In this document: piece by piece, positions 1 through 64,000 of the stretch
Position numbering within the stretch: position 1 is the stretch's first letter
Layout: each line of letters opens with the position of its first letter
Assembly: GCA_963840455.1 (NCBI GenBank)
Contig: CAWIYV010000014.1
Coordinates: 160,001 to 224,000 of the forward strand
Reading direction: 5' to 3'
From: Nitrospirota bacterium
Lineage (GTDB): Bacteria; Nitrospirota; UBA9217
Length of the DNA stretch: 64,000 nucleotides
Notes under the pieces: generated by a model
The model's database searches: none
What the model was told of the DNA's origin: nothing
What the model saw: the letters and a program-made list of their open reading frames with translations, nothing else
Made by a program: the position numbers and the translations under genes

Positions 1-883
1 CGAGGTCACGGACGATGAGGTGATCAAGACCATCGATCGCCTTCGTGAGATGTACGCCCGCCTCGAGGTGGTGGAGGGTCAGGCATTGGACACTACCCAT
101 ACGGCAATCATCGATTTTGAGGGTTTTCGTGAAGGCAAGTCCATCGCAGGAACCAATGCAAAGGATTACACGCTCATGCTTGGAACCGGGAGTCTGATCC
201 CGGGCTTCGAAGAGCAGCTTATCGGCATGAACAAGGGCGACACGAGGGAGATCAGGGTCGACTTCCCCGCGGATTACAACAACAAGGAACTCGCCGGGAA
301 GGACGCAGCATTCACCGTCACGCTGAAAGAAGTGAAGAAAAAGGTCCTTCCTGACCTGAACGATGAGTTTGCCAAGGATATCGGTGATCACAAGACCGTG
401 GACGACCTGAAGGCCAGGATCAGGGAGGACCTGGAGATCCGGAAGAAGAACGAGCAGGCAGCGGGGCAGCGCGAAGAGATCATGAACAAGCTCGTGGATG
501 CCCACGCCTTCGATGTTCCCGAGGGGATGGTGGAAAAGGAGCTGATGGACATGGCTCGCAGCCAGGCGATGCGTGCTGCGCGGCAGGGTATGGACCTGAA
601 GACCTTCGATGTTGCGCAGTTCCGGCTGACGAACCGCGACCTGGCGGTGAAGCGCGTGAAGGGATTCCTGCTGCTTGATGAGATTGCAGACCGGGAAGAG
701 GTCGAAGTGACCGACAACGAGGTGAATGCGGCCCTCGCCGCCGCGGCCCAGGGAGCAGGCAAGAAACTGGAAGAGGTCAGGAAGTACTACGAGTCCCAGG
801 AGGGCGGCATGGACAACCTGAAGATCAGCCTTATCCATGAAAAGACCCTGTCCCTCTTGCTTTCCAAAGCGAAGAAGGTATAG
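1..883 (+). CDS. tig: Trigger factor, 5'-truncated by the window edge
   Basis: FKBP-like segment IDFEG...LIPGFEEQLIGM...FPADY followed by helical C-terminal domain; directly upstream of clpP-clpX. Confidence 0.95.
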   Translation, partial: EVTDDEVIKTIDRLREMYARLEVVEGQALDTTHTAIIDFEGFREGKSIAGTNAKDYTLMLGTGSLIPGFEEQLIGMNKGDTREIRVDFPADYNNKELAGKDAAFTVTLKEVKKKVLPDLNDEFAKDIGDHKTVDDLKARIREDLEIRKKNEQAAGQREEIMNKLVDAHAFDVPEGMVEKELMDMARSQAMRAARQGMDLKTFDVAQFRLTNRDLAVKRVKGFLLLDEIADREEVEVTDNEVNAALAAAAQGAGKKLEEVRKYYESQEGGMDNLKISLIHEKTLSLLLSKAKKV

Positions 884-922
884 AATACCTCAGGAACAAA
901 GAACATACGACAGGAGAGCATA

Positions 923-1528
923 ATGTCCCTCATACCCATGGTGATCGAACAGACGAGCCGCGGCGAGCGTGCCTACGATATCTACTCGCGGCTCCTGAAG
1001 GACCGCATCATCTTCCTCGGCACGGCCATCGACGACATCGTCGCCAACACGGTGATCGCCCAGCTCCTGTTCCTCGAGGCCGACGACCCGGACAAGGACA
1101 TCTATCTCTATGTGAACTCGCCGGGCGGCGTCGTCACCTCCGGGCTCGCCATCTATGATACGATGAACTACATCAAGTGCCCGGTCTCGACCATCTGCAT
1201 CGGGCAGGCCGCGAGCATGGGCGCACTGCTCCTGTCGGCGGGCACGAAGGGCAAGCGGTTCTCGCTGCCCCACGCCCGCATCATGATCCACCAGCCCATG
1301 GGCGGGTTCCAGGGCCAGGCCACGGACATCGAGATCCACGCACGCGAGATCCTGAAGATGAAGGAGACGCTGAACCGGATCCTGGCGACCGCCACCGGCC
1401 AGCCCATCGAGAAGATCCAGGCCGATACGGACCGCGATTTCTTCATGTCCGGCGAGGACGCGAAGAACTACGGCCTCGTGGACGAGGTCATCACCAAAAA
1501 ACTGCCGCGCGCCGCGAGGGAGAAGTAG
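923..1528 (+). CDS. clpP: ATP-dependent Clp protease proteolytic subunit
   Basis: [39 protein letters not shown] motifs; GGAG RBS. Confidence 0.99.
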
Positions 1529-1532
1529 CGCC

Positions 1533-2783
<1,251 letters not shown>

Positions 2784-2786
2784 CGA

Positions 2787-2885
2787 CCAGTAATCCGTGA
2801 GTAGTAATTGAGAGATTGAGGTTTGTCCTTAATCTCTTTTTTTCTGCTTATCCTGACCACTCATCACTCATTACTCAATTACTGG
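2787..2885. repeat. Intergenic imperfect inverted repeat with 7-bp periodic arms
   Basis: ccagtaat...tgagtagtaattgag pairs with actcatc-actcatt-actcaatt-actgg. Confidence 0.7.
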
Positions 2886-2891
2886 CATATC

Positions 2892-3506
2892 ATGAAGATC
2901 CTTTCCGCCGAATTCGTGACAAGCGCCGCCGGGCTGAAGCAGTTCCCCGATGACAGCAGGCCCCAGATCGCCTTTTCCGGGCGCTCGAACGTCGGCAAAT
3001 CCTCCCTCATCAATGCCTTCCTGAACCGGAAGAGCCTCGTCAAGACGAGCGCGACGCCGGGCAAGACCCAGCTGATCAACTTCTTCCTCGTCAATAATGA
3101 GTTCTACTGCGTCGACCTCCCGGGATACGGCTATGCCAAGGCGCCCCGGAGCGTGGTGGACGCGTGGGCGCCGATGATCGAGGGGTATATCAAGGACTCT
3201 CCGCAGATCCGGGTCGTCGTGGTCCTGCTCGACATCCGGCGGGAGCCCGACGCGCGCGATGAACGGCTCGTCGAGTGGCTTGCGCATTACGGCGTCCCGG
3301 CACTCTACGTGCTGACCAAGGCCGACAAGGTGAAGCGGAGCGAGGCCGCGCAGGCGAGGCAGTCGGTCGCGAAAAAGCTGGGGCTTGCCGGACCGCCGCT
3401 CCTCACGTCGGTCAAGACCGGCCAGGGGATCGTTGAGCTCAAGGCGGAGATCGCGAAAAGACTGAACGAGCGGTCGCCAGGGGCCAGTTGCCCGGAGCCC
3501 GAATAA
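2892..3506 (+). CDS. engB: Ribosome biogenesis GTP-binding protein YihA/YsxC
   Basis: GRSNVGKSS, PGKT, DLPGYG, TKAD motifs; probable start MKILSAEF at 2892; follows clpX. Confidence 0.95.
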   Translation: MKILSAEFVTSAAGLKQFPDDSRPQIAFSGRSNVGKSSLINAFLNRKSLVKTSATPGKTQLINFFLVNNEFYCVDLPGYGYAKAPRSVVDAWAPMIEGYIKDSPQIRVVVVLLDIRREPDARDERLVEWLAHYGVPALYVLTKADKVKRSEAAQARQSVAKKLGLAGPPLLTSVKTGQGIVELKAEIAKRLNERSPGASCPEPE

Positions 3507-3576
3507 ATCCCTTGATGACCGGTCTTTTCTCCTGTATCCTATTTCCTATCTTCTGACTCCTGATTCCTGAGTTCCG
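3476..3576. repeat. Heptamer tandem-repeat arms at engB 3' end and intergenic
   Basis: GCCAGGG-GCCAGTT-GCCCGGA-GCCCGAA, then TCCTGTA-TCCTATT-TCCTATC-TTCTGAC-TCCTGAT-TCCTGAG. Confidence 0.65.
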
Positions 3577-3597
3577 CCGTTCACCGGGGGTGCTTCC

Positions 3598-5127
3598 ATG
3601 GAACTTCTCAAGGTCCTGACCGGTTCGCTCTTCTGGGCGACGACCGTCAGCATAGCCCTGTTCGTGGCGGGCAGCATCGCGACGAACTACCTGGCGAAGA
3701 AGTCCACGCTCCTGAAGCCCATCGCCTCGGGCCTTAAGCTCGTGCTCCTGTTCGTCGTAATCCAGGTGTTCCTGCACCTCGGCGCCGCGGAAGCCTATCC
3801 CCGCATTTCCCGCCAGCTGAGCTTCCTCTCGTGGATCGTCGCCGTCTTCTCTCTTCTGCGCCTGGTCCTGTACATGTACGGCGACCTGTTCGTCGTACGC
3901 TGGAAGAAGGGGAGCTTCCCGGCGGCGTTCAAGAACATCATTACGGCCGTCGTCACAGTCGTCGCGATCCTGATCCTGCTGAAGGAGATCATGGACATCA
4001 ATGTCACGTCCCTGATCGCCACGACCACGGTTCTGACCGCCACCATCGGTCTGGCGTTCCAGAGCACCCTGGCCAACATGCTGGCGGGCCTCACGATCCA
4101 TCTGGAGAAGCCGCTCAAGCAGGGCGATTGGATCGCCGCCGGCGGGCATGAGGGGCATGTGCTGGACATCACGCTCCGCGCGACGCGGATCATCACGCTG
4201 GAGAACAACGAGGTGTTCATACCGAACAGCAAGGTGCTCTCGGAATCCGTGGTCAATTACAGCCTGCCCGACCCGATCAGTATCCAAAAGCTCTCGGTCG
4301 GCGTCGGTTATGACATCCCCCCCAACACCGTGCGCAAGGCGGTCCTGGACGTCCTGGCGACCGTGCCCGGCGTGGACATGAGCTCGCACCCGGCGGTGCG
4401 GTTGACGGGGTACGGTGATTTCGCGGTGAATTACGACGTGCGCTACGCCATCCATGAGTACCACCGGCACGCGGATATCGCGGCCGAGATCATGAACCTC
4501 CTGTGGTACCGATTCAAGCGGGACGGCATCGAGATCCCCTATCCGGTCCGCACGGTCCACCTCAGGGAGGTCACGGCGGAAAGCCTTCGCGCCGAACGCG
4601 AGCGAGAGGTTGCCGAGGTCCTGGCGCTCATGGAGAAGGTGGACATCCTGGCACCGCTGTCGGTCCCGGAACGGCGCCGGCTGGTCGAGGCTGTGGGCGT
4701 CAAGACCTACGCTGCCGGCGAGTGCCCTGTGCGTCAGGGGGAGGCGGGCGATTCCTTCTATATCATCAAGAAGGGGTCCGTGGACGTCATCGTGGAGAAG
4801 GCTGGGGGCGAAGGTGTCGTGGTCGCCACGCTGGCAACGGGGAACCTCTTCGGCGAGATGAGCCTTCTGACCGGGGCGGCCCGGACTGCGACCATCCGGG
4901 TGAAGGAGGATGCCGAGTTCGTGGTCATCGACCGTGAGAGCTTCCGGGACACTCTGGTCCACAACCCGTCCATCGCCGAGTCCCTGAGCCGCATCCTCGC
5001 GGAGCGCCAGGCCGAGCTGGCCGCGCAGCGGGAGAAACTCGATGCCATCACTCTCGAGCGGCGCAAGCGGGACGAATCGGGGAAACTGCTTCACAACATC
5101 AGAGAATTCTTCGGCCTGCACAATTAG
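3598..5127 (+). CDS. MscS-family mechanosensitive channel with C-terminal cyclic-nucleotide-binding domain
   Basis: TM helices, GLAFQSTLANMLAGL, GDWI, IPNS; cNMP motif GEAGDSFYII...FGEMSLLTGAARTAT. Confidence 0.9.
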   Translation: MELLKVLTGSLFWATTVSIALFVAGSIATNYLAKKSTLLKPIASGLKLVLLFVVIQVFLHLGAAEAYPRISRQLSFLSWIVAVFSLLRLVLYMYGDLFVVRWKKGSFPAAFKNIITAVVTVVAILILLKEIMDINVTSLIATTTVLTATIGLAFQSTLANMLAGLTIHLEKPLKQGDWIAAGGHEGHVLDITLRATRIITLENNEVFIPNSKVLSESVVNYSLPDPISIQKLSVGVGYDIPPNTVRKAVLDVLATVPGVDMSSHPAVRLTGYGDFAVNYDVRYAIHEYHRHADIAAEIMNLLWYRFKRDGIEIPYPVRTVHLREVTAESLRAEREREVAEVLALMEKVDILAPLSVPERRRLVEAVGVKTYAAGECPVRQGEAGDSFYIIKKGSVDVIVEKAGGEGVVVATLATGNLFGEMSLLTGAARTATIRVKEDAEFVVIDRESFRDTLVHNPSIAESLSRILAERQAELAAQREKLDAITLERRKRDESGKLLHNIREFFGLHN

Positions 5128-5196
5128 CAGATAATACCTGTTTAAGAAAAAATATTTGTTAAATCGCGCCGGTCTTTCCCGGTACAATGGAGGCCT

Positions 5197-6609
5197 ATGA
5201 GGGAGCTGACACGGGGAGAGGAATTCTACGACGGGACCGCCCTTCTGGGCGATCCCGTGCATGGCTACATCTCGTTCACCACGCCGAAACCGTCGGTCTC
5301 CGAGAAGACGGAGAAGGACCTCATTGACACCGCATGGATGCAGCGGCTTCGCCAGATCTACCAGCTCCAGAGCGCCCGGTGGGTCTATCCGTCGGCGGAG
5401 CATAGCAGGTTCCAGCACTCCCTCGGCGCAATGCATCTGGCGGGCCGATTCGCCCGACATCTGTATCCCTCCCTCAAGGCCGCCGTCCCCGACTGTCCGA
5501 CTGCGAACTTCATTGAAGAGGTCCTCCGCGTTGCCGCCCTCCTGCACGATATCGGCCATGGGCCCTTCGGCCATTTCTTCGACGACAACTATCTTGAGCA
5601 GTTCGAGCTCACCCACGAGAAGCTTGGCCAGCTTATCATCAGGACCGAACTGGGCGACATCATTCATGAGATCCGCAGGAGCCCATCAGGCGAGTTCGCC
5701 AAGCGGGAGCGGCTGGACCCGGACCAGATCGCGTTCCTCATCGGGAAGGGCACCACGGCAGCGTCCAAACAGCCGCGCTGGCTGGTCTTTCTCCAGCCCC
5801 TCCTCTCTGGCATCTACACGGTGGATAACCTCGACTACGTTCTGCGCGATGCCTACCTGTGCGGTGTGGCAGTGGGGCCGGTGGATATCGACCGGCTTAT
5901 GTACTACACGTTCTTCACGGACAAAGGGCTTACGCTCCACAAGTCCGGGCTCACGGCGCTCAACATGTTCCTGAACGCCCGGCTGTACATGTACACCAAT
6001 GTCTACTATCACCGCACGACGCGCGCCATCGACCAGCACCTCAAGGAGCTCTTTAAGGAAACCATGGCGGCCCTGTTCCCCTACAACCCCGCCGAGAACC
6101 TCCATGCCTATCTCGAGCTTACCGACTGGTCGCTCCTCGAGTCGGTCCGGAAGTGGGCACAGGAAGAGGACACATCCACGGCGGTCCTGGGACGCGAATG
6201 GGCGACGATCCTGGCGCGCGAAGTGAAATGGAAGATGGCCTACGACGTCACGCTCTCCATGCGGTACTTCGAAAAGGGGAAAACGCTCATCGACGCGCAG
6301 GAGCTGGTCAAGCGCATTCGCAAGCGGCTCCCCGAGAAGATCAAGGACCTGCAGTTCTGCGTGGACATGGCGAGCCAGGATCCCCGCCCCATAAATCCCC
6401 TTATGATGGGAGAACGCCAGATCTACGTGTTCAATCCGACGACGCGGAAAGTGGAGAAAGAGCCCCTCAAGGACTTCTTCGAATACATACCGGCGCGGGT
6501 GGTGCAGTGCCGGGTGTTCACCTTGAAGCATGCTCACGACCTGCTGCTGGCGGACATCGTTGAGCAGGTCCTGGGCATCCAGGAGGACAGCATCAAGACG
6601 AACGTCTAG
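5197..6609 (+). CDS. HD-domain phosphohydrolase (SAMHD1/dNTPase-like)
   Basis: DPVHGYI, QRLRQIYQL, HSRFQHSLG, LLHDIGHGPF, DNLDYVLRD, VYYH. Confidence 0.9.
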   Translation: MRELTRGEEFYDGTALLGDPVHGYISFTTPKPSVSEKTEKDLIDTAWMQRLRQIYQLQSARWVYPSAEHSRFQHSLGAMHLAGRFARHLYPSLKAAVPDCPTANFIEEVLRVAALLHDIGHGPFGHFFDDNYLEQFELTHEKLGQLIIRTELGDIIHEIRRSPSGEFAKRERLDPDQIAFLIGKGTTAASKQPRWLVFLQPLLSGIYTVDNLDYVLRDAYLCGVAVGPVDIDRLMYYTFFTDKGLTLHKSGLTALNMFLNARLYMYTNVYYHRTTRAIDQHLKELFKETMAALFPYNPAENLHAYLELTDWSLLESVRKWAQEEDTSTAVLGREWATILAREVKWKMAYDVTLSMRYFEKGKTLIDAQELVKRIRKRLPEKIKDLQFCVDMASQDPRPINPLMMGERQIYVFNPTTRKVEKEPLKDFFEYIPARVVQCRVFTLKHAHDLLLADIVEQVLGIQEDSIKTNV

Positions 6610-6723
6610 TTCTGGGGCGGCCGCGGAAACCATGGAGATCGTGATCACGATGAGAAGGACGGCGAAGTACCGGGGACGAACCTGCAGGAGGGCCCCCGCC
6701 GGACCGAGGGGCGGGGGAAAGCC

Positions 6724-8217
6724 ATGACCATCGAGAGAAGGCTCTTCGCGGTCATCCCCCTCGTTGCCATCGCTGTGTGGCTGATCGACGCGGTGATGGA
6801 CGCTTATCTGTTCGGACGGGGCGGCTTCCTCGACGTCGCCTTCTTCGATGTCCCTCTGCAGAAGATCTTTGTCCGCTGGTTCTTCATCCTGGTCTACTCG
6901 GTGTTCGCTGCGGTCCTGATCAGGGTCCTGTCGAAGCAGCGTGAGGCCCAGGGCGAGCTGAAGCGGAATCTCGCCGCCATCGAGGCCTCCATGGACGGGA
7001 TTGCGCTTTTCAACGAGAAACATGAGTACCTCTACCTGAATGGTGCCTACGCCCGGATCACCGGGTACCCGGGCCCCTGGGAACTGATCGGCAAGACCTT
7101 CGCCGCGATCTACGACGAACAGCAGCTGAGATGGATCGAAGGGGTCATCTTCCCTGCCTTGGAACGGGAAGGCAGCTGGCACGGCGAAATGGGCGCCCAC
7201 CGCAAGGACCGGACACTGTTCGACCAGGAAGCGTCCATCACCCGGCTGTCCGACGGCAGCTGCGTCTGCGTCATGCGTGACATTACTGAGCGAAAGGGAC
7301 GGGAGGAGGCGCTCACGCGGTCCGAGCGGTTCCTGAGCACGATCTTCGACAGTATCCGCGACCCTTTCTGCATCTACGATCGGGAATTCCGCATCGTGCG
7401 CGCCAATGAGGCGTACGGGGAGCTCAAGGGCAAGGCGGTGGACTCCCTGCTCGAGGAGACCTGCTACCGGGCTCTCAAGGGCCGGGAAAGCGTCTGCGAG
7501 GACTGCGTCATCCAGAGGACCCTGCAGTCAGGCGATCGCTGCGCCAAGGAAAAGAGCGTTACGCTGAAGAGCGGTGAGACCGGCTGGCTTGAGCTCTATA
7601 CGCATCCTATTTTCGATGCATCGGGCACGGTGTCCTACGTGATCGAATACACGCGTGACGTGACCGACCGGAAGAAGGCTGACGAGGACCGGCGCCGGCT
7701 CATCGAGAAGCTGGAATACCTTTCGAAGATCGACGGACTGACGGGGCTGCTGAACCGGCGGGCGCTGACCGAGCAGATGGAGTACGAGATCGACCGGGCG
7801 CGCCGATATGAGGCGGAGCTTGCCGTCATTCTCTGCGACCTGGACAACCTGAAAGAGATCAACGACACCCACGGTCACCTCATCGGGGACATGGCTCTCC
7901 AGCTCCTTGCCGCGGCCCTGCGCAGTTCGCTCCGGAACGTGGACATTGCCGGCCGGTACGGAGGAGACGAGTTCCTGGTGATCGTCCCCCAGACCTTGGC
8001 CGCGGGAGCCATGAGCATGGCCGAGAAGATCCGGCTGGCCGCGGAACGGACCGAGGTCCGGATCGAAGGCGACATGCGGGTGGCCATCTCCATCAGCATC
8101 GGTGTTGCCAGCCTCGCAGCGCCCCCCGAGGGCATGGACGGCCTCATCAGACGCGTCGATGCGGCGCTGTATGCTTCCAAGAACACCGGCAGGAACAAGG
8201 TCACCCTGGCGCAGTAG
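6724..8217 (+). CDS. Membrane-anchored PAS-PAS diguanylate cyclase
   Basis: Two N-terminal TM helices, two PAS/PAC units (RDITERK, RDVTDRK), RxxD I-site (RNVD) and intact GGDEF. Confidence 0.93.
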   Translation: MTIERRLFAVIPLVAIAVWLIDAVMDAYLFGRGGFLDVAFFDVPLQKIFVRWFFILVYSVFAAVLIRVLSKQREAQGELKRNLAAIEASMDGIALFNEKHEYLYLNGAYARITGYPGPWELIGKTFAAIYDEQQLRWIEGVIFPALEREGSWHGEMGAHRKDRTLFDQEASITRLSDGSCVCVMRDITERKGREEALTRSERFLSTIFDSIRDPFCIYDREFRIVRANEAYGELKGKAVDSLLEETCYRALKGRESVCEDCVIQRTLQSGDRCAKEKSVTLKSGETGWLELYTHPIFDASGTVSYVIEYTRDVTDRKKADEDRRRLIEKLEYLSKIDGLTGLLNRRALTEQMEYEIDRARRYEAELAVILCDLDNLKEINDTHGHLIGDMALQLLAAALRSSLRNVDIAGRYGGDEFLVIVPQTLAAGAMSMAEKIRLAAERTEVRIEGDMRVAISISIGVASLAAPPEGMDGLIRRVDAALYASKNTGRNKVTLAQ

Positions 8218-8283
8218 TAACCGCCGAAATTAGATTCATAGAATAAACAGCGAACGACAAAGAGCCGAGTGAAAAGGAAAAGG

Positions 8284-8466
8284 TTAATCGATCCTTAGAA
8301 AATCAGCCAAAATAGATTGACAATCCACAGAAGATCTGCGGTCTCCCTGAGATCTTCTCTCTTTTCCACTTCTGCGTTCCGAACCCTTATAGTTTGGATC
8401 ATTGTATTTTCGCCGGTCTGCGCCTAATCGGTGATCATTTCCCGACCGGTGTTCTTTCTTTTTCAT
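8284..8466 (-). CDS. Small arginine-rich repeat protein, candidate c-di-GMP binder
   Basis: 60 aa from ATG 8466 with AAAGGGGGG RBS; repeats DRR...YKGSERRSGKERRSQGDRR. Confidence 0.55.
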   Translation of the reverse strand: MKKKEHRSGNDHRLGADRRKYNDPNYKGSERRSGKERRSQGDRRSSVDCQSILADFLRID

Positions 8467-8579
8467 ATGCCCCCCTTTGTCACACATATATAAAATTGCA
8501 ATGCACCCTATTTATCGAATAACATTGAGACGTACTATCCCTTCTCATGTGAATCCCATACCGCTGGATTAGTGATCAA

Positions 8580-8715
8580 GAAGTCTTCTCAGGGCGCTCC
8601 GCTACCCGACCTCGATGATCGACTGGCGGTGGACACCCAGGCGTTTTGCCTCCTTATCCAATACTTGAATCATCCATGCGGGAAAATCGACATTCACCCT
8701 CTTCTGCTCCTGCCT
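8580..8715 (-). pseudogene. Remnant of CopG/BrnA-like antitoxin C-terminus
   Basis: Manual translation RQEQKRVNVDFPAWMIQVLDKEAKRLGVHRQSIIEV then frameshift/stop; no start or N-terminus. Confidence 0.65.
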
Positions 8716-8819
8716 CTCTATAGGCTTCACCAAAAATACTCATCAGAAGGCCAATAGGGTGCTGACTTTTCAAGAGCCATTCTATACCATTCGACGTCAT
8801 CGGCTGTTTAAATAAATAG

Positions 8820-9239
8820 CTATGTTACACTAAAGGTACCTGTTAACACATTGGACTGCAGCCCTGTGCTATCGCTGATATAAATCTCGAACGTGTAATT
8901 CCCTTTTACAGCCGTATCTACGACAGCAGCAATTCCGATAGTGCCTGCCGTGATGCCGGATGCGCCTGTTATAGGGCTTGTATTGGTGGCTATTTGATGC
9001 CCAAGTGAATCATAATAGGTGATGGTAAGTGTTAATATGTTGCCATCTATATCGTTGAAGTCGATTGTTCCTGTAGCTGTTATTGACCCACCGCCCTGGC
9101 CTTGAATTGCCGTGTTCGGGGAATATTGTAAATTGGAAATACCGGGTGCATGCTGCGGCTGCGAAGACCCATCGCCACCGCCACAGCCAAAGGATGCTAA
9201 TGCAAAGGCCACTGCGGTAATGAAAATAAGCTGTCTCAT
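8820..9239 (-). CDS. Hypothetical lipoprotein, beta-rich
   Basis: MRQLIFITAVAFALASFG-C lipobox, GAGG RBS, low GC. Confidence 0.75.
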   Translation of the reverse strand: MRQLIFITAVAFALASFGCGGGDGSSQPQHAPGISNLQYSPNTAIQGQGGGSITATGTIDFNDIDGNILTLTITYYDSLGHQIATNTSPITGASGITAGTIGIAAVVDTAVKGNYTFEIYISDSTGLQSNVLTGTFSVT

Positions 9240-9407
9240 ATTTTCCTCGATTGGTTTCCCTCGTGTCACATAAACAGGAAGAGCTTCACTATGGCCAACC
9301 ATAACACATAATCATTCATTGAAACGGCGGTTTTCCAACTTGTGATCTGCTGTTAGCAGGGTATTGACTTGATCCTGAGATCCTGTCAGAACGGCTGGCC
9401 AGGCTGT

Positions 9408-11237
9408 TCAGCTCATTCTTTGCTTTACCGCCTCCACGATCGCTTTCGCGGATATCCCTTCATACTCCAGCAATTCCTCCGGTTTGCCGCTCTTCGGCAT
9501 GGCGCGGACAGCGAGGCCGTGGACCGGGACCGGGTCTTTTGACAACGCGGTCCGGACCGCGTCGGCGATGCCACCCTCGGCATAGTGGTCCTCCACGGTG
9601 ATGATGAATCCCGTATCGTCGGCCGCCTGGCGGAGGGTCGCCACATCGACGGGCTTCACGCTGTAGAGATCGATGACGCGGATAAGGATGCCTTCCTTCC
9701 TGAGAGCGTCATATGCCTTGAGAGCCTCATGGAGGGTGATGCCCGCGGCCACCACGGTAGCCTTGTCCTTTTTGCTCGAACGTAGGATTTTGCTCCCCCC
9801 GATCCAGAAGGCCTCGTCGTTCCGGTAGAGGATGGGCGTGTCCATGCGTGTCGTGCGCAGATAGCAGATGCCCTGGTGCTTTGCCATCTCTTCGACGAGC
9901 TTCTCCGTGGACACGGCGTCGGACGGGTAGAACACTACGCTGCCGAGGATGGCACGGAACAGGGAGAGGTCCTCGAGTCCCATCTGGGACGACCCGTCCT
10001 CGCCGATGGAAACGCCGGCGTGGGAACCGCAGAACTTGACGTTCGCGTTCGAATATTGGCTCATGCGGACCTGGTCCGCGGCGCGGGTCATGAACGCCGC
10101 GAAGGTCGAGACAAAGGGCACCTTGCTCCGGATCGAGAGGCCGAGCGCCGTGCCGACCATGTTCTGCTCGGCGATGAACATCTCGAAGAACCGCTCGGGA
10201 TATGCCTTCTTGAATATCTCGGCGTAGGTCGAGTTGCTCACTTCGCCGTCCAGCACCACCAGGTCCGGATATTGCGAAGCAAGCCGAGTGAGGGCCGCGC
10301 CGTAGGCATGCCGTGTTGCGACCGGTTTTTCGGTTGTGTACGAGACGGACGCGGCCATAACAGATCTCACCCTCGCAGGCTTCGCCCCCTGCGGTGGCTC
10401 TATCCTTCCCCGGAGCCCCCTGTCCACCGGACCCAGCTCCCGGAGAGCCCGGGCAAGCTCGTCCTTCTTGAGCGCCTTGCCGTGCCAGCCGTTCTTGTCC
10501 TCGATGAATGACACGCCCTTTCCCTTGAGCGTCCTGGCGATGATCATGTATGGCCTGTCGCTCATCTGGGAAGCCTGCTCAAAGGCCGTCACGATCTGCG
10601 GAAGGTGATGGCCGTCGATGACGATAGGTTCCCATCCGAAGGCAGCGACCTTCCTCTTATATATTGAGAGGTCATGGCCGTACATGGTCTCACCGCGCTG
10701 GCCCAGCCTGTTCACGTCCAGGATGCCGACAAGATTGCCGAGCTTGTAGTATGCCGCGATCTCCATGGCCTCCCAGACCGAGCCTTCGGCCATCTCGCTG
10801 TCGCCGAGCAGCACATAGGTCCGGTAGGGGAGCTTGTCGAGATATTTCGCATTCATCGCCATGCCCAGCCCGATGGACAACCCCTGGCCCAGCGACCCGG
10901 TTGCCGCCTCGGTATAGCGGAACGCCGGGGTCGGATGTCCCTCCAAGGGACTGTTGAACTTCCGGAGGGTGAGCAGTTCCTTTTCCGTCACTTTTCCCGC
11001 GGCTGCCCAGATGGCATAGAACAGGGGAGAAGCGTGGCCTTTCGAGAAGATGAGCCGGTCATTGTTCGGGTGGCGGGGATCGTCCAGATCGAACCGGAAC
11101 GTGCCCCCGAACAGAAGGCCCGCCATCAGGTCGGCTGCCGACAGGGACGACGTGGGGTGGCCGGAGCCGGCCTCGGTCGTGGAAACAAGACTGTAGTAGC
11201 GGATAAGCTTTGCCAGACCTTCCAGGTCATTGTTCAT
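9408..11237 (-). CDS. tkt: Transketolase
   Basis: GSGHPTSSLS, SKGHA, TGSLGQG, GDSEMAEG, IAEQNMVG, GEDGSSQM; probable start MNNDLE with GGAGG RBS. Confidence 0.95.
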   Translation of the reverse strand: MNNDLEGLAKLIRYYSLVSTTEAGSGHPTSSLSAADLMAGLLFGGTFRFDLDDPRHPNNDRLIFSKGHASPLFYAIWAAAGKVTEKELLTLRKFNSPLEGHPTPAFRYTEAATGSLGQGLSIGLGMAMNAKYLDKLPYRTYVLLGDSEMAEGSVWEAMEIAAYYKLGNLVGILDVNRLGQRGETMYGHDLSIYKRKVAAFGWEPIVIDGHHLPQIVTAFEQASQMSDRPYMIIARTLKGKGVSFIEDKNGWHGKALKKDELARALRELGPVDRGLRGRIEPPQGAKPARVRSVMAASVSYTTEKPVATRHAYGAALTRLASQYPDLVVLDGEVSNSTYAEIFKKAYPERFFEMFIAEQNMVGTALGLSIRSKVPFVSTFAAFMTRAADQVRMSQYSNANVKFCGSHAGVSIGEDGSSQMGLEDLSLFRAILGSVVFYPSDAVSTEKLVEEMAKHQGICYLRTTRMDTPILYRNDEAFWIGGSKILRSSKKDKATVVAAGITLHEALKAYDALRKEGILIRVIDLYSVKPVDVATLRQAADDTGFIITVEDHYAEGGIADAVRTALSKDPVPVHGLAVRAMPKSGKPEELLEYEGISAKAIVEAVKQRMS

Positions 11238-11316
11238 GGGAACCTCCCTTATCGTCATTCGGTCAGACAAGAATATCGGATCCTGCAGCGACGCACCATT
11301 TGGGCATTGATAGCAG

Positions 11317-11363
11317 ATCCGTCGTTATCACAGATCTGCATCTGTTTTTATCCGTGTCAAAGA
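11317..11363. repeat. Solo right arm of the TTTGACACGGA palindromic element family
   Basis: atccgtcgttatca...atccgtgtcaaaga, complementary to arms at 18411 and 20172. Confidence 0.7.
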
Positions 11364-11390
11364 TTTGCCGGGTATCCCGGGCTGACCAGA

Positions 11391-12845
11391 TCACGATAGG
11401 ATCCTCTCGATGAGCCGGAGCAGGAACTGCGGAGCTGTACCGACGCCGACGAGCAGTACCGCCTGCAAGGCCACGACGACGACGCCGAATACCGGCAGGC
11501 GGCGATCAACGGGCCATTGCACTCCGTCCGGCGCATCATCGGGACCGCTGTACATGGTCATAATGACGCGCAGATAATAGTAGGCGCTGACACCGGTGTT
11601 GATCACGAGCGCCAGGACCAGTACGAGATGCTTCGATGCCATGCCTGCGGCCACGAGGGAAAACTTGGCGATGAATCCCGCGAAGAGCGGAATGCCGAGC
11701 AGCGAGAGGATCGCCGCGGACAGGACCAGGGCGATCCCGGGTCTGCGCCAGGCGAGTCCCGTGTAGCCGTCCAGGTCATCGGCATCAGCATCAGCTCCCG
11801 ACAGGAGCGTCACGACCCCGAATGAGGCGAGGTTCGTTACGACGGTGAAGAAGAGGTAGATGAGGACCGCCGTCTGCGCCAGGAGGCCGCCCGACAAGAA
11901 CGCCACAAGCAGGTAGCCGTTATGGGCTATGGTCGAATAGGCGAGCATGCGTTTGACGCTCTGCTGCCGGAGGGCAAGAAGATTTCCGAGGGTCATCGAT
12001 GCGATGGAAATAGCGGAGAACAGGATGAACAGAAAACGGTCGTTCTCGATAAGGGAGGGCGGAAAGAGCCGCAGGAGCACGGTGATGACCGCCGCCTTCG
12101 ACACCGTGGAAGCAAATATCGTCACGGGTGCCGGAGCGCCTTCATAGACGTCCGGGGCCCACACATGAAAGGGGACCAGGGCGAGCTTGAAGCCCAGCCC
12201 CGCGATAAGGAGTGCCACGCCGAGATGATGGACCGGCGTCTGTGCACTCAGAAGCCGGAAGGAGGTGATGGCAGGGCCGAACAGCAGGCTTCCGGATCCG
12301 GCATACAGGAGCGCAATACCAAAAAGCAGGAATGCCGAGGAGACGCCGGAGAGGACCAGATATTTGAAGCCCGCTTCGATCCCGCGCGGACGATGGCGGT
12401 TATAAGCTGCCATGGCGACCAGGGGGATGCCGATGAGCTCGACCCCGAGAACGAGGGAGGCAAAGTGTGAGCTGGCGATGAGCACGAGGCCTCCCAGGGT
12501 CGCCAGCATCAGGAGTATGGTGAACTCACCTGCGGGCAACGCCTGCCTCTTGAAGTAGGGGTGAGCAAGGATGATGACGCACAACGCGGCGAACAGGACC
12601 AGACCGGTCGAGAACGCGGCAACGCCGTCAAGAAAAAGCAGGTCCGTACAGGGAGCCGGCAGACGGGGCATGACGGCGCCGAGGGAGAGCAATGAGCAGA
12701 TCAGGGTGAGGCCCGCGAGGAAAAGAACGGCCGCCTGGCGGCGAAATACCGCGGCGGAGATCAAGACGATGACCGTGCCCGCGGCAAGGATGACATGCGG
12801 GAGAATGGTCAGGAGATCAAAGCGCGTCACAGGCATCCCGGTCAT
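11391..12845 (-). CDS. nuoN: NADH-quinone oxidoreductase subunit N
   Basis: Highly hydrophobic; [38 protein letters not shown]; alternative GTG start at 12830. Confidence 0.95.
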
Positions 12846-13153
12846 CCTTTCATGGCCGATGCCTCGCGGGCATCAAGCGACCTGAAACGGTGATAGAAGT
12901 TGAGGACGAGGGCCAGCCCCACGGCGACCTCGGCGGCTGCAAGGGTCAGGATGAAGATGAACATCACCTGGCCGTCCGCCTGGCCCCAGTGGGCGCCCGC
13001 GACGATGAATGCCAGGCCCGCGGCATTCAGCATGATCTCCAGGGACATGAGCATGAAGACGATGTTCCTGCGGACCAGAACGCCGGCGAGGCCGAGCGAG
13101 AACAGGATGGCCGCAAGGATCAGGCCGTGTTCCAGGGGGATTGTTGCGATCAT
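12842..13153 (-). CDS. nuoK: NADH-quinone oxidoreductase subunit K
   Basis: [27 protein letters not shown]; ATGA overlap with nuoN. Confidence 0.95.
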
Positions 13154-13172
13154 AGGCAAACATCCTTTCTTG

Positions 13173-13250
13173 GACACTGAAGACTCTGAGAGAAGCTATG
13201 AAGAACCCATGAAAAGGCCATTTCCTCTTATGGTCAGTGTCCTCAGTGTC
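13173..13250. repeat. Palindromic element at nuoJ/nuoK junction
   Basis: gacactgaagactctga ... tcagtgtcctcagtgtc inverted arms with 9-bp period. Confidence 0.8.
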
Positions 13251-13747
13251 TAATTGTTCTGTTCCCGTCGTCCGAGATGATACGCACCCACGAGTCCTGC
13301 CAGCAGGAGCATGGATGCCAGTTCCACGCCGAGCGCGTAGGGGCCGAAGAGCGCAATGCCGACCTGCTTCGGAGGAATCGGCGCGCCGCTCAGGACCTGG
13401 GCGCCGTCATGCAGGAAGAAGTAAGCGAGCTCGAGCGCCAGGATGCCGCAGAGGATCGAAGGTCCCCGCCAGATGCCGGGCCTCAACCACTGCGCTTCCT
13501 GCCGCGCCGTTGCGCTGCCCAGGTTCAACATCATGATCACAAAGATGAACAGGACCATGATGGCGCCTGCATAGATGATGATCTCGAGCGCCGCTGCAAA
13601 AGGTGCGCCGAGGGTAAAAAAGAGGAGCGCCACGGACAGGAGCGATACGATGAGATACAGCAGCGCATGCACCGCGTTCGTCCGGGTGATGACCATGACG
13701 GTCGCGATGACCGCCACGAAGGCTGATATATAAAACAGAACATTCAT
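13250..13747 (-). CDS. nuoJ: NADH-quinone oxidoreductase subunit J
   Basis: NAVHALLYL, IIIYAGAIMVLFIFVIMML, ELASMLLL. Confidence 0.95.
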   Translation of the reverse strand: MNVLFYISAFVAVIATVMVITRTNAVHALLYLIVSLLSVALLFFTLGAPFAAALEIIIYAGAIMVLFIFVIMMLNLGSATARQEAQWLRPGIWRGPSILCGILALELAYFFLHDGAQVLSGAPIPPKQVGIALFGPYALGVELASMLLLAGLVGAYHLGRREQNN

Positions 13748-13758
13748 AAAATATCCTT

Positions 13759-13922
13759 CGCCACTGGCGCAGAGACACAGAGAGAGCCAAAATAGTTTAC
13801 CGCAGAGGAACAGAGGAAAGTCTGAAAAGAGGAAGGCGAGAACGTGGGAAGAGAGGCGAACTATCTTGCTTCCCTTCTTAATTTCTCAGCGCTTTTCTCT
13901 GCGCCTCTGAGCCTCTGTGGCG
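13759..13922. repeat. Palindromic element at nuoI/nuoJ junction (compound)
   Basis: cgccac...cagagacacagaga ... tctctgcgcctctgagcctctgtggcg, plus internal accgcagaggaacagag arm. Confidence 0.75.
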
Positions 13923-13926
13923 GATT

Positions 13927-14442
13927 CTACGGCAGCAGGCTTTTCACGTCCACCGGTGGTTCCTCGTTCAATCCTTCTCCCTTGTCCTTACCCCCGATGG
14001 CCAGGCCGGCGACCTTATAGAAGTCATACCCGGGATATTTCCCCGGGCCGCTGATCAGCAGGTCCTCTTTTTCATACACCAGGTTCTGCCGGACATACTC
14101 GCCCATCTCGAAGTCCGTCGTCAGCTGGATGGCATAGGTCGGGCATGCCTCCTCGCAGTATCCGCAGAAGATGCAGCGCGAGAAATTGATGCGGAAAAAG
14201 GACGGGTAACGCCTTCCCTGTTCGTCCTCCGCGGCCTGGAGCGAGATGCAGCTCACCGGACAGGCAACGGCGCAGAGGTTGCAGGCCACGCAGCGCTCCT
14301 TCCCTTCGGGGTCCCGGGAAAGGATGATCCTGCCGCGCCAGCGGGGCGGGATAGCAGGCCGGTCCTCGGGATACTGGAGCGTCGCCCGCTTCCGGAAGGT
14401 GGTCCTCAGGACCGTCCATATGGATCTGAGAAGACTGAACAT
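13927..14442 (-). CDS. nuoI: NADH-quinone oxidoreductase subunit I
   Basis: Two CxxCxxCxxxCP motifs; TLQYPE. Confidence 0.97.
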
Positions 14443-14451
14443 GAGTTTTTA

Positions 14452-14534
14452 TGACACGGAGGACACTGAAAAGACGTATGAAGTTCTGTATTACATCATA
14501 GTTTTTTCATAGAACAACAGTGTCCTCAGTGTCA
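14452..14534. repeat. Palindromic element at nuoH/nuoI junction
   Basis: tgacacggaggacactg ... cagtgtcctcagtgtca. Confidence 0.8.
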
Positions 14535-14546
14535 AAATAGTATCTC

Positions 14547-15500
14547 TTAGCCTTTCATGAGTATCCAGGCTCCGGTCGCAACAAGGTTCGCCAGCGACAG
14601 CGGCAGCATCACTTTCCATCCAAAGGCCATGAGCTGGTCGTACCGGGGGCGGGGAAGCGACGCCCGGATCAATATGAAGAAACAGATGAAGACGAAGGTC
14701 TTGAGCAGGAACCAGACGATCGGCGGCAGGAGCGGCCCATGCCATCCGCCGAAGAACAGCACGACGGTCATGGCGGACATGAGCGTGATGCCCAGGTATT
14801 CGCCGGCGAAGAACAGGCCGAACTTCAGGCCTGAGTACTCTGCATGATACCCTGCGACAAGTTCGCTCTCGGCCTCGGGAAGGTCGAAGGGAAGGCGGCG
14901 GGTCTCAGCGATGCCGGCAATGAAGAAGACCGCGAAGCCAAAGAATTGAGGTACGATGAACCATTGGCGGCGCTGGGCCTCGACGATGGCGACCAGGTCG
15001 AAGGAACCCGCTATCATGACCACGCCCATGAGCGAAAGGCCCATGAACACCTCGTAACTCAGCATCTGTGCCGCCGCCCGCAGGCCGCCCAGCAGCGAGT
15101 ACTTGCTGTTCGAGGCCCAGCCGGCCAGGGCGACGCTGTACACGCTGAGCGATGACATGGCAAGAAAGAACAGGATGCCGATGTTCAGGTCCACGACCTC
15201 GATGCCGGGGGCGAAGGGGATGACGGCAAAGGACATGACCACGGCGACCATGATGATGGCAGGCGCCAGGACGAACACCGCCTTGTCGGCGAACGGCGGT
15301 ATCCAATCCTCCTTTGCGAGCACCTTGATCATATCGGCGGCCACCTGCAGGAGGCCGAACGGCCCGACCCGGTTCGGCCCGTAGCGGTACTGCCAAAGAG
15401 CGAGGAGCCGTCGTTCGAGCCAGATCAGCAGACCACCGACGGTCAGGACCGAGATGAGGACGCTGAAAAGGATGATGAGGTGAAGGATGGTATCGCGCAT
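14547..15500 (-). CDS. nuoH: NADH-quinone oxidoreductase subunit H
   Basis: [44 protein letters not shown]. Confidence 0.97.
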
Positions 15501-15533
15501 AATTGTTACGGAGCGTACCGTATTGTTTCCATC

Positions 15534-15630
15534 CTTTGCCGCCGAGAAACACAGAGGACACTAGAGAAAGGCCGGTATCCTTGGTGGTCCTGAATTCTTC
15601 CCGGTGAACTCGGAGACCTCGGTGGCAAAG
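15534..15630. repeat. Palindromic element at nuoG/nuoH junction
   Basis: ctttgccgccgag ... ctcggtggcaaag. Confidence 0.75.
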
Positions 15631-15648
15631 TATTTAAGGCTCTTGTTC

Positions 15649-18388
15649 CTATGACCGTTTGACGATGCTTCCGAACGCCGGACCGTTCATGCCCCCGAGG
15701 GGGAGGACACCGGCCGGGTAGCCCGCCATGCCCGGCCGCAGGTCGGGCAGGATGGCCACGCGGCATTGGAGCCGTGTGCCGCCGGATAACAGCTCGACAA
15801 GGTCACCGGAAGATGCATTGAGCAGTTCCGCATCGCGCGGTCCCAGGGCAAGATAAGGTCCTGCTGCAAGTGCTGCGATGCCTGCAGCCTGTGCGCTCAG
15901 TTCCTCGGAGCCGAAGAGGTGATGCAGCGGGAACAGGAGCCATGTGCCCGGTCCTGTTGTAAAGGGCCCGGGAACGCCGTTGAAATAAGTCCCTGGCCCG
16001 GAGCTCCCCGGTCCCGGGAACAGCCTGCCCGCTTCTTCGCCTTCGGGCCGTACCGCCTCAGCGAATGCCGGCCCGTTCAACGCCTGGACCGAGTTCCATC
16101 CTGGCGACCAATACCGTGAGATGAGCGGCAAAGGCGGCCGGCCCTCGTAGCCTTCCATCGAGAAGGCCAGGGGAGAATCCGGGTCCTCCGGTGGTTTTTG
16201 TTCATGCACGTTCAAATTCGCAAGCATGGCAGTGCGCCCGCTGTACCGGTGCGGCTGTCGGGGGACCTTTGATCCCCTGATCCTGAATTCCGCCGGGGGC
16301 GCGATGTCCGCGGCAGGAGCAAGGACCGGCAAAGCCGATGCCATATGCTTCATGAGCGCGTCATAGGAGGGCGAACCTCCTACCGCCGTTCTCCCGGCCG
16401 CCTCCATTATATCATTGATCCATTTCCCGCTTGCCTGAATATCGCCCTGAGGGACGTATACCTGATAGGACCGCTGCGCCCGGCCTTCATTGTTCACCAG
16501 CGTCCCGTGCGATTCAGCGAAAGTGCCTGCGGGAAGTACGATGTCCGAGCGTGCTGTTGTTGCGTTGACAAGATGGTCGAGAACAATAATGTGCTTTGCC
16601 TTGCCAAGGAACGCGTCGATGGTCGCCCCGTCGCCCCTGCGGTAGAGATCGTTCTCAAGAATGATGACCGTATCGGCAAGGCCGTCCTGCATGACGGTGA
16701 AGGCTTCGCCAAGATTCCTGCCTCCCATGATGCCGGTACCCATGCTGTTGCATTCAGGGACCGTATAGCAGAGCGATGCGGCACTGCTGCTCCTGGAGAG
16801 GGCCACTGCCACGTTGGCCGCGGACATTACAATGGCATCGTTCTAGCAGACTTGTGCCGGAGACGATGAGCGGCCGCTTGGCGTCCTTGAGAGCCCGGGC
16901 GATCTGTCCGGCAAGCGCTGTGGCCTCAGGGTCCAGGTCAGCGACCTCAGGCTCAGCGGGGTCCAGTTCATGGGCAATGGCAAAGCCCAGCCGCGCGATA
17001 TCGTCGGGGGCGGCCTTATAAGACCTTGTCGAGATGTCGTCCAGTTTCGTATCGGTGACCGTGGCGATATACAGCGGGCTCTTCGCGCCCTGCCCGGCGT
17101 TCCGTACGCCTGCATCCTGCCATTTGGGGATCCTGAGCTTCGCTGCTGCATCAAGCTCTTTCTGGCGCACGGACTGGCGGAGCGAGAGGGCAAGGAGGGG
17201 GGCCGTGTTCGTCACATCCTCTCCCAGGACCAGCACCGCATCGGCGTTCCGGACATCGTGCAGGGAAGACGGCCGGGCAGGGCCTCTCCCGAGGACATCA
17301 ATGATCCGGGAGACGAGCGCATGGTCCTTATCTGACATGCCGGAGTAGAAGTTCTCCGGTCCGACAAGCGTGCGCAGAGCAAAGTTGGATTCCAGCGATG
17401 CGCGGGGCGAGCCTATGCCGATGATGCCCTTGCTGGTGGATAGGATTTCGGCGATGCGCTCGAGAGCGGATCCTTTTTCAACAGGCTGGAGGTCCCCCTC
17501 ACCCTGACCTCTCCCCGACAGGGAGAGGGGTAATATGGCAAGAGGTTTCCTGATGCGTTTATCGCTGTTCACGAACTCGTATCCAAACCGGCCACGGTCG
17601 CACAGGAAATAGCCGTTCACCTCGTAATGGAAGCGGTTCGCGATCCTGCGCAGGGAACGGTCGCGCTCGCCGGCGATGGTGTTGCATCCCAGACCGCAGT
17701 GAACACAGATGGACGGCGCGGTCTGGAGGTCCCATTTGCGGGTGAAGTGCTGCTTCAGGGTCTTGTCGGTGAACACGCCCGTGGGGCAGACCTCGACCAG
17801 GTTGCCGCTGAACCCGCTTTCGAGCACGCCGTCTTCTTGCCTGCCGAAATACACGTGGTCGTGGGCGCCGAATACATTCAGGTCCCGCCCCCCCGCGTAC
17901 TCCCGGTAGAACCGAACGCACCGATAGCACTGGATGCACCGGTTCATCTCGTGGTTGATGAATGGGCCCAGGTACTGGTTCCGGTGCGTGCGTTTCCTGA
18001 ATCGCGTGCGGCGGTACGCATGGCCTGTCATGACCGTCATGTCCTGGAGGTGACATTCGCCGCCTTCGTCGCATACCGGGCAGTCGTGCGGGTGGTTCAG
18101 CATGAGCCACTCGATCACTCCCTTCCGGAACGCCCTGGCATCCGGGTCGTCCACGGAGATGCGCATACCCTCGGTTACCGGGGTCATGCAGGACATGATG
18201 ATCTTCCCGCGCCGGTCGTGTTCGTCCTTGAACTGCTTGACCGCGCACTGGCGGCAGGCGCCAACGGCATGCAGGGCGGGGTGCCAGCAGAAGTAGGGAA
18301 GGTCGAACCCCAGCGAGAGGCACGCCTGGAGAAGGTTCTGGTCAGGCCTGACCTGGCGGGGCTGGTTGTCGATGAAGATCGTGATCAT
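15649..18388 (-). CDS. nuoG: NADH-quinone oxidoreductase subunit G, split by a single-base frameshift near 16845
   Basis: [44 protein letters not shown] in ORF 16754-18421; C-terminal half in ORF 15649-16827; removing one base in ctgctagaac joins the frames. Confidence 0.9.
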
Positions 18389-18410
18389 AGGGATAAGAAA
18401 AACAAAGATG

Positions 18411-18886
18411 ACCTTTGACACAGATTTACACTGATTAAAATCCTGATAACGGCGGATACTTCTTTTCTTGATTAATAGACACGGCGAACGATCTTGAGTT
18501 TCTCTCCGAAATTGACCAAGAGGCCGACTTTGATACCGGTAGCCTTGAGATAATTCACCAATTGTGCTTCATGGGCTTTTGACAGAGTGGATATGGCTTT
18601 CAACTCAACGATGACCTTGTCCTCGACAAGAAGGTCAGGAAAATATTCTCCAACAAGCTGCTTTTCAAAGAAGACATTAACCGGGACTTGTTGAACTGCT
18701 GTCAGACTCTTTTGGGCTATCTTGATCATCATCGCATTTTCGTACACTTTCTCGGAAAAGCCAAAGCCGAGCTGATTATAGACATCGTATGCACATGCGA
18801 TGATTTTATCCGTCAGTTCAGCGTGTAGATAATTCTTATCCGCAGTTATCATAGTGATATCCGCCTCTTCTGTGTCTAAGGTTATC
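18411..18886. mobile_element. Inverted-repeat-bounded element carrying the GxxExxY gene
   Basis: Left arm acctttgacacaga...cctgataacggcggata (18411-18458), right arm tatccgcagttatc...tctgtgtctaaggttatc (18837-18886); same arms occur empty at 20172-20293. Confidence 0.7.
18472..18852 (-). CDS. GxxExxY protein (PD-(D/E)xK nuclease-like)
   Basis: [46 protein letters not shown]; lower GC than flanking nuo genes. Confidence 0.93.
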
Positions 18887-20153
18887 TCCACGGGCACTTC
18901 TTCTCCCGTATGTGCCGTTCGAAATCCTCCCGGAAGTACTTCAACGCGCTCTGGAGCGGCTCCACGGCGCCGGGGGCCAGGGCGCAGAAGGTATTGCCCG
19001 GGCCCAGGAGCCTGCACTGCTGCTCCAGGACCTCGATGTCTGACTGTTCACCCTGTCCGGTCTCGATGGCATCGAGGAGCTTAACGATCCACGGTAGCCC
19101 TTCGCGGCATGGCGTGCACCAGCCGCAGGACTCTCGGGCAAAGAAGGCTTCCAGGTTGTGAACGAACCCGACCGGGCAGGTCCGGTCATCGAGAACGGTC
19201 ATGGTGCCGGTGCCCATGCGGCTTCCGGCCTTCACGATAGAATCAAAATCCATCTGAACGTCCAGGTGGTCCGCGGTGAGAAAATCTGTCGAGGCACCGC
19301 CCGGGACCAGGCCCCGCAGGGCATAGCCGTCCTGCATGCCGCCCGCGTGGTCCTCAAGCAGCTCACGGATGGTGGTGCCCATGGGAAGCTCCCAGGCGCC
19401 CGGCCGTTTCACCCTGCCGGACACGCCGTAGATCTTGGTCCCGCCGTCGGCGGTCCTGCTGAGCGCCTTGAACCACCCGGGCCCGTTGTTCACGATGTGC
19501 GGAATGTTCGCGACCGTTTCCACATTGTTGACGACGGTGGGCCTGCCCCAGAGGCCGCAGGCCAGGGGAAAGGGCGGCTTTGCTCGGGGCGTGGCGCGTT
19601 TTCCCTCGAGCGCGTTGATCAGGGCCGTTTCCTCGCCGCAGATGTAGCGGCCCGCGCTGGTGTGGATGCGGAGCTCGAGGTTATACCCGGAGCCCAGGAT
19701 GTTGGCTCCGAGGTAGTTCTTTTCGTACGCCTCGGCGATGGCCTTGTTCAGACGCTTCTCAGCGAGCGTATATTCCCGGCGGAGGAAGATATAGGCCTTT
19801 TCCGCCTGAACGGCGTAAGAGCTCGTGATGATCCCTTCGATCATCTGGTGCGGATCACCCTCCAGCAGAAATCGGTCCTTGAAGGTCCCGGGTTCCATCT
19901 CGTCGGCGTTCACGATAAAGTAGCGGGGCTGCGGAACATTGCCGACCGGAAGCGCCAGGCCCCACTTCATGCCCGTGGGAAAGCCTGCGCCGCCGCGGCC
20001 GCGAAGGTCCGAGGCCTTGACCATCGTGATGATGTCCTTGGGAGCCATGGCGAGCGCCTTGCGGCCGGACCGGTAGCCGCCGGCCTTCTCGTATTCCGCG
20101 AGCGAGAGGGGCTCCTGACCGGGGCGTATGTTCTGAGTTAAAGGGCGTTCCAT
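18882..20153 (-). CDS. nuoF: NADH-quinone oxidoreductase subunit F
   Basis: LRGRGGAGFPTGMKW, NADEMEPGTFKD, YICGEETAL, ESCGWCTPCREG. Confidence 0.98.
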   Translation of the reverse strand: MERPLTQNIRPGQEPLSLAEYEKAGGYRSGRKALAMAPKDIITMVKASDLRGRGGAGFPTGMKWGLALPVGNVPQPRYFIVNADEMEPGTFKDRFLLEGDPHQMIEGIITSSYAVQAEKAYIFLRREYTLAEKRLNKAIAEAYEKNYLGANILGSGYNLELRIHTSAGRYICGEETALINALEGKRATPRAKPPFPLACGLWGRPTVVNNVETVANIPHIVNNGPGWFKALSRTADGGTKIYGVSGRVKRPGAWELPMGTTIRELLEDHAGGMQDGYALRGLVPGGASTDFLTADHLDVQMDFDSIVKAGSRMGTGTMTVLDDRTCPVGFVHNLEAFFARESCGWCTPCREGLPWIVKLLDAIETGQGEQSDIEVLEQQCRLLGPGNTFCALAPGAVEPLQSALKYFREDFERHIREKKCPWR

Positions 20154-20171
20154 GATAGAGCCTTAACGAAC

Positions 20172-20293
20172 GATAACCTTTGACACGGAAGAGGCGGATG
20201 AAAAGCCTGATAACGGCGGATTACATGAATGCTGCTGGCTAAAGATCTATCCGCTCTTATCTGTAGTTCAATCCGATTTTATCCGTGTCAAAG
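20172..20293. repeat. Empty copy of the GxxExxY-bounding element at nuoE/nuoF junction
   Basis: gataacctttgacacggaagaggcggat...cctgataacggcggat ... atccgctcttatc...atccgtgtcaaag. Confidence 0.85.
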
Positions 20294-20300
20294 AAATCGT

Positions 20301-20765
20301 TTAAATATACTTTTCCAGGATCCCGTCCAGCATCTCCGGCGTCATGGGGCCGTACAGGTCATCGTTCACCAGCATGGCCGGCGCGCGGTCACAGGCGCCG
20401 AGGCAGGCGACCGGCAGCAAGGTGAAGCGGTTGTCCGGCGTCGTGCCGCCGGGCCCGATGCCGAGCTTCTGAAGGAGCAGTTCGTATAGGGGGTTATATC
20501 CCATGGTCCAGCAGACCATGCTGTCGCAAATTTGAACGATATGCCTGCCCACGGGCCGCCGAAAGATGAAATTATAGAACGTCGCGACCGCGTCAAGCTC
20601 GGCCGGTGTCATGCCAAGCATGCCCGCGACGTCATGGATGCTTTCGTCGGATATCCAGCCGCGGTTCTTCTGCACGATCTTGAGCGCTTCGACGCTCGCG
20701 GATTCCGGGAGTTCGCAGCGCTCCAGCTCAGCGTCTATTTCATTTTTTTCTTCGTGCGTAAGCAT
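20301..20765 (-). CDS. nuoE: NADH-quinone oxidoreductase subunit E
   Basis: VATFY, CDSMVC, CLGACDRAP 2Fe-2S ligands. Confidence 0.96.
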   Translation of the reverse strand: MLTHEEKNEIDAELERCELPESASVEALKIVQKNRGWISDESIHDVAGMLGMTPAELDAVATFYNFIFRRPVGRHIVQICDSMVCWTMGYNPLYELLLQKLGIGPGGTTPDNRFTLLPVACLGACDRAPAMLVNDDLYGPMTPEMLDGILEKYI

Positions 20766-20794
20766 AAGGTCAAACCCTTTGTATCAGGTCTTAG

Positions 20795-20818
20795 ATCCGT
20801 GCAAATCCGTGTCCAAAG
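20795..20818. repeat. Solo arm at nuoCD/nuoE junction
   Basis: atccgtgcaaatccgtgtccaaag. Confidence 0.6.
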
Positions 20819-20824
20819 CTTTTA

Positions 20825-22570
20825 TCACCGGTCCAGATCAGCCAGAATAAAGTCAATGCTCCCCAGGATCGCCAGCAGGTCAGCGATCATCAAACCCTTC
20901 GCGACCTTCGGCACCATCTGGAGGTGCGGGAACGAAGGGGTGCGGATGCGGGTGCGATAGGAATGGATGTCCCCGTCGCTGACGAGATAGTATCCGTTGC
21001 TCCCCTTCGTCGCTTCGATGCCCATGAACACCTCGCCGGCCGGGACTACCGGGCCCCAGCTCACGCCGAGGAAGTGGGTGATGAGCGTCTCGATGTCCTT
21101 CATGGTCCGTTCCTTGGCTGGTGGCACCGCCAGGGGGTGGTCCGACTTGTACGGGCCTTCGGGCATGTTCTTCACGCACTGTTCGACGATGCGGAGGCTC
21201 TGGCGTATCTCTTCGATGCGGACCACGCCGCGGTCATAGCAGTCGCCGTTCTTCGCAATCGGGATGTCGAACTCGAAGTTCTCATAGCCCGAATAGGGCC
21301 GCTTCTTCCGGAAGTCCCAATCCATGCCGCAGGCGCGCAGCCCGGGGCCGGTCACGCCCCATTCAATGGCGTCCTCAAGCATATAGGCGCCCACTCCCTT
21401 GGTCCGGCCCTTGAAGATGCTGTTCCGCATCACGATCCTGTCGTACTCGGCAAGCCGCGGCGGGAGGTATTTCAAAAAGTCCTTCATCAGCCGCTCCCAT
21501 CCACGCGGGAGGTCCTGTGCCACGCCGCCGATGCGGAACCATGCCGGGTGCATCCGTCCGCCGCAGACCGCCTCTACGATGTCAAAGACGCGCTCCCGGT
21601 CGGTGAACATGTAGAACACAGGCGAGAAGGAGCCCACGTCCTGGGCGAAGGTCCCGTACCAGACCAGATGGCTCTGGATGCGGAACAGCTCGGCCATCAT
21701 CACGCGGATGACCTTGACCCGGTCCGGCACCTCGATGCCGGCGAGCTTCTCCACGGCAAGGACATAGGCGAGGTTGTTCATCACGCCGCCGAAGTAGTCG
21801 ACGCGGTCGGTGTAGGGGATGTAGGTATGCCAGGTCTGGCGCTCGGCCATCTTCTCGGCGCCCCGGTGGTGATAGCCGATGTCGAGCACGGCGTCCCTGA
21901 TCTCCTCGCCGTCGAGCTGGAGGATGATGCGCAGCAGGCCATGGGTGCCGGGGTGCTGGGGTCCGAGGTTCAGGAACATGAGGTCAGTGTCGTCACTGTG
22001 CCGTTCCATGCCCCAGTCCTCAGGCCGGAACCGGAGCGACTGCTGCTCGGTGTCCATCCGCTCCTCATGCATGCGGAAAGGGCCCATCTCCGTGGCGCGG
22101 GCGGGATGGTCCTTGCGCAGGGGGTGGCCGCTCCAGGTGGGCGGCATCAGGATGCGGCTGAGATGCGGGTGGCCGTCGAACTTCACTCCGAACATGTCCC
22201 AGACCTCGCGCTCGTACCAGTTCGCGGAAGGCCAGATATCCGTAATCGATGGCAGCGAAAGCGATGCCTCGGCAAGCGGCACCTTGACCCGGATGTCGTC
22301 GTTCCGGTCGAACGACAGGAGATGGTAGACGATGGTGAAGTCGGAGCCGGGCTGGTCCGGCCGGTTCTCGCGGACCCGTTCGTCAATGGCCGTGAGGTCG
22401 TAGAGCATCCGGTAGGGGCGTTCAACGGAGTTTTTGAGGTGCCGCAGGACGTCACGGACGCTGTCACGGGCCACCCATACCGTGGGGATGCTGTCCTTTG
22501 TTGGCTGGACCGCGAGGATGGCCTCGCCGAAGGAGGCTTTCAGATCAGCAATGATGGAGGCATGCGCCAT
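20825..22570 (-). CDS. nuoC: Fused NADH-quinone oxidoreductase subunit C/D
   Basis: [41 protein letters not shown], terminal ADLDR; probable start MAHAS. Confidence 0.96.
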
Positions 22571-22587
22571 AAATAAGATATGATATT

Positions 22588-22839
22588 TGACACTGAGGAC
22601 GCTGAGAAAATATGAAGAGAACCTCTGACACGGAAGGACCGGATAACGATCTGGATAAAGGCGGATAGATCCAGATCGCATCATTCAGAAAGTTAGCAAA
22701 CGTCTTTTCAGACTGGTCTTTACAGTGTCCTCAGTGTCCGTAGTATTGATTCTTGCCCTATCCGCTTTTATCCGGCTCTTGTTTGCCTTGATCCGTGTCA
22801 AAGGTCCTCTTATCGGTTCTTTCAGTGTCCTCAGTGTCA
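22588..22839. repeat. Nested palindromic elements at nuoB/nuoCD junction
   Basis: Outer tgacactgaggacgctga...tcagtgtcctcagtgtca; inner acctctgacacgga...tccgtgtcaaaggt (22621-22805); extra internal cagtgtcctcagtgtc arm. Confidence 0.85.
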
Positions 22840-22844
22840 GAAGA

Positions 22845-23459
22845 TCACACTTCATCAGGTGACGGAAGGTCCGTCGCGGCGATGCGCTCCTGCCGCTTTT
22901 GGTCGCGCATGCACGGCAGAGAGGGCCGCGCCACGCCCTGCGGTCCAGCGACCCAGCTCACCGGCCGGCGTTCAGCCCCGATCTTCTTCTGGAGCAGCAG
23001 GAGGCCCTCCATGAACGCTTCAGGACGGGGAGGGCAGCCCGGGATGTACACATCGACCGGGAGGAACTTGTCCACGCCCTGGACGACGCTGTAGATGTCG
23101 TACATGCCGCCGGAATTGGCGCACGATCCCATGGAAATGACCCAGCGCGGTTCCATCATCTGCTCATACAGCCGCTTGATGACCGGGGCCATCTTGATGA
23201 AGACCGTCCCGGCGACGACCATGAGGTCCGCTTCGCGTGGCGTGCCGCGAATCACCTCGGCGCCGAAGCGGGCAAGATCGTATTTGCTCGTGAGGCTGGT
23301 CGCCATTTCGACGTAGCAGCAGGAAAGCCCGAAGTTGAAGGGCCAGACCGAGTTCTTCCTGCCCCAGGCAAGCATGTCCTGGAGCCGGGTCAGAAGGAGG
23401 CTCTGACGGACGGCATCGTCTAGGGTTGGAGCGGAGGCTTTGGTGAGGGACCAGTTCAT
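22845..23459 (-). CDS. nuoB: NADH-quinone oxidoreductase subunit B
   Basis: [34 protein letters not shown]. Confidence 0.97.
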
Positions 23460-23493
23460 GAAACCGCCTTTAATACGAGAACGAAGAGTATTC

Positions 23494-23708
23494 GACACGG
23501 AGGATACGGAAAAAGCAATGATACCGTCGTGACCGGGGAACAAGAGAACCTTTGACACGGATCACGGCGGATCAAGGTTTCCGATAAAGACGGATAAGGC
23601 AGTGTTGATCATCTTTTGAACCTATCCGCAGCTATAATAGGTACCTATCAGTGAAAATCCGTTTCAAAGATCTTTTCTTCTTTATTTACTGCTCTCTGTC
23701 TCCGTGTC
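23494..23708. repeat. Nested palindromic elements at nuoA/nuoB junction, overlapping nuoA 3' end
   Basis: Outer gacacggaggatacgga...tctctgtctccgtgtc; inner acctttgacacggat...atccgtttcaaaga (23548-23670). Confidence 0.8.
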
Positions 23709-24106
23709 CCCTTGTCATCGCGTTGTTTTATCCCCCAGTCCAGCAAGCCGAGACGCCAGAGATAGGCTAGCGCGGCAGCTAGGACGCCGACGAAGACCAG
23801 GACCTCGGCGTATCCGGCCCATCCGGTCTCCCTGACGGCCACGGCCCAGGCATAGAGGAACGCGGCCTCCAGGTCGAAGACGAGGAAGATCACGGCAACG
23901 AGATAGAACTTGATGTCGAAGCGGACCTGCGCACTGCCCGTGGAGACGATGCCCGACTCGTAAGGCTCGCCGGTCGCCCGTTCGCGGTGGCGCTGTCCAA
24001 GCACGAAGGAAAGCCCGATCAGTCCGGCGATGATCACCACGATGGCCATAAAGTAGACCGCCAGCGGCCAGAACGTCTGATCGTCAATGACAGGGCTAGG
24101 CATCAT
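23648..24106 (-). CDS. nuoA: NADH-quinone oxidoreductase subunit A
   Basis: PYESGI, KFYLVAVIFLVFDLE, GLLDW; C-terminal tail encoded by repeat arms. Confidence 0.95.
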   Translation of the reverse strand: MMPSPVIDDQTFWPLAVYFMAIVVIIAGLIGLSFVLGQRHRERATGEPYESGIVSTGSAQVRFDIKFYLVAVIFLVFDLEAAFLYAWAVAVRETGWAGYAEVLVFVGVLAAALAYLWRLGLLDWGIKQRDDKGTRRQRAVNKEEKIFETDFH

Positions 24107-24279
24107 AAAACTCCTGTGAAATCGGCCTCTTCAGAGGATACCACATGCAGGTTGAAAGTCAAGCGGGGGCGTCTTTGTCGGCCGCGCAGCGCCCCGGTCA
24201 GGAAGGCCATGGCGCATTCCCTTCCTCCGCGGATATCAGTGCTTGCTCGGGACGCGCCTGACACGGAACGCGCGAAGGG

Positions 24280-24308
24280 TTGACAAAGCGATTGCACACT
24301 GTTAATCT
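24280..24308 (+). promoter_or_regulatory. Candidate sigma70 promoter for fkpA
   Basis: TTGACA (24280) with 17-bp spacer to TAATCT (24303). Confidence 0.4.
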
Positions 24309-24348
24309 ACCGGCGGATAATATAATAACAGATTGGAAGGAGCAAACA

Positions 24349-25104
24349 ATGAAGCACATACTGATGACCACAGTGTGCCTTGCTCTGCTGGTGACACCGG
24401 CAGTGCCGGCAGAGAAGAAGGACGAATTGAAGACGCAAAAGGACAAGGTCAGCTATCTGATCGGCGTGGACATGGGCAGAAAGATGAGGGCGGAGTTCGA
24501 CAAACAGTCGATCGATGTCGATCCCGCGGTCCTCGCGAAAGGCATCAAGGACGCCCTGGCCGGCGGAAACATTCTTCTCACCGACGCCGAGCTCCAGGAG
24601 ATCAGGACGGCGCTCCAGAGCGACATAGCGGCGAAGAACATGGAGCGCGTGAAGGCCCTTGCCGAGAAGAACAAGAAGGACGGTGACGCCTTCCTCGCGG
24701 AGAACAGGAAGAAGGACGGCGTCAAGACGACCGACAGCGGGCTCCAGTACAAGGTCATCACTGTTGGAACGGGCAGGTCCCCCAAGGCCACGGACAAAGT
24801 AACGGTGAACTACCGCGGAACGCTCGTTGACGGCAATGAATTCGACAGTTCGTACAAGCGCGGCGAACCGGTCTCCTTTTCGCTGAACCAGGTGATCAAG
24901 GGCTGGACCGAAGGCATCCAGCTCATGAAAGAAGGGAGCAAGTTCACGTTCTTCATCCCGTCGGAGCTTGCCTACGCTGAGCGGGGCACGCCAGGCGGTC
25001 CCATCGGACCCAACGCGGTCCTGATCTTTGACGTCGAGCTGCTGTCCATCGGGGAGAAGGCCCCGGCGGCGGTCCAGCCGGGGAGAGGCGTGACGAACAA
25101 ATGA
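24349..25104 (+). CDS. fkpA: FKBP-type peptidyl-prolyl isomerase (FkpA/Mip-like)
   Basis: Signal peptide, DKVSYLIG, SGLQYKV, FDSSYKRG, VIKGWTEG, LIFDVELL; AAGGAG RBS. Confidence 0.9.
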   Translation: MKHILMTTVCLALLVTPAVPAEKKDELKTQKDKVSYLIGVDMGRKMRAEFDKQSIDVDPAVLAKGIKDALAGGNILLTDAELQEIRTALQSDIAAKNMERVKALAEKNKKDGDAFLAENRKKDGVKTTDSGLQYKVITVGTGRSPKATDKVTVNYRGTLVDGNEFDSSYKRGEPVSFSLNQVIKGWTEGIQLMKEGSKFTFFIPSELAYAERGTPGGPIGPNAVLIFDVELLSIGEKAPAAVQPGRGVTNK

Positions 25105-25153
25105 GGACGCGGCTCGCAGTCGGGAACTCGAGACCGTACACGAAGGAGGGTCT

Positions 25154-25729
25154 ATGAAGGTCATAGCGTTCAACGGAAGCGCGAAGAAGGACGGGAATAC
25201 AGCCATTCTGCTGAATACCGTGATGGATGAGTTGAAGGCCGCCGGGATCGAAACAGAGCTGTATCAGCTCTCGGGCAAACCGATCCAGGGGTGCATCGCC
25301 TGTATGAAATGCTTTGAGAACAAGAACAAGCGCTGCGCCGTGGAGAAAGACATCATCAATGAGTGCATCCAGAAGATGATAGAGGCGGACGGCATCCTGC
25401 TGGGGTCGCCGACCTACTTCGCCGATGTTTCCGCGGGCATGAAGGCGCTCATCGAGCGGTGCGGCATGGTTTCCCGGGCGAACGGGGATATGTTCCAGCG
25501 CAAGGTGGGCGCGGGGGTCGTTGCCGTGCGTCGCGCCGGAGCGTACCACGTGTTCAGCTCATTGAATGCGTTCTTCCTCATCGGCCAGATGATCATCCCG
25601 GGTTCGAGCTACTGGAACCTGGCGCACGGCAGGCTGCCCGGCGAGGTCAAGAACGATGAAGAGGGAATGCGGACGATGAAGCAGCTGGGCCAGAACATGG
25701 CGTGGCTGATGAAGCAATTGAAGAAGTAG
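25154..25729 (+). CDS. Iron-sulfur flavoprotein / flavodoxin family
   Basis: NGSAKKDGNT, CIACMKC...C, GSPTYF. Confidence 0.9.
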   Translation: MKVIAFNGSAKKDGNTAILLNTVMDELKAAGIETELYQLSGKPIQGCIACMKCFENKNKRCAVEKDIINECIQKMIEADGILLGSPTYFADVSAGMKALIERCGMVSRANGDMFQRKVGAGVVAVRRAGAYHVFSSLNAFFLIGQMIIPGSSYWNLAHGRLPGEVKNDEEGMRTMKQLGQNMAWLMKQLKK

Positions 25730-25757
25730 TCCTGAAGAAGATGCGTGGGAAAACGAG

Positions 25758-25788
25758 AACGGGATGCCGAAAAGGCATCCCGTTTTTT
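25758..25788 (+). terminator. Rho-independent terminator
   Basis: aacgggatgcc-gaaaa-ggcatcccgtt followed by T tract. Confidence 0.85.
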
Positions 25789-26048
25789 AATTGCCATGCT
25801 GGTGACCGACTACAAGTGGAGGCCGGATTGAGAGCTGAAAGTACACTTCACCTGCTAGACTGCATACACAACGTCTGGTTCAATCGCCGGATCGTTGGCG
25901 CAAGGACAAACTGAAAAGATTACGCTCCGCCCCCGGCAGAAAAAGGGTTGCTCGGTCGTCTACCGCTCACGTTCATTTACGCATTCTCGTTCATCTGCCC
26001 AGGAAGATATGCAACCGCGACGCTCGATCATGCCTGACAATGCGGTTG

Positions 26049-26732
26049 TTATTTTTTCACTCTATTCGTGATGACAATCAAAAGGTCGTTATTCATTTTC
26101 ATTTTATTCGGCAGGAGCCACGGCGATGATATGGCTACCGATGTCCCGACTGACACCTCATTACATTCTCCCGTCTTGCTGAGGCAGAATGAGGCGGATT
26201 TATGATGCTCATCGTCAACAACGATGCCTCCTTTAAGCCCCTTTTGCTTCTTGTAGAATTTGACGACCGTCGCAAACGAATCATTTGTCCGGTAGCAATG
26301 TTTCGACTTCGTTAGCCCGGACTTATCTTCCCGCTCTTTAATAATGCCTATCTCAGGCGCTGCGCAGACTTCGCGCGTATCGGCATCGGACTTGGCGCCG
26401 GGATAGAATGGTATGCCGAAATCATCCTCGGAGGATTTAAGTTTGATCTCTCTTATCTTCTGCTCTTTCCACTTTTCATATTCTTCTCGCGTTTTGAATT
26501 TAGAATCTTGTGTCATTGTATTCGATTCATCTTTCAGGCACTGCATGTTCAGTATATCCGATACCCTCACGCGAGTGTATTCCTCTTTGTTATTACTTGT
26601 TTTTAACTTTAGTACGGCATTGCCGTCAAGACCGCTGTGAAAGCGGGAAACAAGTTGAATTTCTTTTTTCTCATCACCTAATTCAAACTTTATTATTTTA
26701 TTGTTTTTTAGAAAGACCTTAATCATGACCAT
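26049..26732 (-). CDS. Hypothetical protein in low-GC island
   Basis: 227-aa ORF with GGGGA RBS; AT-rich N-terminal half; no recognised family. Confidence 0.55.
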   Translation of the reverse strand: MVMIKVFLKNNKIIKFELGDEKKEIQLVSRFHSGLDGNAVLKLKTSNNKEEYTRVRVSDILNMQCLKDESNTMTQDSKFKTREEYEKWKEQKIREIKLKSSEDDFGIPFYPGAKSDADTREVCAAPEIGIIKEREDKSGLTKSKHCYRTNDSFATVVKFYKKQKGLKGGIVVDDEHHKSASFCLSKTGECNEVSVGTSVAISSPWLLPNKMKMNNDLLIVITNRVKK

Positions 26733-27070
26733 TCCCCCGTGACCATATATTTGCTCTCTCTCATTGTAATGAACCTTCAGATGGTCAAAAGATGAATTTA
26801 TTATTTTTAATTTTTCTTGTGCCTTTGCTCTGGCACAGCGTGATATGGACTTTTAGGCGATCTGAACTACACTATCTCTAACGGGACAAAACAACGCGAT
26901 CCCCGGCCAACGAGAACAAAAGTATATTAGAATTAGTCTCGGAGATAAAGAAAAAGCAGCAGGCTGCTGTTGGTGCATGCGAACTTCAGCTTGAACTGTT
27001 GATGATATGAAAAAGGGAAACAATCAATGTTACAGGAAGAAGCTTGCACTGTACATGAGAACCCGTCCGA

Positions 27071-27517
27071 TCACACTGCGCCGATGATCTTCTCATACTC
27101 GGCAATAAGTTCGTTGCGCTGGTTGTTGATCCTGGCGGAAAAAATGAAGAACTTCGCCTTTCTCCCTTTGAGCGTCACTTCGGCGAACAGCGTGTCGCCG
27201 GGTACGGCGTTCTTTTTGTACCGCACGACCTTCTGGACAACATAAGGGTCATGATCCAGGTCCTTGCACGCGATCGGGATGAGTGCTGCCGCAACAAGAC
27301 AGACAAACTCATCCTGCGCATAGCCAGGATAGGTGGGCGCACCGGGGAAATGTCCTTCGAGATCCGGGTCCTCATCGCTGATCTCTTTTAATCCCAAGAG
27401 CGTGTCCGGATCAGCGGAGCAATGGAAGACCCCGTCGATCTTCCTGAGGGCTGCGCCCCGGTGCGGCAGGATCGACTCGAGACCTTTTCTGTTGAAGCAG
27501 GTGAATAAGGCAGCCAC
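27071..27517 (-). CDS. FabZ/FabA-like hot-dog fold dehydratase, divergent
   Basis: LPHR, GHFPGAPTYPG, VPGDTL. Confidence 0.75.
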   Translation of the reverse strand: MAALFTCFNRKGLESILPHRGAALRKIDGVFHCSADPDTLLGLKEISDEDPDLEGHFPGAPTYPGYAQDEFVCLVAAALIPIACKDLDHDPYVVQKVVRYKKNAVPGDTLFAEVTLKGRKAKFFIFSARINNQRNELIAEYEKIIGAV

Positions 27518-27730
27518 TGGTTTCTCCTCGTGTGATGAAATATCTGTGAACGAAAGACTCGATCCTTAGGGTCGTTCGTCATTCTCAACGCTTTCTAAAC
27601 ACCTCAGCAAGGAAAGGGTTGGTCAGGAGTCGATAATGGTTCGCGCGATGGGTATAAAGATGTCAGTCCAGCGGCAGTGCCTCTCTGTCTGACAGCTCTG
27701 TGATAATGCCAACAGTATAGACTGGCATGT

Positions 27731-28546
27731 TCAGTTCTGTCCCTCCACCTTTCCGCCCCATTCCTTCAGTTTCCTGCTGATGAAGTCGATGATCTGCTGG
27801 TGCTCCTCGTCGCCCCGGCCGGAAATGGTCAGCGGTTTGCCGAACTCGAAGAACACCTTTTTTGAAGGGTCGACCTTCCCGTAGTCCTTCAGGTATCTTC
27901 CGTTCCCCCATGCGTCGGTCTTGAGCGCGATGGGCACCACCGGGACGTTGGCGCGCTTGGCGAGCTTGATGCCGATGGTGTTGAACTCCGCAGGGTGAAA
28001 GACCTCGGTGCGCGTGGTCTGGGGGAAAATGACGACGGAGCGGCCCGCCTTCAGCCGCGCTTCGCCGCCCTCGAACACGGCCTTGAGGTCGTCGCGGGGA
28101 TTCGTGCGGCCAACGGTGATGGGTTCCCGGGACCGCATGATGTGCTTGAAGACCGGGTAGTCCACGAGGCTTTGCTTTACCACGAAGGTGGAGTCTATGA
28201 ACTGCGAGATGATCGCAGGCAGGACCATGGTCTCCAGGGTGCTCATATGGTTTCCGATGAAGACACATGGTCCGTCCAGGCTCCTGAAGTTGTCGACGCC
28301 GTTGATCTCGATGATTACGCCGATCTCCTCGAGCGCACGGAGCGTTTCCAGGCTGCTGGCGACCCAGTCTGCGGTGGCGTAGTGCCCGCGCTTCGCCTTC
28401 GCGCTGCCCCGCCAGACGAGGGAGAGCAAGCGGGAGTAGAGCCTGACCTCGGGCAGGAACCTGCCCAAGAGCGAACGTGGTCCAGCGCCGGTCCGGTACG
28501 AGCCGTTCACGTAGGTGATGGTGTCCATGGTGAATTCCTTCGTCAT
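27731..28546 (-). CDS. Lysophospholipid acyltransferase (PlsC-like)
   Basis: NHMSTLE, FVVKQSL, IFPQTTR, VVPIAL. Confidence 0.88.
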   Translation of the reverse strand: MTKEFTMDTITYVNGSYRTGAGPRSLLGRFLPEVRLYSRLLSLVWRGSAKAKRGHYATADWVASSLETLRALEEIGVIIEINGVDNFRSLDGPCVFIGNHMSTLETMVLPAIISQFIDSTFVVKQSLVDYPVFKHIMRSREPITVGRTNPRDDLKAVFEGGEARLKAGRSVVIFPQTTRTEVFHPAEFNTIGIKLAKRANVPVVPIALKTDAWGNGRYLKDYGKVDPSKKVFFEFGKPLTISGRGDEEHQQIIDFISRKLKEWGGKVEGQN

Positions 28547-28643
28547 AAGGTCGGTGCTACGAACAGGAACAGTATAGCATCAGGCGGGGTGCAGGTAAAG
28601 GGGCAGCCCGGTGAGGAGGGGCCCGGGCTCGTGAGGGAGGGAC

Positions 28644-30137
28644 CTATGCCAGGTGCGGGGATGGCCGCTGGATGTAGTAGCCCTGGGCGTAATGGATGCC
28701 TGCGGACTCGACCTCGTTGAGGATTGCCTTGCTCTCCACGTATTCGGCGATGGTCTTGACCTTGATCCGGTCGGCGAGGGCGGCGATGCTTGAAACGATC
28801 TCTTTCTCGATCGATCCGTTCCCGCCCATGCTGCGGATGAACTCGCCGTCCACCTTGAGGTAGTCGATGGGGAAGGTCTTGAGGTACTGGAACGATGAAT
28901 AACCGGCGCCGAAGTCATCGATGGCGAACCGGAACCCCTCGTCCTTCAGCGTATGGACGAACTGCTCGAACAGCCGGATGTTCTTGACCGTGTCCCTCTC
29001 GGTGATCTCGAAGACCATGTCCCCGGGATTGATGGCGTAATCCCGGAACAGGGCGCGGATGGTGGGCATGAAGTCGTTGATGACCATGGCCTTGGGCGAG
29101 AGGTTCAGGAACAGGGTGCCGGTAAACTTCTGCTCCTTCACGATGATGAACGCCTGTTCGATGAGCTGGTAATCGATCTTGCCGATGGCCCCCATGTTCT
29201 CGGCGGCCTCGATGAAGTCCGCAGCCGGTACCACCCGGTCGCCGATGACGATCCTCGTCAGCACCTCATAGGCGGTGATGGACTTGTCCTTGACGTTCAT
29301 GATGGGCTGGAAGTAGGGCACGATCCTGTTCTTCCGGTTCCGGAGGGCGTCGAGGATCATGAGGTGCGTATCGCCCATGTTCTTGATCAGTTCCACATTG
29401 TCGCCGTCGCTCGGGAAGGAGATGTTGTCCTTGCCCGCGGTCTTGGCCTGTTCCAGCATGCTGTCCGCCAGGAGGAACAGGTCCTGGGCGTCCTTGGCGT
29501 GGTTGGGGAAGACGGCGACGCCGATGGAGATGGTCTCCTGGACCTGCGTCCCGTCGGGCAGGGTGAGGGAATGGTTCCGGAGGCCGTCCATGAGCCGGTT
29601 GGCGACGACGTATGCCTGCTCCTCATCGCACACCGGAAGGATGGCGGTGAAATTGTCGCCTGCGTAGCGGGCGGGGATGTCGCCTTTCCGGACCGCGGAC
29701 CTGAGGAGCATCGAGAAGTCCTTCAGGAACAGGTCACCGACCTCGTGGCCGAACTTGTCGTTGATCATCTTGAAGTTATCGACGTCGATGAGAAGGAGGG
29801 AGAACTTGTACTCCTGGCGCTGGGAACGCTGGGTCTCGTACTGCAGCAGGTCCCAGAAGGTGTTCTGGTTGTACAGGCCGGTGAGGGAATCGCGGGTGGC
29901 GTAGCTCTCGGCCTCTTTCGCGTAGCGGTCGAGCGTCCGAATGAGCACGACAGTGCTCGCGGCGGGGAAAGGGGTGAGCGCCAGGATCGCGATGGCCATG
30001 GCTTTGAGCGGCGCGGGCATCCCGGACCAGTGCGCGATCAGGATGATCCCCGCAACCCCCATCATGACCGAGACGGTCGTGGCGCCGGCCAGGAGAAGGG
30101 TCTTGATCCTGTTCACATTGTTGATCGTTGGAAGCAT
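28644..30137 (-). CDS. Membrane GGDEF-EAL protein
   Basis: Two TM helices, DSLTGLYN, variant AGDNF motif, EVLTR, IDDFGAGYSS, LKVDG, AEYVE, QGY. Confidence 0.9.
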   Translation of the reverse strand: MLPTINNVNRIKTLLLAGATTVSVMMGVAGIILIAHWSGMPAPLKAMAIAILALTPFPAASTVVLIRTLDRYAKEAESYATRDSLTGLYNQNTFWDLLQYETQRSQRQEYKFSLLLIDVDNFKMINDKFGHEVGDLFLKDFSMLLRSAVRKGDIPARYAGDNFTAILPVCDEEQAYVVANRLMDGLRNHSLTLPDGTQVQETISIGVAVFPNHAKDAQDLFLLADSMLEQAKTAGKDNISFPSDGDNVELIKNMGDTHLMILDALRNRKNRIVPYFQPIMNVKDKSITAYEVLTRIVIGDRVVPAADFIEAAENMGAIGKIDYQLIEQAFIIVKEQKFTGTLFLNLSPKAMVINDFMPTIRALFRDYAINPGDMVFEITERDTVKNIRLFEQFVHTLKDEGFRFAIDDFGAGYSSFQYLKTFPIDYLKVDGEFIRSMGGNGSIEKEIVSSIAALADRIKVKTIAEYVESKAILNEVESAGIHYAQGYYIQRPSPHLA

Positions 30138-30259
30138 CGGTCCGCCTGTGCAAGGGCTGCAAGTATTTGCTACTTTGTCAGCATATACTTGTGACATCCT
30201 CTTGTCAAGGAAGGGAGAAAGAACTTGCATTGACCTGGGAAAAAAGCGAGAATGGCGCC

Positions 30260-31849
30260 ATGAAAATCAGGTCGTTACGCCATGCAGTCGCCCAGATGGT
30301 GATGCCCCGAATCGAGGGAACGCTCCTTTCCGACTCGTCATACCGGGGAGACATGGCAAAGCTCGCGGAAGAGGGCATCGGCGGCTTCATCCTCTTCGGC
30401 GGCGACATCGAGAGCGCGCCGCGCCATCTCGCGGAGCTCCAGTCGCGCGCCGAACTGCCGCTCCTGATCTCCTCTGACGTGGAACGGGGGCTGGGGCAGC
30501 AACTGGATGGAGGAACGCGCTTCCCGAGCCAGCGCGCCGTGGCCTCGGCGATCAAGCGCGGATCGAGCAAGGACACTGCACTTCTCCACGCTATGCTTGA
30601 TGCGGTGCGGACAGAGACCCGCGCGGCCGGCATCCACGTGGTATTCTCGCCCGTCATGGACGTGAACAACAATCCCGACAACCCCATTATCTGTACACGA
30701 TCCTTCGGCGAAGACCCGGAGACGGTGGAGTGGTTCGGCAGGCAGTACATCCGGGGGCTGCAGCAACGCCGACCCGACGGGAAACATGATCTCCTGGCAT
30801 GTGCCAAGCATTTCCCCGGCCATGGCGACACGGACCAGGATTCCCACTCGGTCCTTCCGGTCATCCGGGCGGACAGATCTCGATTGAACCGGGTCGAGCT
30901 GCCGCCGTTCCGCGAGGCGGTCAAGGACGGTGTCGGGATGGTCATGATCGCCCATCTGCTGGTGCCCGCACTGGACCCGGTGAAGCCCGTGACCTTCTCC
31001 AAGAAGGTCGTGACCGCGCTGCTGCGCGAGGGGATGGAGTTCGGAGGGATCATCATCTCCGACGCTCTGGACATGGGGGCGCTCGCCAGGGAGTATCCCC
31101 AGGACGAGATCGCCATCCGGGCAGTCGAGGCGGGCATGGACATCCTGCTCCATCCGATCGATGCCAGGACCACCATCGACGCCGTGGTCAAGGCCGTGGA
31201 GACGGGACGTCTCACCGAACAGCGCATCCGGGAGTCCGTCGACCGCATCATGGCCGCGAAGAAAGAGCTCGGGCTGTTCGACACCCCCCTTCATCCCCCC
31301 TTGCAAAGAGGGGAAATAAAGGGGGGTCGCGCCACGAAGGTCGATTACGAAGCGCACCGCGCGCTCGCGCAAGAGCTCGGCCGGAAGGCGCTCACCGTGG
31401 TCACCGGCGACAGGAAAATACTCCCTCTCGACACCGGGAAAGGCGTTGTATGCTTTGTCCTGGACGATGACAACCAGGGCATGGGCGGCCCGTTCACGCA
31501 GGAACTGATAAAGCGGTTCGGAACCGTAACGAGCACCACGCTGACACCCGGCGTTTCCTTCGCCGATCTCTCATCCCATCCCGATCTCAGCGGCGCCGGT
31601 GCCGTTGTCATCGTGATATTCTCGCGCATAGCGGCATCGAAGGGCCGTTCTGGCATCTCACCGGCACTGCGTGACGCTGCCTTCGAGGTCCTCCGCCGTG
31701 CAAAGGCAGCGGGAAAGCGCTCCGCCGTCATATCCTTCGATAGCCCCTACATCCTCGGCCAGTTCAAGGATGCCGATGTCCTGATCGCCGGGTACGACCG
31801 CATGGACGCTATCCAGGAAGCGGCAGTGGGGATGCTGGGAAGCAAATAA
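30260..31849 (+). CDS. nagZ: GH3 beta-N-acetylhexosaminidase (NagZ-like)
   Basis: DVERG, RSFGED, KHFPGHGDTDQDSH, IISDALDM. Confidence 0.88.
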   Translation: MKIRSLRHAVAQMVMPRIEGTLLSDSSYRGDMAKLAEEGIGGFILFGGDIESAPRHLAELQSRAELPLLISSDVERGLGQQLDGGTRFPSQRAVASAIKRGSSKDTALLHAMLDAVRTETRAAGIHVVFSPVMDVNNNPDNPIICTRSFGEDPETVEWFGRQYIRGLQQRRPDGKHDLLACAKHFPGHGDTDQDSHSVLPVIRADRSRLNRVELPPFREAVKDGVGMVMIAHLLVPALDPVKPVTFSKKVVTALLREGMEFGGIIISDALDMGALAREYPQDEIAIRAVEAGMDILLHPIDARTTIDAVVKAVETGRLTEQRIRESVDRIMAAKKELGLFDTPLHPPLQRGEIKGGRATKVDYEAHRALAQELGRKALTVVTGDRKILPLDTGKGVVCFVLDDDNQGMGGPFTQELIKRFGTVTSTTLTPGVSFADLSSHPDLSGAGAVVIVIFSRIAASKGRSGISPALRDAAFEVLRRAKAAGKRSAVISFDSPYILGQFKDADVLIAGYDRMDAIQEAAVGMLGSK

Positions 31850-31860
31850 CGTCACGACTT

Positions 31861-32005
31861 TTCACCGCAGAGGGCGCAGAGGCAGCAGAGATTTCACGTC
31901 CTTGCGGAAAGAGGAATGTAGTCTTACAAAGTTTCCATAGAATAATTTCCCGTCTTTGCATCTTCTCAAGCTTTGTGATTCAACTCAGCGTTCTCTGCGG
32001 TAAAA
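31861..32005. repeat. ACCGCAGAG-type palindromic element
   Basis: accgcagagggcgcagaggcagcagag ... ctcagcgttctctgcggt. Confidence 0.8.
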
Positions 32006-32030
32006 TACACTGTTTTGCTTTTAGATCATC

Positions 32031-32705
32031 ATGGCTTCCATAGTAATCATCTTCCTCGCCTTCGCCCTCGTCCACAGCATCACGGTCGCCACCTGGTTCA
32101 AGGAGCTGTGCCGGCGCGTGTTCGGCGAGACGTTCATGCGCGTTTGGTACCGCTTCCTCTATACGAGCGTGAGCGGCATCACCGCATGCGTTGCGATCTA
32201 TCTTATCACCCAGGTCTCCGACCGTGCCCTCTGGCAGGGGCCTCTGTGGTTTCGCCTGGTCATGCACGGGATACAGATCGCGGGCTTTGTGTTCGGCGCG
32301 CAGGCGTTCCAGTATCTGGACAAATGGGAGTTCATGGGTTTCCGGCAGGTGTGGCGGTATGTGACGAAAGGGGAGATTGCCGGCAACAGCGAGGGTTTGA
32401 CCGAGAAGGAACTGGTCACGACCGGGGTTTACGGCATCGTCCGTCATCCCCTGTATGTCGCGGGCCTCATCATCTTCACCTTCAGTCCGCATATCACCGT
32501 GAATGGCCTTACCATCACTGTCCTGGCAGACCTCTATTTCCTCTTCGGCATGTTCATCGAAGAGCGGCGGTTCCTGAAGATATTCGGAGAGCAATACTGG
32601 GAGTACATGACGAAGGTGCCGAGGATGGTGCCGAGGATATTCTCACGGCAGGGGAAGGAGAGGCATAACGGGAAAAACGCATTGAACAAAGGAGGCCCGA
32701 TATGA
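32031..32705 (+). CDS. Isoprenylcysteine carboxyl methyltransferase-family membrane protein
   Basis: LVTTGVYGIVRHPLY, EERRF...FGEQYWEY...VP. Confidence 0.85.
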   Translation: MASIVIIFLAFALVHSITVATWFKELCRRVFGETFMRVWYRFLYTSVSGITACVAIYLITQVSDRALWQGPLWFRLVMHGIQIAGFVFGAQAFQYLDKWEFMGFRQVWRYVTKGEIAGNSEGLTEKELVTTGVYGIVRHPLYVAGLIIFTFSPHITVNGLTITVLADLYFLFGMFIEERRFLKIFGEQYWEYMTKVPRMVPRIFSRQGKERHNGKNALNKGGPI

Positions 32706-33727
32706 TGCGGATGCTGCTGGCGCTGGTCCTGTGCATGGCAGGCGTCGCGAACGCGGAAATGCGCAAAGAGGCTGACACCATCTTCCTCTCCGCGCCGAGG
32801 TCCTCGTGGGAGCTGAAAGTGCCTGCCCGAGGCATGGAATTGAAAAGCGAAGAGCGGAACGAAGACGGGAGTGGCGTCTACTACTTGTATCAGAACGCGG
32901 GAACGGGACTGATCTTCTCGCTCTACCTGGAGCCGGCCGGAGAATGCAGGGCCGCCCAGGACTGTCGCGAGATGGCATGGAAACGGCCAAACCCCGCCAT
33001 CCAGGATCCCCGGGAGGTCGAGCGGTTCGATGAGAACGGTTTCGCGGTGATAAAATATGTCGTTCCGAGCTACCAGGGCGCAACGGTAAACCAGCTGAAC
33101 TATTCCGCCCATGCAGTGCGCGACGGCATCTGGGTCGACATCCACCTGTCGAAGTCCGACGCCCGGAGCGAGGACGCGGTCCTGCTTCGCAGTTTTCTCA
33201 AGGGCATTTCCTTCACGAAGAGGGAGCAGGGAACGACCGCTACGAAGAGCTCGGATCGGCGATTCCCCCTGCCCGACCATGGAACTGTCACCATGACGGT
33301 GCCGCCCATCTGGACCGACCAGGTGCGCCAACCGCCCGACCGGCTCCCCCCGACCATTGTGTTCTCTCCTGAGCTGGGCAACGCGTTCAGGATCATGATA
33401 ACGCCGATCTGGCCTGCGAACAAGGACATCCCCGTTCCCTCGGACCGAGATATCCGGTCGAGCGTGGAACAGTCCCTGGAGGGCATCCGCGGCCAGGCAG
33501 TGGAATCGTCGATCCCGGTTCGCGAGCTGAAGCGGGCAGGGGTGCGGGGATACTATTTCTCGGTCACGGATAGGGCGCCGAAGCCCGGCGAGTTCAAGTT
33601 TATGACCCAAGGGGCCGTCGCATCCGGGAGCTTGATCATCACCTTCACAGTGCTTTCGAACGACGGGACGGGGAAGGTCGAAAAGGACGCGATCACCATG
33701 ATCAGCAGCATCAAACACGTGCAGTGA
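32702..33727 (+). CDS. Hypothetical secreted protein
   Basis: Signal peptide ending ANA, GGAGG RBS, overlap coupling to both neighbours. Confidence 0.75.
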   Translation: MMRMLLALVLCMAGVANAEMRKEADTIFLSAPRSSWELKVPARGMELKSEERNEDGSGVYYLYQNAGTGLIFSLYLEPAGECRAAQDCREMAWKRPNPAIQDPREVERFDENGFAVIKYVVPSYQGATVNQLNYSAHAVRDGIWVDIHLSKSDARSEDAVLLRSFLKGISFTKREQGTTATKSSDRRFPLPDHGTVTMTVPPIWTDQVRQPPDRLPPTIVFSPELGNAFRIMITPIWPANKDIPVPSDRDIRSSVEQSLEGIRGQAVESSIPVRELKRAGVRGYYFSVTDRAPKPGEFKFMTQGAVASGSLIITFTVLSNDGTGKVEKDAITMISSIKHVQ

Positions 33728-34368
33728 GCGGAAAGATGAGAAACAAAGGCCGGAGGAGCATACACGCGGCTATTGTCCTGGCCGCGGTCGTTGCCGTGCT
33801 GCTGCTAGTGCTTCAGCTCAAGAATCGCCACCGGGGTGACGAGGCCATCACGATCGATGCTGCCGTCGAAAGGGAGATCGTCGAGAAGGACCGGGCGATC
33901 CTGAGGACGAAGATCGCGGCGGTCTTTCCGCATTGGGTTCAGGCATGGAGGTCAGACGATGACCGCTTCGATCCCGCGGAACTCCAGCGGGACGGACTGG
34001 AGTCCATCGACTTGCTGCTCGATATCCAGGAGGACGAGCCTCACCTGCCGCTTGATGATGAGGCCCTTCGGCCGCTCATCTCCCCGGATGGAACGAAGTA
34101 CATCGAATACGGTGGATACAGCGAAGAGGCGGAGCCTGACTCGGAATTGACCCTCGTTGATACGCTCAAGAAGGAGCGGCGCCGCCTGTTGTTCTACGGT
34201 CCCTCGGTCCGCATCGATGATGCTGCGTGGGCCGATAACGAGACGGTCCTCGCGGTTGGGACGGAAGAGGCGGAGGCAGGACCGCAGAAGACGGCGGTCC
34301 TGCCGCTCGTCTGGATATTCCATCTGCCGCAGCGTCTCGTTTCCACCTACTCGCCGACGCAGCGCTAG
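33724..34368 (+). CDS. Hypothetical membrane-anchored protein
   Basis: N-terminal TM helix; SPDG beta-propeller-like motif. Confidence 0.65.
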   Translation: MSGKMRNKGRRSIHAAIVLAAVVAVLLLVLQLKNRHRGDEAITIDAAVEREIVEKDRAILRTKIAAVFPHWVQAWRSDDDRFDPAELQRDGLESIDLLLDIQEDEPHLPLDDEALRPLISPDGTKYIEYGGYSEEAEPDSELTLVDTLKKERRRLLFYGPSVRIDDAAWADNETVLAVGTEEAEAGPQKTAVLPLVWIFHLPQRLVSTYSPTQR

Positions 34369-35204
34369 GCTCGTTCTTCCTGTTCACGCCGCGGGTCCAG
34401 GAGGGCGAGAACCGCATCGAGCTCCACCGACGTGGGAAGGAACTCCCCCATCCACCGGGCGCAGCGGTTGGCGTTCAGAGGGACCCCCACAACGGGGATC
34501 TCCAGCTTCGTGCACATCCGCATGCCCCGGACCAGTTCGGGAACGCAGGCGATCCCCATCACGCCGAGCCCGCCTTCGTCCTTCTTCAGCTCCCTGAACA
34601 ACGATTTGAGATTCGCCTGCATCCAGATATAGGACTCGACGCCGCGCTGCCGCAGGAGCGTGCTGACCGCGTTTACGTTACAGCGGACCGAGCATCCCTT
34701 GCATGCATAGTCGATGCCCGAGTCAGATGCGCGGCACGCCGCTTCGAGGTCGCGCAAACAGTGGGGGAGGAAAGCAAGCTTCCGGCCAGCCCTCAGGAAC
34801 GCGGGGCCGAACGCCCGGTTCATCAGCTCGATCTCGAGCATAGCGAGGTGATACTGCTCTTCAGTGAAGGAGAGGACGCCGTCGAGGCGCTTCAGGAGGG
34901 AGAGCTCGCGGAGGTGCTGATGGACCGCCTGCGTATAGGGAGACAGGCGTGTGCTGGCGGTCTGAACGAGGAAATGGGCAAACGAAGGACCGTCGCCCGA
35001 GGACAGTCTCCTCGCCAGGCGCGGTCGCTTCCCGAGCCTGCGAACCTCGGCGATGAGGGCCGTGGTGTCCGGCTGGCGCACAAGGCAGGCATCGGCAAGT
35101 TCTCCCACAGCACGATAGTAGCCTTCGGCGGCGTCAGCGGTCCCGAAGAGGGAAAAGGTCTTGCCCGGCACCGGCGGAGCATGGGTCCCATGATAGGTCG
35201 TCAT
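34365..35204 (-). CDS. DUF116-domain protein
   Basis: FLPHCLR, CKGCSVRC, GIACVPEL, GVPL...C. Confidence 0.8.
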   Translation of the reverse strand: MTTYHGTHAPPVPGKTFSLFGTADAAEGYYRAVGELADACLVRQPDTTALIAEVRRLGKRPRLARRLSSGDGPSFAHFLVQTASTRLSPYTQAVHQHLRELSLLKRLDGVLSFTEEQYHLAMLEIELMNRAFGPAFLRAGRKLAFLPHCLRDLEAACRASDSGIDYACKGCSVRCNVNAVSTLLRQRGVESYIWMQANLKSLFRELKKDEGGLGVMGIACVPELVRGMRMCTKLEIPVVGVPLNANRCARWMGEFLPTSVELDAVLALLDPRREQEERA

Positions 35205-35282
35205 GGGACATTATACGACTTCAGAAGACAATTGCGGAGTGCGGATTGCAGAATGCGGAGTGTACAAGAACCTGATCATACA

Positions 35283-35363
35283 TCGTTGCGAGGAGCGCGG
35301 CGGCGAAGCAATCTCGTATTTATCTGCGAGATTGCCACGCTCCCGTCGGTCGCTCGCAATGAC
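35283..35363. repeat. REP/RPE-like palindrome (TTGCGAG...CTCGCAATGAC type)
   Basis: ttgcgag...gaagcaatctcg...cgagattgc...ctcgcaatgac; second copy at 39792. Confidence 0.8.
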
Positions 35364-35376
35364 AGTTTGTAATGAT

Positions 35377-35907
35377 CTATTCCTGCCTGACCGCCGCGAT
35401 ATACGGCAGATTCCGGTACTTCTCCCCGCTGTCCATTCCGTAGCCCACGACGAACCTGTCCGGTATCTCGAAACCCCGGTAGTCGATCGGGACATCGACG
35501 GTCCTGTGCGCGTGTTTGTCCAACAGGACCGCGACCTTGAGGCTGGCAAGGCCCCTCTCCCGGTACCGCTTCAGCAGGAAATCCATGGTGGTGCCGGTGT
35601 CGATAATGCCGTCCACGAGCAGGACGTGCTTTCCGCTGATGTCGGAACCGATGTCCTTCGTCACCGTCACGACCCGGGAGGATACGCTGCCGCTTCCATA
35701 GCTCGAGACCTGGGCGAATTCGAGCATTACCGGGATGGTCAGCCGGCGCGCCAGGTCGGTGAAGAAGATCGCCGCGCCTTTCAGGATGCAGACCAGCAGC
35801 AGGTCCTTCCCGGCATAGTCGCGCGATATCTGCGCGGCAAGCTCGAGGACCGTTCGTTCAATGGCCTGCTCGTCGAAGAGTATTTCGAGGTCATCTTCCC
35901 TGGTCAT
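35377..35907 (-). CDS. hpt: Hypoxanthine phosphoribosyltransferase
   Basis: ILKGA, VSSYG, LLVDGIIDTGTT, FVVGYGMD, YRNLP. Confidence 0.95.
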   Translation of the reverse strand: MTREDDLEILFDEQAIERTVLELAAQISRDYAGKDLLLVCILKGAAIFFTDLARRLTIPVMLEFAQVSSYGSGSVSSRVVTVTKDIGSDISGKHVLLVDGIIDTGTTMDFLLKRYRERGLASLKVAVLLDKHAHRTVDVPIDYRGFEIPDRFVVGYGMDSGEKYRNLPYIAAVRQE

Positions 35908-35928
35908 GCTGTTTCGGCGATGTCGAAG

Positions 35929-36513
35929 CTAAGGGCCGGTACCGCGGGGCCTGGTGCCAGTCTGTCCCGTTGCCAGCGTTGTTGCCGTCGGTAAGGTATA
36001 AACGAACTTCCATTCGTTATAGGCCTTCTTGTTCTCGAAATCCGGATACTGTTCCGGGAATCCCGTCTTCTTGAGCGGCTCTTTATCGCTCTTGCTGTAC
36101 ACACCGGTGATGCGGTTCAACTTCGTTTGGTCGCGCACCACTTCGAAGTCCTCGCCGGTGATGGGGTCCTTGTAGGCCTGCCGGAGGTGCCGCTTGCCCG
36201 TGGGGGTCCTGCTGTCCTTCAAAAGCTCCTCAATGCTCGGTGGATATGCGCTTCTGCCGGGCAGGGCACGGTAATACCGCTCGATTGCCAGCCGGTACTG
36301 CTCTCCCCGGAACAGCAGCTCCTCCTCCTTTTCCCGCTGCATGACGAACGACCAGTACTTTCCCGCGGCTCCCATGCTGATGCCGAGGATGACGATGGCG
36401 ACCAGGAGGGCGACGTAGGTAAAACCAGATGCATTCCGAATTTCGGATTTCGGATTCCGGATTTTTCCCCGCATCAATCCGCAATCCGCATTCCGCAAGA
36501 TGTTTTGATCCAC
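35929..36513 (-). CDS. Type II secretion pseudopilin (GspG-like)
   Basis: Prepilin-like GFTYVALLVAIV, REKEEELLFRG, HLRQAYKDP; leader built from heptamer repeats; start uncertain. Confidence 0.85.
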   Translation of the reverse strand: MDQNILRNADCGLMRGKIRNPKSEIRNASGFTYVALLVAIVILGISMGAAGKYWSFVMQREKEEELLFRGEQYRLAIERYYRALPGRSAYPPSIEELLKDSRTPTGKRHLRQAYKDPITGEDFEVVRDQTKLNRITGVYSKSDKEPLKKTGFPEQYPDFENKKAYNEWKFVYTLPTATTLATGQTGTRPRGTGP

Positions 36514-36515
36514 CT

Positions 36516-36683
36516 CATTCCACCTTCCCCTGGCTCACGAACGCTCCTCCGCACTCCATGAATACCTCGGTCGAGGTTTTCGTTCCGCCGGGCTCCGCCG
36601 GCGGGAACAGGGAGAGGACCTTCTTCGCCTCGCGTTCGGCGATCGATTCGAAGGTGAGCGTCCCGTCCTTGCCGATGAGGGGT
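36516..36683 (-). pseudogene. Orphan 3' gene fragment between gspE and pseudopilin
   Basis: Manual translation PLIGKDGTLTFESIAEREAKKVLSLFPP...QGKVE* with host-like GC3 codons but no start. Confidence 0.45.
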
Positions 36684-36768
36684 CATGAAGGGGTGAAATA
36701 CGTGCTGCTGGTTTTTCCTGACGAGTGTCTGAAGAAGTTTCCGCCTACCTGCTGTCTCCTGATTTTTG

Positions 36769-38490
36769 CTATTCTATGAACGTGACCCGGTTGATCTCCT
36801 TGAGCGTTGTATCACCTTTCAAGACCTTGGTGACGGCCGACTGACGGAGGGTGGTCATGCCCTCTGCGATCGCGGTCTTCCTGATCTCCGACGAGGGGCG
36901 TTTTTCGAGGATCATCTCGCGGATGCGGTCCGACAGGTCGAGAAACTCGGTAATTGCCTTCCTGCCCCGGAAACCCGTGAAGTTGCACTCCTTGCACCCC
37001 GCGGCGTCGGAGAAAGCATGGTTCTGGTACCGGTCCGCGTCCAGGGCGGACTCTTCGAGCTCCTTGCGGGTCAAGCGCACCTGCTTCCGGCACTTGGGGC
37101 AGAGCATGCGCACGAGGCGCTGGGCCAGGATGCAGTTGAGGGACGAGACGAAGTTGTAGGGCTCGATGCCCATGTTCAGGAAGCGGCCGAGCACGTCGAA
37201 GGCGTTGTTGGCGTGGACCGTGGTGAAGACCAGGTGTCCCGTAAGGGCGGACTGGACCGCGATCTGGGCCGTCTCGGCGTCGCGGATCTCGCCGACCATG
37301 ATCTTGTCCGGGTCGTGGCGAAGGATGGACCGGAGGCCGCGGGCGAAGGTGAGGCCCTTCTTCTCGTTCACCGGGATCTGGACCACGCCGCGCAGCTGGT
37401 ACTCCACCGGGTCCTCAATGGTGATCATCTTGTCCTCTCCCGTGTTGATCTCGCTGATCGCGGCATAGAGCGTCGTGGTCTTGCCGCTGCCCGTGGGGCC
37501 CGTGACGAGCACCATGCCATAGGGCTCCCGGATGCTCTTGCGGAAGCGCTTGAGGTCCGTCTCGTCGAAGCCGAGGCTCTCGAGCCGGAGGCTGTTGACG
37601 CCGGCGGTGATGGACTCTTTGTCGAGGATGCGGATCACGATGTCCTCGCCGAACGTCGAGGGCATGATGGAGACGCGGAAGTCGATGGTCTTGGCGCTGG
37701 TGCGGATCTTGAACCGCCCGTCCTGGGGCACGCGGCGCTCGGCGATGTCCAGGTCGCTCATGACCTTGATGCGCGAGACCATGGCGCTGTGGAACTTGAT
37801 GTCGATGGGTTCCGTGGCCGGGTAGAGCACGCCGTCGATGCGGTACTTGATCATCACGTTCCTGTCCGTGGCCTCGATGTGGATGTCACTGGCGCGGCGC
37901 TGGATGGCGTCGAAGATCGTGGTGTGGATGAGCTTGATGATGGGGCTCTCGTCCTTCTCGATGGATTCGAGGGAGAGCACTTCCTCAGCGCCGTCCTCCT
38001 GCTCCTTCACGATGGAGAACTTGAAATCCTCGGAGACTGTCTGGAGCTTTCGCTCCGAGGAACCGCTGCGCTGCAGGGTCTCCTGGATGCCCGAGGTTGT
38101 GCTCACGCAGACCTCGATCGCGCGCTGCAGAAGGAGCTCCAGTTCGTCGATGACCGGGATGTTGTTGGGGTCGGCCAGGGCGACGACCAGCACCTCGCCG
38201 CTGTCCTCCAGGGGGATGAACTGGTAGCGCTGCATGATGTCCATGGGCACGAGCTCGAAGAACGCGGGGTTGATCCGGTGTTCCGCGAGGTCGACGTAGC
38301 GGAGGTCCCGCTGCTCTGCAAGGGACTGGGCGAGCAGCTCCTCGGTGATGAGGCCTTCGGCCAGCAGGATCTCGCCGATGCGCTTCTGGCGGTTGTCTCC
38401 CCGGGCGAGCGCCTCGTTGATGCGGGCCGCGGTGATGACGCCCTTTGCAACGAGGATCTCTCCCAGCCGTTTTCTGCGGAATGACGTCAT
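36769..38490 (-). CDS. gspE: GspE/PulE/PilB-family secretion ATPase
   Basis: RLGEILV N-terminal motif, ASDIHIE, PQDGR, GPTGSGKTT, TIEDPVEY, DPDKIMVGEIRD, CxxC pairs. Confidence 0.93.
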   Translation of the reverse strand: MTSFRRKRLGEILVAKGVITAARINEALARGDNRQKRIGEILLAEGLITEELLAQSLAEQRDLRYVDLAEHRINPAFFELVPMDIMQRYQFIPLEDSGEVLVVALADPNNIPVIDELELLLQRAIEVCVSTTSGIQETLQRSGSSERKLQTVSEDFKFSIVKEQEDGAEEVLSLESIEKDESPIIKLIHTTIFDAIQRRASDIHIEATDRNVMIKYRIDGVLYPATEPIDIKFHSAMVSRIKVMSDLDIAERRVPQDGRFKIRTSAKTIDFRVSIMPSTFGEDIVIRILDKESITAGVNSLRLESLGFDETDLKRFRKSIREPYGMVLVTGPTGSGKTTTLYAAISEINTGEDKMITIEDPVEYQLRGVVQIPVNEKKGLTFARGLRSILRHDPDKIMVGEIRDAETAQIAVQSALTGHLVFTTVHANNAFDVLGRFLNMGIEPYNFVSSLNCILAQRLVRMLCPKCRKQVRLTRKELEESALDADRYQNHAFSDAAGCKECNFTGFRGRKAITEFLDLSDRIREMILEKRPSSEIRKTAIAEGMTTLRQSAVTKVLKGDTTLKEINRVTFIE

Positions 38491-39674
38491 TTCAGTTTCG
38501 CCCCCATTTCAAAGATCGGCAGGTACAGCGCCACGACGATGAACGCGATCACGATGCCCATGATGAGCATGAGCACCGGCTCGATCATGGTCGTGAGGTC
38601 GGTAAGCTTGTTCTCCACTTCCTGCTCGTAGAAATCCGCCACGTCCTCGAGCATCTGCGGGAGGTCTCCCGACGACTCTCCCACCTCGATCATCCGGACG
38701 GTCATGTCCGGCGCCAGCTTTGTCCGGGCGAAGGCGTCGGCGAGGCTCACGCCCTCGGTCAGGAGCTCACGGCTCTCCGTGAGATGCTTCGCGATGACGC
38801 GGTTGCTGATCACGCCGGCCGTGGTCTCCATTGCCTGCACCAGCGGGATACCGCCCCGCAGCACCGTTGCCAGGGTGCGGGTGAGCTGGGCCATGTAGTA
38901 TTGGGTGAGGATCGTCCGCACCAGCGGCACCCTGAGCGTGAGCGCGTCGAGGACCTGCCGGCCGGAAGCGGTCCTCTTCCAGAACGACAGCCCGACGACA
39001 GCGGCAACGAGCCCTGCGCCGAGGAGGGGCGCGGAGGAGACGATGAAAGCGGTGAACGACACAAGCGCCGTGGTCAGCATGGGGAGCTTCGCCTGGTCGC
39101 TGTACATCTGGGTGAAATTGGGGATGATATAGAGGAAGAAGACCGCGAGCACGGCGACGAGCATGAGGACAAGGAAGACCGGATAGATGAGGGCAGAGCG
39201 GACCTTCCGTTTCAGGGCGATCGTCCGTTTCTGGTACGCGATGTACCGCATCAGGACGTCCACGAGTGCGCCGCTCTGCTCGCCTGCCCGGACCGTTGCC
39301 GTGAAGAGGGGCGGGAAAAAGGCAGGGTGGGCGGCCATGGCGTCGGAAAGGGCGGAGCCGCCCTTGACCGCCTCGATGATGCCCGCGAGGGCCGAGCGGT
39401 ACCCCGGCTTCTCCATGCGCTTGTGCAGGATATCCAGGGCCTGCAGGATGGGCAGGCCCGCCTTGATGAGCGTCATGAACTCCTGGTTGAAGAGCAGGAA
39501 GTCCTTCGGGCTCGCGCCGCCGCCCCCGAAAACCGCCTGCTTCTTCTGGACGTCAAGGACCAGATAGCCCCTGGTCTCCAAGGCCTGGCGCACTTCAGCC
39601 ACGGTTGCGGCCGTGAACTCATCGGCAACAGACGTCCCGTCCTCGCGTACGGCCTTGTAGGTGAAGATCGGCAT
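38487..39674 (-). CDS. gspF: GspF/PilC-family inner membrane platform protein
   Basis: AGLPILQAL, GEQSGAL, SALIYP, GESSGDL, IEPVLM, LYLPIF. Confidence 0.92.
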   Translation of the reverse strand: MPIFTYKAVREDGTSVADEFTAATVAEVRQALETRGYLVLDVQKKQAVFGGGGASPKDFLLFNQEFMTLIKAGLPILQALDILHKRMEKPGYRSALAGIIEAVKGGSALSDAMAAHPAFFPPLFTATVRAGEQSGALVDVLMRYIAYQKRTIALKRKVRSALIYPVFLVLMLVAVLAVFFLYIIPNFTQMYSDQAKLPMLTTALVSFTAFIVSSAPLLGAGLVAAVVGLSFWKRTASGRQVLDALTLRVPLVRTILTQYYMAQLTRTLATVLRGGIPLVQAMETTAGVISNRVIAKHLTESRELLTEGVSLADAFARTKLAPDMTVRMIEVGESSGDLPQMLEDVADFYEQEVENKLTDLTTMIEPVLMLIMGIVIAFIVVALYLPIFEMGAKLK

Positions 39675-39791
39675 ACGTATTGATAATACAGAGAAAAGAA
39701 GGCGAAGTCAATGAAGGACGCGGGACTGGACGGTTACCGGTGCAGGTATGTGAAATATTTGTTGCTCTCTTTGCGAGCGGGTCCCTCGTTC

Positions 39792-39916
39792 GTCATTGCG
39801 AGCCGAAGGCGAGGCAATAACTCCCTTTAACTCGGGATAAACTCCGCAATCTCGGTGTTTGCGACATCAACAGACCGGTGATTGCTTCGTCGTAGAAAAA
39901 AGCTCCTCGCAATGCC
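39792..39916. repeat. REP/RPE-like palindrome with internal insert
   Basis: gtcattgcgag...gcaat[insert]...gcaatctc...gattgcttcg...ctcgcaatgcc. Confidence 0.75.
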
Positions 39917-39935
39917 ATCTGAGATTTTCGGCAAA

Positions 39936-40070
39936 CTACAAAGTCCGTCGCCCGGGTTTCTTGCTGGTCTTCTTGGCGCCGCCGGGCCAGCATTTCGGGC
40001 AGGGACCGGCACCGCGGTACTTGTGGCCGCGGCTGCAGGTCTTCCAGCCGCCCCGGTTCGTTCTCAGCAT
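39936..40070 (-). CDS. 44-aa Cys/His small protein (cassette gene)
   Basis: [44 protein letters not shown]; GGAGGAG RBS directly after attC core. Confidence 0.65.
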
Positions 40071-40085
40071 GACTGCTCCTCCACA

Positions 40086-40143
40086 GCATAACGCCCGCAT
40101 GAGGAGCGAGGTTTTCGCGACTCACTCGTCGGCGTTGTTGGTT
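40086..40143 (-). other. attC-like integron recombination site
   Basis: Minus strand AACCAAC...GAGTGAGTCGCG-AAAA-CCTCGCTCCTC...GTTATGC, starting at the upstream gene's stop codon. Confidence 0.65.
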
Positions 40144-40409
40144 TAATCTTTGCTGTTTCGTTTCGAAACTACTTTATAAATGAGCAAGCCAATAAAAAGC
40201 GGGGTTACCACAAAGAGATCAAACACGACGCCCCATGAACAAGTGGCAATAGGGCCAAGATTTGAAAATTCCAAATTGAGAAACGAATAGAGTGGCCCGA
40301 TAGGAAAGAAAAAAGCCAAATATCCAACGACGATAAAAATGAACAACGCTACTATGTAAGAGATAACGAGCTTCGGGATGCTCATTTGTATTATGCGATT
40401 AATCATCAT
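40143..40409 (-). CDS. Hypothetical two-TM membrane protein (cassette gene)
   Basis: AT-rich 88-aa ORF whose stop abuts an attC-like site. Confidence 0.6.
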   Translation of the reverse strand: MMINRIIQMSIPKLVISYIVALFIFIVVGYLAFFFPIGPLYSFLNLEFSNLGPIATCSWGVVFDLFVVTPLFIGLLIYKVVSKRNSKD

Positions 40410-40644
40410 CTCTAGTTACGGGCAGTCTCGCTGGCTTTTTTATCAGTCGTGTGTATTTATTTTGGCACTAGGATAGTCTTGAGGTACCGTCAACCAAAGA
40501 ATTGCCAACAAGACCTACATTTGTCCGATAGTCCAGAATATCATCCATCGTTTATCCGCCGGATAGACCATTGCATAAAACAGAGGATCATTTTATCTAA
40601 ATCGTTCGCCTCCTTCTCTCTTGGTTTATTGCGAGATAGCCGTT

Positions 40645-40707
40645 TCATAACATCGAGTTGTTACATCGCCGCGAAGCGCGTCAGCGCGTCCGACCCGTAG
40701 GTTAGGT
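40645..40707 (-). other. attC-like integron recombination site
   Basis: Minus strand ACCTAAC (RYYYAAC)...GCGC-TGAC-GCGC...GTTATGA. Confidence 0.6.
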
Positions 40708-40784
40708 TCATGATATATTGAGCATCATGACTTGATTCGTCGGACCTTTGTTGCCACGTTGTCCATGCGGGGAAGTACGTTCTT

Positions 40785-41232
40785 TTATTTCTTTTCACTG
40801 TCCATTAGTGACTCGATTGATGCAACTTTTTCGTCTCGCTTCAGAAGATAACCAACTTCAGCAGAGCCCGGGGCTCCTCGCTTGACCTCTTTATAATCTC
40901 GTCTGATATTCGGGAATTGATTCGCTTGTGGTTCCACAAGCCTCGCCTGGACGAACACATTATTATAAAAATACAACACAACATCTTTCTCTACGGTAAA
41001 TGCGTATCTACGAGCTTCGAACTCATCTGGTGTCCCTTTTAGTCCGTATACAACCTTTTTAGGTGTGCCGCATATATGTTCAGCCTGGGATATAACATCA
41101 TCTTTTGGAGCTCCGATCATTAATGCTGCAGTATGAGTAAATCCAGGCATCCTTTCAACTGCCGGTGCGCATCCAATCAAGATCTGGCCGACAGTAATTG
41201 CGAATAATGTGCAAGTCGTAATTCCATTTCAT
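40785..41232 (-). CDS. Hypothetical lipoprotein (cassette gene), start apparently frameshifted
   Basis: In-frame hydrophobic stretch ITTCTLFAITVGQILIG-C; the ATG with GAGG RBS at 41232 is one base out of frame. Confidence 0.55.
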
Positions 41233-41464
41233 ATCATATCCTCAGCATCTTCAAGGGCTTAACAAGTAGATTGAGTAGTTTTCCCGGTTTCTCCGGAAAT
41301 CTGAACCTGTTCAAAGCACTATGTTCAAGGTAGCGGTGGAAAGTGCTTATTAATCAAGGTTCGACCCGTCGGCCAACATACCATTTTCATACATGAGGAC
41401 TTTTCGGCCAACATCACTGTTTACTTAGTACACACGATCGGGTTTCCGCGCTGCTCGATCCTGC

Positions 41465-41728
41465 CTACGACTTACCTGCCCGTTTCGGACGATATGCCAT
41501 CTTCATATACCGGTCACCACGGGCAAGTTCATCGAGCATCTGGGCAAGCCGCCGTTGACGGGTCGGTTCGAGCTTTGCCCGGATGATCCAGCCGACGTAA
41601 TCGTTCTGCTGGTACGGAGGTCGCTCCCGATAGGCGCTCATGAGCTTGTTCCTGACCAGAGCAGCTCGCACGAAGGCCGGCATGGCGTGGCGCGGTCGTT
41701 CGAGGCGCGATGTCTGCGGTTTCTTCAT
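41465..41728 (-). CDS. YdeI/OmpD-associated family protein
   Basis: MPAFVRAAL...YRERPPYQQNDYVGWIIRAK...TRQRRLAQMLDEL. Confidence 0.85.
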   Translation of the reverse strand: MKKPQTSRLERPRHAMPAFVRAALVRNKLMSAYRERPPYQQNDYVGWIIRAKLEPTRQRRLAQMLDELARGDRYMKMAYRPKRAGKS

Positions 41729-41786
41729 GGGTCGTATTCTGCCAGATGATCAGCCCTATCGCCGGTGGTGTTCGTACGGCGATATA

Positions 41787-42832
41787 TTATTTCAGGCTCT
41801 TCCAGTATTTCTTCTGGCGGGCGATGATGCTCTGGATGACGCGCTCGGCAGCGGGCGAGTCCATGACGGGCACGGCCCGGGCCGGTCCGGTTAGCGCCTG
41901 AAGGACCGAGCGCACGCCTTCGCGCAGGCCGTCGGGATTGTACCCGCCTTCGAGGGTGAGCAGGACCTTGCCGTTGCAGGTGGCGTTGGCGATGGCGCGG
42001 ACCAGTGAAGGCAATGTTCCCGAACCCGTCGCCGGTCACTTCCATGCCGCCGAGCGGGTCTTTGACATAGGGGTCGAACCCGGCCGAGACGAGCACCAGT
42101 TCCGGCTTGTACTCTAGGGCAATGGGCCTCAGGATGCGTTCATACACGGCGAGGTATTCCGCATCGCCGAAGCCAGACGGGAAGGGTGCGTTCACCGTGA
42201 AGCCTTCGCCCTTGCCGCTGCCGACCTCGTCGAAGCTCCCGGTCCCGGGGTAGTGAGGATACTGGTGGGAGGAAAAGAACAGGACATCCTTGCGGTCATA
42301 AAAGGCCTTCTGGGTGCCGTTCCCGTGGTGGAGGTCCCAGTCCACGATCAGGATGCGCTTCAGGCCATGCTTCTCGATGGCATATTCAGCCGCTATAGCG
42401 ATGTTGTTGAACAGGCAGAAGCCCATGCCGCGGTTGGGCTCGGCGTGGTGGCCAGGAGGGCGGACGAAGGCAAATACCGATTGCGGATTGCGGGTTGCGG
42501 ATTTCGGATTGAGGATCCTGTCAACAGCCTCAAGCAGGCCGCCGGCGGCAAGGCGGGCGATCTCGTATGACCGGGCCGAGAGGCCGGTATCAGCGTCGAG
42601 GCGGGAGAAGGCCCTGCCTTCGGTGTTCGCCACGGTCTGGATGTAGAAGGGATCGTGGACCGACGCATAGCTCGTCCTCAGTGGCGAGACGCGGTTCGAT
42701 GAGGGGCAGGCCGCTGAACTCCTTCGCGATAAGGTCGTGGATCACGCGGAGCCGGTTCGGGCTCTCCGGGTGGCCCTCACCGGCAATGTGCTCCAGGTAC
42801 CGGTCGTCTTTGATGATGGCGAGGGAGCTCAT
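41787..42832 (-). CDS. Histone deacetylase-family protein with two single-base frameshifts (about 42668 and 42008)
   Basis: HPESPNRL, RPPGHHA, GFCLFNN, DWDLHHGNGT, SAGFD, LEGGY spread over three frames. Confidence 0.88.
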
Positions 42833-42845
42833 AGTTCTGAAGGGG

Positions 42846-42922
42846 TGACGCGGAGACGCGGCGAGAAATCTTTCTTGCTGGTACGCCTTGTCCCTTCTCC
42901 CTGTCCCCGTGTCCCCGCGTCA
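42846..42922. repeat. Palindromic element with 8-bp periodic arms
   Basis: tgacgcggagacgcggcgaga ... tccccgtgtccccgcgtca. Confidence 0.75.
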
Positions 42923-43393
42923 GCTCTTTTCCAGCGACTCGATGAATTTCTGGAGCGCCGGCGGGGTCGGCAGTTTCTTTGGAACCGCGGTGCCCGGCGC
43001 ACAAACGGTCAGTACCTTGGTCAGCAGGTCCTTGACGCCGAACTCGAGGACCTCCCGGGCGATCTTCGGCGTCACACCGTCCAGGAGCATGCTCTCGCGG
43101 TACCAGCCTTCTCCCCGCGGGGAAAGGAGCATGCATTCACCATAGTGGAGCGGCCGGGAGGTCGCGCCTTTCTTCAGCGCGATGGCCGAGATGTCCGCCC
43201 GCAGGAGCTGGAGACCCTTGAACGCGGGGTTCGAACAGATGCCGCTTGTCCCGCGGCAAAGGGGATCGAACTTCCTGATGTCGATCCCGCAGCACAGCGC
43301 GTACGCCTTCGGCCCGTGCTCCGGCGCCTGACGGATGATGATGTACAGGTAGTCGTTCTTGTACTCGTAGGAGGCGACACGCGTGATGGCCAC
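42920..43393 (-). CDS. Cys-rich hypothetical protein, paralogue 2
   Basis: RVASYEYKNDY, LCCGI, GICSNPAFKGLQ shared with the upstream gene. Confidence 0.85.
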   Translation of the reverse strand: MAITRVASYEYKNDYLYIIIRQAPEHGPKAYALCCGIDIRKFDPLCRGTSGICSNPAFKGLQLLRADISAIALKKGATSRPLHYGECMLLSPRGEGWYRESMLLDGVTPKIAREVLEFGVKDLLTKVLTVCAPGTAVPKKLPTPPALQKFIESLEKS

Positions 43394-43466
43394 GATCTGT
43401 TGACCGCCTTTCAGTGAGGAAGGGAACGGTTTTCGGGGTGCTGCGCCTCAGGAGGATCTCCGGGCG

Positions 43467-44000
43467 CTACCGGCTGCCCTGGGGCTTTGCGATCGGCGGC
43501 GGGGCGGCCTCCCGGTAGTTCTTCACATTGAGCTTATCCAGGAACTTCTGCATTGCAGGCGAGGTCGGAAGCTTGGCCGGGACCCTGGCATCGGGGGCGC
43601 AGACCGTCAGGACCGTCTTGACGAGGTCCAGAACGCTGAACTCCAGGATCTTTTTGATATCCTTCGGTGACGCTTGCTCGATCAGGAGGGGGGTCTCACG
43701 ATACCATCCGTTGCCCACCGGCGGCGTGATAGAGCCGCACGGGAACTGCTCCGCATTTTTCGAACTGAGACCCAGCTTAAGGACGAACGAGGAGACGTCG
43801 GCCCGCAGCTGCTGGAGGCCCTTGAACGCCGGGTTCGAGCAGATCCCCGCTTTCCCCCAGCAGATAGGATCGAAACGCGGCATGTTGATGCCGCAGCAGA
43901 GAACATAGGCCTGCGCTCCCAGTTCCGGCGCCTGGCGCAGGATGATGTAGTAGTAATCGTTCTTGTGCTCGTACGATGCGACGCGCTGCATGGCTGACAT
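43467..44000 (-). CDS. Cys-rich hypothetical protein, paralogue 1
   Basis: RVASYEHKNDY, LCCGI, GICSNPAFKGLQ shared with the downstream gene. Confidence 0.85.
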   Translation of the reverse strand: MSAMQRVASYEHKNDYYYIILRQAPELGAQAYVLCCGINMPRFDPICWGKAGICSNPAFKGLQQLRADVSSFVLKLGLSSKNAEQFPCGSITPPVGNGWYRETPLLIEQASPKDIKKILEFSVLDLVKTVLTVCAPDARVPAKLPTSPAMQKFLDKLNVKNYREAAPPPIAKPQGSR

Positions 44001-44079
44001 GATGGCTACCGCACTTCTGCTGGAATAGTGAGCGGTCCCCGCTCATGGTCGAACAGCCGGGGCCGCTGCAGGCTCATGG

Positions 44080-44421
44080 CTACTGGGCCGTCTTGGATTT
44101 GGTCGTCTTTTTCTTGGTGCTCTTGGCTGCAGGCTTCTTTTTGTCAGCAGGTTTCGCCTTGGGCTTGGCCTTGCATTCCTCCAGGGCCTTCTTGTACCTT
44201 TCCGACTCCTGGGTCCGCTCTTCGAGCCACTGGGAGAGCTTCGTATTGTCCAGCTTCAGGGCCTCCACTTCCTTGAGCGCCGCGTCGCGCTGGGTCCGTG
44301 CTTTGTTGCCGTACACGAAACTGATGATGAGAAGGATCGTGACCACTGCCGCCAGGGAGATGAAGATCAGCTTTGACTTCTGTGCCTCGTCGATGCTGCC
44401 GCGTTCCGGTCTGCTTTCCAT
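44080..44421 (-). CDS. Hypothetical single-TM coiled-coil protein with Lys-rich tail
   Basis: AAGGAG RBS, TM helix, coiled coil. Confidence 0.75.
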   Translation of the reverse strand: MESRPERGSIDEAQKSKLIFISLAAVVTILLIISFVYGNKARTQRDAALKEVEALKLDNTKLSQWLEERTQESERYKKALEECKAKPKAKPADKKKPAAKSTKKKTTKSKTAQ

Positions 44422-44473
44422 TTTATTATCACTCCTTCTTCGAAAGATGGGTAAGTTACATGCAGGTCAAACG

Positions 44474-44574
44474 CTTTATCACGAATGTTACGAATAAGAA
44501 CGAATAGCACGAATACTGACTTGAATAGGGCGTCATTCGTGTCATTTGTACCATTCGTGTAATTCGTGTTAAAG
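44474..44574. repeat. Palindromic element with 9-bp CACGAAT arms
   Basis: acgaat x4 then attcgt-like x4; ctttatcacg/cgtgttaaag ends. Confidence 0.85.
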
Positions 44575-44590
44575 AGTTTAGATCGTTGTG

Positions 44591-45103
44591 TTAGTGATAC
44601 CGCTTCACTTCGAACCGGAACAGGGTGACGGTTGTGCCCGGAGGGATGCCGGCCTTCTGCATGGCGATGCCGACCTGTTCCTCCACGGTGTCCACGCCCT
44701 CGATGTCCGGCAGAAGGAGGCCCCGCCTGCCGCCCGCCTTGACGATGACGCCGTAGCGCTTGGCGTCCAGGTCCGAGAGGCTGTTCACCTGTTCGGGAGC
44801 GGTGAGCACATCAACGGAATATTCCAGGCGCTCAAGCTCTGCGGGCCTGACCGGGCTGAACCGGGGGTCGCACGTGGCCGAGCTGATGGCGTTTCGGATG
44901 ACCTCGTTCGCGATGTCTCGTTCGCAGGGCTCGAACGTGCCGATGCATCCCCGGAGACCGCCCCGCACCTTGAGGGACACGAAGACGCCGGCTCTATCCT
45001 TCATTTCCTGCGTGAGGTCCTCGTCGCGCATGTTCAGGACCTTTCGCTCGCGAACATAGAGCTCGATGGTTTCCTTTGCAAGCTTGACGATCGGATGCAT
45101 CAC
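44591..45103 (-). CDS. AMMECR1-domain protein (AmmeMemoRadiSam protein A-like)
   Basis: GVFVSL, LRGCIGT, DPRFSPV, SVDVL, GLLLP. Confidence 0.92.
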
Positions 45104-46083
45104 ATCTCCCGCTGCACCACGTAGTCCGCCAGCGCCATGAGCGCCTGACGCGGGGGCGAATCAGGGAAGAGGTTGAGGGCCGCCTTGGCCTCATCGGACA
45201 GTGTCTGGGCGACCTTGAGCGCCTCATCGACGGCACCGTGCTTCGCCATGAGGCCCAGGGTGTAAGTAAGGTCGTTCTCGGTAACGGCGTCGGCCTGCAG
45301 AATGCTCCTCAGGGCTTCCTGTTCGGCCGGCTCCGCCTTGCGCATGAGATAGATCAGGGGCAGGGTGACCTTGCCTTCGTCAAGGTCCTTGCCGAGCTCC
45401 TTGCCGAGCTGCTTCTGGTCAGCCGCGTAGTCCAGCGTGTCGTCGGTGATCTGGAAGGCGAGGCCCAGCTTCTTGCCGTAGGCCGTGAGGGCGTCCTCCT
45501 GGGAAAGGGGGGCCTTGCTGATGATGGCGCCGAGTCGACAGGCCGCGGAGATGAGCACGCCGGTCTTGCACTCCACGAGCCGGAAGTAGTCCGCCTCGGC
45601 CATGTCCGCGTTCTGGATCTGCATGAGCTGCAGCACCTCGCCCTCGGACATGGTGGTGGTCGTTTCGGAGAGGACGTCCATGACCCGCTGGTTGTGAAGA
45701 CGAACGCCGTGGAACAGGGCCTTGGAGTAGAGGTAATCGCCGACGAGGATGCTTGCCTGGTTGCCCCAGATCGTGTTCGCTGAAGAGCGGCCCCGCCGGA
45801 CCTTGGCCTCATCGATCACGTCGTCATGCAGGAGCGAGGCCGTGTGGATGTATTCCACGACGCTGCCCAGAACGTACTCGCCGCTGTGTTCCCGGTACCC
45901 GCAAAGCCGGGCTGACAAGAGGTGCAGGAGCGGCCGGAAACGCTTGCCGCCGGCCCCCAGGATGTATTTGCTGACCTGGCGGATGAGCGGCACATCGGTG
46001 CCCAGGCTCTCATGGATCCGCGACTCCATGCGCTCCATGTCGGATTTGTATTCCTTGAGGATGTCCTGAAGGGTCGTGATCAT
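45100..46083 (-). CDS. ispB: Polyprenyl diphosphate synthase
   Basis: [15 protein letters not shown]...[20 protein letters not shown]. Confidence 0.9.
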
Positions 46084-46348
46084 CGAGGTGTTCCCAGGGG
46101 AAAACTGCTTGAATAATAGGGGAGAATCCGAGGAAAGTCAAGGGATTTGGGGTGGACATCTGCACACCAGGCGGCGTCGTACTATGTCGTAATATATTGT
46201 CATACCGTTGCGGCTGCGGTATTATAAAAAAAGTATCTTCTCCTTATTGAGTGGGCAAAAAGACGGTTCTTTGTCAGTTAGAGCAGCACGTGTCTGGCTA
46301 TTGCACCTGTTTGCTGGGGATGTTTTTGCACATCCCTTTCGCGTCCTT

Positions 46349-46430
46349 AATCCAGGAGCGAGCGCATAGCGAGCGGTTAGAATAGCAACTTCCTTGAGGA
46401 TCGGAGACCCCTGCAGTGTGTTGCAGGGGG
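46349..46430 (+). mobile_element. Hairpin MITE copy 1
   Basis: aatccaggagcgagcg...gaggatcg...cccctgca/tgcagggg. Confidence 0.7.
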
Positions 46431-46678
46431 CGACAATGCCTTTCTTGACCCATCTAAGGCCACGTCCGCTCGATCGCGCAAACTCGGCCTTCGGCCTCAA
46501 ACACCCTGCACTCGCGCATGCGCACTCGTAAGCGCTGGGTGCAGGCAGTGCGCATCGCCCTGCGGGACGCGGCCTTAGGCCAAGATGGGTGCCCAAGAAA
46601 CGCATAGGTCCGCTTCAGAGACGTGCCGAGTTTGGGTAAAGCCTCAAGCTTCTGCCTCTCCCAAGGCCCCTGCATCCC

Positions 46679-46770
46679 AGTGAATCCAGGAGCGAGCGCT
46701 TAGCGAGCGATTAGAATAAACACTACCCTGAGGATCGAAGCTCCAAGCATTTAGCAGCTGGGAGCTTTAA
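46679..46770 (+). mobile_element. Hairpin MITE copy 2
   Basis: 67 nt identical to 56445-56511. Confidence 0.8.
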
Positions 46771-47009
46771 CAGGTCCGCGCACACGCATGCGGAAGCAAC
46801 AACAGCCAGTGCCACCACGAAGACAGGCAGACACGGCCGAGGCCGGCCGTGCCGGGCGAGGGGAAGAGCTGCTATGCCTGAAAAAGCCCGGTATCAGAAC
46901 CGGCAGTGCATGCCTGCGCGGACCTGTGAGCCGGGGTGCAGAAAAATAATCATCGCCGTGCATACTCGACCCACTTGCGAATGAGAAGACCCAAAATAAA
47001 AAAGCCATC

Positions 47010-48437
47010 ATGAACATCCTCCTGATCAGCACGAACCGGAATGCCCTGCCCATGCCGGTGATGCCCATCGGCGCCTGCATGGTGGCCGAGGCCTGCGAGC
47101 GCGCAGGCCATCGCGTCACGCTCCTGGACCTCATGTTCGAGCGGGAACCGCTCGCCGCGGTGCGGAGCGTGGCCCGGTCGTCCCGGCCCGATGTCGTGGG
47201 CTTGTCGGTGCGGAACATCGACAATAACGACATGCGGGACACGGTGTTCTTTCTCGAGGACCTCCGCACTATTGTACATGCGGTGCGTGAGCAGAGCAAC
47301 GCACCGGTTGTCCTGGGCGGCGCTGCCCTGGCGGTCATGCCTGAGGCGATCCTGCGGTTCTCGGAGGTCTCCTGCGCCGTGCTCGGCGACGGAGAGAAGG
47401 TCTTTCCCCTGCTCCTGGAGCGCATCTCCGAAGGGGAGCCGTTCGGCGATGTGCCCGGCATCGCCTATCTCGACCATGAGGGTTTTAACAGCACGCCCTG
47501 TCCCGACGGGGGCGGAAGGGCGGAATGCGGCGCGCCCGACTACGGCCGCTGGGTGAACGTCGCCGCGTACCGTTCCCAGCTTGCCACAGCGCCGCTCCAG
47601 ACCAAGCTGGGATGCGCATTCCAGTGCGTCTACTGCACCTACCGAAAGATCGAGGGGAATGGTCACCGGCTGGCCGAGCCCGCGGCCGTGGCCGATGCCG
47701 TGGCACGGCTCGCAGCATCGGGGCTCAGGGACATCGAGCTGGTGGACAGCGTGTTCAATGCTCCCTATGACCACGCCCGGGCGGTGTGCGGCGCACTGGC
47801 AGGTGCGAAGCATGGCGCGCGGCTCCAGAGCCTGGAGCTGAACCCGCGGGCATTCGACGACGAACTGGTCGCTGACATGGAACGTGCAGGGTTCGTGGGC
47901 ATGGGGCTGACGGTGGAGAGCGCGTCCGATGTCGTGCTCGCGGGCCTGCGCAAGGGCTTCACCACCAGGGAAGTGCACCATGCCGCTGACGTGGTGCGGA
48001 GGCACGACCTCCCCTGCGCCTGGATCTTTCTGCTTGGCGGGCCGGGCGAAACGCAGGAAACGGTCCGGGAGACTCTTCGCTTTGCCGAGAGCCGCACCCG
48101 GCCCCAGGATGTGGTATTCTTCAACATCGGCATTCGCGTCTATCCGGGCACGGAGCTGGAATCCATCGCCCGGCGGGAAGGAGTCCTTACCGCTTCACCG
48201 GAGAACATGCTCTCCCCGGTGTTCTATGTATCGCCCGACGTCGATGCCGGCTGGATGATGAACGAGGTCAGGCGGTCCATGGGCAGCCACATGAACTTCA
48301 TCAATACTGACTCCATCGGGCTTTCCATCCTGCCATCGGTCCATCGCATTGCCTACCGATTGGGCGTGCGGCCGCCGTTATGGCGCCATACTCGGTTCAT
48401 CCGCAGGATCCTTCGGCTAGCGGGGATGGATGTGTGA
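47010..48437 (+). CDS. Cobalamin-binding radical SAM protein
   Basis: N-terminal B12-binding domain (VGLSVRNIDN, VVLGG), CAFQCVYC motif, GGPGET. Confidence 0.92.
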   Translation: MNILLISTNRNALPMPVMPIGACMVAEACERAGHRVTLLDLMFEREPLAAVRSVARSSRPDVVGLSVRNIDNNDMRDTVFFLEDLRTIVHAVREQSNAPVVLGGAALAVMPEAILRFSEVSCAVLGDGEKVFPLLLERISEGEPFGDVPGIAYLDHEGFNSTPCPDGGGRAECGAPDYGRWVNVAAYRSQLATAPLQTKLGCAFQCVYCTYRKIEGNGHRLAEPAAVADAVARLAASGLRDIELVDSVFNAPYDHARAVCGALAGAKHGARLQSLELNPRAFDDELVADMERAGFVGMGLTVESASDVVLAGLRKGFTTREVHHAADVVRRHDLPCAWIFLLGGPGETQETVRETLRFAESRTRPQDVVFFNIGIRVYPGTELESIARREGVLTASPENMLSPVFYVSPDVDAGWMMNEVRRSMGSHMNFINTDSIGLSILPSVHRIAYRLGVRPPLWRHTRFIRRILRLAGMDV

Positions 48438-48472
48438 GGCAGGGTCAGGAGTCAGGGGAAGCCCAACATCCA

Positions 48473-49621
48473 ATGCTCAAAGAAAAGAACAACAATACCT
48501 CCATTGTATCCTTCGCGACCGCGGTCCCGAAGTATCACTGCGATCAAGGCTTTGCCGAAGAGTTCATGAAGAAGCACTTTGGCAACAGGCTGAACAGCCG
48601 GAGCATGGGGCTCATCCGTACCATCTTCTCCCACCCGAGCATCCAAAAGCGCCATTTTGCCATTGATGATCCGTCGTGCCTCGTGGACGAGGACCCGGAC
48701 CGCCGTATCGAACGGTTCACCGAGCAGTCCATCGAACTGTCCGCGCAAGCGATCGGGTCGGCGCTGGAGAAGGCCGGCATCGGCGTGAAGGATGTGTCGG
48801 GCATCGTGGTGAACACCTGCACGGGATACATCTGTCCGGGCATCTCGACCTACCTGATCGAGCGCCTTGGCCTGTCGCGGAGCGTCCGCGCCTTCGATAT
48901 GGTCGGGAGCGGCTGCGGCGGGGCGATCCCGAACCTCCAGGCTGCGGAATCACTTGCGAAGACCATGGGCGGCGCAGTGCTCAGCGTATCCGTCGAGATC
49001 TGCAGCGCAACGCTCCAGATGGACAATGACCTGGACCTGATCCTTTCGAACGCCCTCTTCGGCGACGGGGCTGCCGCGGCCGTGGTCCGGGACAGCCGAG
49101 AAGGATGGGAGATGGTCGCGTCGGCAGGGAGGTACGTGCCGGAACAGCGAGAGACCATCCGGTATGTCCATAAGAAGGGCCAGCTCCACAACCAGCTTTC
49201 GCTCAAGCTGCCGGAGCTCGTGAAGAAGGCCGCGGCAGAGGTCGTGGGGGAGGTGCTTTCGTCCCAGGGCCTGAGCGCAGGCGACGTGAAGCACTGGGCG
49301 CTGCACACGGGCGGGGAGAAGATCATCAATGCTGTCCGGGACGAGATCGGCATCGCCGAGGAGCGGCTGGCACCGACGCGCAAGGTCCTTTTAGAATACG
49401 GAAACATGTCGTCGCCCACTGTCTGGTTCGTGCTGGACGAGGTCCAGAAGAACGGCGTGGCTTCCGGCGACTGGTGCGTCATGGTTGCCTACGGCGCGGG
49501 CCTGTCGGCGCACGCGTATCTCCTGGGAAAGGCGATGCCGCGACAGTTTTCAGCATTAGCCCCCTTCCTCGTTTCTTATTCTTGCCATTTACTTTTCATT
49601 ATAGTATTCTCTTCCTCATAA
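48473..49621 (+). CDS. Type III polyketide synthase
   Basis: Catalytic Cys (GSGCGG), His (LHTGG), Asn (YGNMSS); ALFGDGAAA; atypical AT-rich tail. Confidence 0.93.
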   Translation: MLKEKNNNTSIVSFATAVPKYHCDQGFAEEFMKKHFGNRLNSRSMGLIRTIFSHPSIQKRHFAIDDPSCLVDEDPDRRIERFTEQSIELSAQAIGSALEKAGIGVKDVSGIVVNTCTGYICPGISTYLIERLGLSRSVRAFDMVGSGCGGAIPNLQAAESLAKTMGGAVLSVSVEICSATLQMDNDLDLILSNALFGDGAAAAVVRDSREGWEMVASAGRYVPEQRETIRYVHKKGQLHNQLSLKLPELVKKAAAEVVGEVLSSQGLSAGDVKHWALHTGGEKIINAVRDEIGIAEERLAPTRKVLLEYGNMSSPTVWFVLDEVQKNGVASGDWCVMVAYGAGLSAHAYLLGKAMPRQFSALAPFLVSYSCHLLFIIVFSSS

Positions 49622-49654
49622 TGAAGGCAACTTGAAGGCGAACGAGGATGCACG

Positions 49655-50035
49655 ATGCCGATCAATTCGGACAAACCGCATTTATGGAAAGCCGACGTAG
49701 CCCAGTCGATCGATTTCTATAACGACTGGTTCCTTCGCTTCGCCCCCGGCACTTACCGCAAGCAGCGCATCATCCGCACAAAAGAAGTTATCGACACCTT
49801 CGAAAAAACCTACAACCTATCCCAGATCACGCCTAATGTTCTGAAGGAAAGCCCCGGAATCCTGCCCATCCTCCGTATGGTCACTGCACCGCCCCTAGCA
49901 AGAGACCGCCTTATTGGACTTGCTCACCTCAACAAGGCAATGATCGGCGCGATGGAAGGCAGCGAAGACAAACCACCGAGACTGCCGGTCCGCATGGACA
50001 AGGCCGACCTTGATGAGGGATTGCAGCGCATAAAC
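49655..50035 (+). pseudogene. N-terminal fragment of XamI-like restriction endonuclease
   Basis: INSDKPHLWKADVAQSIDFYNDWFLRFAP, LRMVTAPPLARDRLIGLA recalled as XamI family; truncated with no methylase. Confidence 0.65.
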
Positions 50036-50145
50036 CGAGGATCGTTAGTTACGGTGAAATCAAGTTTTACCCAAGTGGATAGAAATAATCTCAAACCTTT
50101 TGAGATTTTTGTTCCGGCTTGTCCGGGTTAGGATATAATTTATCC

Positions 50146-50925
50146 ATGTCCACCACAAGGAACACCGAGAACTGCATGGTCTGCGGCGAAAAACTTGATT
50201 ACCTGCAGACTGCCGTGGACGTCTCCTGCACGTACTGCGGGGCATCCTTTCATGCGCACATCAAGTGTCCGAAGGGCCACTCTGTCTGCGATCTCTGCCA
50301 CGGCAAGGAAGCGCGCGCCCTCATCGAGGGTCTTGCCTTGAGCTCGACATCCCCGGACCCCGTGGAGATCGCCGAGTTGATGATGGCCCTTCCTCAGCTG
50401 CCCATGCTCTCATGCGACCATGCCTCTATCGCGGCTGGCGCGCTCATGGCTGCGCTCAGGAACTCGCCCTACGGATCGAAGATCGGGGAGGCGGAGGTCC
50501 GGGAGGCTTTTTCCCGGACCGGGAAGCAGGCGCACGGCGGTTATTGCGGCCTCACCGGCGTGTGCGGCGTCGCGCCGGCCATCGGCGCGGTCGTCTCGAT
50601 CTTCCTCGGCGCATGCTGCGGATCGGACCGGGAGCAAAAGATCGTGATGGAAGCGGTCACGCGGGTCTCTCAGGCCATCACGGACCTGACGGGACCAAGC
50701 TGCTGCAAGGCCTATGTGCGCGCGGCGCTTACGGTCGCGGTCCCGATGTTCTCCGAGAAGTTCGGTATCGTCCTGCCGGTGAAGAATTCGTCGGTCGTCT
50801 GCAACCACAGCGAGAAACACCCACACGGATGCCGCGAGGAGCAATGCCCATACTACCGGAAACCGTCGAAGGACCTCTTCGCCGGATCGAAGTTCGTGCC
50901 CGGAACCATTGCCTGCGTCACCTGA
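50146..50925 (+). CDS. DUF5714-like Cys-rich protein
   Basis: CMVCG, CTYCG, CPKGHSVCDLCH, GGYCGLTGVCG, GPSCCK, terminal C..C..CPYY. Confidence 0.8.
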   Translation: MSTTRNTENCMVCGEKLDYLQTAVDVSCTYCGASFHAHIKCPKGHSVCDLCHGKEARALIEGLALSSTSPDPVEIAELMMALPQLPMLSCDHASIAAGALMAALRNSPYGSKIGEAEVREAFSRTGKQAHGGYCGLTGVCGVAPAIGAVVSIFLGACCGSDREQKIVMEAVTRVSQAITDLTGPSCCKAYVRAALTVAVPMFSEKFGIVLPVKNSSVVCNHSEKHPHGCREEQCPYYRKPSKDLFAGSKFVPGTIACVT

Positions 50926-50931
50926 AAGCCC

Positions 50932-50956
50932 TGAACCCGCCCCGGAGGGGCGGTTC
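50932..50956 (+). terminator. GC-rich hairpin after stop codon
   Basis: gaacccgcccc-gga-ggggcggttc; weak T tract. Confidence 0.4.
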
Positions 50957-50959
50957 GGG

Positions 50960-51086
50960 ATTCAAAATTCAAGATTCGATATTCAATAAAACGGCATGGA
51001 GATCCTGAGAAGCGGAATTCAAGATTTGACATTCAAAATGCCACAAGGATGAAAAGTTACGCTCTTGAATCTTGAATATTGAATCT
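50960..51086. repeat. Heptamer-armed inverted repeat
   Basis: attcaaa-attcaag-attcgat-attcaat ... cttgaat-cttgaat-attgaat. Confidence 0.75.
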
Positions 51087-51092
51087 TTAACG

Positions 51093-51875
51093 ATGTCTAT
51101 TCCCTCCACCCATATCCATACCTGCCCGAACTGCGGCACGACGATCGAGGAAAGCCGGTACGTGATGCGGCCGGACGGCACCTTCCGGTGCGAGCACTGC
51201 TACTTCAACAACACCTACCTCGAAGGCGTCGTACACTCCATCGATACCGCCTACCTGGTGACCCTTGAGGCATTCGTGAACGCCATCGATGCACACGAAC
51301 ACGAGGTGGGGAACCACTCGCTGCGGGTGACGGAGTTCTCGATGATCATCGGGAAGGCCTGCGACGTCCGGGGCAGGGACCTCGTGGACCTCTACTGCGG
51401 AGCGCTGCTCCACGACATCGGCAAGATCGGCGTACCCGACGCGGTCCTGCACAAGACCGGCCCGCTCGCGCCGGAGGAGCAGGACGCCATGCACCAACAT
51501 CCCGAGATCGGCTATCGCATCATCGGCCACATCGGTTACTTTGCGCGGGCTGCCGAGATCATCAGGACGCACCACGAGCATTACGATGGATCGGGATATC
51601 CCCGCGGGCTCAAGGGAGACGAGATCCCGCACGGGGCGCGGGTCTTCGCCATTGCCGACGTGCTCGACGCCTTGACCGTTAAAAGGCCGTACCGGGAGGC
51701 GCTCAGCTTCGAAGCTGCGCTGGAGGAGATCATCAGGGAATCGGGAACGATCTATGATCCGGCGGTGGTCCAGTCGGCGCTCAAAGCTTCGGCCGAGCTC
51801 AAGGACTATGTGGGGAGGATCGTTTTCAGCGGTATGGACCATGGACCGGAACGAACGACCGTTCTTGGCGAATAA
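51093..51875 (+). CDS. HD-GYP phosphodiesterase with N-terminal zinc ribbon
   Basis: CPNC...CEHC, HSLRV, LLHDIGKIG, HHEHYDGSGYP, RPYR. Confidence 0.9.
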   Translation: MSIPSTHIHTCPNCGTTIEESRYVMRPDGTFRCEHCYFNNTYLEGVVHSIDTAYLVTLEAFVNAIDAHEHEVGNHSLRVTEFSMIIGKACDVRGRDLVDLYCGALLHDIGKIGVPDAVLHKTGPLAPEEQDAMHQHPEIGYRIIGHIGYFARAAEIIRTHHEHYDGSGYPRGLKGDEIPHGARVFAIADVLDALTVKRPYREALSFEAALEEIIRESGTIYDPAVVQSALKASAELKDYVGRIVFSGMDHGPERTTVLGE

Positions 51876-51892
51876 GGCGGTCGCCGTACCTT

Positions 51893-52050
51893 AAAGGTCC
51901 CTGCAGCAAGCTGCAGGGTATCTGCGATCCTCAAGGTAGTAATAATGTACTCTCATCGCCCGCGAACCCCCTGCACTCGCGGTTCCACTCGTAAACGCTG
52001 GAGGCAAGACCCCGCACCAAGCTTCGGGGAATGCGCTCGTTCCTGGTTCA
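51893..52050 (-). mobile_element. Hairpin MITE copy (reverse orientation)
   Basis: ccctgcagcaagctgcaggg, gatcctcaagg, gcgctcgttcctggttca. Confidence 0.7.
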
Positions 52051-52162
52051 ACCAAGGGCGGTTCGCCGTGTCGCAGGGTCATGCGATTCGGGGCTGCGGG
52101 AGCAGAATGTGTACCCCGGTGTGCACTATCTATCATGAGGATTATGCAAAGGAGGAGTAGAC

Positions 52163-52582
52163 GTGGAAAAAACTGCCAGTATTTCAAAAGTATTTGCAAG
52201 AGGATGTATGTTGATGTTTGCTGGCCTTGTCATGGTAACGTGGGCCGGAGTAAGTGACGCGGCTCAAGCGCAGGGGCAGGGGCCCTGTGCTGACGATGTC
52301 GCGAAGTACTGCAAGGACGTCCAGCCCGGCGGCGGCCGGATCGTTCGCTGTCTGAAACAACATGAGAATGACCTGTCACCGGCCTGCAAACAGCATGCAG
52401 TAGAAGTGAAAAAGAAAGGGCAGGAGTTCCGCGCAGCCTGCGAGGACGACGTACTCAAGCTTTGCGGGGGCGTCAAGGTCGGCAGCGGCAGGATCATCAA
52501 CTGTCTGAAACAGCACGAGCAGGAACTGACGCCTGACTGCAGGGCACAGATGCAACAGAAGCGGGAGCCAAAGGCAAAATAA
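52163..52582 (+). CDS. Secreted cysteine-rich repeat protein
   Basis: Signal peptide; two CxxDVxxxC...G.GRI..CL..H...L.P.C repeats; GGAGGAG RBS. Confidence 0.85.
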   Translation: MEKTASISKVFARGCMLMFAGLVMVTWAGVSDAAQAQGQGPCADDVAKYCKDVQPGGGRIVRCLKQHENDLSPACKQHAVEVKKKGQEFRAACEDDVLKLCGGVKVGSGRIINCLKQHEQELTPDCRAQMQQKREPKAK

Positions 52583-52664
52583 AAGGATGGCCATGCCTGT
52601 CATTCCAATGGAACGGGCATAGGCTTCGTTTCCCCCGGGATGTATCATGATTCGTGCATGTCGC

Positions 52665-52716
52665 ACCTTCAACCTTGAATCTTAGACCTTGGCCTTTCAC
52701 CTTGAACGTTGAACCA
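52665..52716. repeat. Solo heptamer-like arm
   Basis: accttca-accttga-atcttag-accttgg-cctttc-accttga-acgttga. Confidence 0.6.
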
Positions 52717-52727
52717 GTAGTCACTCT

Positions 52728-53606
52728 ATGCCCCACCTCTGGATCGTCCTATCGCTCACCTCTGCGTTCTCCCTCGCGACCAGCGACGCCCTGACGAAGC
52801 GGATCATCACGCCGGGGAACGAACATGCCATCGCCTGGCTCCGCATCGTCTATTCGCTGCCGGTGCTCGGCGCGGCCATGCTGTTCTCCCCCATCCCGGC
52901 CCTCGACGGGGCGTTCTATGCGGCCTTCGGCACCGCCCTTCCCCTGGAGATCGCCGCAATACTGCTTTATTACAAGGCGCTCCGGGTGTCGCCGCTCAGC
53001 CTCTCCCTGCCGTTCCTGTCGTTCACGCCCGTGTTCCTCATGCTCTTCTCCCGGCTCATCATGGGCGAGGCCGTGTCGGCGTCCGGCGCCGCGGGCATCG
53101 CGCTCGTCGCCCTGGGCGGCTACAGCCTGAACCTGTCCGCTCTGCGGGAGGGCCCCCTGGGGCCGCTGAAGGCGGTGCTGCGGGAGCGAGGATCGCTGTA
53201 CATGCTGATCGTCGCCATGATCTACAGCGCCACCTCGGCGCTGGGGAAGCTTGCCATCACGCACTCATCGCCGGCTTTCTTCGGGGCTACGTACTATTTC
53301 GCGCTCGCTGTCTGTCTCCTGCCGGTCATCGCGTTCCGGCAGGGAGGACGGCAGTTCCTCCTCCAGCTTAAGGATACGGCGCGGGCCGCGCTTCTGCCCG
53401 GTGCCTTCGATGCGCTTCAGTCGGTCACCCATTTTTTTGCCGTGAGCATGGCCAACGTTGCCTACATGATCGCCATCAAGCGCCTGAGCCTCATCATCGG
53501 GAGCGGGTACGGGTTCCTGCTCTTCGGTGAACGGAACATCCGCGAGCGCCTGGTCGGCGCCCTGCTCATGTTCGCGGGGTTTGTCGTCATCGTCGTGTTC
53601 ACGTGA
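52728..53606 (+). CDS. EamA/DMT-family transporter
   Basis: About 10 TM helices in two repeats; ALRVSPLSLSLP, IAIKRLS. Confidence 0.88.
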   Translation: MPHLWIVLSLTSAFSLATSDALTKRIITPGNEHAIAWLRIVYSLPVLGAAMLFSPIPALDGAFYAAFGTALPLEIAAILLYYKALRVSPLSLSLPFLSFTPVFLMLFSRLIMGEAVSASGAAGIALVALGGYSLNLSALREGPLGPLKAVLRERGSLYMLIVAMIYSATSALGKLAITHSSPAFFGATYYFALAVCLLPVIAFRQGGRQFLLQLKDTARAALLPGAFDALQSVTHFFAVSMANVAYMIAIKRLSLIIGSGYGFLLFGERNIRERLVGALLMFAGFVVIVVFT

Positions 53607-53675
53607 CCCGGTCATTGACTTTGGAACGATTCTATGAGAAGGTCGTACACTGGATATCCCCGGAAGGAGCCTGCC

Positions 53676-54140
53676 ATGAAATGGATCACGCGCGAAAAGG
53701 TGAAGGTCGACCGGGTCGCCTGCCCCTGGCTCATCAGGAAGTTCGTGGACCGGGACGCGGAGCTCCTGTTCGTTCCCGTTGACCAGGTCGAGAGCGAGGC
53801 CCGGCGGACCGGCGCCATTCCTTATGACGTGCCCGGCGTCGAGCTGGGCCATGATGGTCAGCGGTGCTCATTCGAGGCGATCATCATGAAGTTCGGCCTT
53901 GGCGCCGACCCTGCGCTCGCGCTGCTTGCGCGGATCGTGAACGGCGCGGACACCGACAACAGCCTCTACCATCAGCCCGAAGGCCCCGGCCTGGCCGCCA
54001 TCGCAGAAGGGTTCCGGCATCTTGGGTTTGCGGACGACCATGCGGTCAACGCGGCCGAGTGGATCGTGTACGACGCTCTCTACGCCTATTGTCAGGAAAT
54101 GGTCAGGCAGAACAGGCCCCATGGCAAATATCAGGAATGA
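53676..54140 (+). CDS. ChrB C-terminal (chromate resistance) domain protein
   Basis: MKWITRE...DRVACPWLIRKFVD, CSFEAI, IVNGAD, YDALY; AAGGAG RBS. Confidence 0.88.
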   Translation: MKWITREKVKVDRVACPWLIRKFVDRDAELLFVPVDQVESEARRTGAIPYDVPGVELGHDGQRCSFEAIIMKFGLGADPALALLARIVNGADTDNSLYHQPEGPGLAAIAEGFRHLGFADDHAVNAAEWIVYDALYAYCQEMVRQNRPHGKYQE

Positions 54141-55332
54141 CGTCATTCTGCTCTTCGCAGCCCGGACCGTGAGGCTCTTCGCCTATGGCGGGTTGTCCGT
54201 CATCCTCGCCCTGTACCTGGAAGAGACGGGCATGTCGCGGGAGACGATCGGCCTCCTGTTCACGCTCACCCTGGCCGGTGACGCGGGGATCACGCTCTGG
54301 ATCACGACCACGGCGGACCGAGCAGGCAGGCGGCGGATGCTGCTGCTCGGATCCATGCTTATGGTTGCGGCCGGCTCCGTGTTCGCCTTCACCGGAAATC
54401 CCGCGCTCCTGATCGCTGCGGCGATCGTCGGCGTCATCAGCCCGAGCGGAAACGAGGTGGGGCCGTTCCTGTCCATTGAGCAGGCGTCGCTGTCGCAGCT
54501 GGTCCCGTCGGAAGCGCGGACGCGGGTCTTCGCCTGGTACAACCTGGCAGGCTCGCTCGCCGGCGCGGTCGGCGCGCTTGCAGGCGGCATGCTTGCCCAC
54601 GGCCTCCAGCATGCCGGGTTCACGGCACTCCATTCCTACCGCGCCGTGCTGCTCGGCTACGCCGGGAGCGGCCTGCTGCTCATGCTTCTCTTCACCCGGC
54701 TTTCCACCGATACCGAGGCCGGCGTGGCGGCGCCATCGGAGCGGCGCGTACTGGGGCTTCATCGGTCGAAGAGCGTCGTGCTGAAACTGAGCGCCCTGTT
54801 CGGCCTCGACGCCTTCGCCGGCGGGCTTGTGATCCAGAGCATGGTGGCCTACTGGTTCCATATCACGTTCGGCGCCGACGAGCAGATGCTCGGTGCGATC
54901 TTCTTCGGCGCCAACATACTGGCAGGCGCGTCGGCGCTGCTGGCCGCTAAGTTCGCCGCCCGGTTCGGCCTGATCAATACGATGGTCTTCTCTCACATTC
55001 CCTCGAACATCCTGCTCTGCCTCGTGCCCTTCATGCCGGGGCTGGGCTGGGCGATCTTCGTGCTGATGCTCCGCTTCAGCATCTCGCAGATGGACGTCCC
55101 CACCCGGCAGTCCTACACCATGGCCGTGGTTGCCCCGGACGAGCGTGCAGCTGCATCGGGCGTCACGACCATCGCCCGGTCCGTCGGCGCGTCGCTCTCG
55201 CCCGCGCTCGGCGGGATCCTCCTCGCGACACCGGGGCTCATGGCCGCGCCGTTCGTTGCGGCCGGCGGGATCAAGATCCTGTATGATCTGCTGCTGTACC
55301 GGAGCTTCCGGCACGCGGACAGGACGGGGTGA
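54121..55332 (+). CDS. MFS transporter
   Basis: ADRAGRRR MFS motif, about 12 TM helices, SQMDVPTRQSY. Confidence 0.9.
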   Translation: MANIRNDVILLFAARTVRLFAYGGLSVILALYLEETGMSRETIGLLFTLTLAGDAGITLWITTTADRAGRRRMLLLGSMLMVAAGSVFAFTGNPALLIAAAIVGVISPSGNEVGPFLSIEQASLSQLVPSEARTRVFAWYNLAGSLAGAVGALAGGMLAHGLQHAGFTALHSYRAVLLGYAGSGLLLMLLFTRLSTDTEAGVAAPSERRVLGLHRSKSVVLKLSALFGLDAFAGGLVIQSMVAYWFHITFGADEQMLGAIFFGANILAGASALLAAKFAARFGLINTMVFSHIPSNILLCLVPFMPGLGWAIFVLMLRFSISQMDVPTRQSYTMAVVAPDERAAASGVTTIARSVGASLSPALGGILLATPGLMAAPFVAAGGIKILYDLLLYRSFRHADRTG

Positions 55333-55334
55333 AG

Positions 55335-55892
55335 ATGACGAAAGAGCGGGCGCTCAAGAGGATTGCCGGGGAGATCACACGTTGCCGATCGTGCAAACAA
55401 GGCTGCTCCGGGGAGGCCGTGCCGGGGGAAGGGGACGCTGACGCCAGGGTCATGTTCATCGGCGAGGCGCCTGGGCGCGAGGAGGCGAAGACCGGAAGGC
55501 CATTCGTGGGGCGTTCGGGAAAGCTGCTGCGCCAGACGATCCGGGAGATCGGGCTCGCAGAGGAAGAGGTCTTCATCACCAGCCCGGTACACTATCTTCC
55601 GGACCAAGGCACGCCGTCGAAGGAGATGATCCGCCACGGCAGGGAGCATCTCTTCGCACAGCTTGCCATCATCGAGCCGGACATCATTGTGCTGCTGGGG
55701 AATACCGCCTGCGCGGCCCTCCTCGACACCAAGGTGGAGATAACGAAGAAGCACGGAACGATTGTTCGAAAGGACGACAGGACCTTTTTCATCACCGTTC
55801 ATCCCGCCTATGCCGTCCGCTTCACCAAGGGGAAGGAACTGCTCTTCCGCGACTTTGCCAGGCTGAAGCGGTTGATCAAGGCCCCGAGGTGA
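55335..55892 (+). CDS. Uracil-DNA glycosylase family 4
   Basis: CRSC, GEAPG, GRPFVGRSG, HPA. Confidence 0.9.
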   Translation: MTKERALKRIAGEITRCRSCKQGCSGEAVPGEGDADARVMFIGEAPGREEAKTGRPFVGRSGKLLRQTIREIGLAEEEVFITSPVHYLPDQGTPSKEMIRHGREHLFAQLAIIEPDIIVLLGNTACAALLDTKVEITKKHGTIVRKDDRTFFITVHPAYAVRFTKGKELLFRDFARLKRLIKAPR

Positions 55893-55970
55893 TGTCCCCG
55901 ATGCTCCGGCCCGGACTTGCAATGTATGATGAACGAGTTATGAGAGGGACCGTGAGGTGAGGAGGATGGC

Positions 55971-56381
55971 ATGAGCTTTCAGTGGACCGAAGACCTGAGC
56001 ACCGGCGTCGACGACATCGACGCCCAGCATAGGGAACTGATCCTGCATGTGAACACCCTGCTCGATGCCTGCAGTCATCAGAAGGGCAGGGACGACATCG
56101 GCAGGTTCCTCGACTATCTAAGCGAGTACGTTGCCTTCCATTTTGCTGCCGAAGAGCGGGATATGACGTATTATCACTATCCCGGCCTGGCCGCGCACGA
56201 GCAGGAGCACGAGCATTTCAAGAAAGTGGTCGGGGGTCTGAAACGCGAATTCGCCGAGCACGGGGCGGGCATCAGCGTGGTGCTGATGACGATGCGCGCG
56301 TCCTGCGACTGGCTGGTCAATCACATCAAAAAGACCGACAAGTCAATGGCGGCGTACCTGAAGGACCGGACCGGGAAATAG
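55971..56381 (+). CDS. Bacteriohemerythrin
   Basis: W...IDAQH, HFAAEE, HEQEH, WLVNHI...D. Confidence 0.93.
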   Translation: MSFQWTEDLSTGVDDIDAQHRELILHVNTLLDACSHQKGRDDIGRFLDYLSEYVAFHFAAEERDMTYYHYPGLAAHEQEHEHFKKVVGGLKREFAEHGAGISVVLMTMRASCDWLVNHIKKTDKSMAAYLKDRTGK

Positions 56382-56444
56382 CGAAGCTCCGACAGGGGAA
56401 GGCCGACGCGGGGCATGGCATGTGCCGCTTTGCCGTCACGGGGA

Positions 56445-56697
56445 AGTGAATCCAGGAGCGAGCGCTTAGCGAGCGATTAGAATAAACACTACCCTGAGGA
56501 TCGAAGCTCCATGCCTCTTGCAGCAGGGAGCTTAAATCCAGGAGCGAGCGAATGCCCCGCAGCTTGCTGCGGGGTAGCGAGCGATTAGTATGAAGAGTAC
56601 TGCCTTGAGGATCGAAGATTCCCTGCAGCGACTCGACTGAGTGTTCGACTGAGCTCACGCCGAAGTCTCGCCGAAGTCTTGCTGCAGGGAGCTTCAA
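56445..56697 (+). mobile_element. Two tandem hairpin MITE copies, the second with a nested insert
   Basis: aatccaggagcgagcg at about 56449 and 56535; ccccgcagcttgctgcgggg and ccctgcagc[insert]ttgctgcaggg hairpins. Confidence 0.8.
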
Positions 56698-56720
56698 CTC
56701 TTTTCGGGCAGGGGCGGACA

Positions 56721-57626
56721 TCACCGATCGCTCGGGAGCGTCACCGCCTTGAGCGCATTGAAGGGGCCGAAGGACCTTAGCCGCTGCAGCTGCAGCTCGT
56801 TCGCCACGTAGAAGGACCCGGCGAAGGCAAGGGCGTTCAGTGAGATATCCTCAAAATGCTCCCGGGAGCGGGGCACGAGGAGCATCCACTGGCGCGTGAC
56901 CAGCAGGCAGTACGGCATTGACTGGCGCGGAAGGATGGCTGCGCCGGGGGTGCCCATGCCGACGCTGCCGAGCATGGCGGCGTACAGATCGAACGATTCA
57001 AGAGCCGCCTCGCGGGGCTTTTCCAGCATATCGTACCGCAGCCGGACGAAGGAGTGGCGGAACGGAAGCACGGGGAGGGGGCCCGGGACGGACATCGGTC
57101 CCGATGCGTATAGCAGGGGTTCGATGGGTATCCGTGGGCGCTCGGGGGTCAGCGGGAGGGGAACGATCTGGAGGTGCTTGTGCGGCTGGCTCGCACCGGC
57201 TTCGCGCCCGCCGTTGTAGAAACCGAGCCCGTCATATTCCGCCATGCAGAGCCAGAGCGCCTCGAAGTCCCTGAGCGTGAGCAGTGTTTCCTGGTCCTCG
57301 AAGTGGCGGGTGACGATGAGCAGGTGGTGGTCCACCACGTTGTACTTGTTCAGGACCGCGATGTGCGTGTCCGTGACGTCCGCGACGGTGAGCTCCTTCT
57401 CGGGAGGGGAAAAGGGATTCGCGTTCCGGCCCGCTCCGGCATCCTTGTCCTGCTGAACGCGAGCGGCCGCCTTCTCTTCGAGGGTTTGGAGAACGCGGAC
57501 GAAGAACCGGACGCCGCCGTCCTCGATGAATACCTGGTTCGTGGGGAAGGAGCGGAGGGCGCCGCTCTTGAGTGCATGCTCCGTGGTCCTGAGCATCTGT
57601 TGCCAAAGGGTCCCTTTTTCCAGCAT
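56721..57626 (-). CDS. ATP adenylyltransferase / Ap4A phosphorylase
   Basis: NPF, LNKYNV, FYNGG..AGASQPHKHLQ, NALAFAG. Confidence 0.9.
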   Translation of the reverse strand: MLEKGTLWQQMLRTTEHALKSGALRSFPTNQVFIEDGGVRFFVRVLQTLEEKAAARVQQDKDAGAGRNANPFSPPEKELTVADVTDTHIAVLNKYNVVDHHLLIVTRHFEDQETLLTLRDFEALWLCMAEYDGLGFYNGGREAGASQPHKHLQIVPLPLTPERPRIPIEPLLYASGPMSVPGPLPVLPFRHSFVRLRYDMLEKPREAALESFDLYAAMLGSVGMGTPGAAILPRQSMPYCLLVTRQWMLLVPRSREHFEDISLNALAFAGSFYVANELQLQRLRSFGPFNALKAVTLPSDR

Positions 57627-57793
57627 GTGATTCTCCCTCGTTCCGGATTGGATTATAGCATATCGGCAGCGTGAAGAAAAATACGCAGGAAACCGCCGGG
57701 TCCAACCTATGACCTGGGTCATAGCGCATTCCGACGGCAATGCCTATCATGGAACTGCAGAGTGAAGCTGCGGACAAGAGAAGGAGGGATATC

Positions 57794-58015
57794 ATGAAAG
57801 AGCTGAACGTGACGATCATTGCCCCGCGGGAGCGGCACCCGCTCATCTTCAAGACCTTTGATGAGATGGAAAAGGGGGGCGCATTCGTACTGGTCAACGA
57901 CCACGACCCCAAGCCGCTGTACTATTCGTTCCTCCACGAGCGCGAGGGGCAGTTCGGATGGGACTATCTTGCCCAGGGGCCCGAGGAGTGGAGGGTCAGG
58001 ATCTCGAAGAAGTAA
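57794..58015 (+). CDS. DUF2249-domain protein
   Basis: PRERHPLIF, LVNDHDPKPLYY, GPEEWRV; AGGAGG RBS. Confidence 0.88.
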   Translation: MKELNVTIIAPRERHPLIFKTFDEMEKGGAFVLVNDHDPKPLYYSFLHEREGQFGWDYLAQGPEEWRVRISKK

Positions 58016-58073
58016 GTTTGTGTTACCATACTGCGAAGAGGTGAGATCCGGTCCGGGAGGGGGAAAACGGCCG

Positions 58074-58253
58074 ATGGTACCGAACATCGATTATGGGCTT
58101 TGTGAAGGGTGCGGCGGCTGCGCCGAGGCATTTCCCCAGTTCTTCGAGATGCGCGAAGAAAAGGCCTGGGTCATCAATGCTGAAAAGTTCGACGAGGCAC
58201 CGGACCAGGGCATCCTGTTGATCTGCCCCTATTACGCCATTTCGATCGAGTGA
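58074..58253 (+). CDS. Small ferredoxin
   Basis: CEGCGGC and distal CP; 59 aa. Confidence 0.8.
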   Translation: MVPNIDYGLCEGCGGCAEAFPQFFEMREEKAWVINAEKFDEAPDQGILLICPYYAISIE

Positions 58254-58307
58254 ATCCGCGCAATGCTGATGCGGGGGCTGTTCCGCTTGGATGCGAGGTG
58301 CGGGCCG

Positions 58308-59264
58308 TTATTGACCTTCCAAGGCCGCTTTTCCTACCGAATCATCCACGGAATCCCTGCTTTTCCCCCGCTTGACTTCCCAGAGCTTTTTCGCCAACTG
58401 TTCGATGTATTCCCGATTCTCGACCGTTTCCCGCCACTGTGAGGGGATCCCCTCGATGCCGTAGCAGGCGCCGGCTATGGCGCCGGTCATGGCCCCGATG
58501 GTGTCCGCATCGCCGCCGAGGCTCACGGCATAGATGACGGCGTTCCTGAAATCGCGTGTTGACAGGAATGCGTAGATGGCCGTCGGCACCGATTCCAGAG
58601 ACGACCCGCCGGTCCCGAGGTTCGCAACGACATCCTCCTTCGCCGGGTCCTCTGCCAGCAGCGTGACGACGGTCTTCAGCCTCTCCTGGTACGGGCCTGG
58701 CTTGGCGAACATCCGGAGCGTGCCGAGGTACTCGGTGATTTTGATATCCTGCGGGTCAGCGAGCACGGCAAGGGCAACGGAACAGGCCTGGAGGGCGGCA
58801 CCTTCGAGACCCAGCTCATGGCTGTGCGTGATGCCCGCGCAGTTATAGGCGATATCGCGGAGCATGCGGGGGTCATCAAAGTACATGAGCCCCACGGGCG
58901 CGATGCGCGTCGGAGCGCCGTTCCCGAAGGACCCCTCCGGGTAGATGTCCCGATCGATCATGCCGAATCCCAGTTTACCGTTCCGCATGAGGCGGAAGAC
59001 CCGGGAGAGCGTGTGCCCGTAACGCCGCCATGGTTCCTGTTCGTATTTCTTGAGGATCCGCTCCGCCATGTGCCAGTAGTGGAAATCTTTGTATTCGACG
59101 AGCGATTCGGCGACGGCGATGGTCATGGCAGTATCGTCGGTATAGCGGGGGGACAGGTCGGCGACCTCCACGTACTCCGAAGAGCCTGCGCGCCGCGCGC
59201 CGAGCGAATCGCCGACGGCCGTGCCGATGAGGCAGCCGATGAATTTTGAGAGTTTCCGGTCCAT
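58308..59264 (-). CDS. ADP-ribosylglycohydrolase family protein
   Basis: GDSLG, YTDDT, GNGA..RIAP, GGDADT. Confidence 0.92.
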   Translation of the reverse strand: MDRKLSKFIGCLIGTAVGDSLGARRAGSSEYVEVADLSPRYTDDTAMTIAVAESLVEYKDFHYWHMAERILKKYEQEPWRRYGHTLSRVFRLMRNGKLGFGMIDRDIYPEGSFGNGAPTRIAPVGLMYFDDPRMLRDIAYNCAGITHSHELGLEGAALQACSVALAVLADPQDIKITEYLGTLRMFAKPGPYQERLKTVVTLLAEDPAKEDVVANLGTGGSSLESVPTAIYAFLSTRDFRNAVIYAVSLGGDADTIGAMTGAIAGACYGIEGIPSQWRETVENREYIEQLAKKLWEVKRGKSRDSVDDSVGKAALEGQ

Positions 59265-59507
59265 GGGTGTCAGCGGTGTCCTGATGTGCGGGTACTGCGG
59301 TCCCGCATGAGAGCAGAGATAGCGATACACACTCGATATGATTGCCATTATAGCGGGGAAATCCTTCAGATGCAAGTTGTTGCAGCGGGATGTGTTGCAG
59401 CGGGACGAGGCAGGAGATCAGGATCCGACAACAAGTATTGAGACAGGTCAGACGCGGATCAACATCATGATAAAAGAGAAAAGCGGATACTATCCAAAAC
59501 TAAGCAT

Positions 59508-59622
59508 TGAAGCCCCCTGCAGCAAGCTGCTGGGAATCTTCGATCATCAAAATAGTTTCGTCATTCTGATCGCTCGCCAACCACGCAGAACTCCGCGGGG
59601 AATGCGCTCGCTCCCGGATTCA
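59508..59622 (-). mobile_element. Hairpin MITE copy (reverse) lying between GACACGGA-type arms
   Basis: ctgcagcaagctgc, cttcgatc, gcgctcgctcccggattca; flanked by gacgcggat...gcggata (59451-59489) and ttatccg...atccgtgtca (59661-59693). Confidence 0.65.
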
Positions 59623-59746
59623 CCTGCCGGCTAAACTGCCGGACGAGGGATAATTCGCTGTTATCCGACTCCTATCCTATTGTATCCGTGTCACATGCCG
59701 TATGGAGGATGGGTACAGCGGCCCGTCTCCGAGGAAGGCAGGTCCG

Positions 59747-61873
59747 TCAGCCGACGATCTGTCCGATGAAATCGTCCCGCGACATCTCAAAGAGGGACTG
59801 GGGAGGAGCGAAGCGGTCCCCGTATTGCGCCGCGTAGGCGTCGAGCCGCTCGACGATATACTTTGCCCCGAGGCTTTCCGCGTACCTGAGCAGGCCGCCG
59901 CGGAACGGCGGGAACCCGATGCCGAAGACCAGCGCTGCGTCCAGCAGGTCCGGCCGGTCGATGATCCCGGCCTCGAGGCAGAGGACAGCCTCCTTGATCA
60001 TCAGGAACACCGCTCGTTCGACGATCTCCTGTTCCGGGATCCATCCCTCGTTCTTCGCCCGCTTCGGCAGAAAGCTGTATACGAGGGGGCTGGCTCCGCC
60101 TCGTTTTCCGTGCAGGTAGAGATAAAATCCCCTCCCGTTCTTCTTGCCGTAGAAATTGTTCTGATAGAGCTTCTCAAGGAGGGGGGATGCCGTTATGCGT
60201 TCGCCCAGTCCCTCGCGAAGGATTCCGGAGACCTTGTGCGCGATGTCGATGCCGATCTCGTCCAGCAGGATGAAGGCGCCCATGGGCATGCCGAAGTTCA
60301 GGAGCGCATGGTCGATCTCCTCGATCCTGCTCCCTTCTTCCAGCATGCGGAGCGCCTCGCCCAGATAGGGCATGAGGATGCGGTTCACCAGGAACCCCGG
60401 GCCGTCGTTCACGACCACCGGGAGCTTGCCAAGCCTCCGGGACAAGGCAGCGACGGCGGCGACGGTCTCGGGCGATGTTCGTTTTCCCCGGACCACCTCC
60501 ACGAGCGGCATTTTCTCCACAGGATTGAAAAAGTGCATGCCCACCACCTGGCCGGGGCGCGCAGAGACCGTTGCCAGCTCGGTGATGGAGAGCGACGAGG
60601 TGTTCGACGCGAAGAGCGCCCTTTCGTTTGCCGCCTGTTCAAACTCGCGCAGCACGTTCTTCTTGACCTCCATGTTCTCCACGACTGCCTCGACAGCAAG
60701 GTCCACGCCGGTGAAGCCGCTCATGTCCGTTGTCCCCGTGATCCGGTCCATGCCGTCCCGCGCCTGGAGCATATCAAAGATCCCTTTTCTTGACCGCTTT
60801 CTGAAGATCTCGTCCGCAGTTCTGAACCCCGCCGCCACCGCCTTCGGCGTGATGTCCTTCATTCGTATGACAAGGCCCTTCTCGGCGAAGAGCTGGGCGA
60901 TGCCGCCGCCCATGACCCCGGCCCCGATGACTCCGGTCCGGGTTATTGCGAGCGCCGAGGGCTGCTCGCCCTTCTTCAGCGCCTCGTTCAGGAAAAAGAC
61001 GTTGATCAGGTTCTTCGAGACCCCGGAGGTGATGAGGCCTCCGATCACCCTTGCCTCGTTCTCGTAACCGGCCGAACGCCCGTGCGCGAGACCGTGCCGC
61101 ACCGCGTCGAGGGCCGCGGGCGGGGCGGGATAGTTGCCTCGTGTCTCCGCAGCTACGCTGCGCCTCGCCGTCCGGTAGATGAGGGCCCGTGTCAGGGGAG
61201 AACTTTCCAGGATCTTGATGAACAGCGGTCGTTTCGCCCGGATGCCCGAAGGCCTCGGTCTGCCGATCGCCTGCTTTGCGACGCTCACGGCAACGTCCAG
61301 GAGCATCTCGGGGTACGTCACCTCGTCGGCGAGTCCGATCTTCTTCGCTTTTTTCGCATGGACGCTTTTCCCCGTCAGGATCATTTCCAGCGCGTTCGTG
61401 AGCCCCACCAGCCGCGGCAGGCGCTGCGTACCGCCGAAGCCGGGGATGATGCCGATCTTGACCTCCGGCAGGCCGAGGGCGGTCTTCGCGTCATTGCTCA
61501 CCACACGGTGTGAGCAGGCAAGGGCCAGTTCCAGTCCACCGCCCATGCAGGCGCCGTGGATGGCGGCCACGGTCGGGAAGGGAAGCGCCTCGAGCTTGTT
61601 CATGACCGATTGGCCCCTGCGGCTCAGTTCCTCCCCCCGCGTTGCGTCGGTGATGGCGCGGATCTCGGCGATGTCGGCGCCGGCGATGAAAATAGCCGGC
61701 TTACCGCTCCTTACGACGAGCGCCTTGACCTGTTGGTCCGCCGCGAGCTCGTCCAGGAGCCGGTCCAGTTCGTCCATCGCCGGCGTGGTGAGCTTGTTCA
61801 CCTTCTCGCCAGGGAGGTCGAAGGTCAGGACGGCGATGCCAGCTTTGTCTATTTCGTAGCTGAATGCTGACAT
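59747..61873 (-). CDS. fadJ: Fatty acid oxidation complex alpha subunit (enoyl-CoA hydratase / 3-hydroxyacyl-CoA dehydrogenase)
   Basis: FIAGADI, GGGLE, LPEVKIG, GAGVMGGG, SNTSSL, GMHFFNP, GFPPFRGG. Confidence 0.9.
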   Translation of the reverse strand: MSAFSYEIDKAGIAVLTFDLPGEKVNKLTTPAMDELDRLLDELAADQQVKALVVRSGKPAIFIAGADIAEIRAITDATRGEELSRRGQSVMNKLEALPFPTVAAIHGACMGGGLELALACSHRVVSNDAKTALGLPEVKIGIIPGFGGTQRLPRLVGLTNALEMILTGKSVHAKKAKKIGLADEVTYPEMLLDVAVSVAKQAIGRPRPSGIRAKRPLFIKILESSPLTRALIYRTARRSVAAETRGNYPAPPAALDAVRHGLAHGRSAGYENEARVIGGLITSGVSKNLINVFFLNEALKKGEQPSALAITRTGVIGAGVMGGGIAQLFAEKGLVIRMKDITPKAVAAGFRTADEIFRKRSRKGIFDMLQARDGMDRITGTTDMSGFTGVDLAVEAVVENMEVKKNVLREFEQAANERALFASNTSSLSITELATVSARPGQVVGMHFFNPVEKMPLVEVVRGKRTSPETVAAVAALSRRLGKLPVVVNDGPGFLVNRILMPYLGEALRMLEEGSRIEEIDHALLNFGMPMGAFILLDEIGIDIAHKVSGILREGLGERITASPLLEKLYQNNFYGKKNGRGFYLYLHGKRGGASPLVYSFLPKRAKNEGWIPEQEIVERAVFLMIKEAVLCLEAGIIDRPDLLDAALVFGIGFPPFRGGLLRYAESLGAKYIVERLDAYAAQYGDRFAPPQSLFEMSRDDFIGQIVG

Positions 61874-61921
61874 AAAAATACCTCTCTCAGAATAAACAAC
61901 GCATGAATAGGAATAACTCTT

Positions 61922-62063
61922 ACCGCAGAGTGCGCAGAGGTCGCTGAGGAGAACAGATTGAGAAATACTTCCCTTCAACCGATCGGACTTTGCGGCGAGC
62001 CGATTTCGTTGCTTCTCATATTAATAAAGAACTCACTCGGCGTTCTCCGCGATCTCAGTGGTG
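61922..62063. repeat. ACCGCAGAG-type palindromic element
   Basis: accgcagagtgcgcagaggtcgctgag ... ctcggcgttctccgcgatctcagtggt. Confidence 0.8.
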
Positions 62064-62076
62064 AAAATTAATCGCT

Positions 62077-63360
62077 TTACAATCTTTCCACGATCATCGC
62101 GCCGCCCTGGCCGCCGCCGATGCACATGGTGGCGAGTCCGGTGGCAAGCCCCCGCCGCTCCATCTCCTTGAGCAGCGTGATCACGATGCGGAGACCCGAC
62201 GAGCCGACAGGGTGTCCCAGAGCAATAGCGCCGCCATTCACGTTCATGATGTCCCGCCGAAACTCACCGATGGGCTCCTCTCCGGACAGATGCTTCCGGA
62301 AGAACTCCTTCGATACCGCAGCTTTCTCGCAGGCGATCACCTGGGCGGCGAAGGCCTCATTCAGTTCGATGAGCTCGATGTCATGGATCTTCATGCCCGC
62401 AAGCTTCAGCGCTTTGTGCGTGGAAAAAACCGGTCCGAGGCCCATCCTTGAAGGGTCGTTTCCCGCAAAGGCGAAGGCCTTGATCCGCCCCAGGGGCTTG
62501 TACCCCAGCTCCTTTGCCCGGTCGGCGCCCATGATGAGCGCTGCCGCGCCGCCGTCGGTGATGGGGGACGAGTTCCCCGGCGTGACCGTCCCGTACTTCC
62601 TGTCGAAATAGGGCTTGAGACGCGCCAGGTCCTCCAGGGTCTGATGTTTGCGCGGGCCGACGTCCTCTTCCACGGCCTCGAACTTCGGCGGCGCGTAGAA
62701 TGCTGCGATCTCGTTCCTGAACTTCCCCGCCTCGTTCGCCGCCGTCCACTTCTGATGGCTCCAGAGCGCGAACTCGTCCTGTTCCCGCCGCGTGATCCCG
62801 AAGTCTCGCGCCAGGTTCTCTGCGGTCTGGCCCATGTTCAGCCCCGAGACAGGGTCCGTGAGGCCCAGCGTGAGGCCCACGACCGGCACGAGGTCCTTGG
62901 GGCGGATGGACAGGGCTGCCGAGGCCTTGCCCCAGAGCGTCTTCGAACGCCCGATCCGGGTGAAGATCTCCTTCAGTCGCTTCGTGGTGTAGAACCCGAA
63001 ATTGGACATGGATTCGACGCCCGCGACGACAATGATGTCCGAGAGGCCTGCAGTGATCTGGGCGTAGGCGCTGGCGGCTGCCTGCATGCCCGATGCGCAG
63101 TTCCGCTGCACGCTGTAGGCGGGTACGCGCCGGGGGATGCCGGCGCGGAGAGCGATGACCCGGCCGATGTTCGCGGCCTCAGCCGGCATGCCGGCGTTTC
63201 CTACGATGACCTCGTCCACGCGCTCCGGGTCGATGCCGGTCCGGGCCACGATCTCCTTGATCACAAAGGCGCCCAGCGCGTCAGCGGGAACATCCTTGAG
63301 AGCCGTTCCAACCTTTGCGTAGGGTGTACGTATGCCGTCTATGATGACGATGTCTTTCAT
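62077..63360 (-). CDS. fadI: Acetyl-CoA C-acyltransferase (thiolase, FadI-like)
   Basis: RNCASG, NEAFA, GAIALGHP, CIGGGQG. Confidence 0.88.
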   Translation of the reverse strand: MKDIVIIDGIRTPYAKVGTALKDVPADALGAFVIKEIVARTGIDPERVDEVIVGNAGMPAEAANIGRVIALRAGIPRRVPAYSVQRNCASGMQAAASAYAQITAGLSDIIVVAGVESMSNFGFYTTKRLKEIFTRIGRSKTLWGKASAALSIRPKDLVPVVGLTLGLTDPVSGLNMGQTAENLARDFGITRREQDEFALWSHQKWTAANEAGKFRNEIAAFYAPPKFEAVEEDVGPRKHQTLEDLARLKPYFDRKYGTVTPGNSSPITDGGAAALIMGADRAKELGYKPLGRIKAFAFAGNDPSRMGLGPVFSTHKALKLAGMKIHDIELIELNEAFAAQVIACEKAAVSKEFFRKHLSGEEPIGEFRRDIMNVNGGAIALGHPVGSSGLRIVITLLKEMERRGLATGLATMCIGGGQGGAMIVERL

Positions 63361-63374
63361 AACATTACCTCTTA

Positions 63375-63504
63375 ACCACGAATGAACACGGATAAGACAC
63401 GACGCAACGGCATTTTACCGCAGAGGACGCAGAGCTCGCAGAGAAATGACTTAGGAAGTTTTCATTCAAGGCTGTTTCTCTGCGGTCTCAGCGATCTCAG
63501 CGGT
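63375..63504. repeat. ACCGCAGAG-type palindromic element plus solo CACGAAT arm
   Basis: accacgaatgaacacggat; accgcagaggacgcagagctcgcagaga ... tctctgcggtctcagcgatctcagcggt. Confidence 0.8.
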
Positions 63505-63512
63505 GGACAGTT

Positions 63513-64000
63513 CTATATCTGCTCCTTGATCCCGAGCTTGTTCCGCTCCTCGTCGCGCAGGACCCGCCGGAGCACCTTGCCCACCAGGGTCTTGGGGAGC
63601 TGGTCGCGGAACTCGATCTCCTTCGGGACCTTGAACTTGGACAGCTCGGCCTTGCAGAACTCGATGATCTCCTCGGCTGTTGCGGTCTGTCCCTCCTTCA
63701 GGACGATGAAGGCCTTGATCTTCTCTCCCATGTACTCCTCGTGCGGAAGGCCGACGACCACGGCGTCCTTCACCTTGGGGTGCGAGAAGAGCACCTCTTC
63801 GATCTCCCGGGGGTACACGTTTTCGCCCACGGTCTTGATCATGTCCTTGATGCGGTCCACGATCATGAAATACCCTTCCTCGTCGCGCTTCGCGATGTCT
63901 CCCGTGTGGAGCCAGCCGCCCCGGAGCGCCTGGGCGGTCTCCTCCGGCTTGTTCCAGTAGCCTTTCATGACCTGCGGGCCCCGGACCACGAGCTCGCCGG
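63513..64000 (-). CDS. fadD: Long-chain fatty acid-CoA ligase, C-terminal part (5'-truncated by window edge)
   Basis: [39 protein letters not shown]. Confidence 0.9.

Follow-up and report, generated by a model that had tools for sequence, protein, structure and literature searches.

What is a small nuclease gene doing between nuoF and nuoG of a Nitrospirota bacterium, enclosed by inverted arms that occur without any gene one junction away, and does its product take part in the spread of these arms? We analysed the locus within a window of 64,000 nucleotides, the whole stretch of DNA under study, and followed its parts into the rest of the genome, into relatives and across phyla. On balance we lean towards the view that the gene and its arms form an ORF-bearing mini-cassette, one of a large, IVS-like and palindrome-bounded class that lives in operon spacers. 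This class appears to be widespread in bacteria and archaea and is apparently undescribed.

The sequence-only reading had placed the GxxExxY gene between inverted arms at the nuoF/nuoG junction. This is confirmed, and the gene is not merely beside the arms: its ATG (18850-18852) and first ~5 codons lie inside the 5' arm, and the 3' arm starts ~14 nt after its stop codon (Table 1). Both sequence matches on which that reading was built were reproduced. The 28-nt inverted match between 18859-18886 and 20172-20199 holds at 26 of 28 positions (93%), and the shared 16-mer occurs without mismatch at both 18442-18457 and 20206-20221; with two mismatches or fewer allowed, the window holds 2 matches where 0.04 are expected, a count that 0/100 shuffles reach. 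A nhmmer profile made from 16 copies of the arm recovers the 5' arm at 18838-18884 on the minus strand (E 5.6e-4). When the whole cassette is folded as RNA, a closing stem between the arms appears in the MFE and in the centroid prediction alike. Like an IVS, the cassette has an enclosing inverted-repeat stem, with short tandem repeats ahead of an ORF that reads with the transcript. In 18300-20400, scans for promoters and terminators gave nothing above shuffles. Searched against Rfam, the window had 0 matches that reach gathering score, and 11200-23800 at E<=1 gave two sub-threshold matches only, neither of them relevant.

Table 1. Coordinates (window positions) of the cassette, its neighbours and the gene-less palindromes and arms
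Feature	Position	Strand	Details
nuoF, upstream neighbour of the cassette	18882..20153	-	TIGR01959, 593.5 bits; its stop codon adjoins the 5' arm
5' arm of the cassette (sense strand)	18838..18886	-	~4 units of ~10-11 nt, each ending GAT or GA
GxxExxY / PDDEXK_3 nuclease ORF, 126 aa	18472..18852	-	profile matches TIGR04256, PF13366
3' arm of the cassette	18408..18457	-	four units; arm profile E 5.2e-10 (+)
nuoG, downstream neighbour of the cassette	16754..18388	-	TIGR01973, 536.5 bits
ORF-less palindrome at nuoE/nuoF, arm family of the cassette	20172..20294		arms 20173-20222 and 20249-20294
Arm remnant at nuoCD/nuoE	20782..20821		arm profile E 0.012, weakest of the arms found
nuoB/nuoCD spacer with CGGAT-type ORF-less palindrome	22585..22849		palindrome 22619-22666 / 22760-22808, among GACACTGAGGAC-type units
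ORF-less palindrome at nuoA/nuoB	23545..23670		left arm strong (23545-23595), right arm degenerate; z -2.6
ORF-less palindrome at nuoH/nuoI	14449..14537		z -4.7
nuoI/nuoJ spacer	13748..13926		CACAGAG/CGCAGAG-type tandem-unit arms, read from the sequence
ORF-less palindrome at nuoJ/nuoK	13173..13254		GACACTGAGGACAC type; z -3.4
Solo CGGAT-type arm past the last nuo gene	11317..11364		arm profile E 1.3e-8
CGGAT-type arms around an unrelated repeat module	59450..59701		arm 59653-59701, E 4.9e-6

The empty copy reported at nuoE/nuoF was borne out as well. It has both arms and no ORF, and folds as a single hairpin: in the sense direction of nuo at -47.9 kcal/mol (z -5.3), and more stably in antisense, at -54.9 kcal/mol (z -7.2). 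Every one of the related arms that had been listed at 11317, 20795, 22621-22805, 23548-23670 and ~59450-59693 is found by the arm profile, that at 20795 most weakly. As in a MITE pair, ORF-less copies have termini in common with an ORF-bearing copy. The ends of the nuoH/nuoI palindrome match both termini of a cassette with a type-B GxxExxY gene, found at nuoF/nuoG in the relatives G002 and G021. Of the 36 significant arms that the profile gives, 10 fall inside the nuo operon, in ~13 kb; the one at 59653-59701, eleventh in the window, lies outside it. This density, together with hairpins predicted at most nuo junctions (sense-strand z -2.6 to -5.3), would also suit palindromes that are host-beneficial intercistronic RNA hairpins, acting in processing or stability and tuning the ratios of Nuo subunits, with the ORF incidental; we return to this explanation with the relatives below.

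The 126-aa protein matches TIGR04256 GxxExxY with 136.7 bits (cut-off 35) and PF13366 PDDEXK_3 with 140.1 bits (cut-off 22). Residues G31, E34, Y37, D73, E83, K85, Q97 and Y101 are invariant in an alignment of 43 sequences, and their D..ExK..QxxxY pattern is typical of Cas4/RecB-type DNA nucleases. Structure prediction (pLDDT 92.5) gives a model with a nuclease-like alpha/beta fold. Its fold matches in the PDB are weak, the best being Cas4 SSO0001 (E 1.5e-3, TM 0.53), and the likeness to the tRNA-splicing endonucleases 2zyz, 3iey and 1a79 is weaker still (E 0.02-0.3); a PDB search by sequence gave no meaningful match (best E 0.84). The intact predicted catalytic residues and the fold model suggest that the GxxExxY protein is nuclease-competent. 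In pairwise comparisons dN is 0.13-0.20 and dS is saturated; the median dN/dS of 0.065, taken from the 4/55 pairs that were usable, indicates a gene under strong purifying selection. Numerous other copies of the nuclease are pseudogenes. In a table of PMC3424549 the function of PF13366 is entered as 'Unknown', with 'multiple transfers', and the members of the PD-(D/E)xK superfamily include a homing endonuclease and a transposase subunit.

The same architecture recurs elsewhere in this genome (G000). Inverted arms flank 6/6 GxxExxY loci, five of the six pairs being recovered by automatic scans and the sixth by eye only, and they also flank 5/5 loci for a four-helix-bundle protein of the 23S-IVS type (PF05635). 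Tandem-unit arms are present in 10/11 of these loci, including 4/5 of those for the four-helix bundle. The 23S rRNA itself is absent from the assembly. Cargo in this architecture comprises PF13366, PF05635, PF04480 (DUF559), an unassigned 120-aa ORF and a 104-aa open frame, the last of which, in a cassette of G021, is a small membrane protein. Many unrelated arm families are present together, each in low copy, and ORF-less copies vastly outnumber ORF-bearing ones. For the largest ORF-less families, the CGCAGAG type and the GACACTGAGGACAC type of the nuo operon, a cognate ORF-bearing copy is absent from this genome.

Such diversity of cargo and the large majority of ORF-less copies would be natural if the palindromes were themselves the mobile unit, moved in trans by some enzyme of the host or of another element, in a REP/RAYT- or MITE-like manner, with the small ORFs as loop passengers kept for a different reason, for instance defence or addiction, and the nuclease not acting on the arms. 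The relative G020, which has palindromes and no detectable match to GxxExxY, fits as well. We nevertheless regard this alternative as unlikely. The candidate transposase that it calls for was not found: PF13366 is the sole family above its cut-off for the cassette protein, known transposase families have no match to it, and a search of the genome with PF01797 (Y1) gave just two remnants with stops, one of them near an arm. The ORF is moreover fitted to its arms, starting inside one and with its stop abutting the other, which is unexpected for random passengers, and two of the cargo families are PD-(D/E)xK nucleases, from the superfamily with the homing endonuclease and transposase subunit noted above (PMC3424549). 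Separately, RAYT as the mover was rejected, the PF01797 remnants being broken and the solo arms unlinked to them.

Of the autonomous/non-autonomous pair that the sequence alone had suggested, one half stands, namely that ORF-bearing and ORF-less copies have common arms. The other half, GxxExxY as the mobiliser, is unsupported: non-nuclease cargo, the lack of a partner for the commonest ORF-less families and G020 all count against a role of the nuclease in the spread. The proposed targeting of gene junctions fares similarly. Cassettes do sit at gene junctions, in sense orientation, but one lies inside a broken integrase gene, and 'targeting' may thus be survivorship.

We compared the nuoF/nuoG junction in G000 and 17/20 relatives, leaving out G003, G012 and G018 (the stretches of the latter two hold no nuoG). 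A type-A nuclease gene is present in G000, G001, G013, G016 and G011, and an internal-deletion remnant of it in G019. In G002 and G021 the nuclease is of type B and shares 54-63% identity with type A; NuoF of G001 and G002 is 88% identical, yet the nuclease beside it is of type A in one and type B in the other. ORF-less palindromes of other arm families occupy the junction in the congeners G004 and G005 and also in G020, G024, G015 and G010, and the spacer of G017 is 11 nt long. Other nuo junctions vary likewise among congeners. The elements are not positionally fixed: compared junction by junction, the nuo operons of congeners hold other arm families or none, and presence/absence polymorphism at orthologous sites, as known of MITEs, is seen. 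No target-site duplication is evident at nuoF/nuoG of G000 and the 17 relatives, which include no recent empty/filled pair. A 332-nt nuoA/nuoB spacer in G005 was considered as a decayed cassette and ruled out; it consists of two tandem ORF-less palindromes. The remnant in G019 and a nuoJ/nuoK copy in G016 that is riddled with stops suggest that ORF-less copies arise by deletion, if this is the direction of change.

The type-A cassette has been kept at nuoF/nuoG over at least 5 genera, with nuclease identities that track NuoF, and such long retention would also fit a domesticated, host-useful gene. It also speaks for hairpins maintained for the host. Several findings go the other way: compact junctions without palindromes are found in G017, G015, G008 and G007, congeners differ in arm family at one and the same junction, these elements turn up in other phyla and in operons unrelated to nuo, a sense-strand wobble bias is absent (see below) and many nuclease copies have become pseudogenes. 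We consider it very unlikely that the palindromes are host RNA elements with an incidental ORF. Cassettes that are 70-75% identical and share the arm type are found between the genes for pyruvate kinase and an RNase-H-like protein (Nitrospinota) and between cdsA and dxr; judged by these sequences, cassettes have crossed phylum boundaries.

The association of arms with GxxExxY genes extends far beyond this group. We gathered 80 loci from Nitrospirota, Bacteroidota, Ignavibacteria, Desulfobacterota, Chloroflexi, Planctomycetota and ANME-1-type archaea, of which 76 were usable, and compared each with 30 shuffles, using displaced windows as controls. Flavobacterium tiangeerense, Seramator thermalis and Phaeodactylibacter xiamenensis are among the named isolates that carry a cassette. 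Flank complementarity exceeds the maximum of the shuffles in 58/76 loci, a strong enrichment, the absence of which would have counted against the sequence-only reading, and a complementarity score of at least 16 is reached by 36/76 loci against 0/137 displaced controls. Among the four-helix-bundle loci of the phylum, 25/27 usable ones lie above all shuffles and 16/27 score at least 16 (controls, 0/51). CAGAT, GACAC and CACAG are enriched 6-8 fold in both arms. A typical unit reads CRCNGA(T), and the spacing from one CRCNGA to the next is 10 nt in 80/123 cases and 9 nt in 19/123; unit spacing was used in place of a period scan over the entire 110-nt flanks, which was uninformative. Unit cores are conserved, the spacers between units are often non-complementary from arm to arm, and the arms give short helices split by symmetric purine-rich mismatches. 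Arm mismatches show no G-U asymmetry toward sense RNA (288 vs 274). This lack of wobble bias and the better antisense fold of the nuoE/nuoF copy count against an RNA-stem view, and the 10-nt unit phase fits binding of duplex DNA at least as well as an RNA stem. The cassette gene is co-oriented with both neighbours in 49/63 loci and opposed to both in 0/63.

Strict sense orientation of the ORFs, short helices with symmetric mismatches between them and the faint likeness to tRNA-splicing endonucleases together recall archaeal bulge-helix-bulge splicing: as an endonuclease acting on RNA, GxxExxY would cut its own cassette out at the arm stem as an mRNA 'intron', and an RNA ligase would re-join the exons. 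We find this barely credible, given that the best folds are Cas4/RecB-type DNA nucleases, with the matching invariant pattern, that the unit phase suggests duplex DNA and that four-helix-bundle cassettes encode no nuclease at all.

Many of the searched genomes have PF13366 and PF05635 in multiple copies. Matches to the nuclease number 0 in 50,697 phage records at E<=1e-8 and 7 in 72,556 plasmid records, every one of the latter below 60% identity, and these near-empty searches do not point to a vehicle among phages or plasmids. We also ran a detector of the arms (TRF plus pairing) on a small sample of fixed 20-kb pieces, taken at arbitrary coordinates from long contigs; this detector misses the CGGAT-type family. 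It gave 50 matches in the 4,030 kb of G000, 3 in 400 kb of three genomes with GxxExxY or four-helix-bundle matches (all in G010, and 0 in the 280 kb of G016 and G021) and 1, GC-rich and likely a false positive, in 800 kb of eight genomes without such matches.

We propose the following picture for the mini-cassettes that we favour. Two inverted tandem-unit arms flank a small, promoter-less sense ORF at a gene junction of an operon, and the whole would be selfish DNA riding on the transcription of its host operon. In the polycistronic RNA the arms would pair into a long stem that seals off the ORF. By analogy with rRNA IVSs, RNase III probably cleaves this stem, which would make the insert tolerable to an essential operon. 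The GxxExxY nuclease, RecB/Cas4-like in type, most likely works for the cassette itself, and it is plausible that the nuclease is its mover. One possible route, which we put forward tentatively, is that the nuclease recognises or cuts arm DNA and that the ORF is thereby copied into ORF-less palindromes with matching arms, by a homing-type conversion and not by classical transposition; the ORF-less palindromes would then be non-autonomous or relic forms. Gene conversion would have just ~45 bp of arm homology to work with, which counts against such copying. The broadest version is a pan-prokaryotic, self-propagating class in which a GxxExxY, DUF559 or four-helix-bundle protein reads the ~10-bp-phased units and copies itself into matching palindromes, the arms make the insert harmless via RNase III and rRNA IVSs are the rRNA-resident subset; of this we are rather doubtful.

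The GxxExxY, four-helix-bundle and DUF559 families, whose roles are not established, now have one common and testable genomic context: an ORF in an inverted tandem-unit array, in sense, at an operon junction, with ORF-less derivatives and with turnover in close relatives. If the interpretation is true, rRNA IVSs are a special case of a far wider class of elements, numerous 'hypothetical' low-complexity N-terminal extensions are translated arms, selfish elements of a new kind inhabit the spacers of operons, and the class may hold new minimal nucleases with sequence or structure specificity.

In the literature searched we found no description of a tandem-unit palindrome with an ORF outside rRNA. 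Several known systems have parts of it. REP/REPIN systems combine intergenic palindromic repeats with a low-copy RAYT gene flanked by the same repeats, and the nuo cassette likewise is a low-copy gene between matching intergenic repeats. However, the enclosed gene is PF13366 and not a Y1 (HUH) transposase, and the arms are tandem-unit arrays of which multiple unrelated low-copy families coexist. With MITE/IS pairs and with Correia (Neisseria) and ERIC elements the cassette shares ORF-less copies of ~100-150 nt that have the termini of the ORF-bearing copy, lie in operon spacers and form hairpins; transcripts of Correia elements are cleaved by RNase III. Unlike MITE/IS pairs, it has no known transposase family, and its termini are iterated units instead of simple terminal inverted repeats. 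Integron cassettes are promoter-less small ORFs in one orientation with an imperfect palindrome (attC) alongside. All three traits are found here, but the ORF lies within the palindrome, and the cassettes are dispersed in operons with neither an integrase array nor an attC-type core. Homing endonuclease genes resemble the cassette in being small nuclease ORFs with intact catalytic residues that are patchy, transferred and resident in conserved housekeeping loci; the cassette differs in being free-standing, with no intron or intein, and its presumed target is a dispersed palindrome and not a unique allele. The PD-(D/E)xK homing endonucleases include a Vsr/DUF559-type group I intron endonuclease, as listed in PMC3424549.

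The nearest known relative of the cassette is the ORF-bearing 23S rRNA IVS of Coxiella and Leptospira (S23p, PF05635), which displaces the RAYT/REP system that the sequence-only reading had offered as its analogue (PMC4990558). As described in passages of PMC4990558, the rRNA IVS has an inverted-repeat stem around a sense-strand four-helix-bundle ORF, which in Coxiella is directly preceded by 2-3 tandem GACAGAT heptamers; RNase III cuts at the first repeat, and the element is sporadic and horizontally transferred, with ORFs that decay and forms that have none. The nuo cassette differs in sitting in an mRNA spacer and not in an rRNA helix, in carrying a PD-(D/E)xK nuclease and in having units ~10 nt apart where the IVS repeats measure 7. 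Set against those passages of PMC4990558, the two are alike in the stem with its small sense ORF, in the tandem repeats before the start, in patchy transfer and in decay of the ORF, and five cassettes of this genome encode the IVS protein family PF05635 itself.

The observation is real: between nuoF and nuoG lies a GxxExxY cassette, a small ORF enclosed by two inverted arms, and it exemplifies locally a pattern that holds generally. The inverted match of 18859-18886 with 20172-20199 (28 nt, 93% complementary) was confirmed, as was the 16-mer identical at 18442 and 20206, for which 0.04 matches are expected by chance. A profile built from 16 arm copies finds 36 arms at the significance threshold of E≤1e-3 genome-wide, 11 of them within the window. 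In the alignment an arm comprises about four units of 10-12 nt each, with GAT at the unit end. Read on the sense strand, the 5' arm carries the ATG in its third unit, so that codons one to five belong to the arm, and the stop codon falls shortly before the start of the 3' arm.

Features of the nuo operon and its cassettes in the window, with two cassette-bearing spacers of the relative G021
Feature	Position	Strand	Remarks
nuo operon		minus	nuoA, nuoB, nuoCD, nuoE, nuoF, nuoG, nuoH-K, then PF00361 antiporter-like subunit
nuoF	18882-20153	minus	nuo operon
nuoG	16754-18388	minus	nuo operon
GxxExxY ORF, 126 aa	18472-18852	minus	between nuoF and nuoG; TIGR04256 136.7 bits, PF13366 PDDEXK_3 140.1 bits
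Arms around GxxExxY gene	18408-18457 and 18838-18884		arm profile
Gene-less arm pair	20173-20222 / 20249-20294		arm profile
Further arms	22619-22666 / 22760-22808		arm profile
Further arms	23545-23595, 11317-11364, 59653-59701		arm profile
nuoH–nuoI palindrome	14449-14537		ORF-less
G021 spacers nuoB–nuoCD and nuoCD–nuoE	L103 1413-1814 and 3543-3988		

The operon has two further peculiarities. NuoG (15649-18388) appears as a 544-aa and a 392-aa reading frame that overlap by ~74 nt, the second bearing molybdopterin-type domains; a two-part NuoG is common to all relatives examined, and in most of them ~70 nt separate the two matched parts. At 9408-13177 nuoK is followed directly by one 484-aa PF00361 subunit and then by a transketolase-like gene, as in the congeners G002 and G005, whereas in other genera of the family ~3.5 kb separate nuoK from the matching PF00361 subunit; nuoL and nuoM may be absent from the nuo locus of these three genomes.

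The 4.03-Mb source assembly holds six GxxExxY loci, three intact and three frameshifted or decayed, and inverted arms of short tandem units bracket all six; automatic scans recovered five. The unit sequence varies by locus, being of the CACAGAG, CACGAAT, CGCGAAGG or GACACNGA/CGGAT type. The architecture is not confined to nuclease genes: inverted repeats flank all five four-helix-bundle genes (TIGR02436/PF05635), with tandem-unit arms at four, and this is the protein family of rRNA intervening sequences (IVSs) according to a passage of PMC4990558. A CACAGAG-type palindrome in locus L010 (C9:240101-240900) encloses a 120-aa ORF (183-542, minus strand) with a signal-peptide-like N-terminus, for which a Pfam search gave no match. 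A TRF-plus-pairing scan finds 50-71 tandem-unit palindromes depending on thresholds, most of them ORF-less with a loop of 12-100 nt, in families including CGCAGAG, CGCGAAGG, CACGAAT and ATTGCGG; for several abundant families the scan found no ORF-bearing copy in this genome.

Other repeats were seen alongside. A second, unrelated family with the palindromic core CTGCAGCAAGCTGCAGGGA occurs in more than 20 places (among them window 59500-59625, C14:415821, C14:47212 and C9:299269-301036), often as two inverted copies separated by 800-1535 nt. CGGAT-type palindromes hold it between their arms, as though it inserts into their loops. Two Y1-transposase (PF01797) remnants, at C10:393728-394087 and C14:236761-237003, each carry an in-frame TAG, and one lies ~430 nt from a CGGAT-type arm.

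We sampled GxxExxY loci from one-per-species genomes, taking the best 80 of 325 relatives (521 candidate stretches) across Nitrospirota, Nitrospinota, Bacteroidota, Ignavibacteria, Desulfobacterota, Chloroflexi, Planctomycetota, Cloacimonadota and ANME-1-type archaea; the source is itself a Nitrospirota genome, and the best relatives are Nitrospirota MAGs. Each upstream flank was scored against the reverse complement of the downstream flank, with 30 shuffles and with windows displaced by 520 nt as controls. GxxExxY genes elsewhere are clearly enriched for flanking arms, contrary to the lack of enrichment that would have refuted the sequence-only reading: 58 of 76 usable loci exceed their best shuffle, 36/76 score ≥16 versus 0/137 displaced windows, and the medians are 15.25 and 8.5. 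Here too the arms consist of tandem units, CRCNGA(T) being the commonest form, with CAGAT, GACAC and CACAG enriched 6-8 fold and the left arm equal in degree to the reverse-complemented right arm. Successive units are spaced by 10 nt in 80 of 123 cases and by 9 nt in 19, and at least two units occur in both arms at 32/77 loci versus 3/77 for the same windows in the opposite orientation. The same holds for four-helix-bundle genes sampled from 29 further genomes of the phylum (25 of 27 usable loci above all shuffles; score ≥16 in 16/27 versus 0/51 controls), with extremely varied unit sequences. At eight GxxExxY loci, from several Bacteroidota and others (L024, L036, L044, L051, L057, L071, L078, L087), the flanks also share long direct repeats scoring 62-98, which suggests tandem or nested copies of the whole palindrome on both sides.

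In the source's family, 20 of 24 genomes carry GxxExxY as a multi-copy gene (0-10 matches) along with many fragments; of 16 genomes representing the phylum's other families, only one has it. We fetched the nuo region from 20 relatives whose NuoF is 66-86% identical to the source's, leaving out G003, where the nuoF match is cut by a contig end; the stretches of G012 and G018 lack nuoG. The nuoF–nuoG spacer holds a nuclease of the window's lineage (type A), 72-78% identical, in G001, G013, G016 and G011, whereas the type-A copy of G019 has an internal deletion. A second lineage (type B, about 58% identical to the window's) with GACACTGAGGACAC arms occupies it in G002 and G021. ORF-less palindromes of other arm families are found there in two congeners, G004 and G005, where they are of the CACAGAG type, and also in G020, G024, G015 and G010, a spacer without clear tandem-unit arms in G023, G006, G008 and G007, and 11 nt only in G017. 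A type-A orthologue at this junction in a Nitrospirae MAG (L016, 1201-1575) has one in-frame stop near the C-terminus.

Within each lineage nuclease identity follows NuoF identity, yet G001 and G002, with NuoF 88% identical, carry types A and B, 54% identical; the cassettes are therefore long-persisting but also exchanged. Other nuo junctions also differ among congeners. A third GxxExxY lineage sits at nuoI–nuoJ in G005 and G002. In G021 the nuoB–nuoCD spacer encloses a 104-aa open frame for a small hydrophobic membrane protein in a tandem-unit palindrome with CGCAGAG-type arms, and nuoCD–nuoE a DUF559 nuclease (PF04480, 119 bits) in its own tandem-unit palindrome with G/C-rich inverted arms, so that this operon holds at least three ORF-bearing cassettes. 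Cassettes of the same arm type, 70-75% identical to the window's, lie in unrelated loci of other MAGs, one between pyruvate kinase and an RNase-H-like gene (Nitrospinota), another between cdsA and dxr. Relative to neighbouring long ORFs, 49 of 63 sampled loci are co-oriented with both, 14 are opposed to one and none to both. These data show that the cassettes are evolutionarily mobile and strongly biased to co-oriented gene junctions. The bias may partly be survivorship, because a cassette at C7:125659 (L003, C7:125301-126300), a frameshifted GxxExxY with CGCGAAGG-type arms, lies within a broken integrase frame: the tyrosine-recombinase frame, weakly matching Phage_int_SAM_4 and Phage_integrase, breaks off at the cassette, at profile position 53 of 172. 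The CTGCAG-core repeat directly follows this cassette.

The nuoE–nuoF palindrome matches type-A cassettes at their two ends, and the match extends to the unit bearing the start codon in the filled copy. The nuoH–nuoI palindrome matches type-B cassettes at their two ends, although the source genome has no type-B gene. Decay is seen in the deletion copy of G019 and in a nuoJ–nuoK copy with stop codons in G016. The inner segments matching between ORF-less and filled copies are the arm units themselves, so ORF-less copies may be derived or ancestral.

Do the arms act as RNA or as DNA? An RNA stem is favoured by ORF-less copies folding far better than shuffles on the sense strand (z -2.6 to -5.3), by the arms forming the predicted closing stem of the whole cassette in both MFE and centroid folds, with the start codon buried, and by the sense-orientation bias (both neighbours opposed in 0/63 loci). 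However, several observations speak against a role in RNA alone. At nuoE–nuoF the ORF-less copy has an even better fold on its antisense strand, no bias towards G-U on the sense strand is seen among transition mismatches (288 versus 274), and spacers between units are often non-complementary, being purine-rich on the sense strand in both arms. Furthermore, the cores of the units stay conserved among orthologues that have reached saturation at synonymous sites, and the 10-nt phase corresponds to one turn of duplex DNA. We think, on both bodies of evidence, that both levels count: the RNA stem would be tolerated and probably processed, and the iterated units would be recognised sequence-specifically on DNA.

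Type-A orthologues have saturated synonymous sites and a dN of 0.13-0.20; only 4 of 55 pairs could be used for dN/dS, and their median of 0.065 indicates purifying selection on the protein. All of 43 diverse sequences share residues G31, E34, Y37, D73, E83, K85, Q97 and Y101, and the D..ExK..QxxxY pattern is typical of RecB/Cas4-type DNA nucleases. AlphaFold gives a high-confidence model (pLDDT 92.5), whose best fold matches in the PDB are weak but consistent, with Cas4 SSO0001 at the top and, among the others, lambda-type exonucleases, the AdnAB nuclease domain, an archaeal Holliday-junction resolvase and tRNA-splicing endonucleases. A part of PMC3424549 lists PF13366 as of unknown function with multiple inter-domain transfers.

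The sequence-only reading had proposed a candidate autonomous/non-autonomous mobile system in which the nuclease may mobilise or process the palindromes. In form this is partly right, since ORF-bearing and ORF-less copies share arms and are mobile in evolution; it is incomplete in that non-nuclease cargo also occurs within this architecture, which moreover resembles that of rRNA IVSs, and the GxxExxY nuclease is an unproven candidate for the mobilising enzyme. The full-text literature searched, in which most subscription journals are missing, yielded no account of such cassettes lying in the spacers of operons or of GxxExxY genes flanked by arms, so earlier notes elsewhere are possible. REP/RAYT, MITE/IS, homing endonuclease genes and integron cassettes each have some features in common with the cassette but fail at least one defining feature. 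As described in sections of PMC4990558, the Coxiella IVS has an inverted-repeat stem with 2-3 tandem GACAGAT heptamers directly 5' of the start of a sense-strand four-helix-bundle ORF, repeat number changes between strains, the ORF decays and RNase III cuts at the first repeat; for the Leptospira IVS there is evidence of horizontal transfer. The nuoF–nuoG cassette has the same architecture and differs in host site and, for the window copy, in cargo. We rate the element as an IVS-like palindromic cassette: the rRNA IVS with a four-helix-bundle ORF is known, and what is new is this architecture in operon spacers with nuclease cargo.
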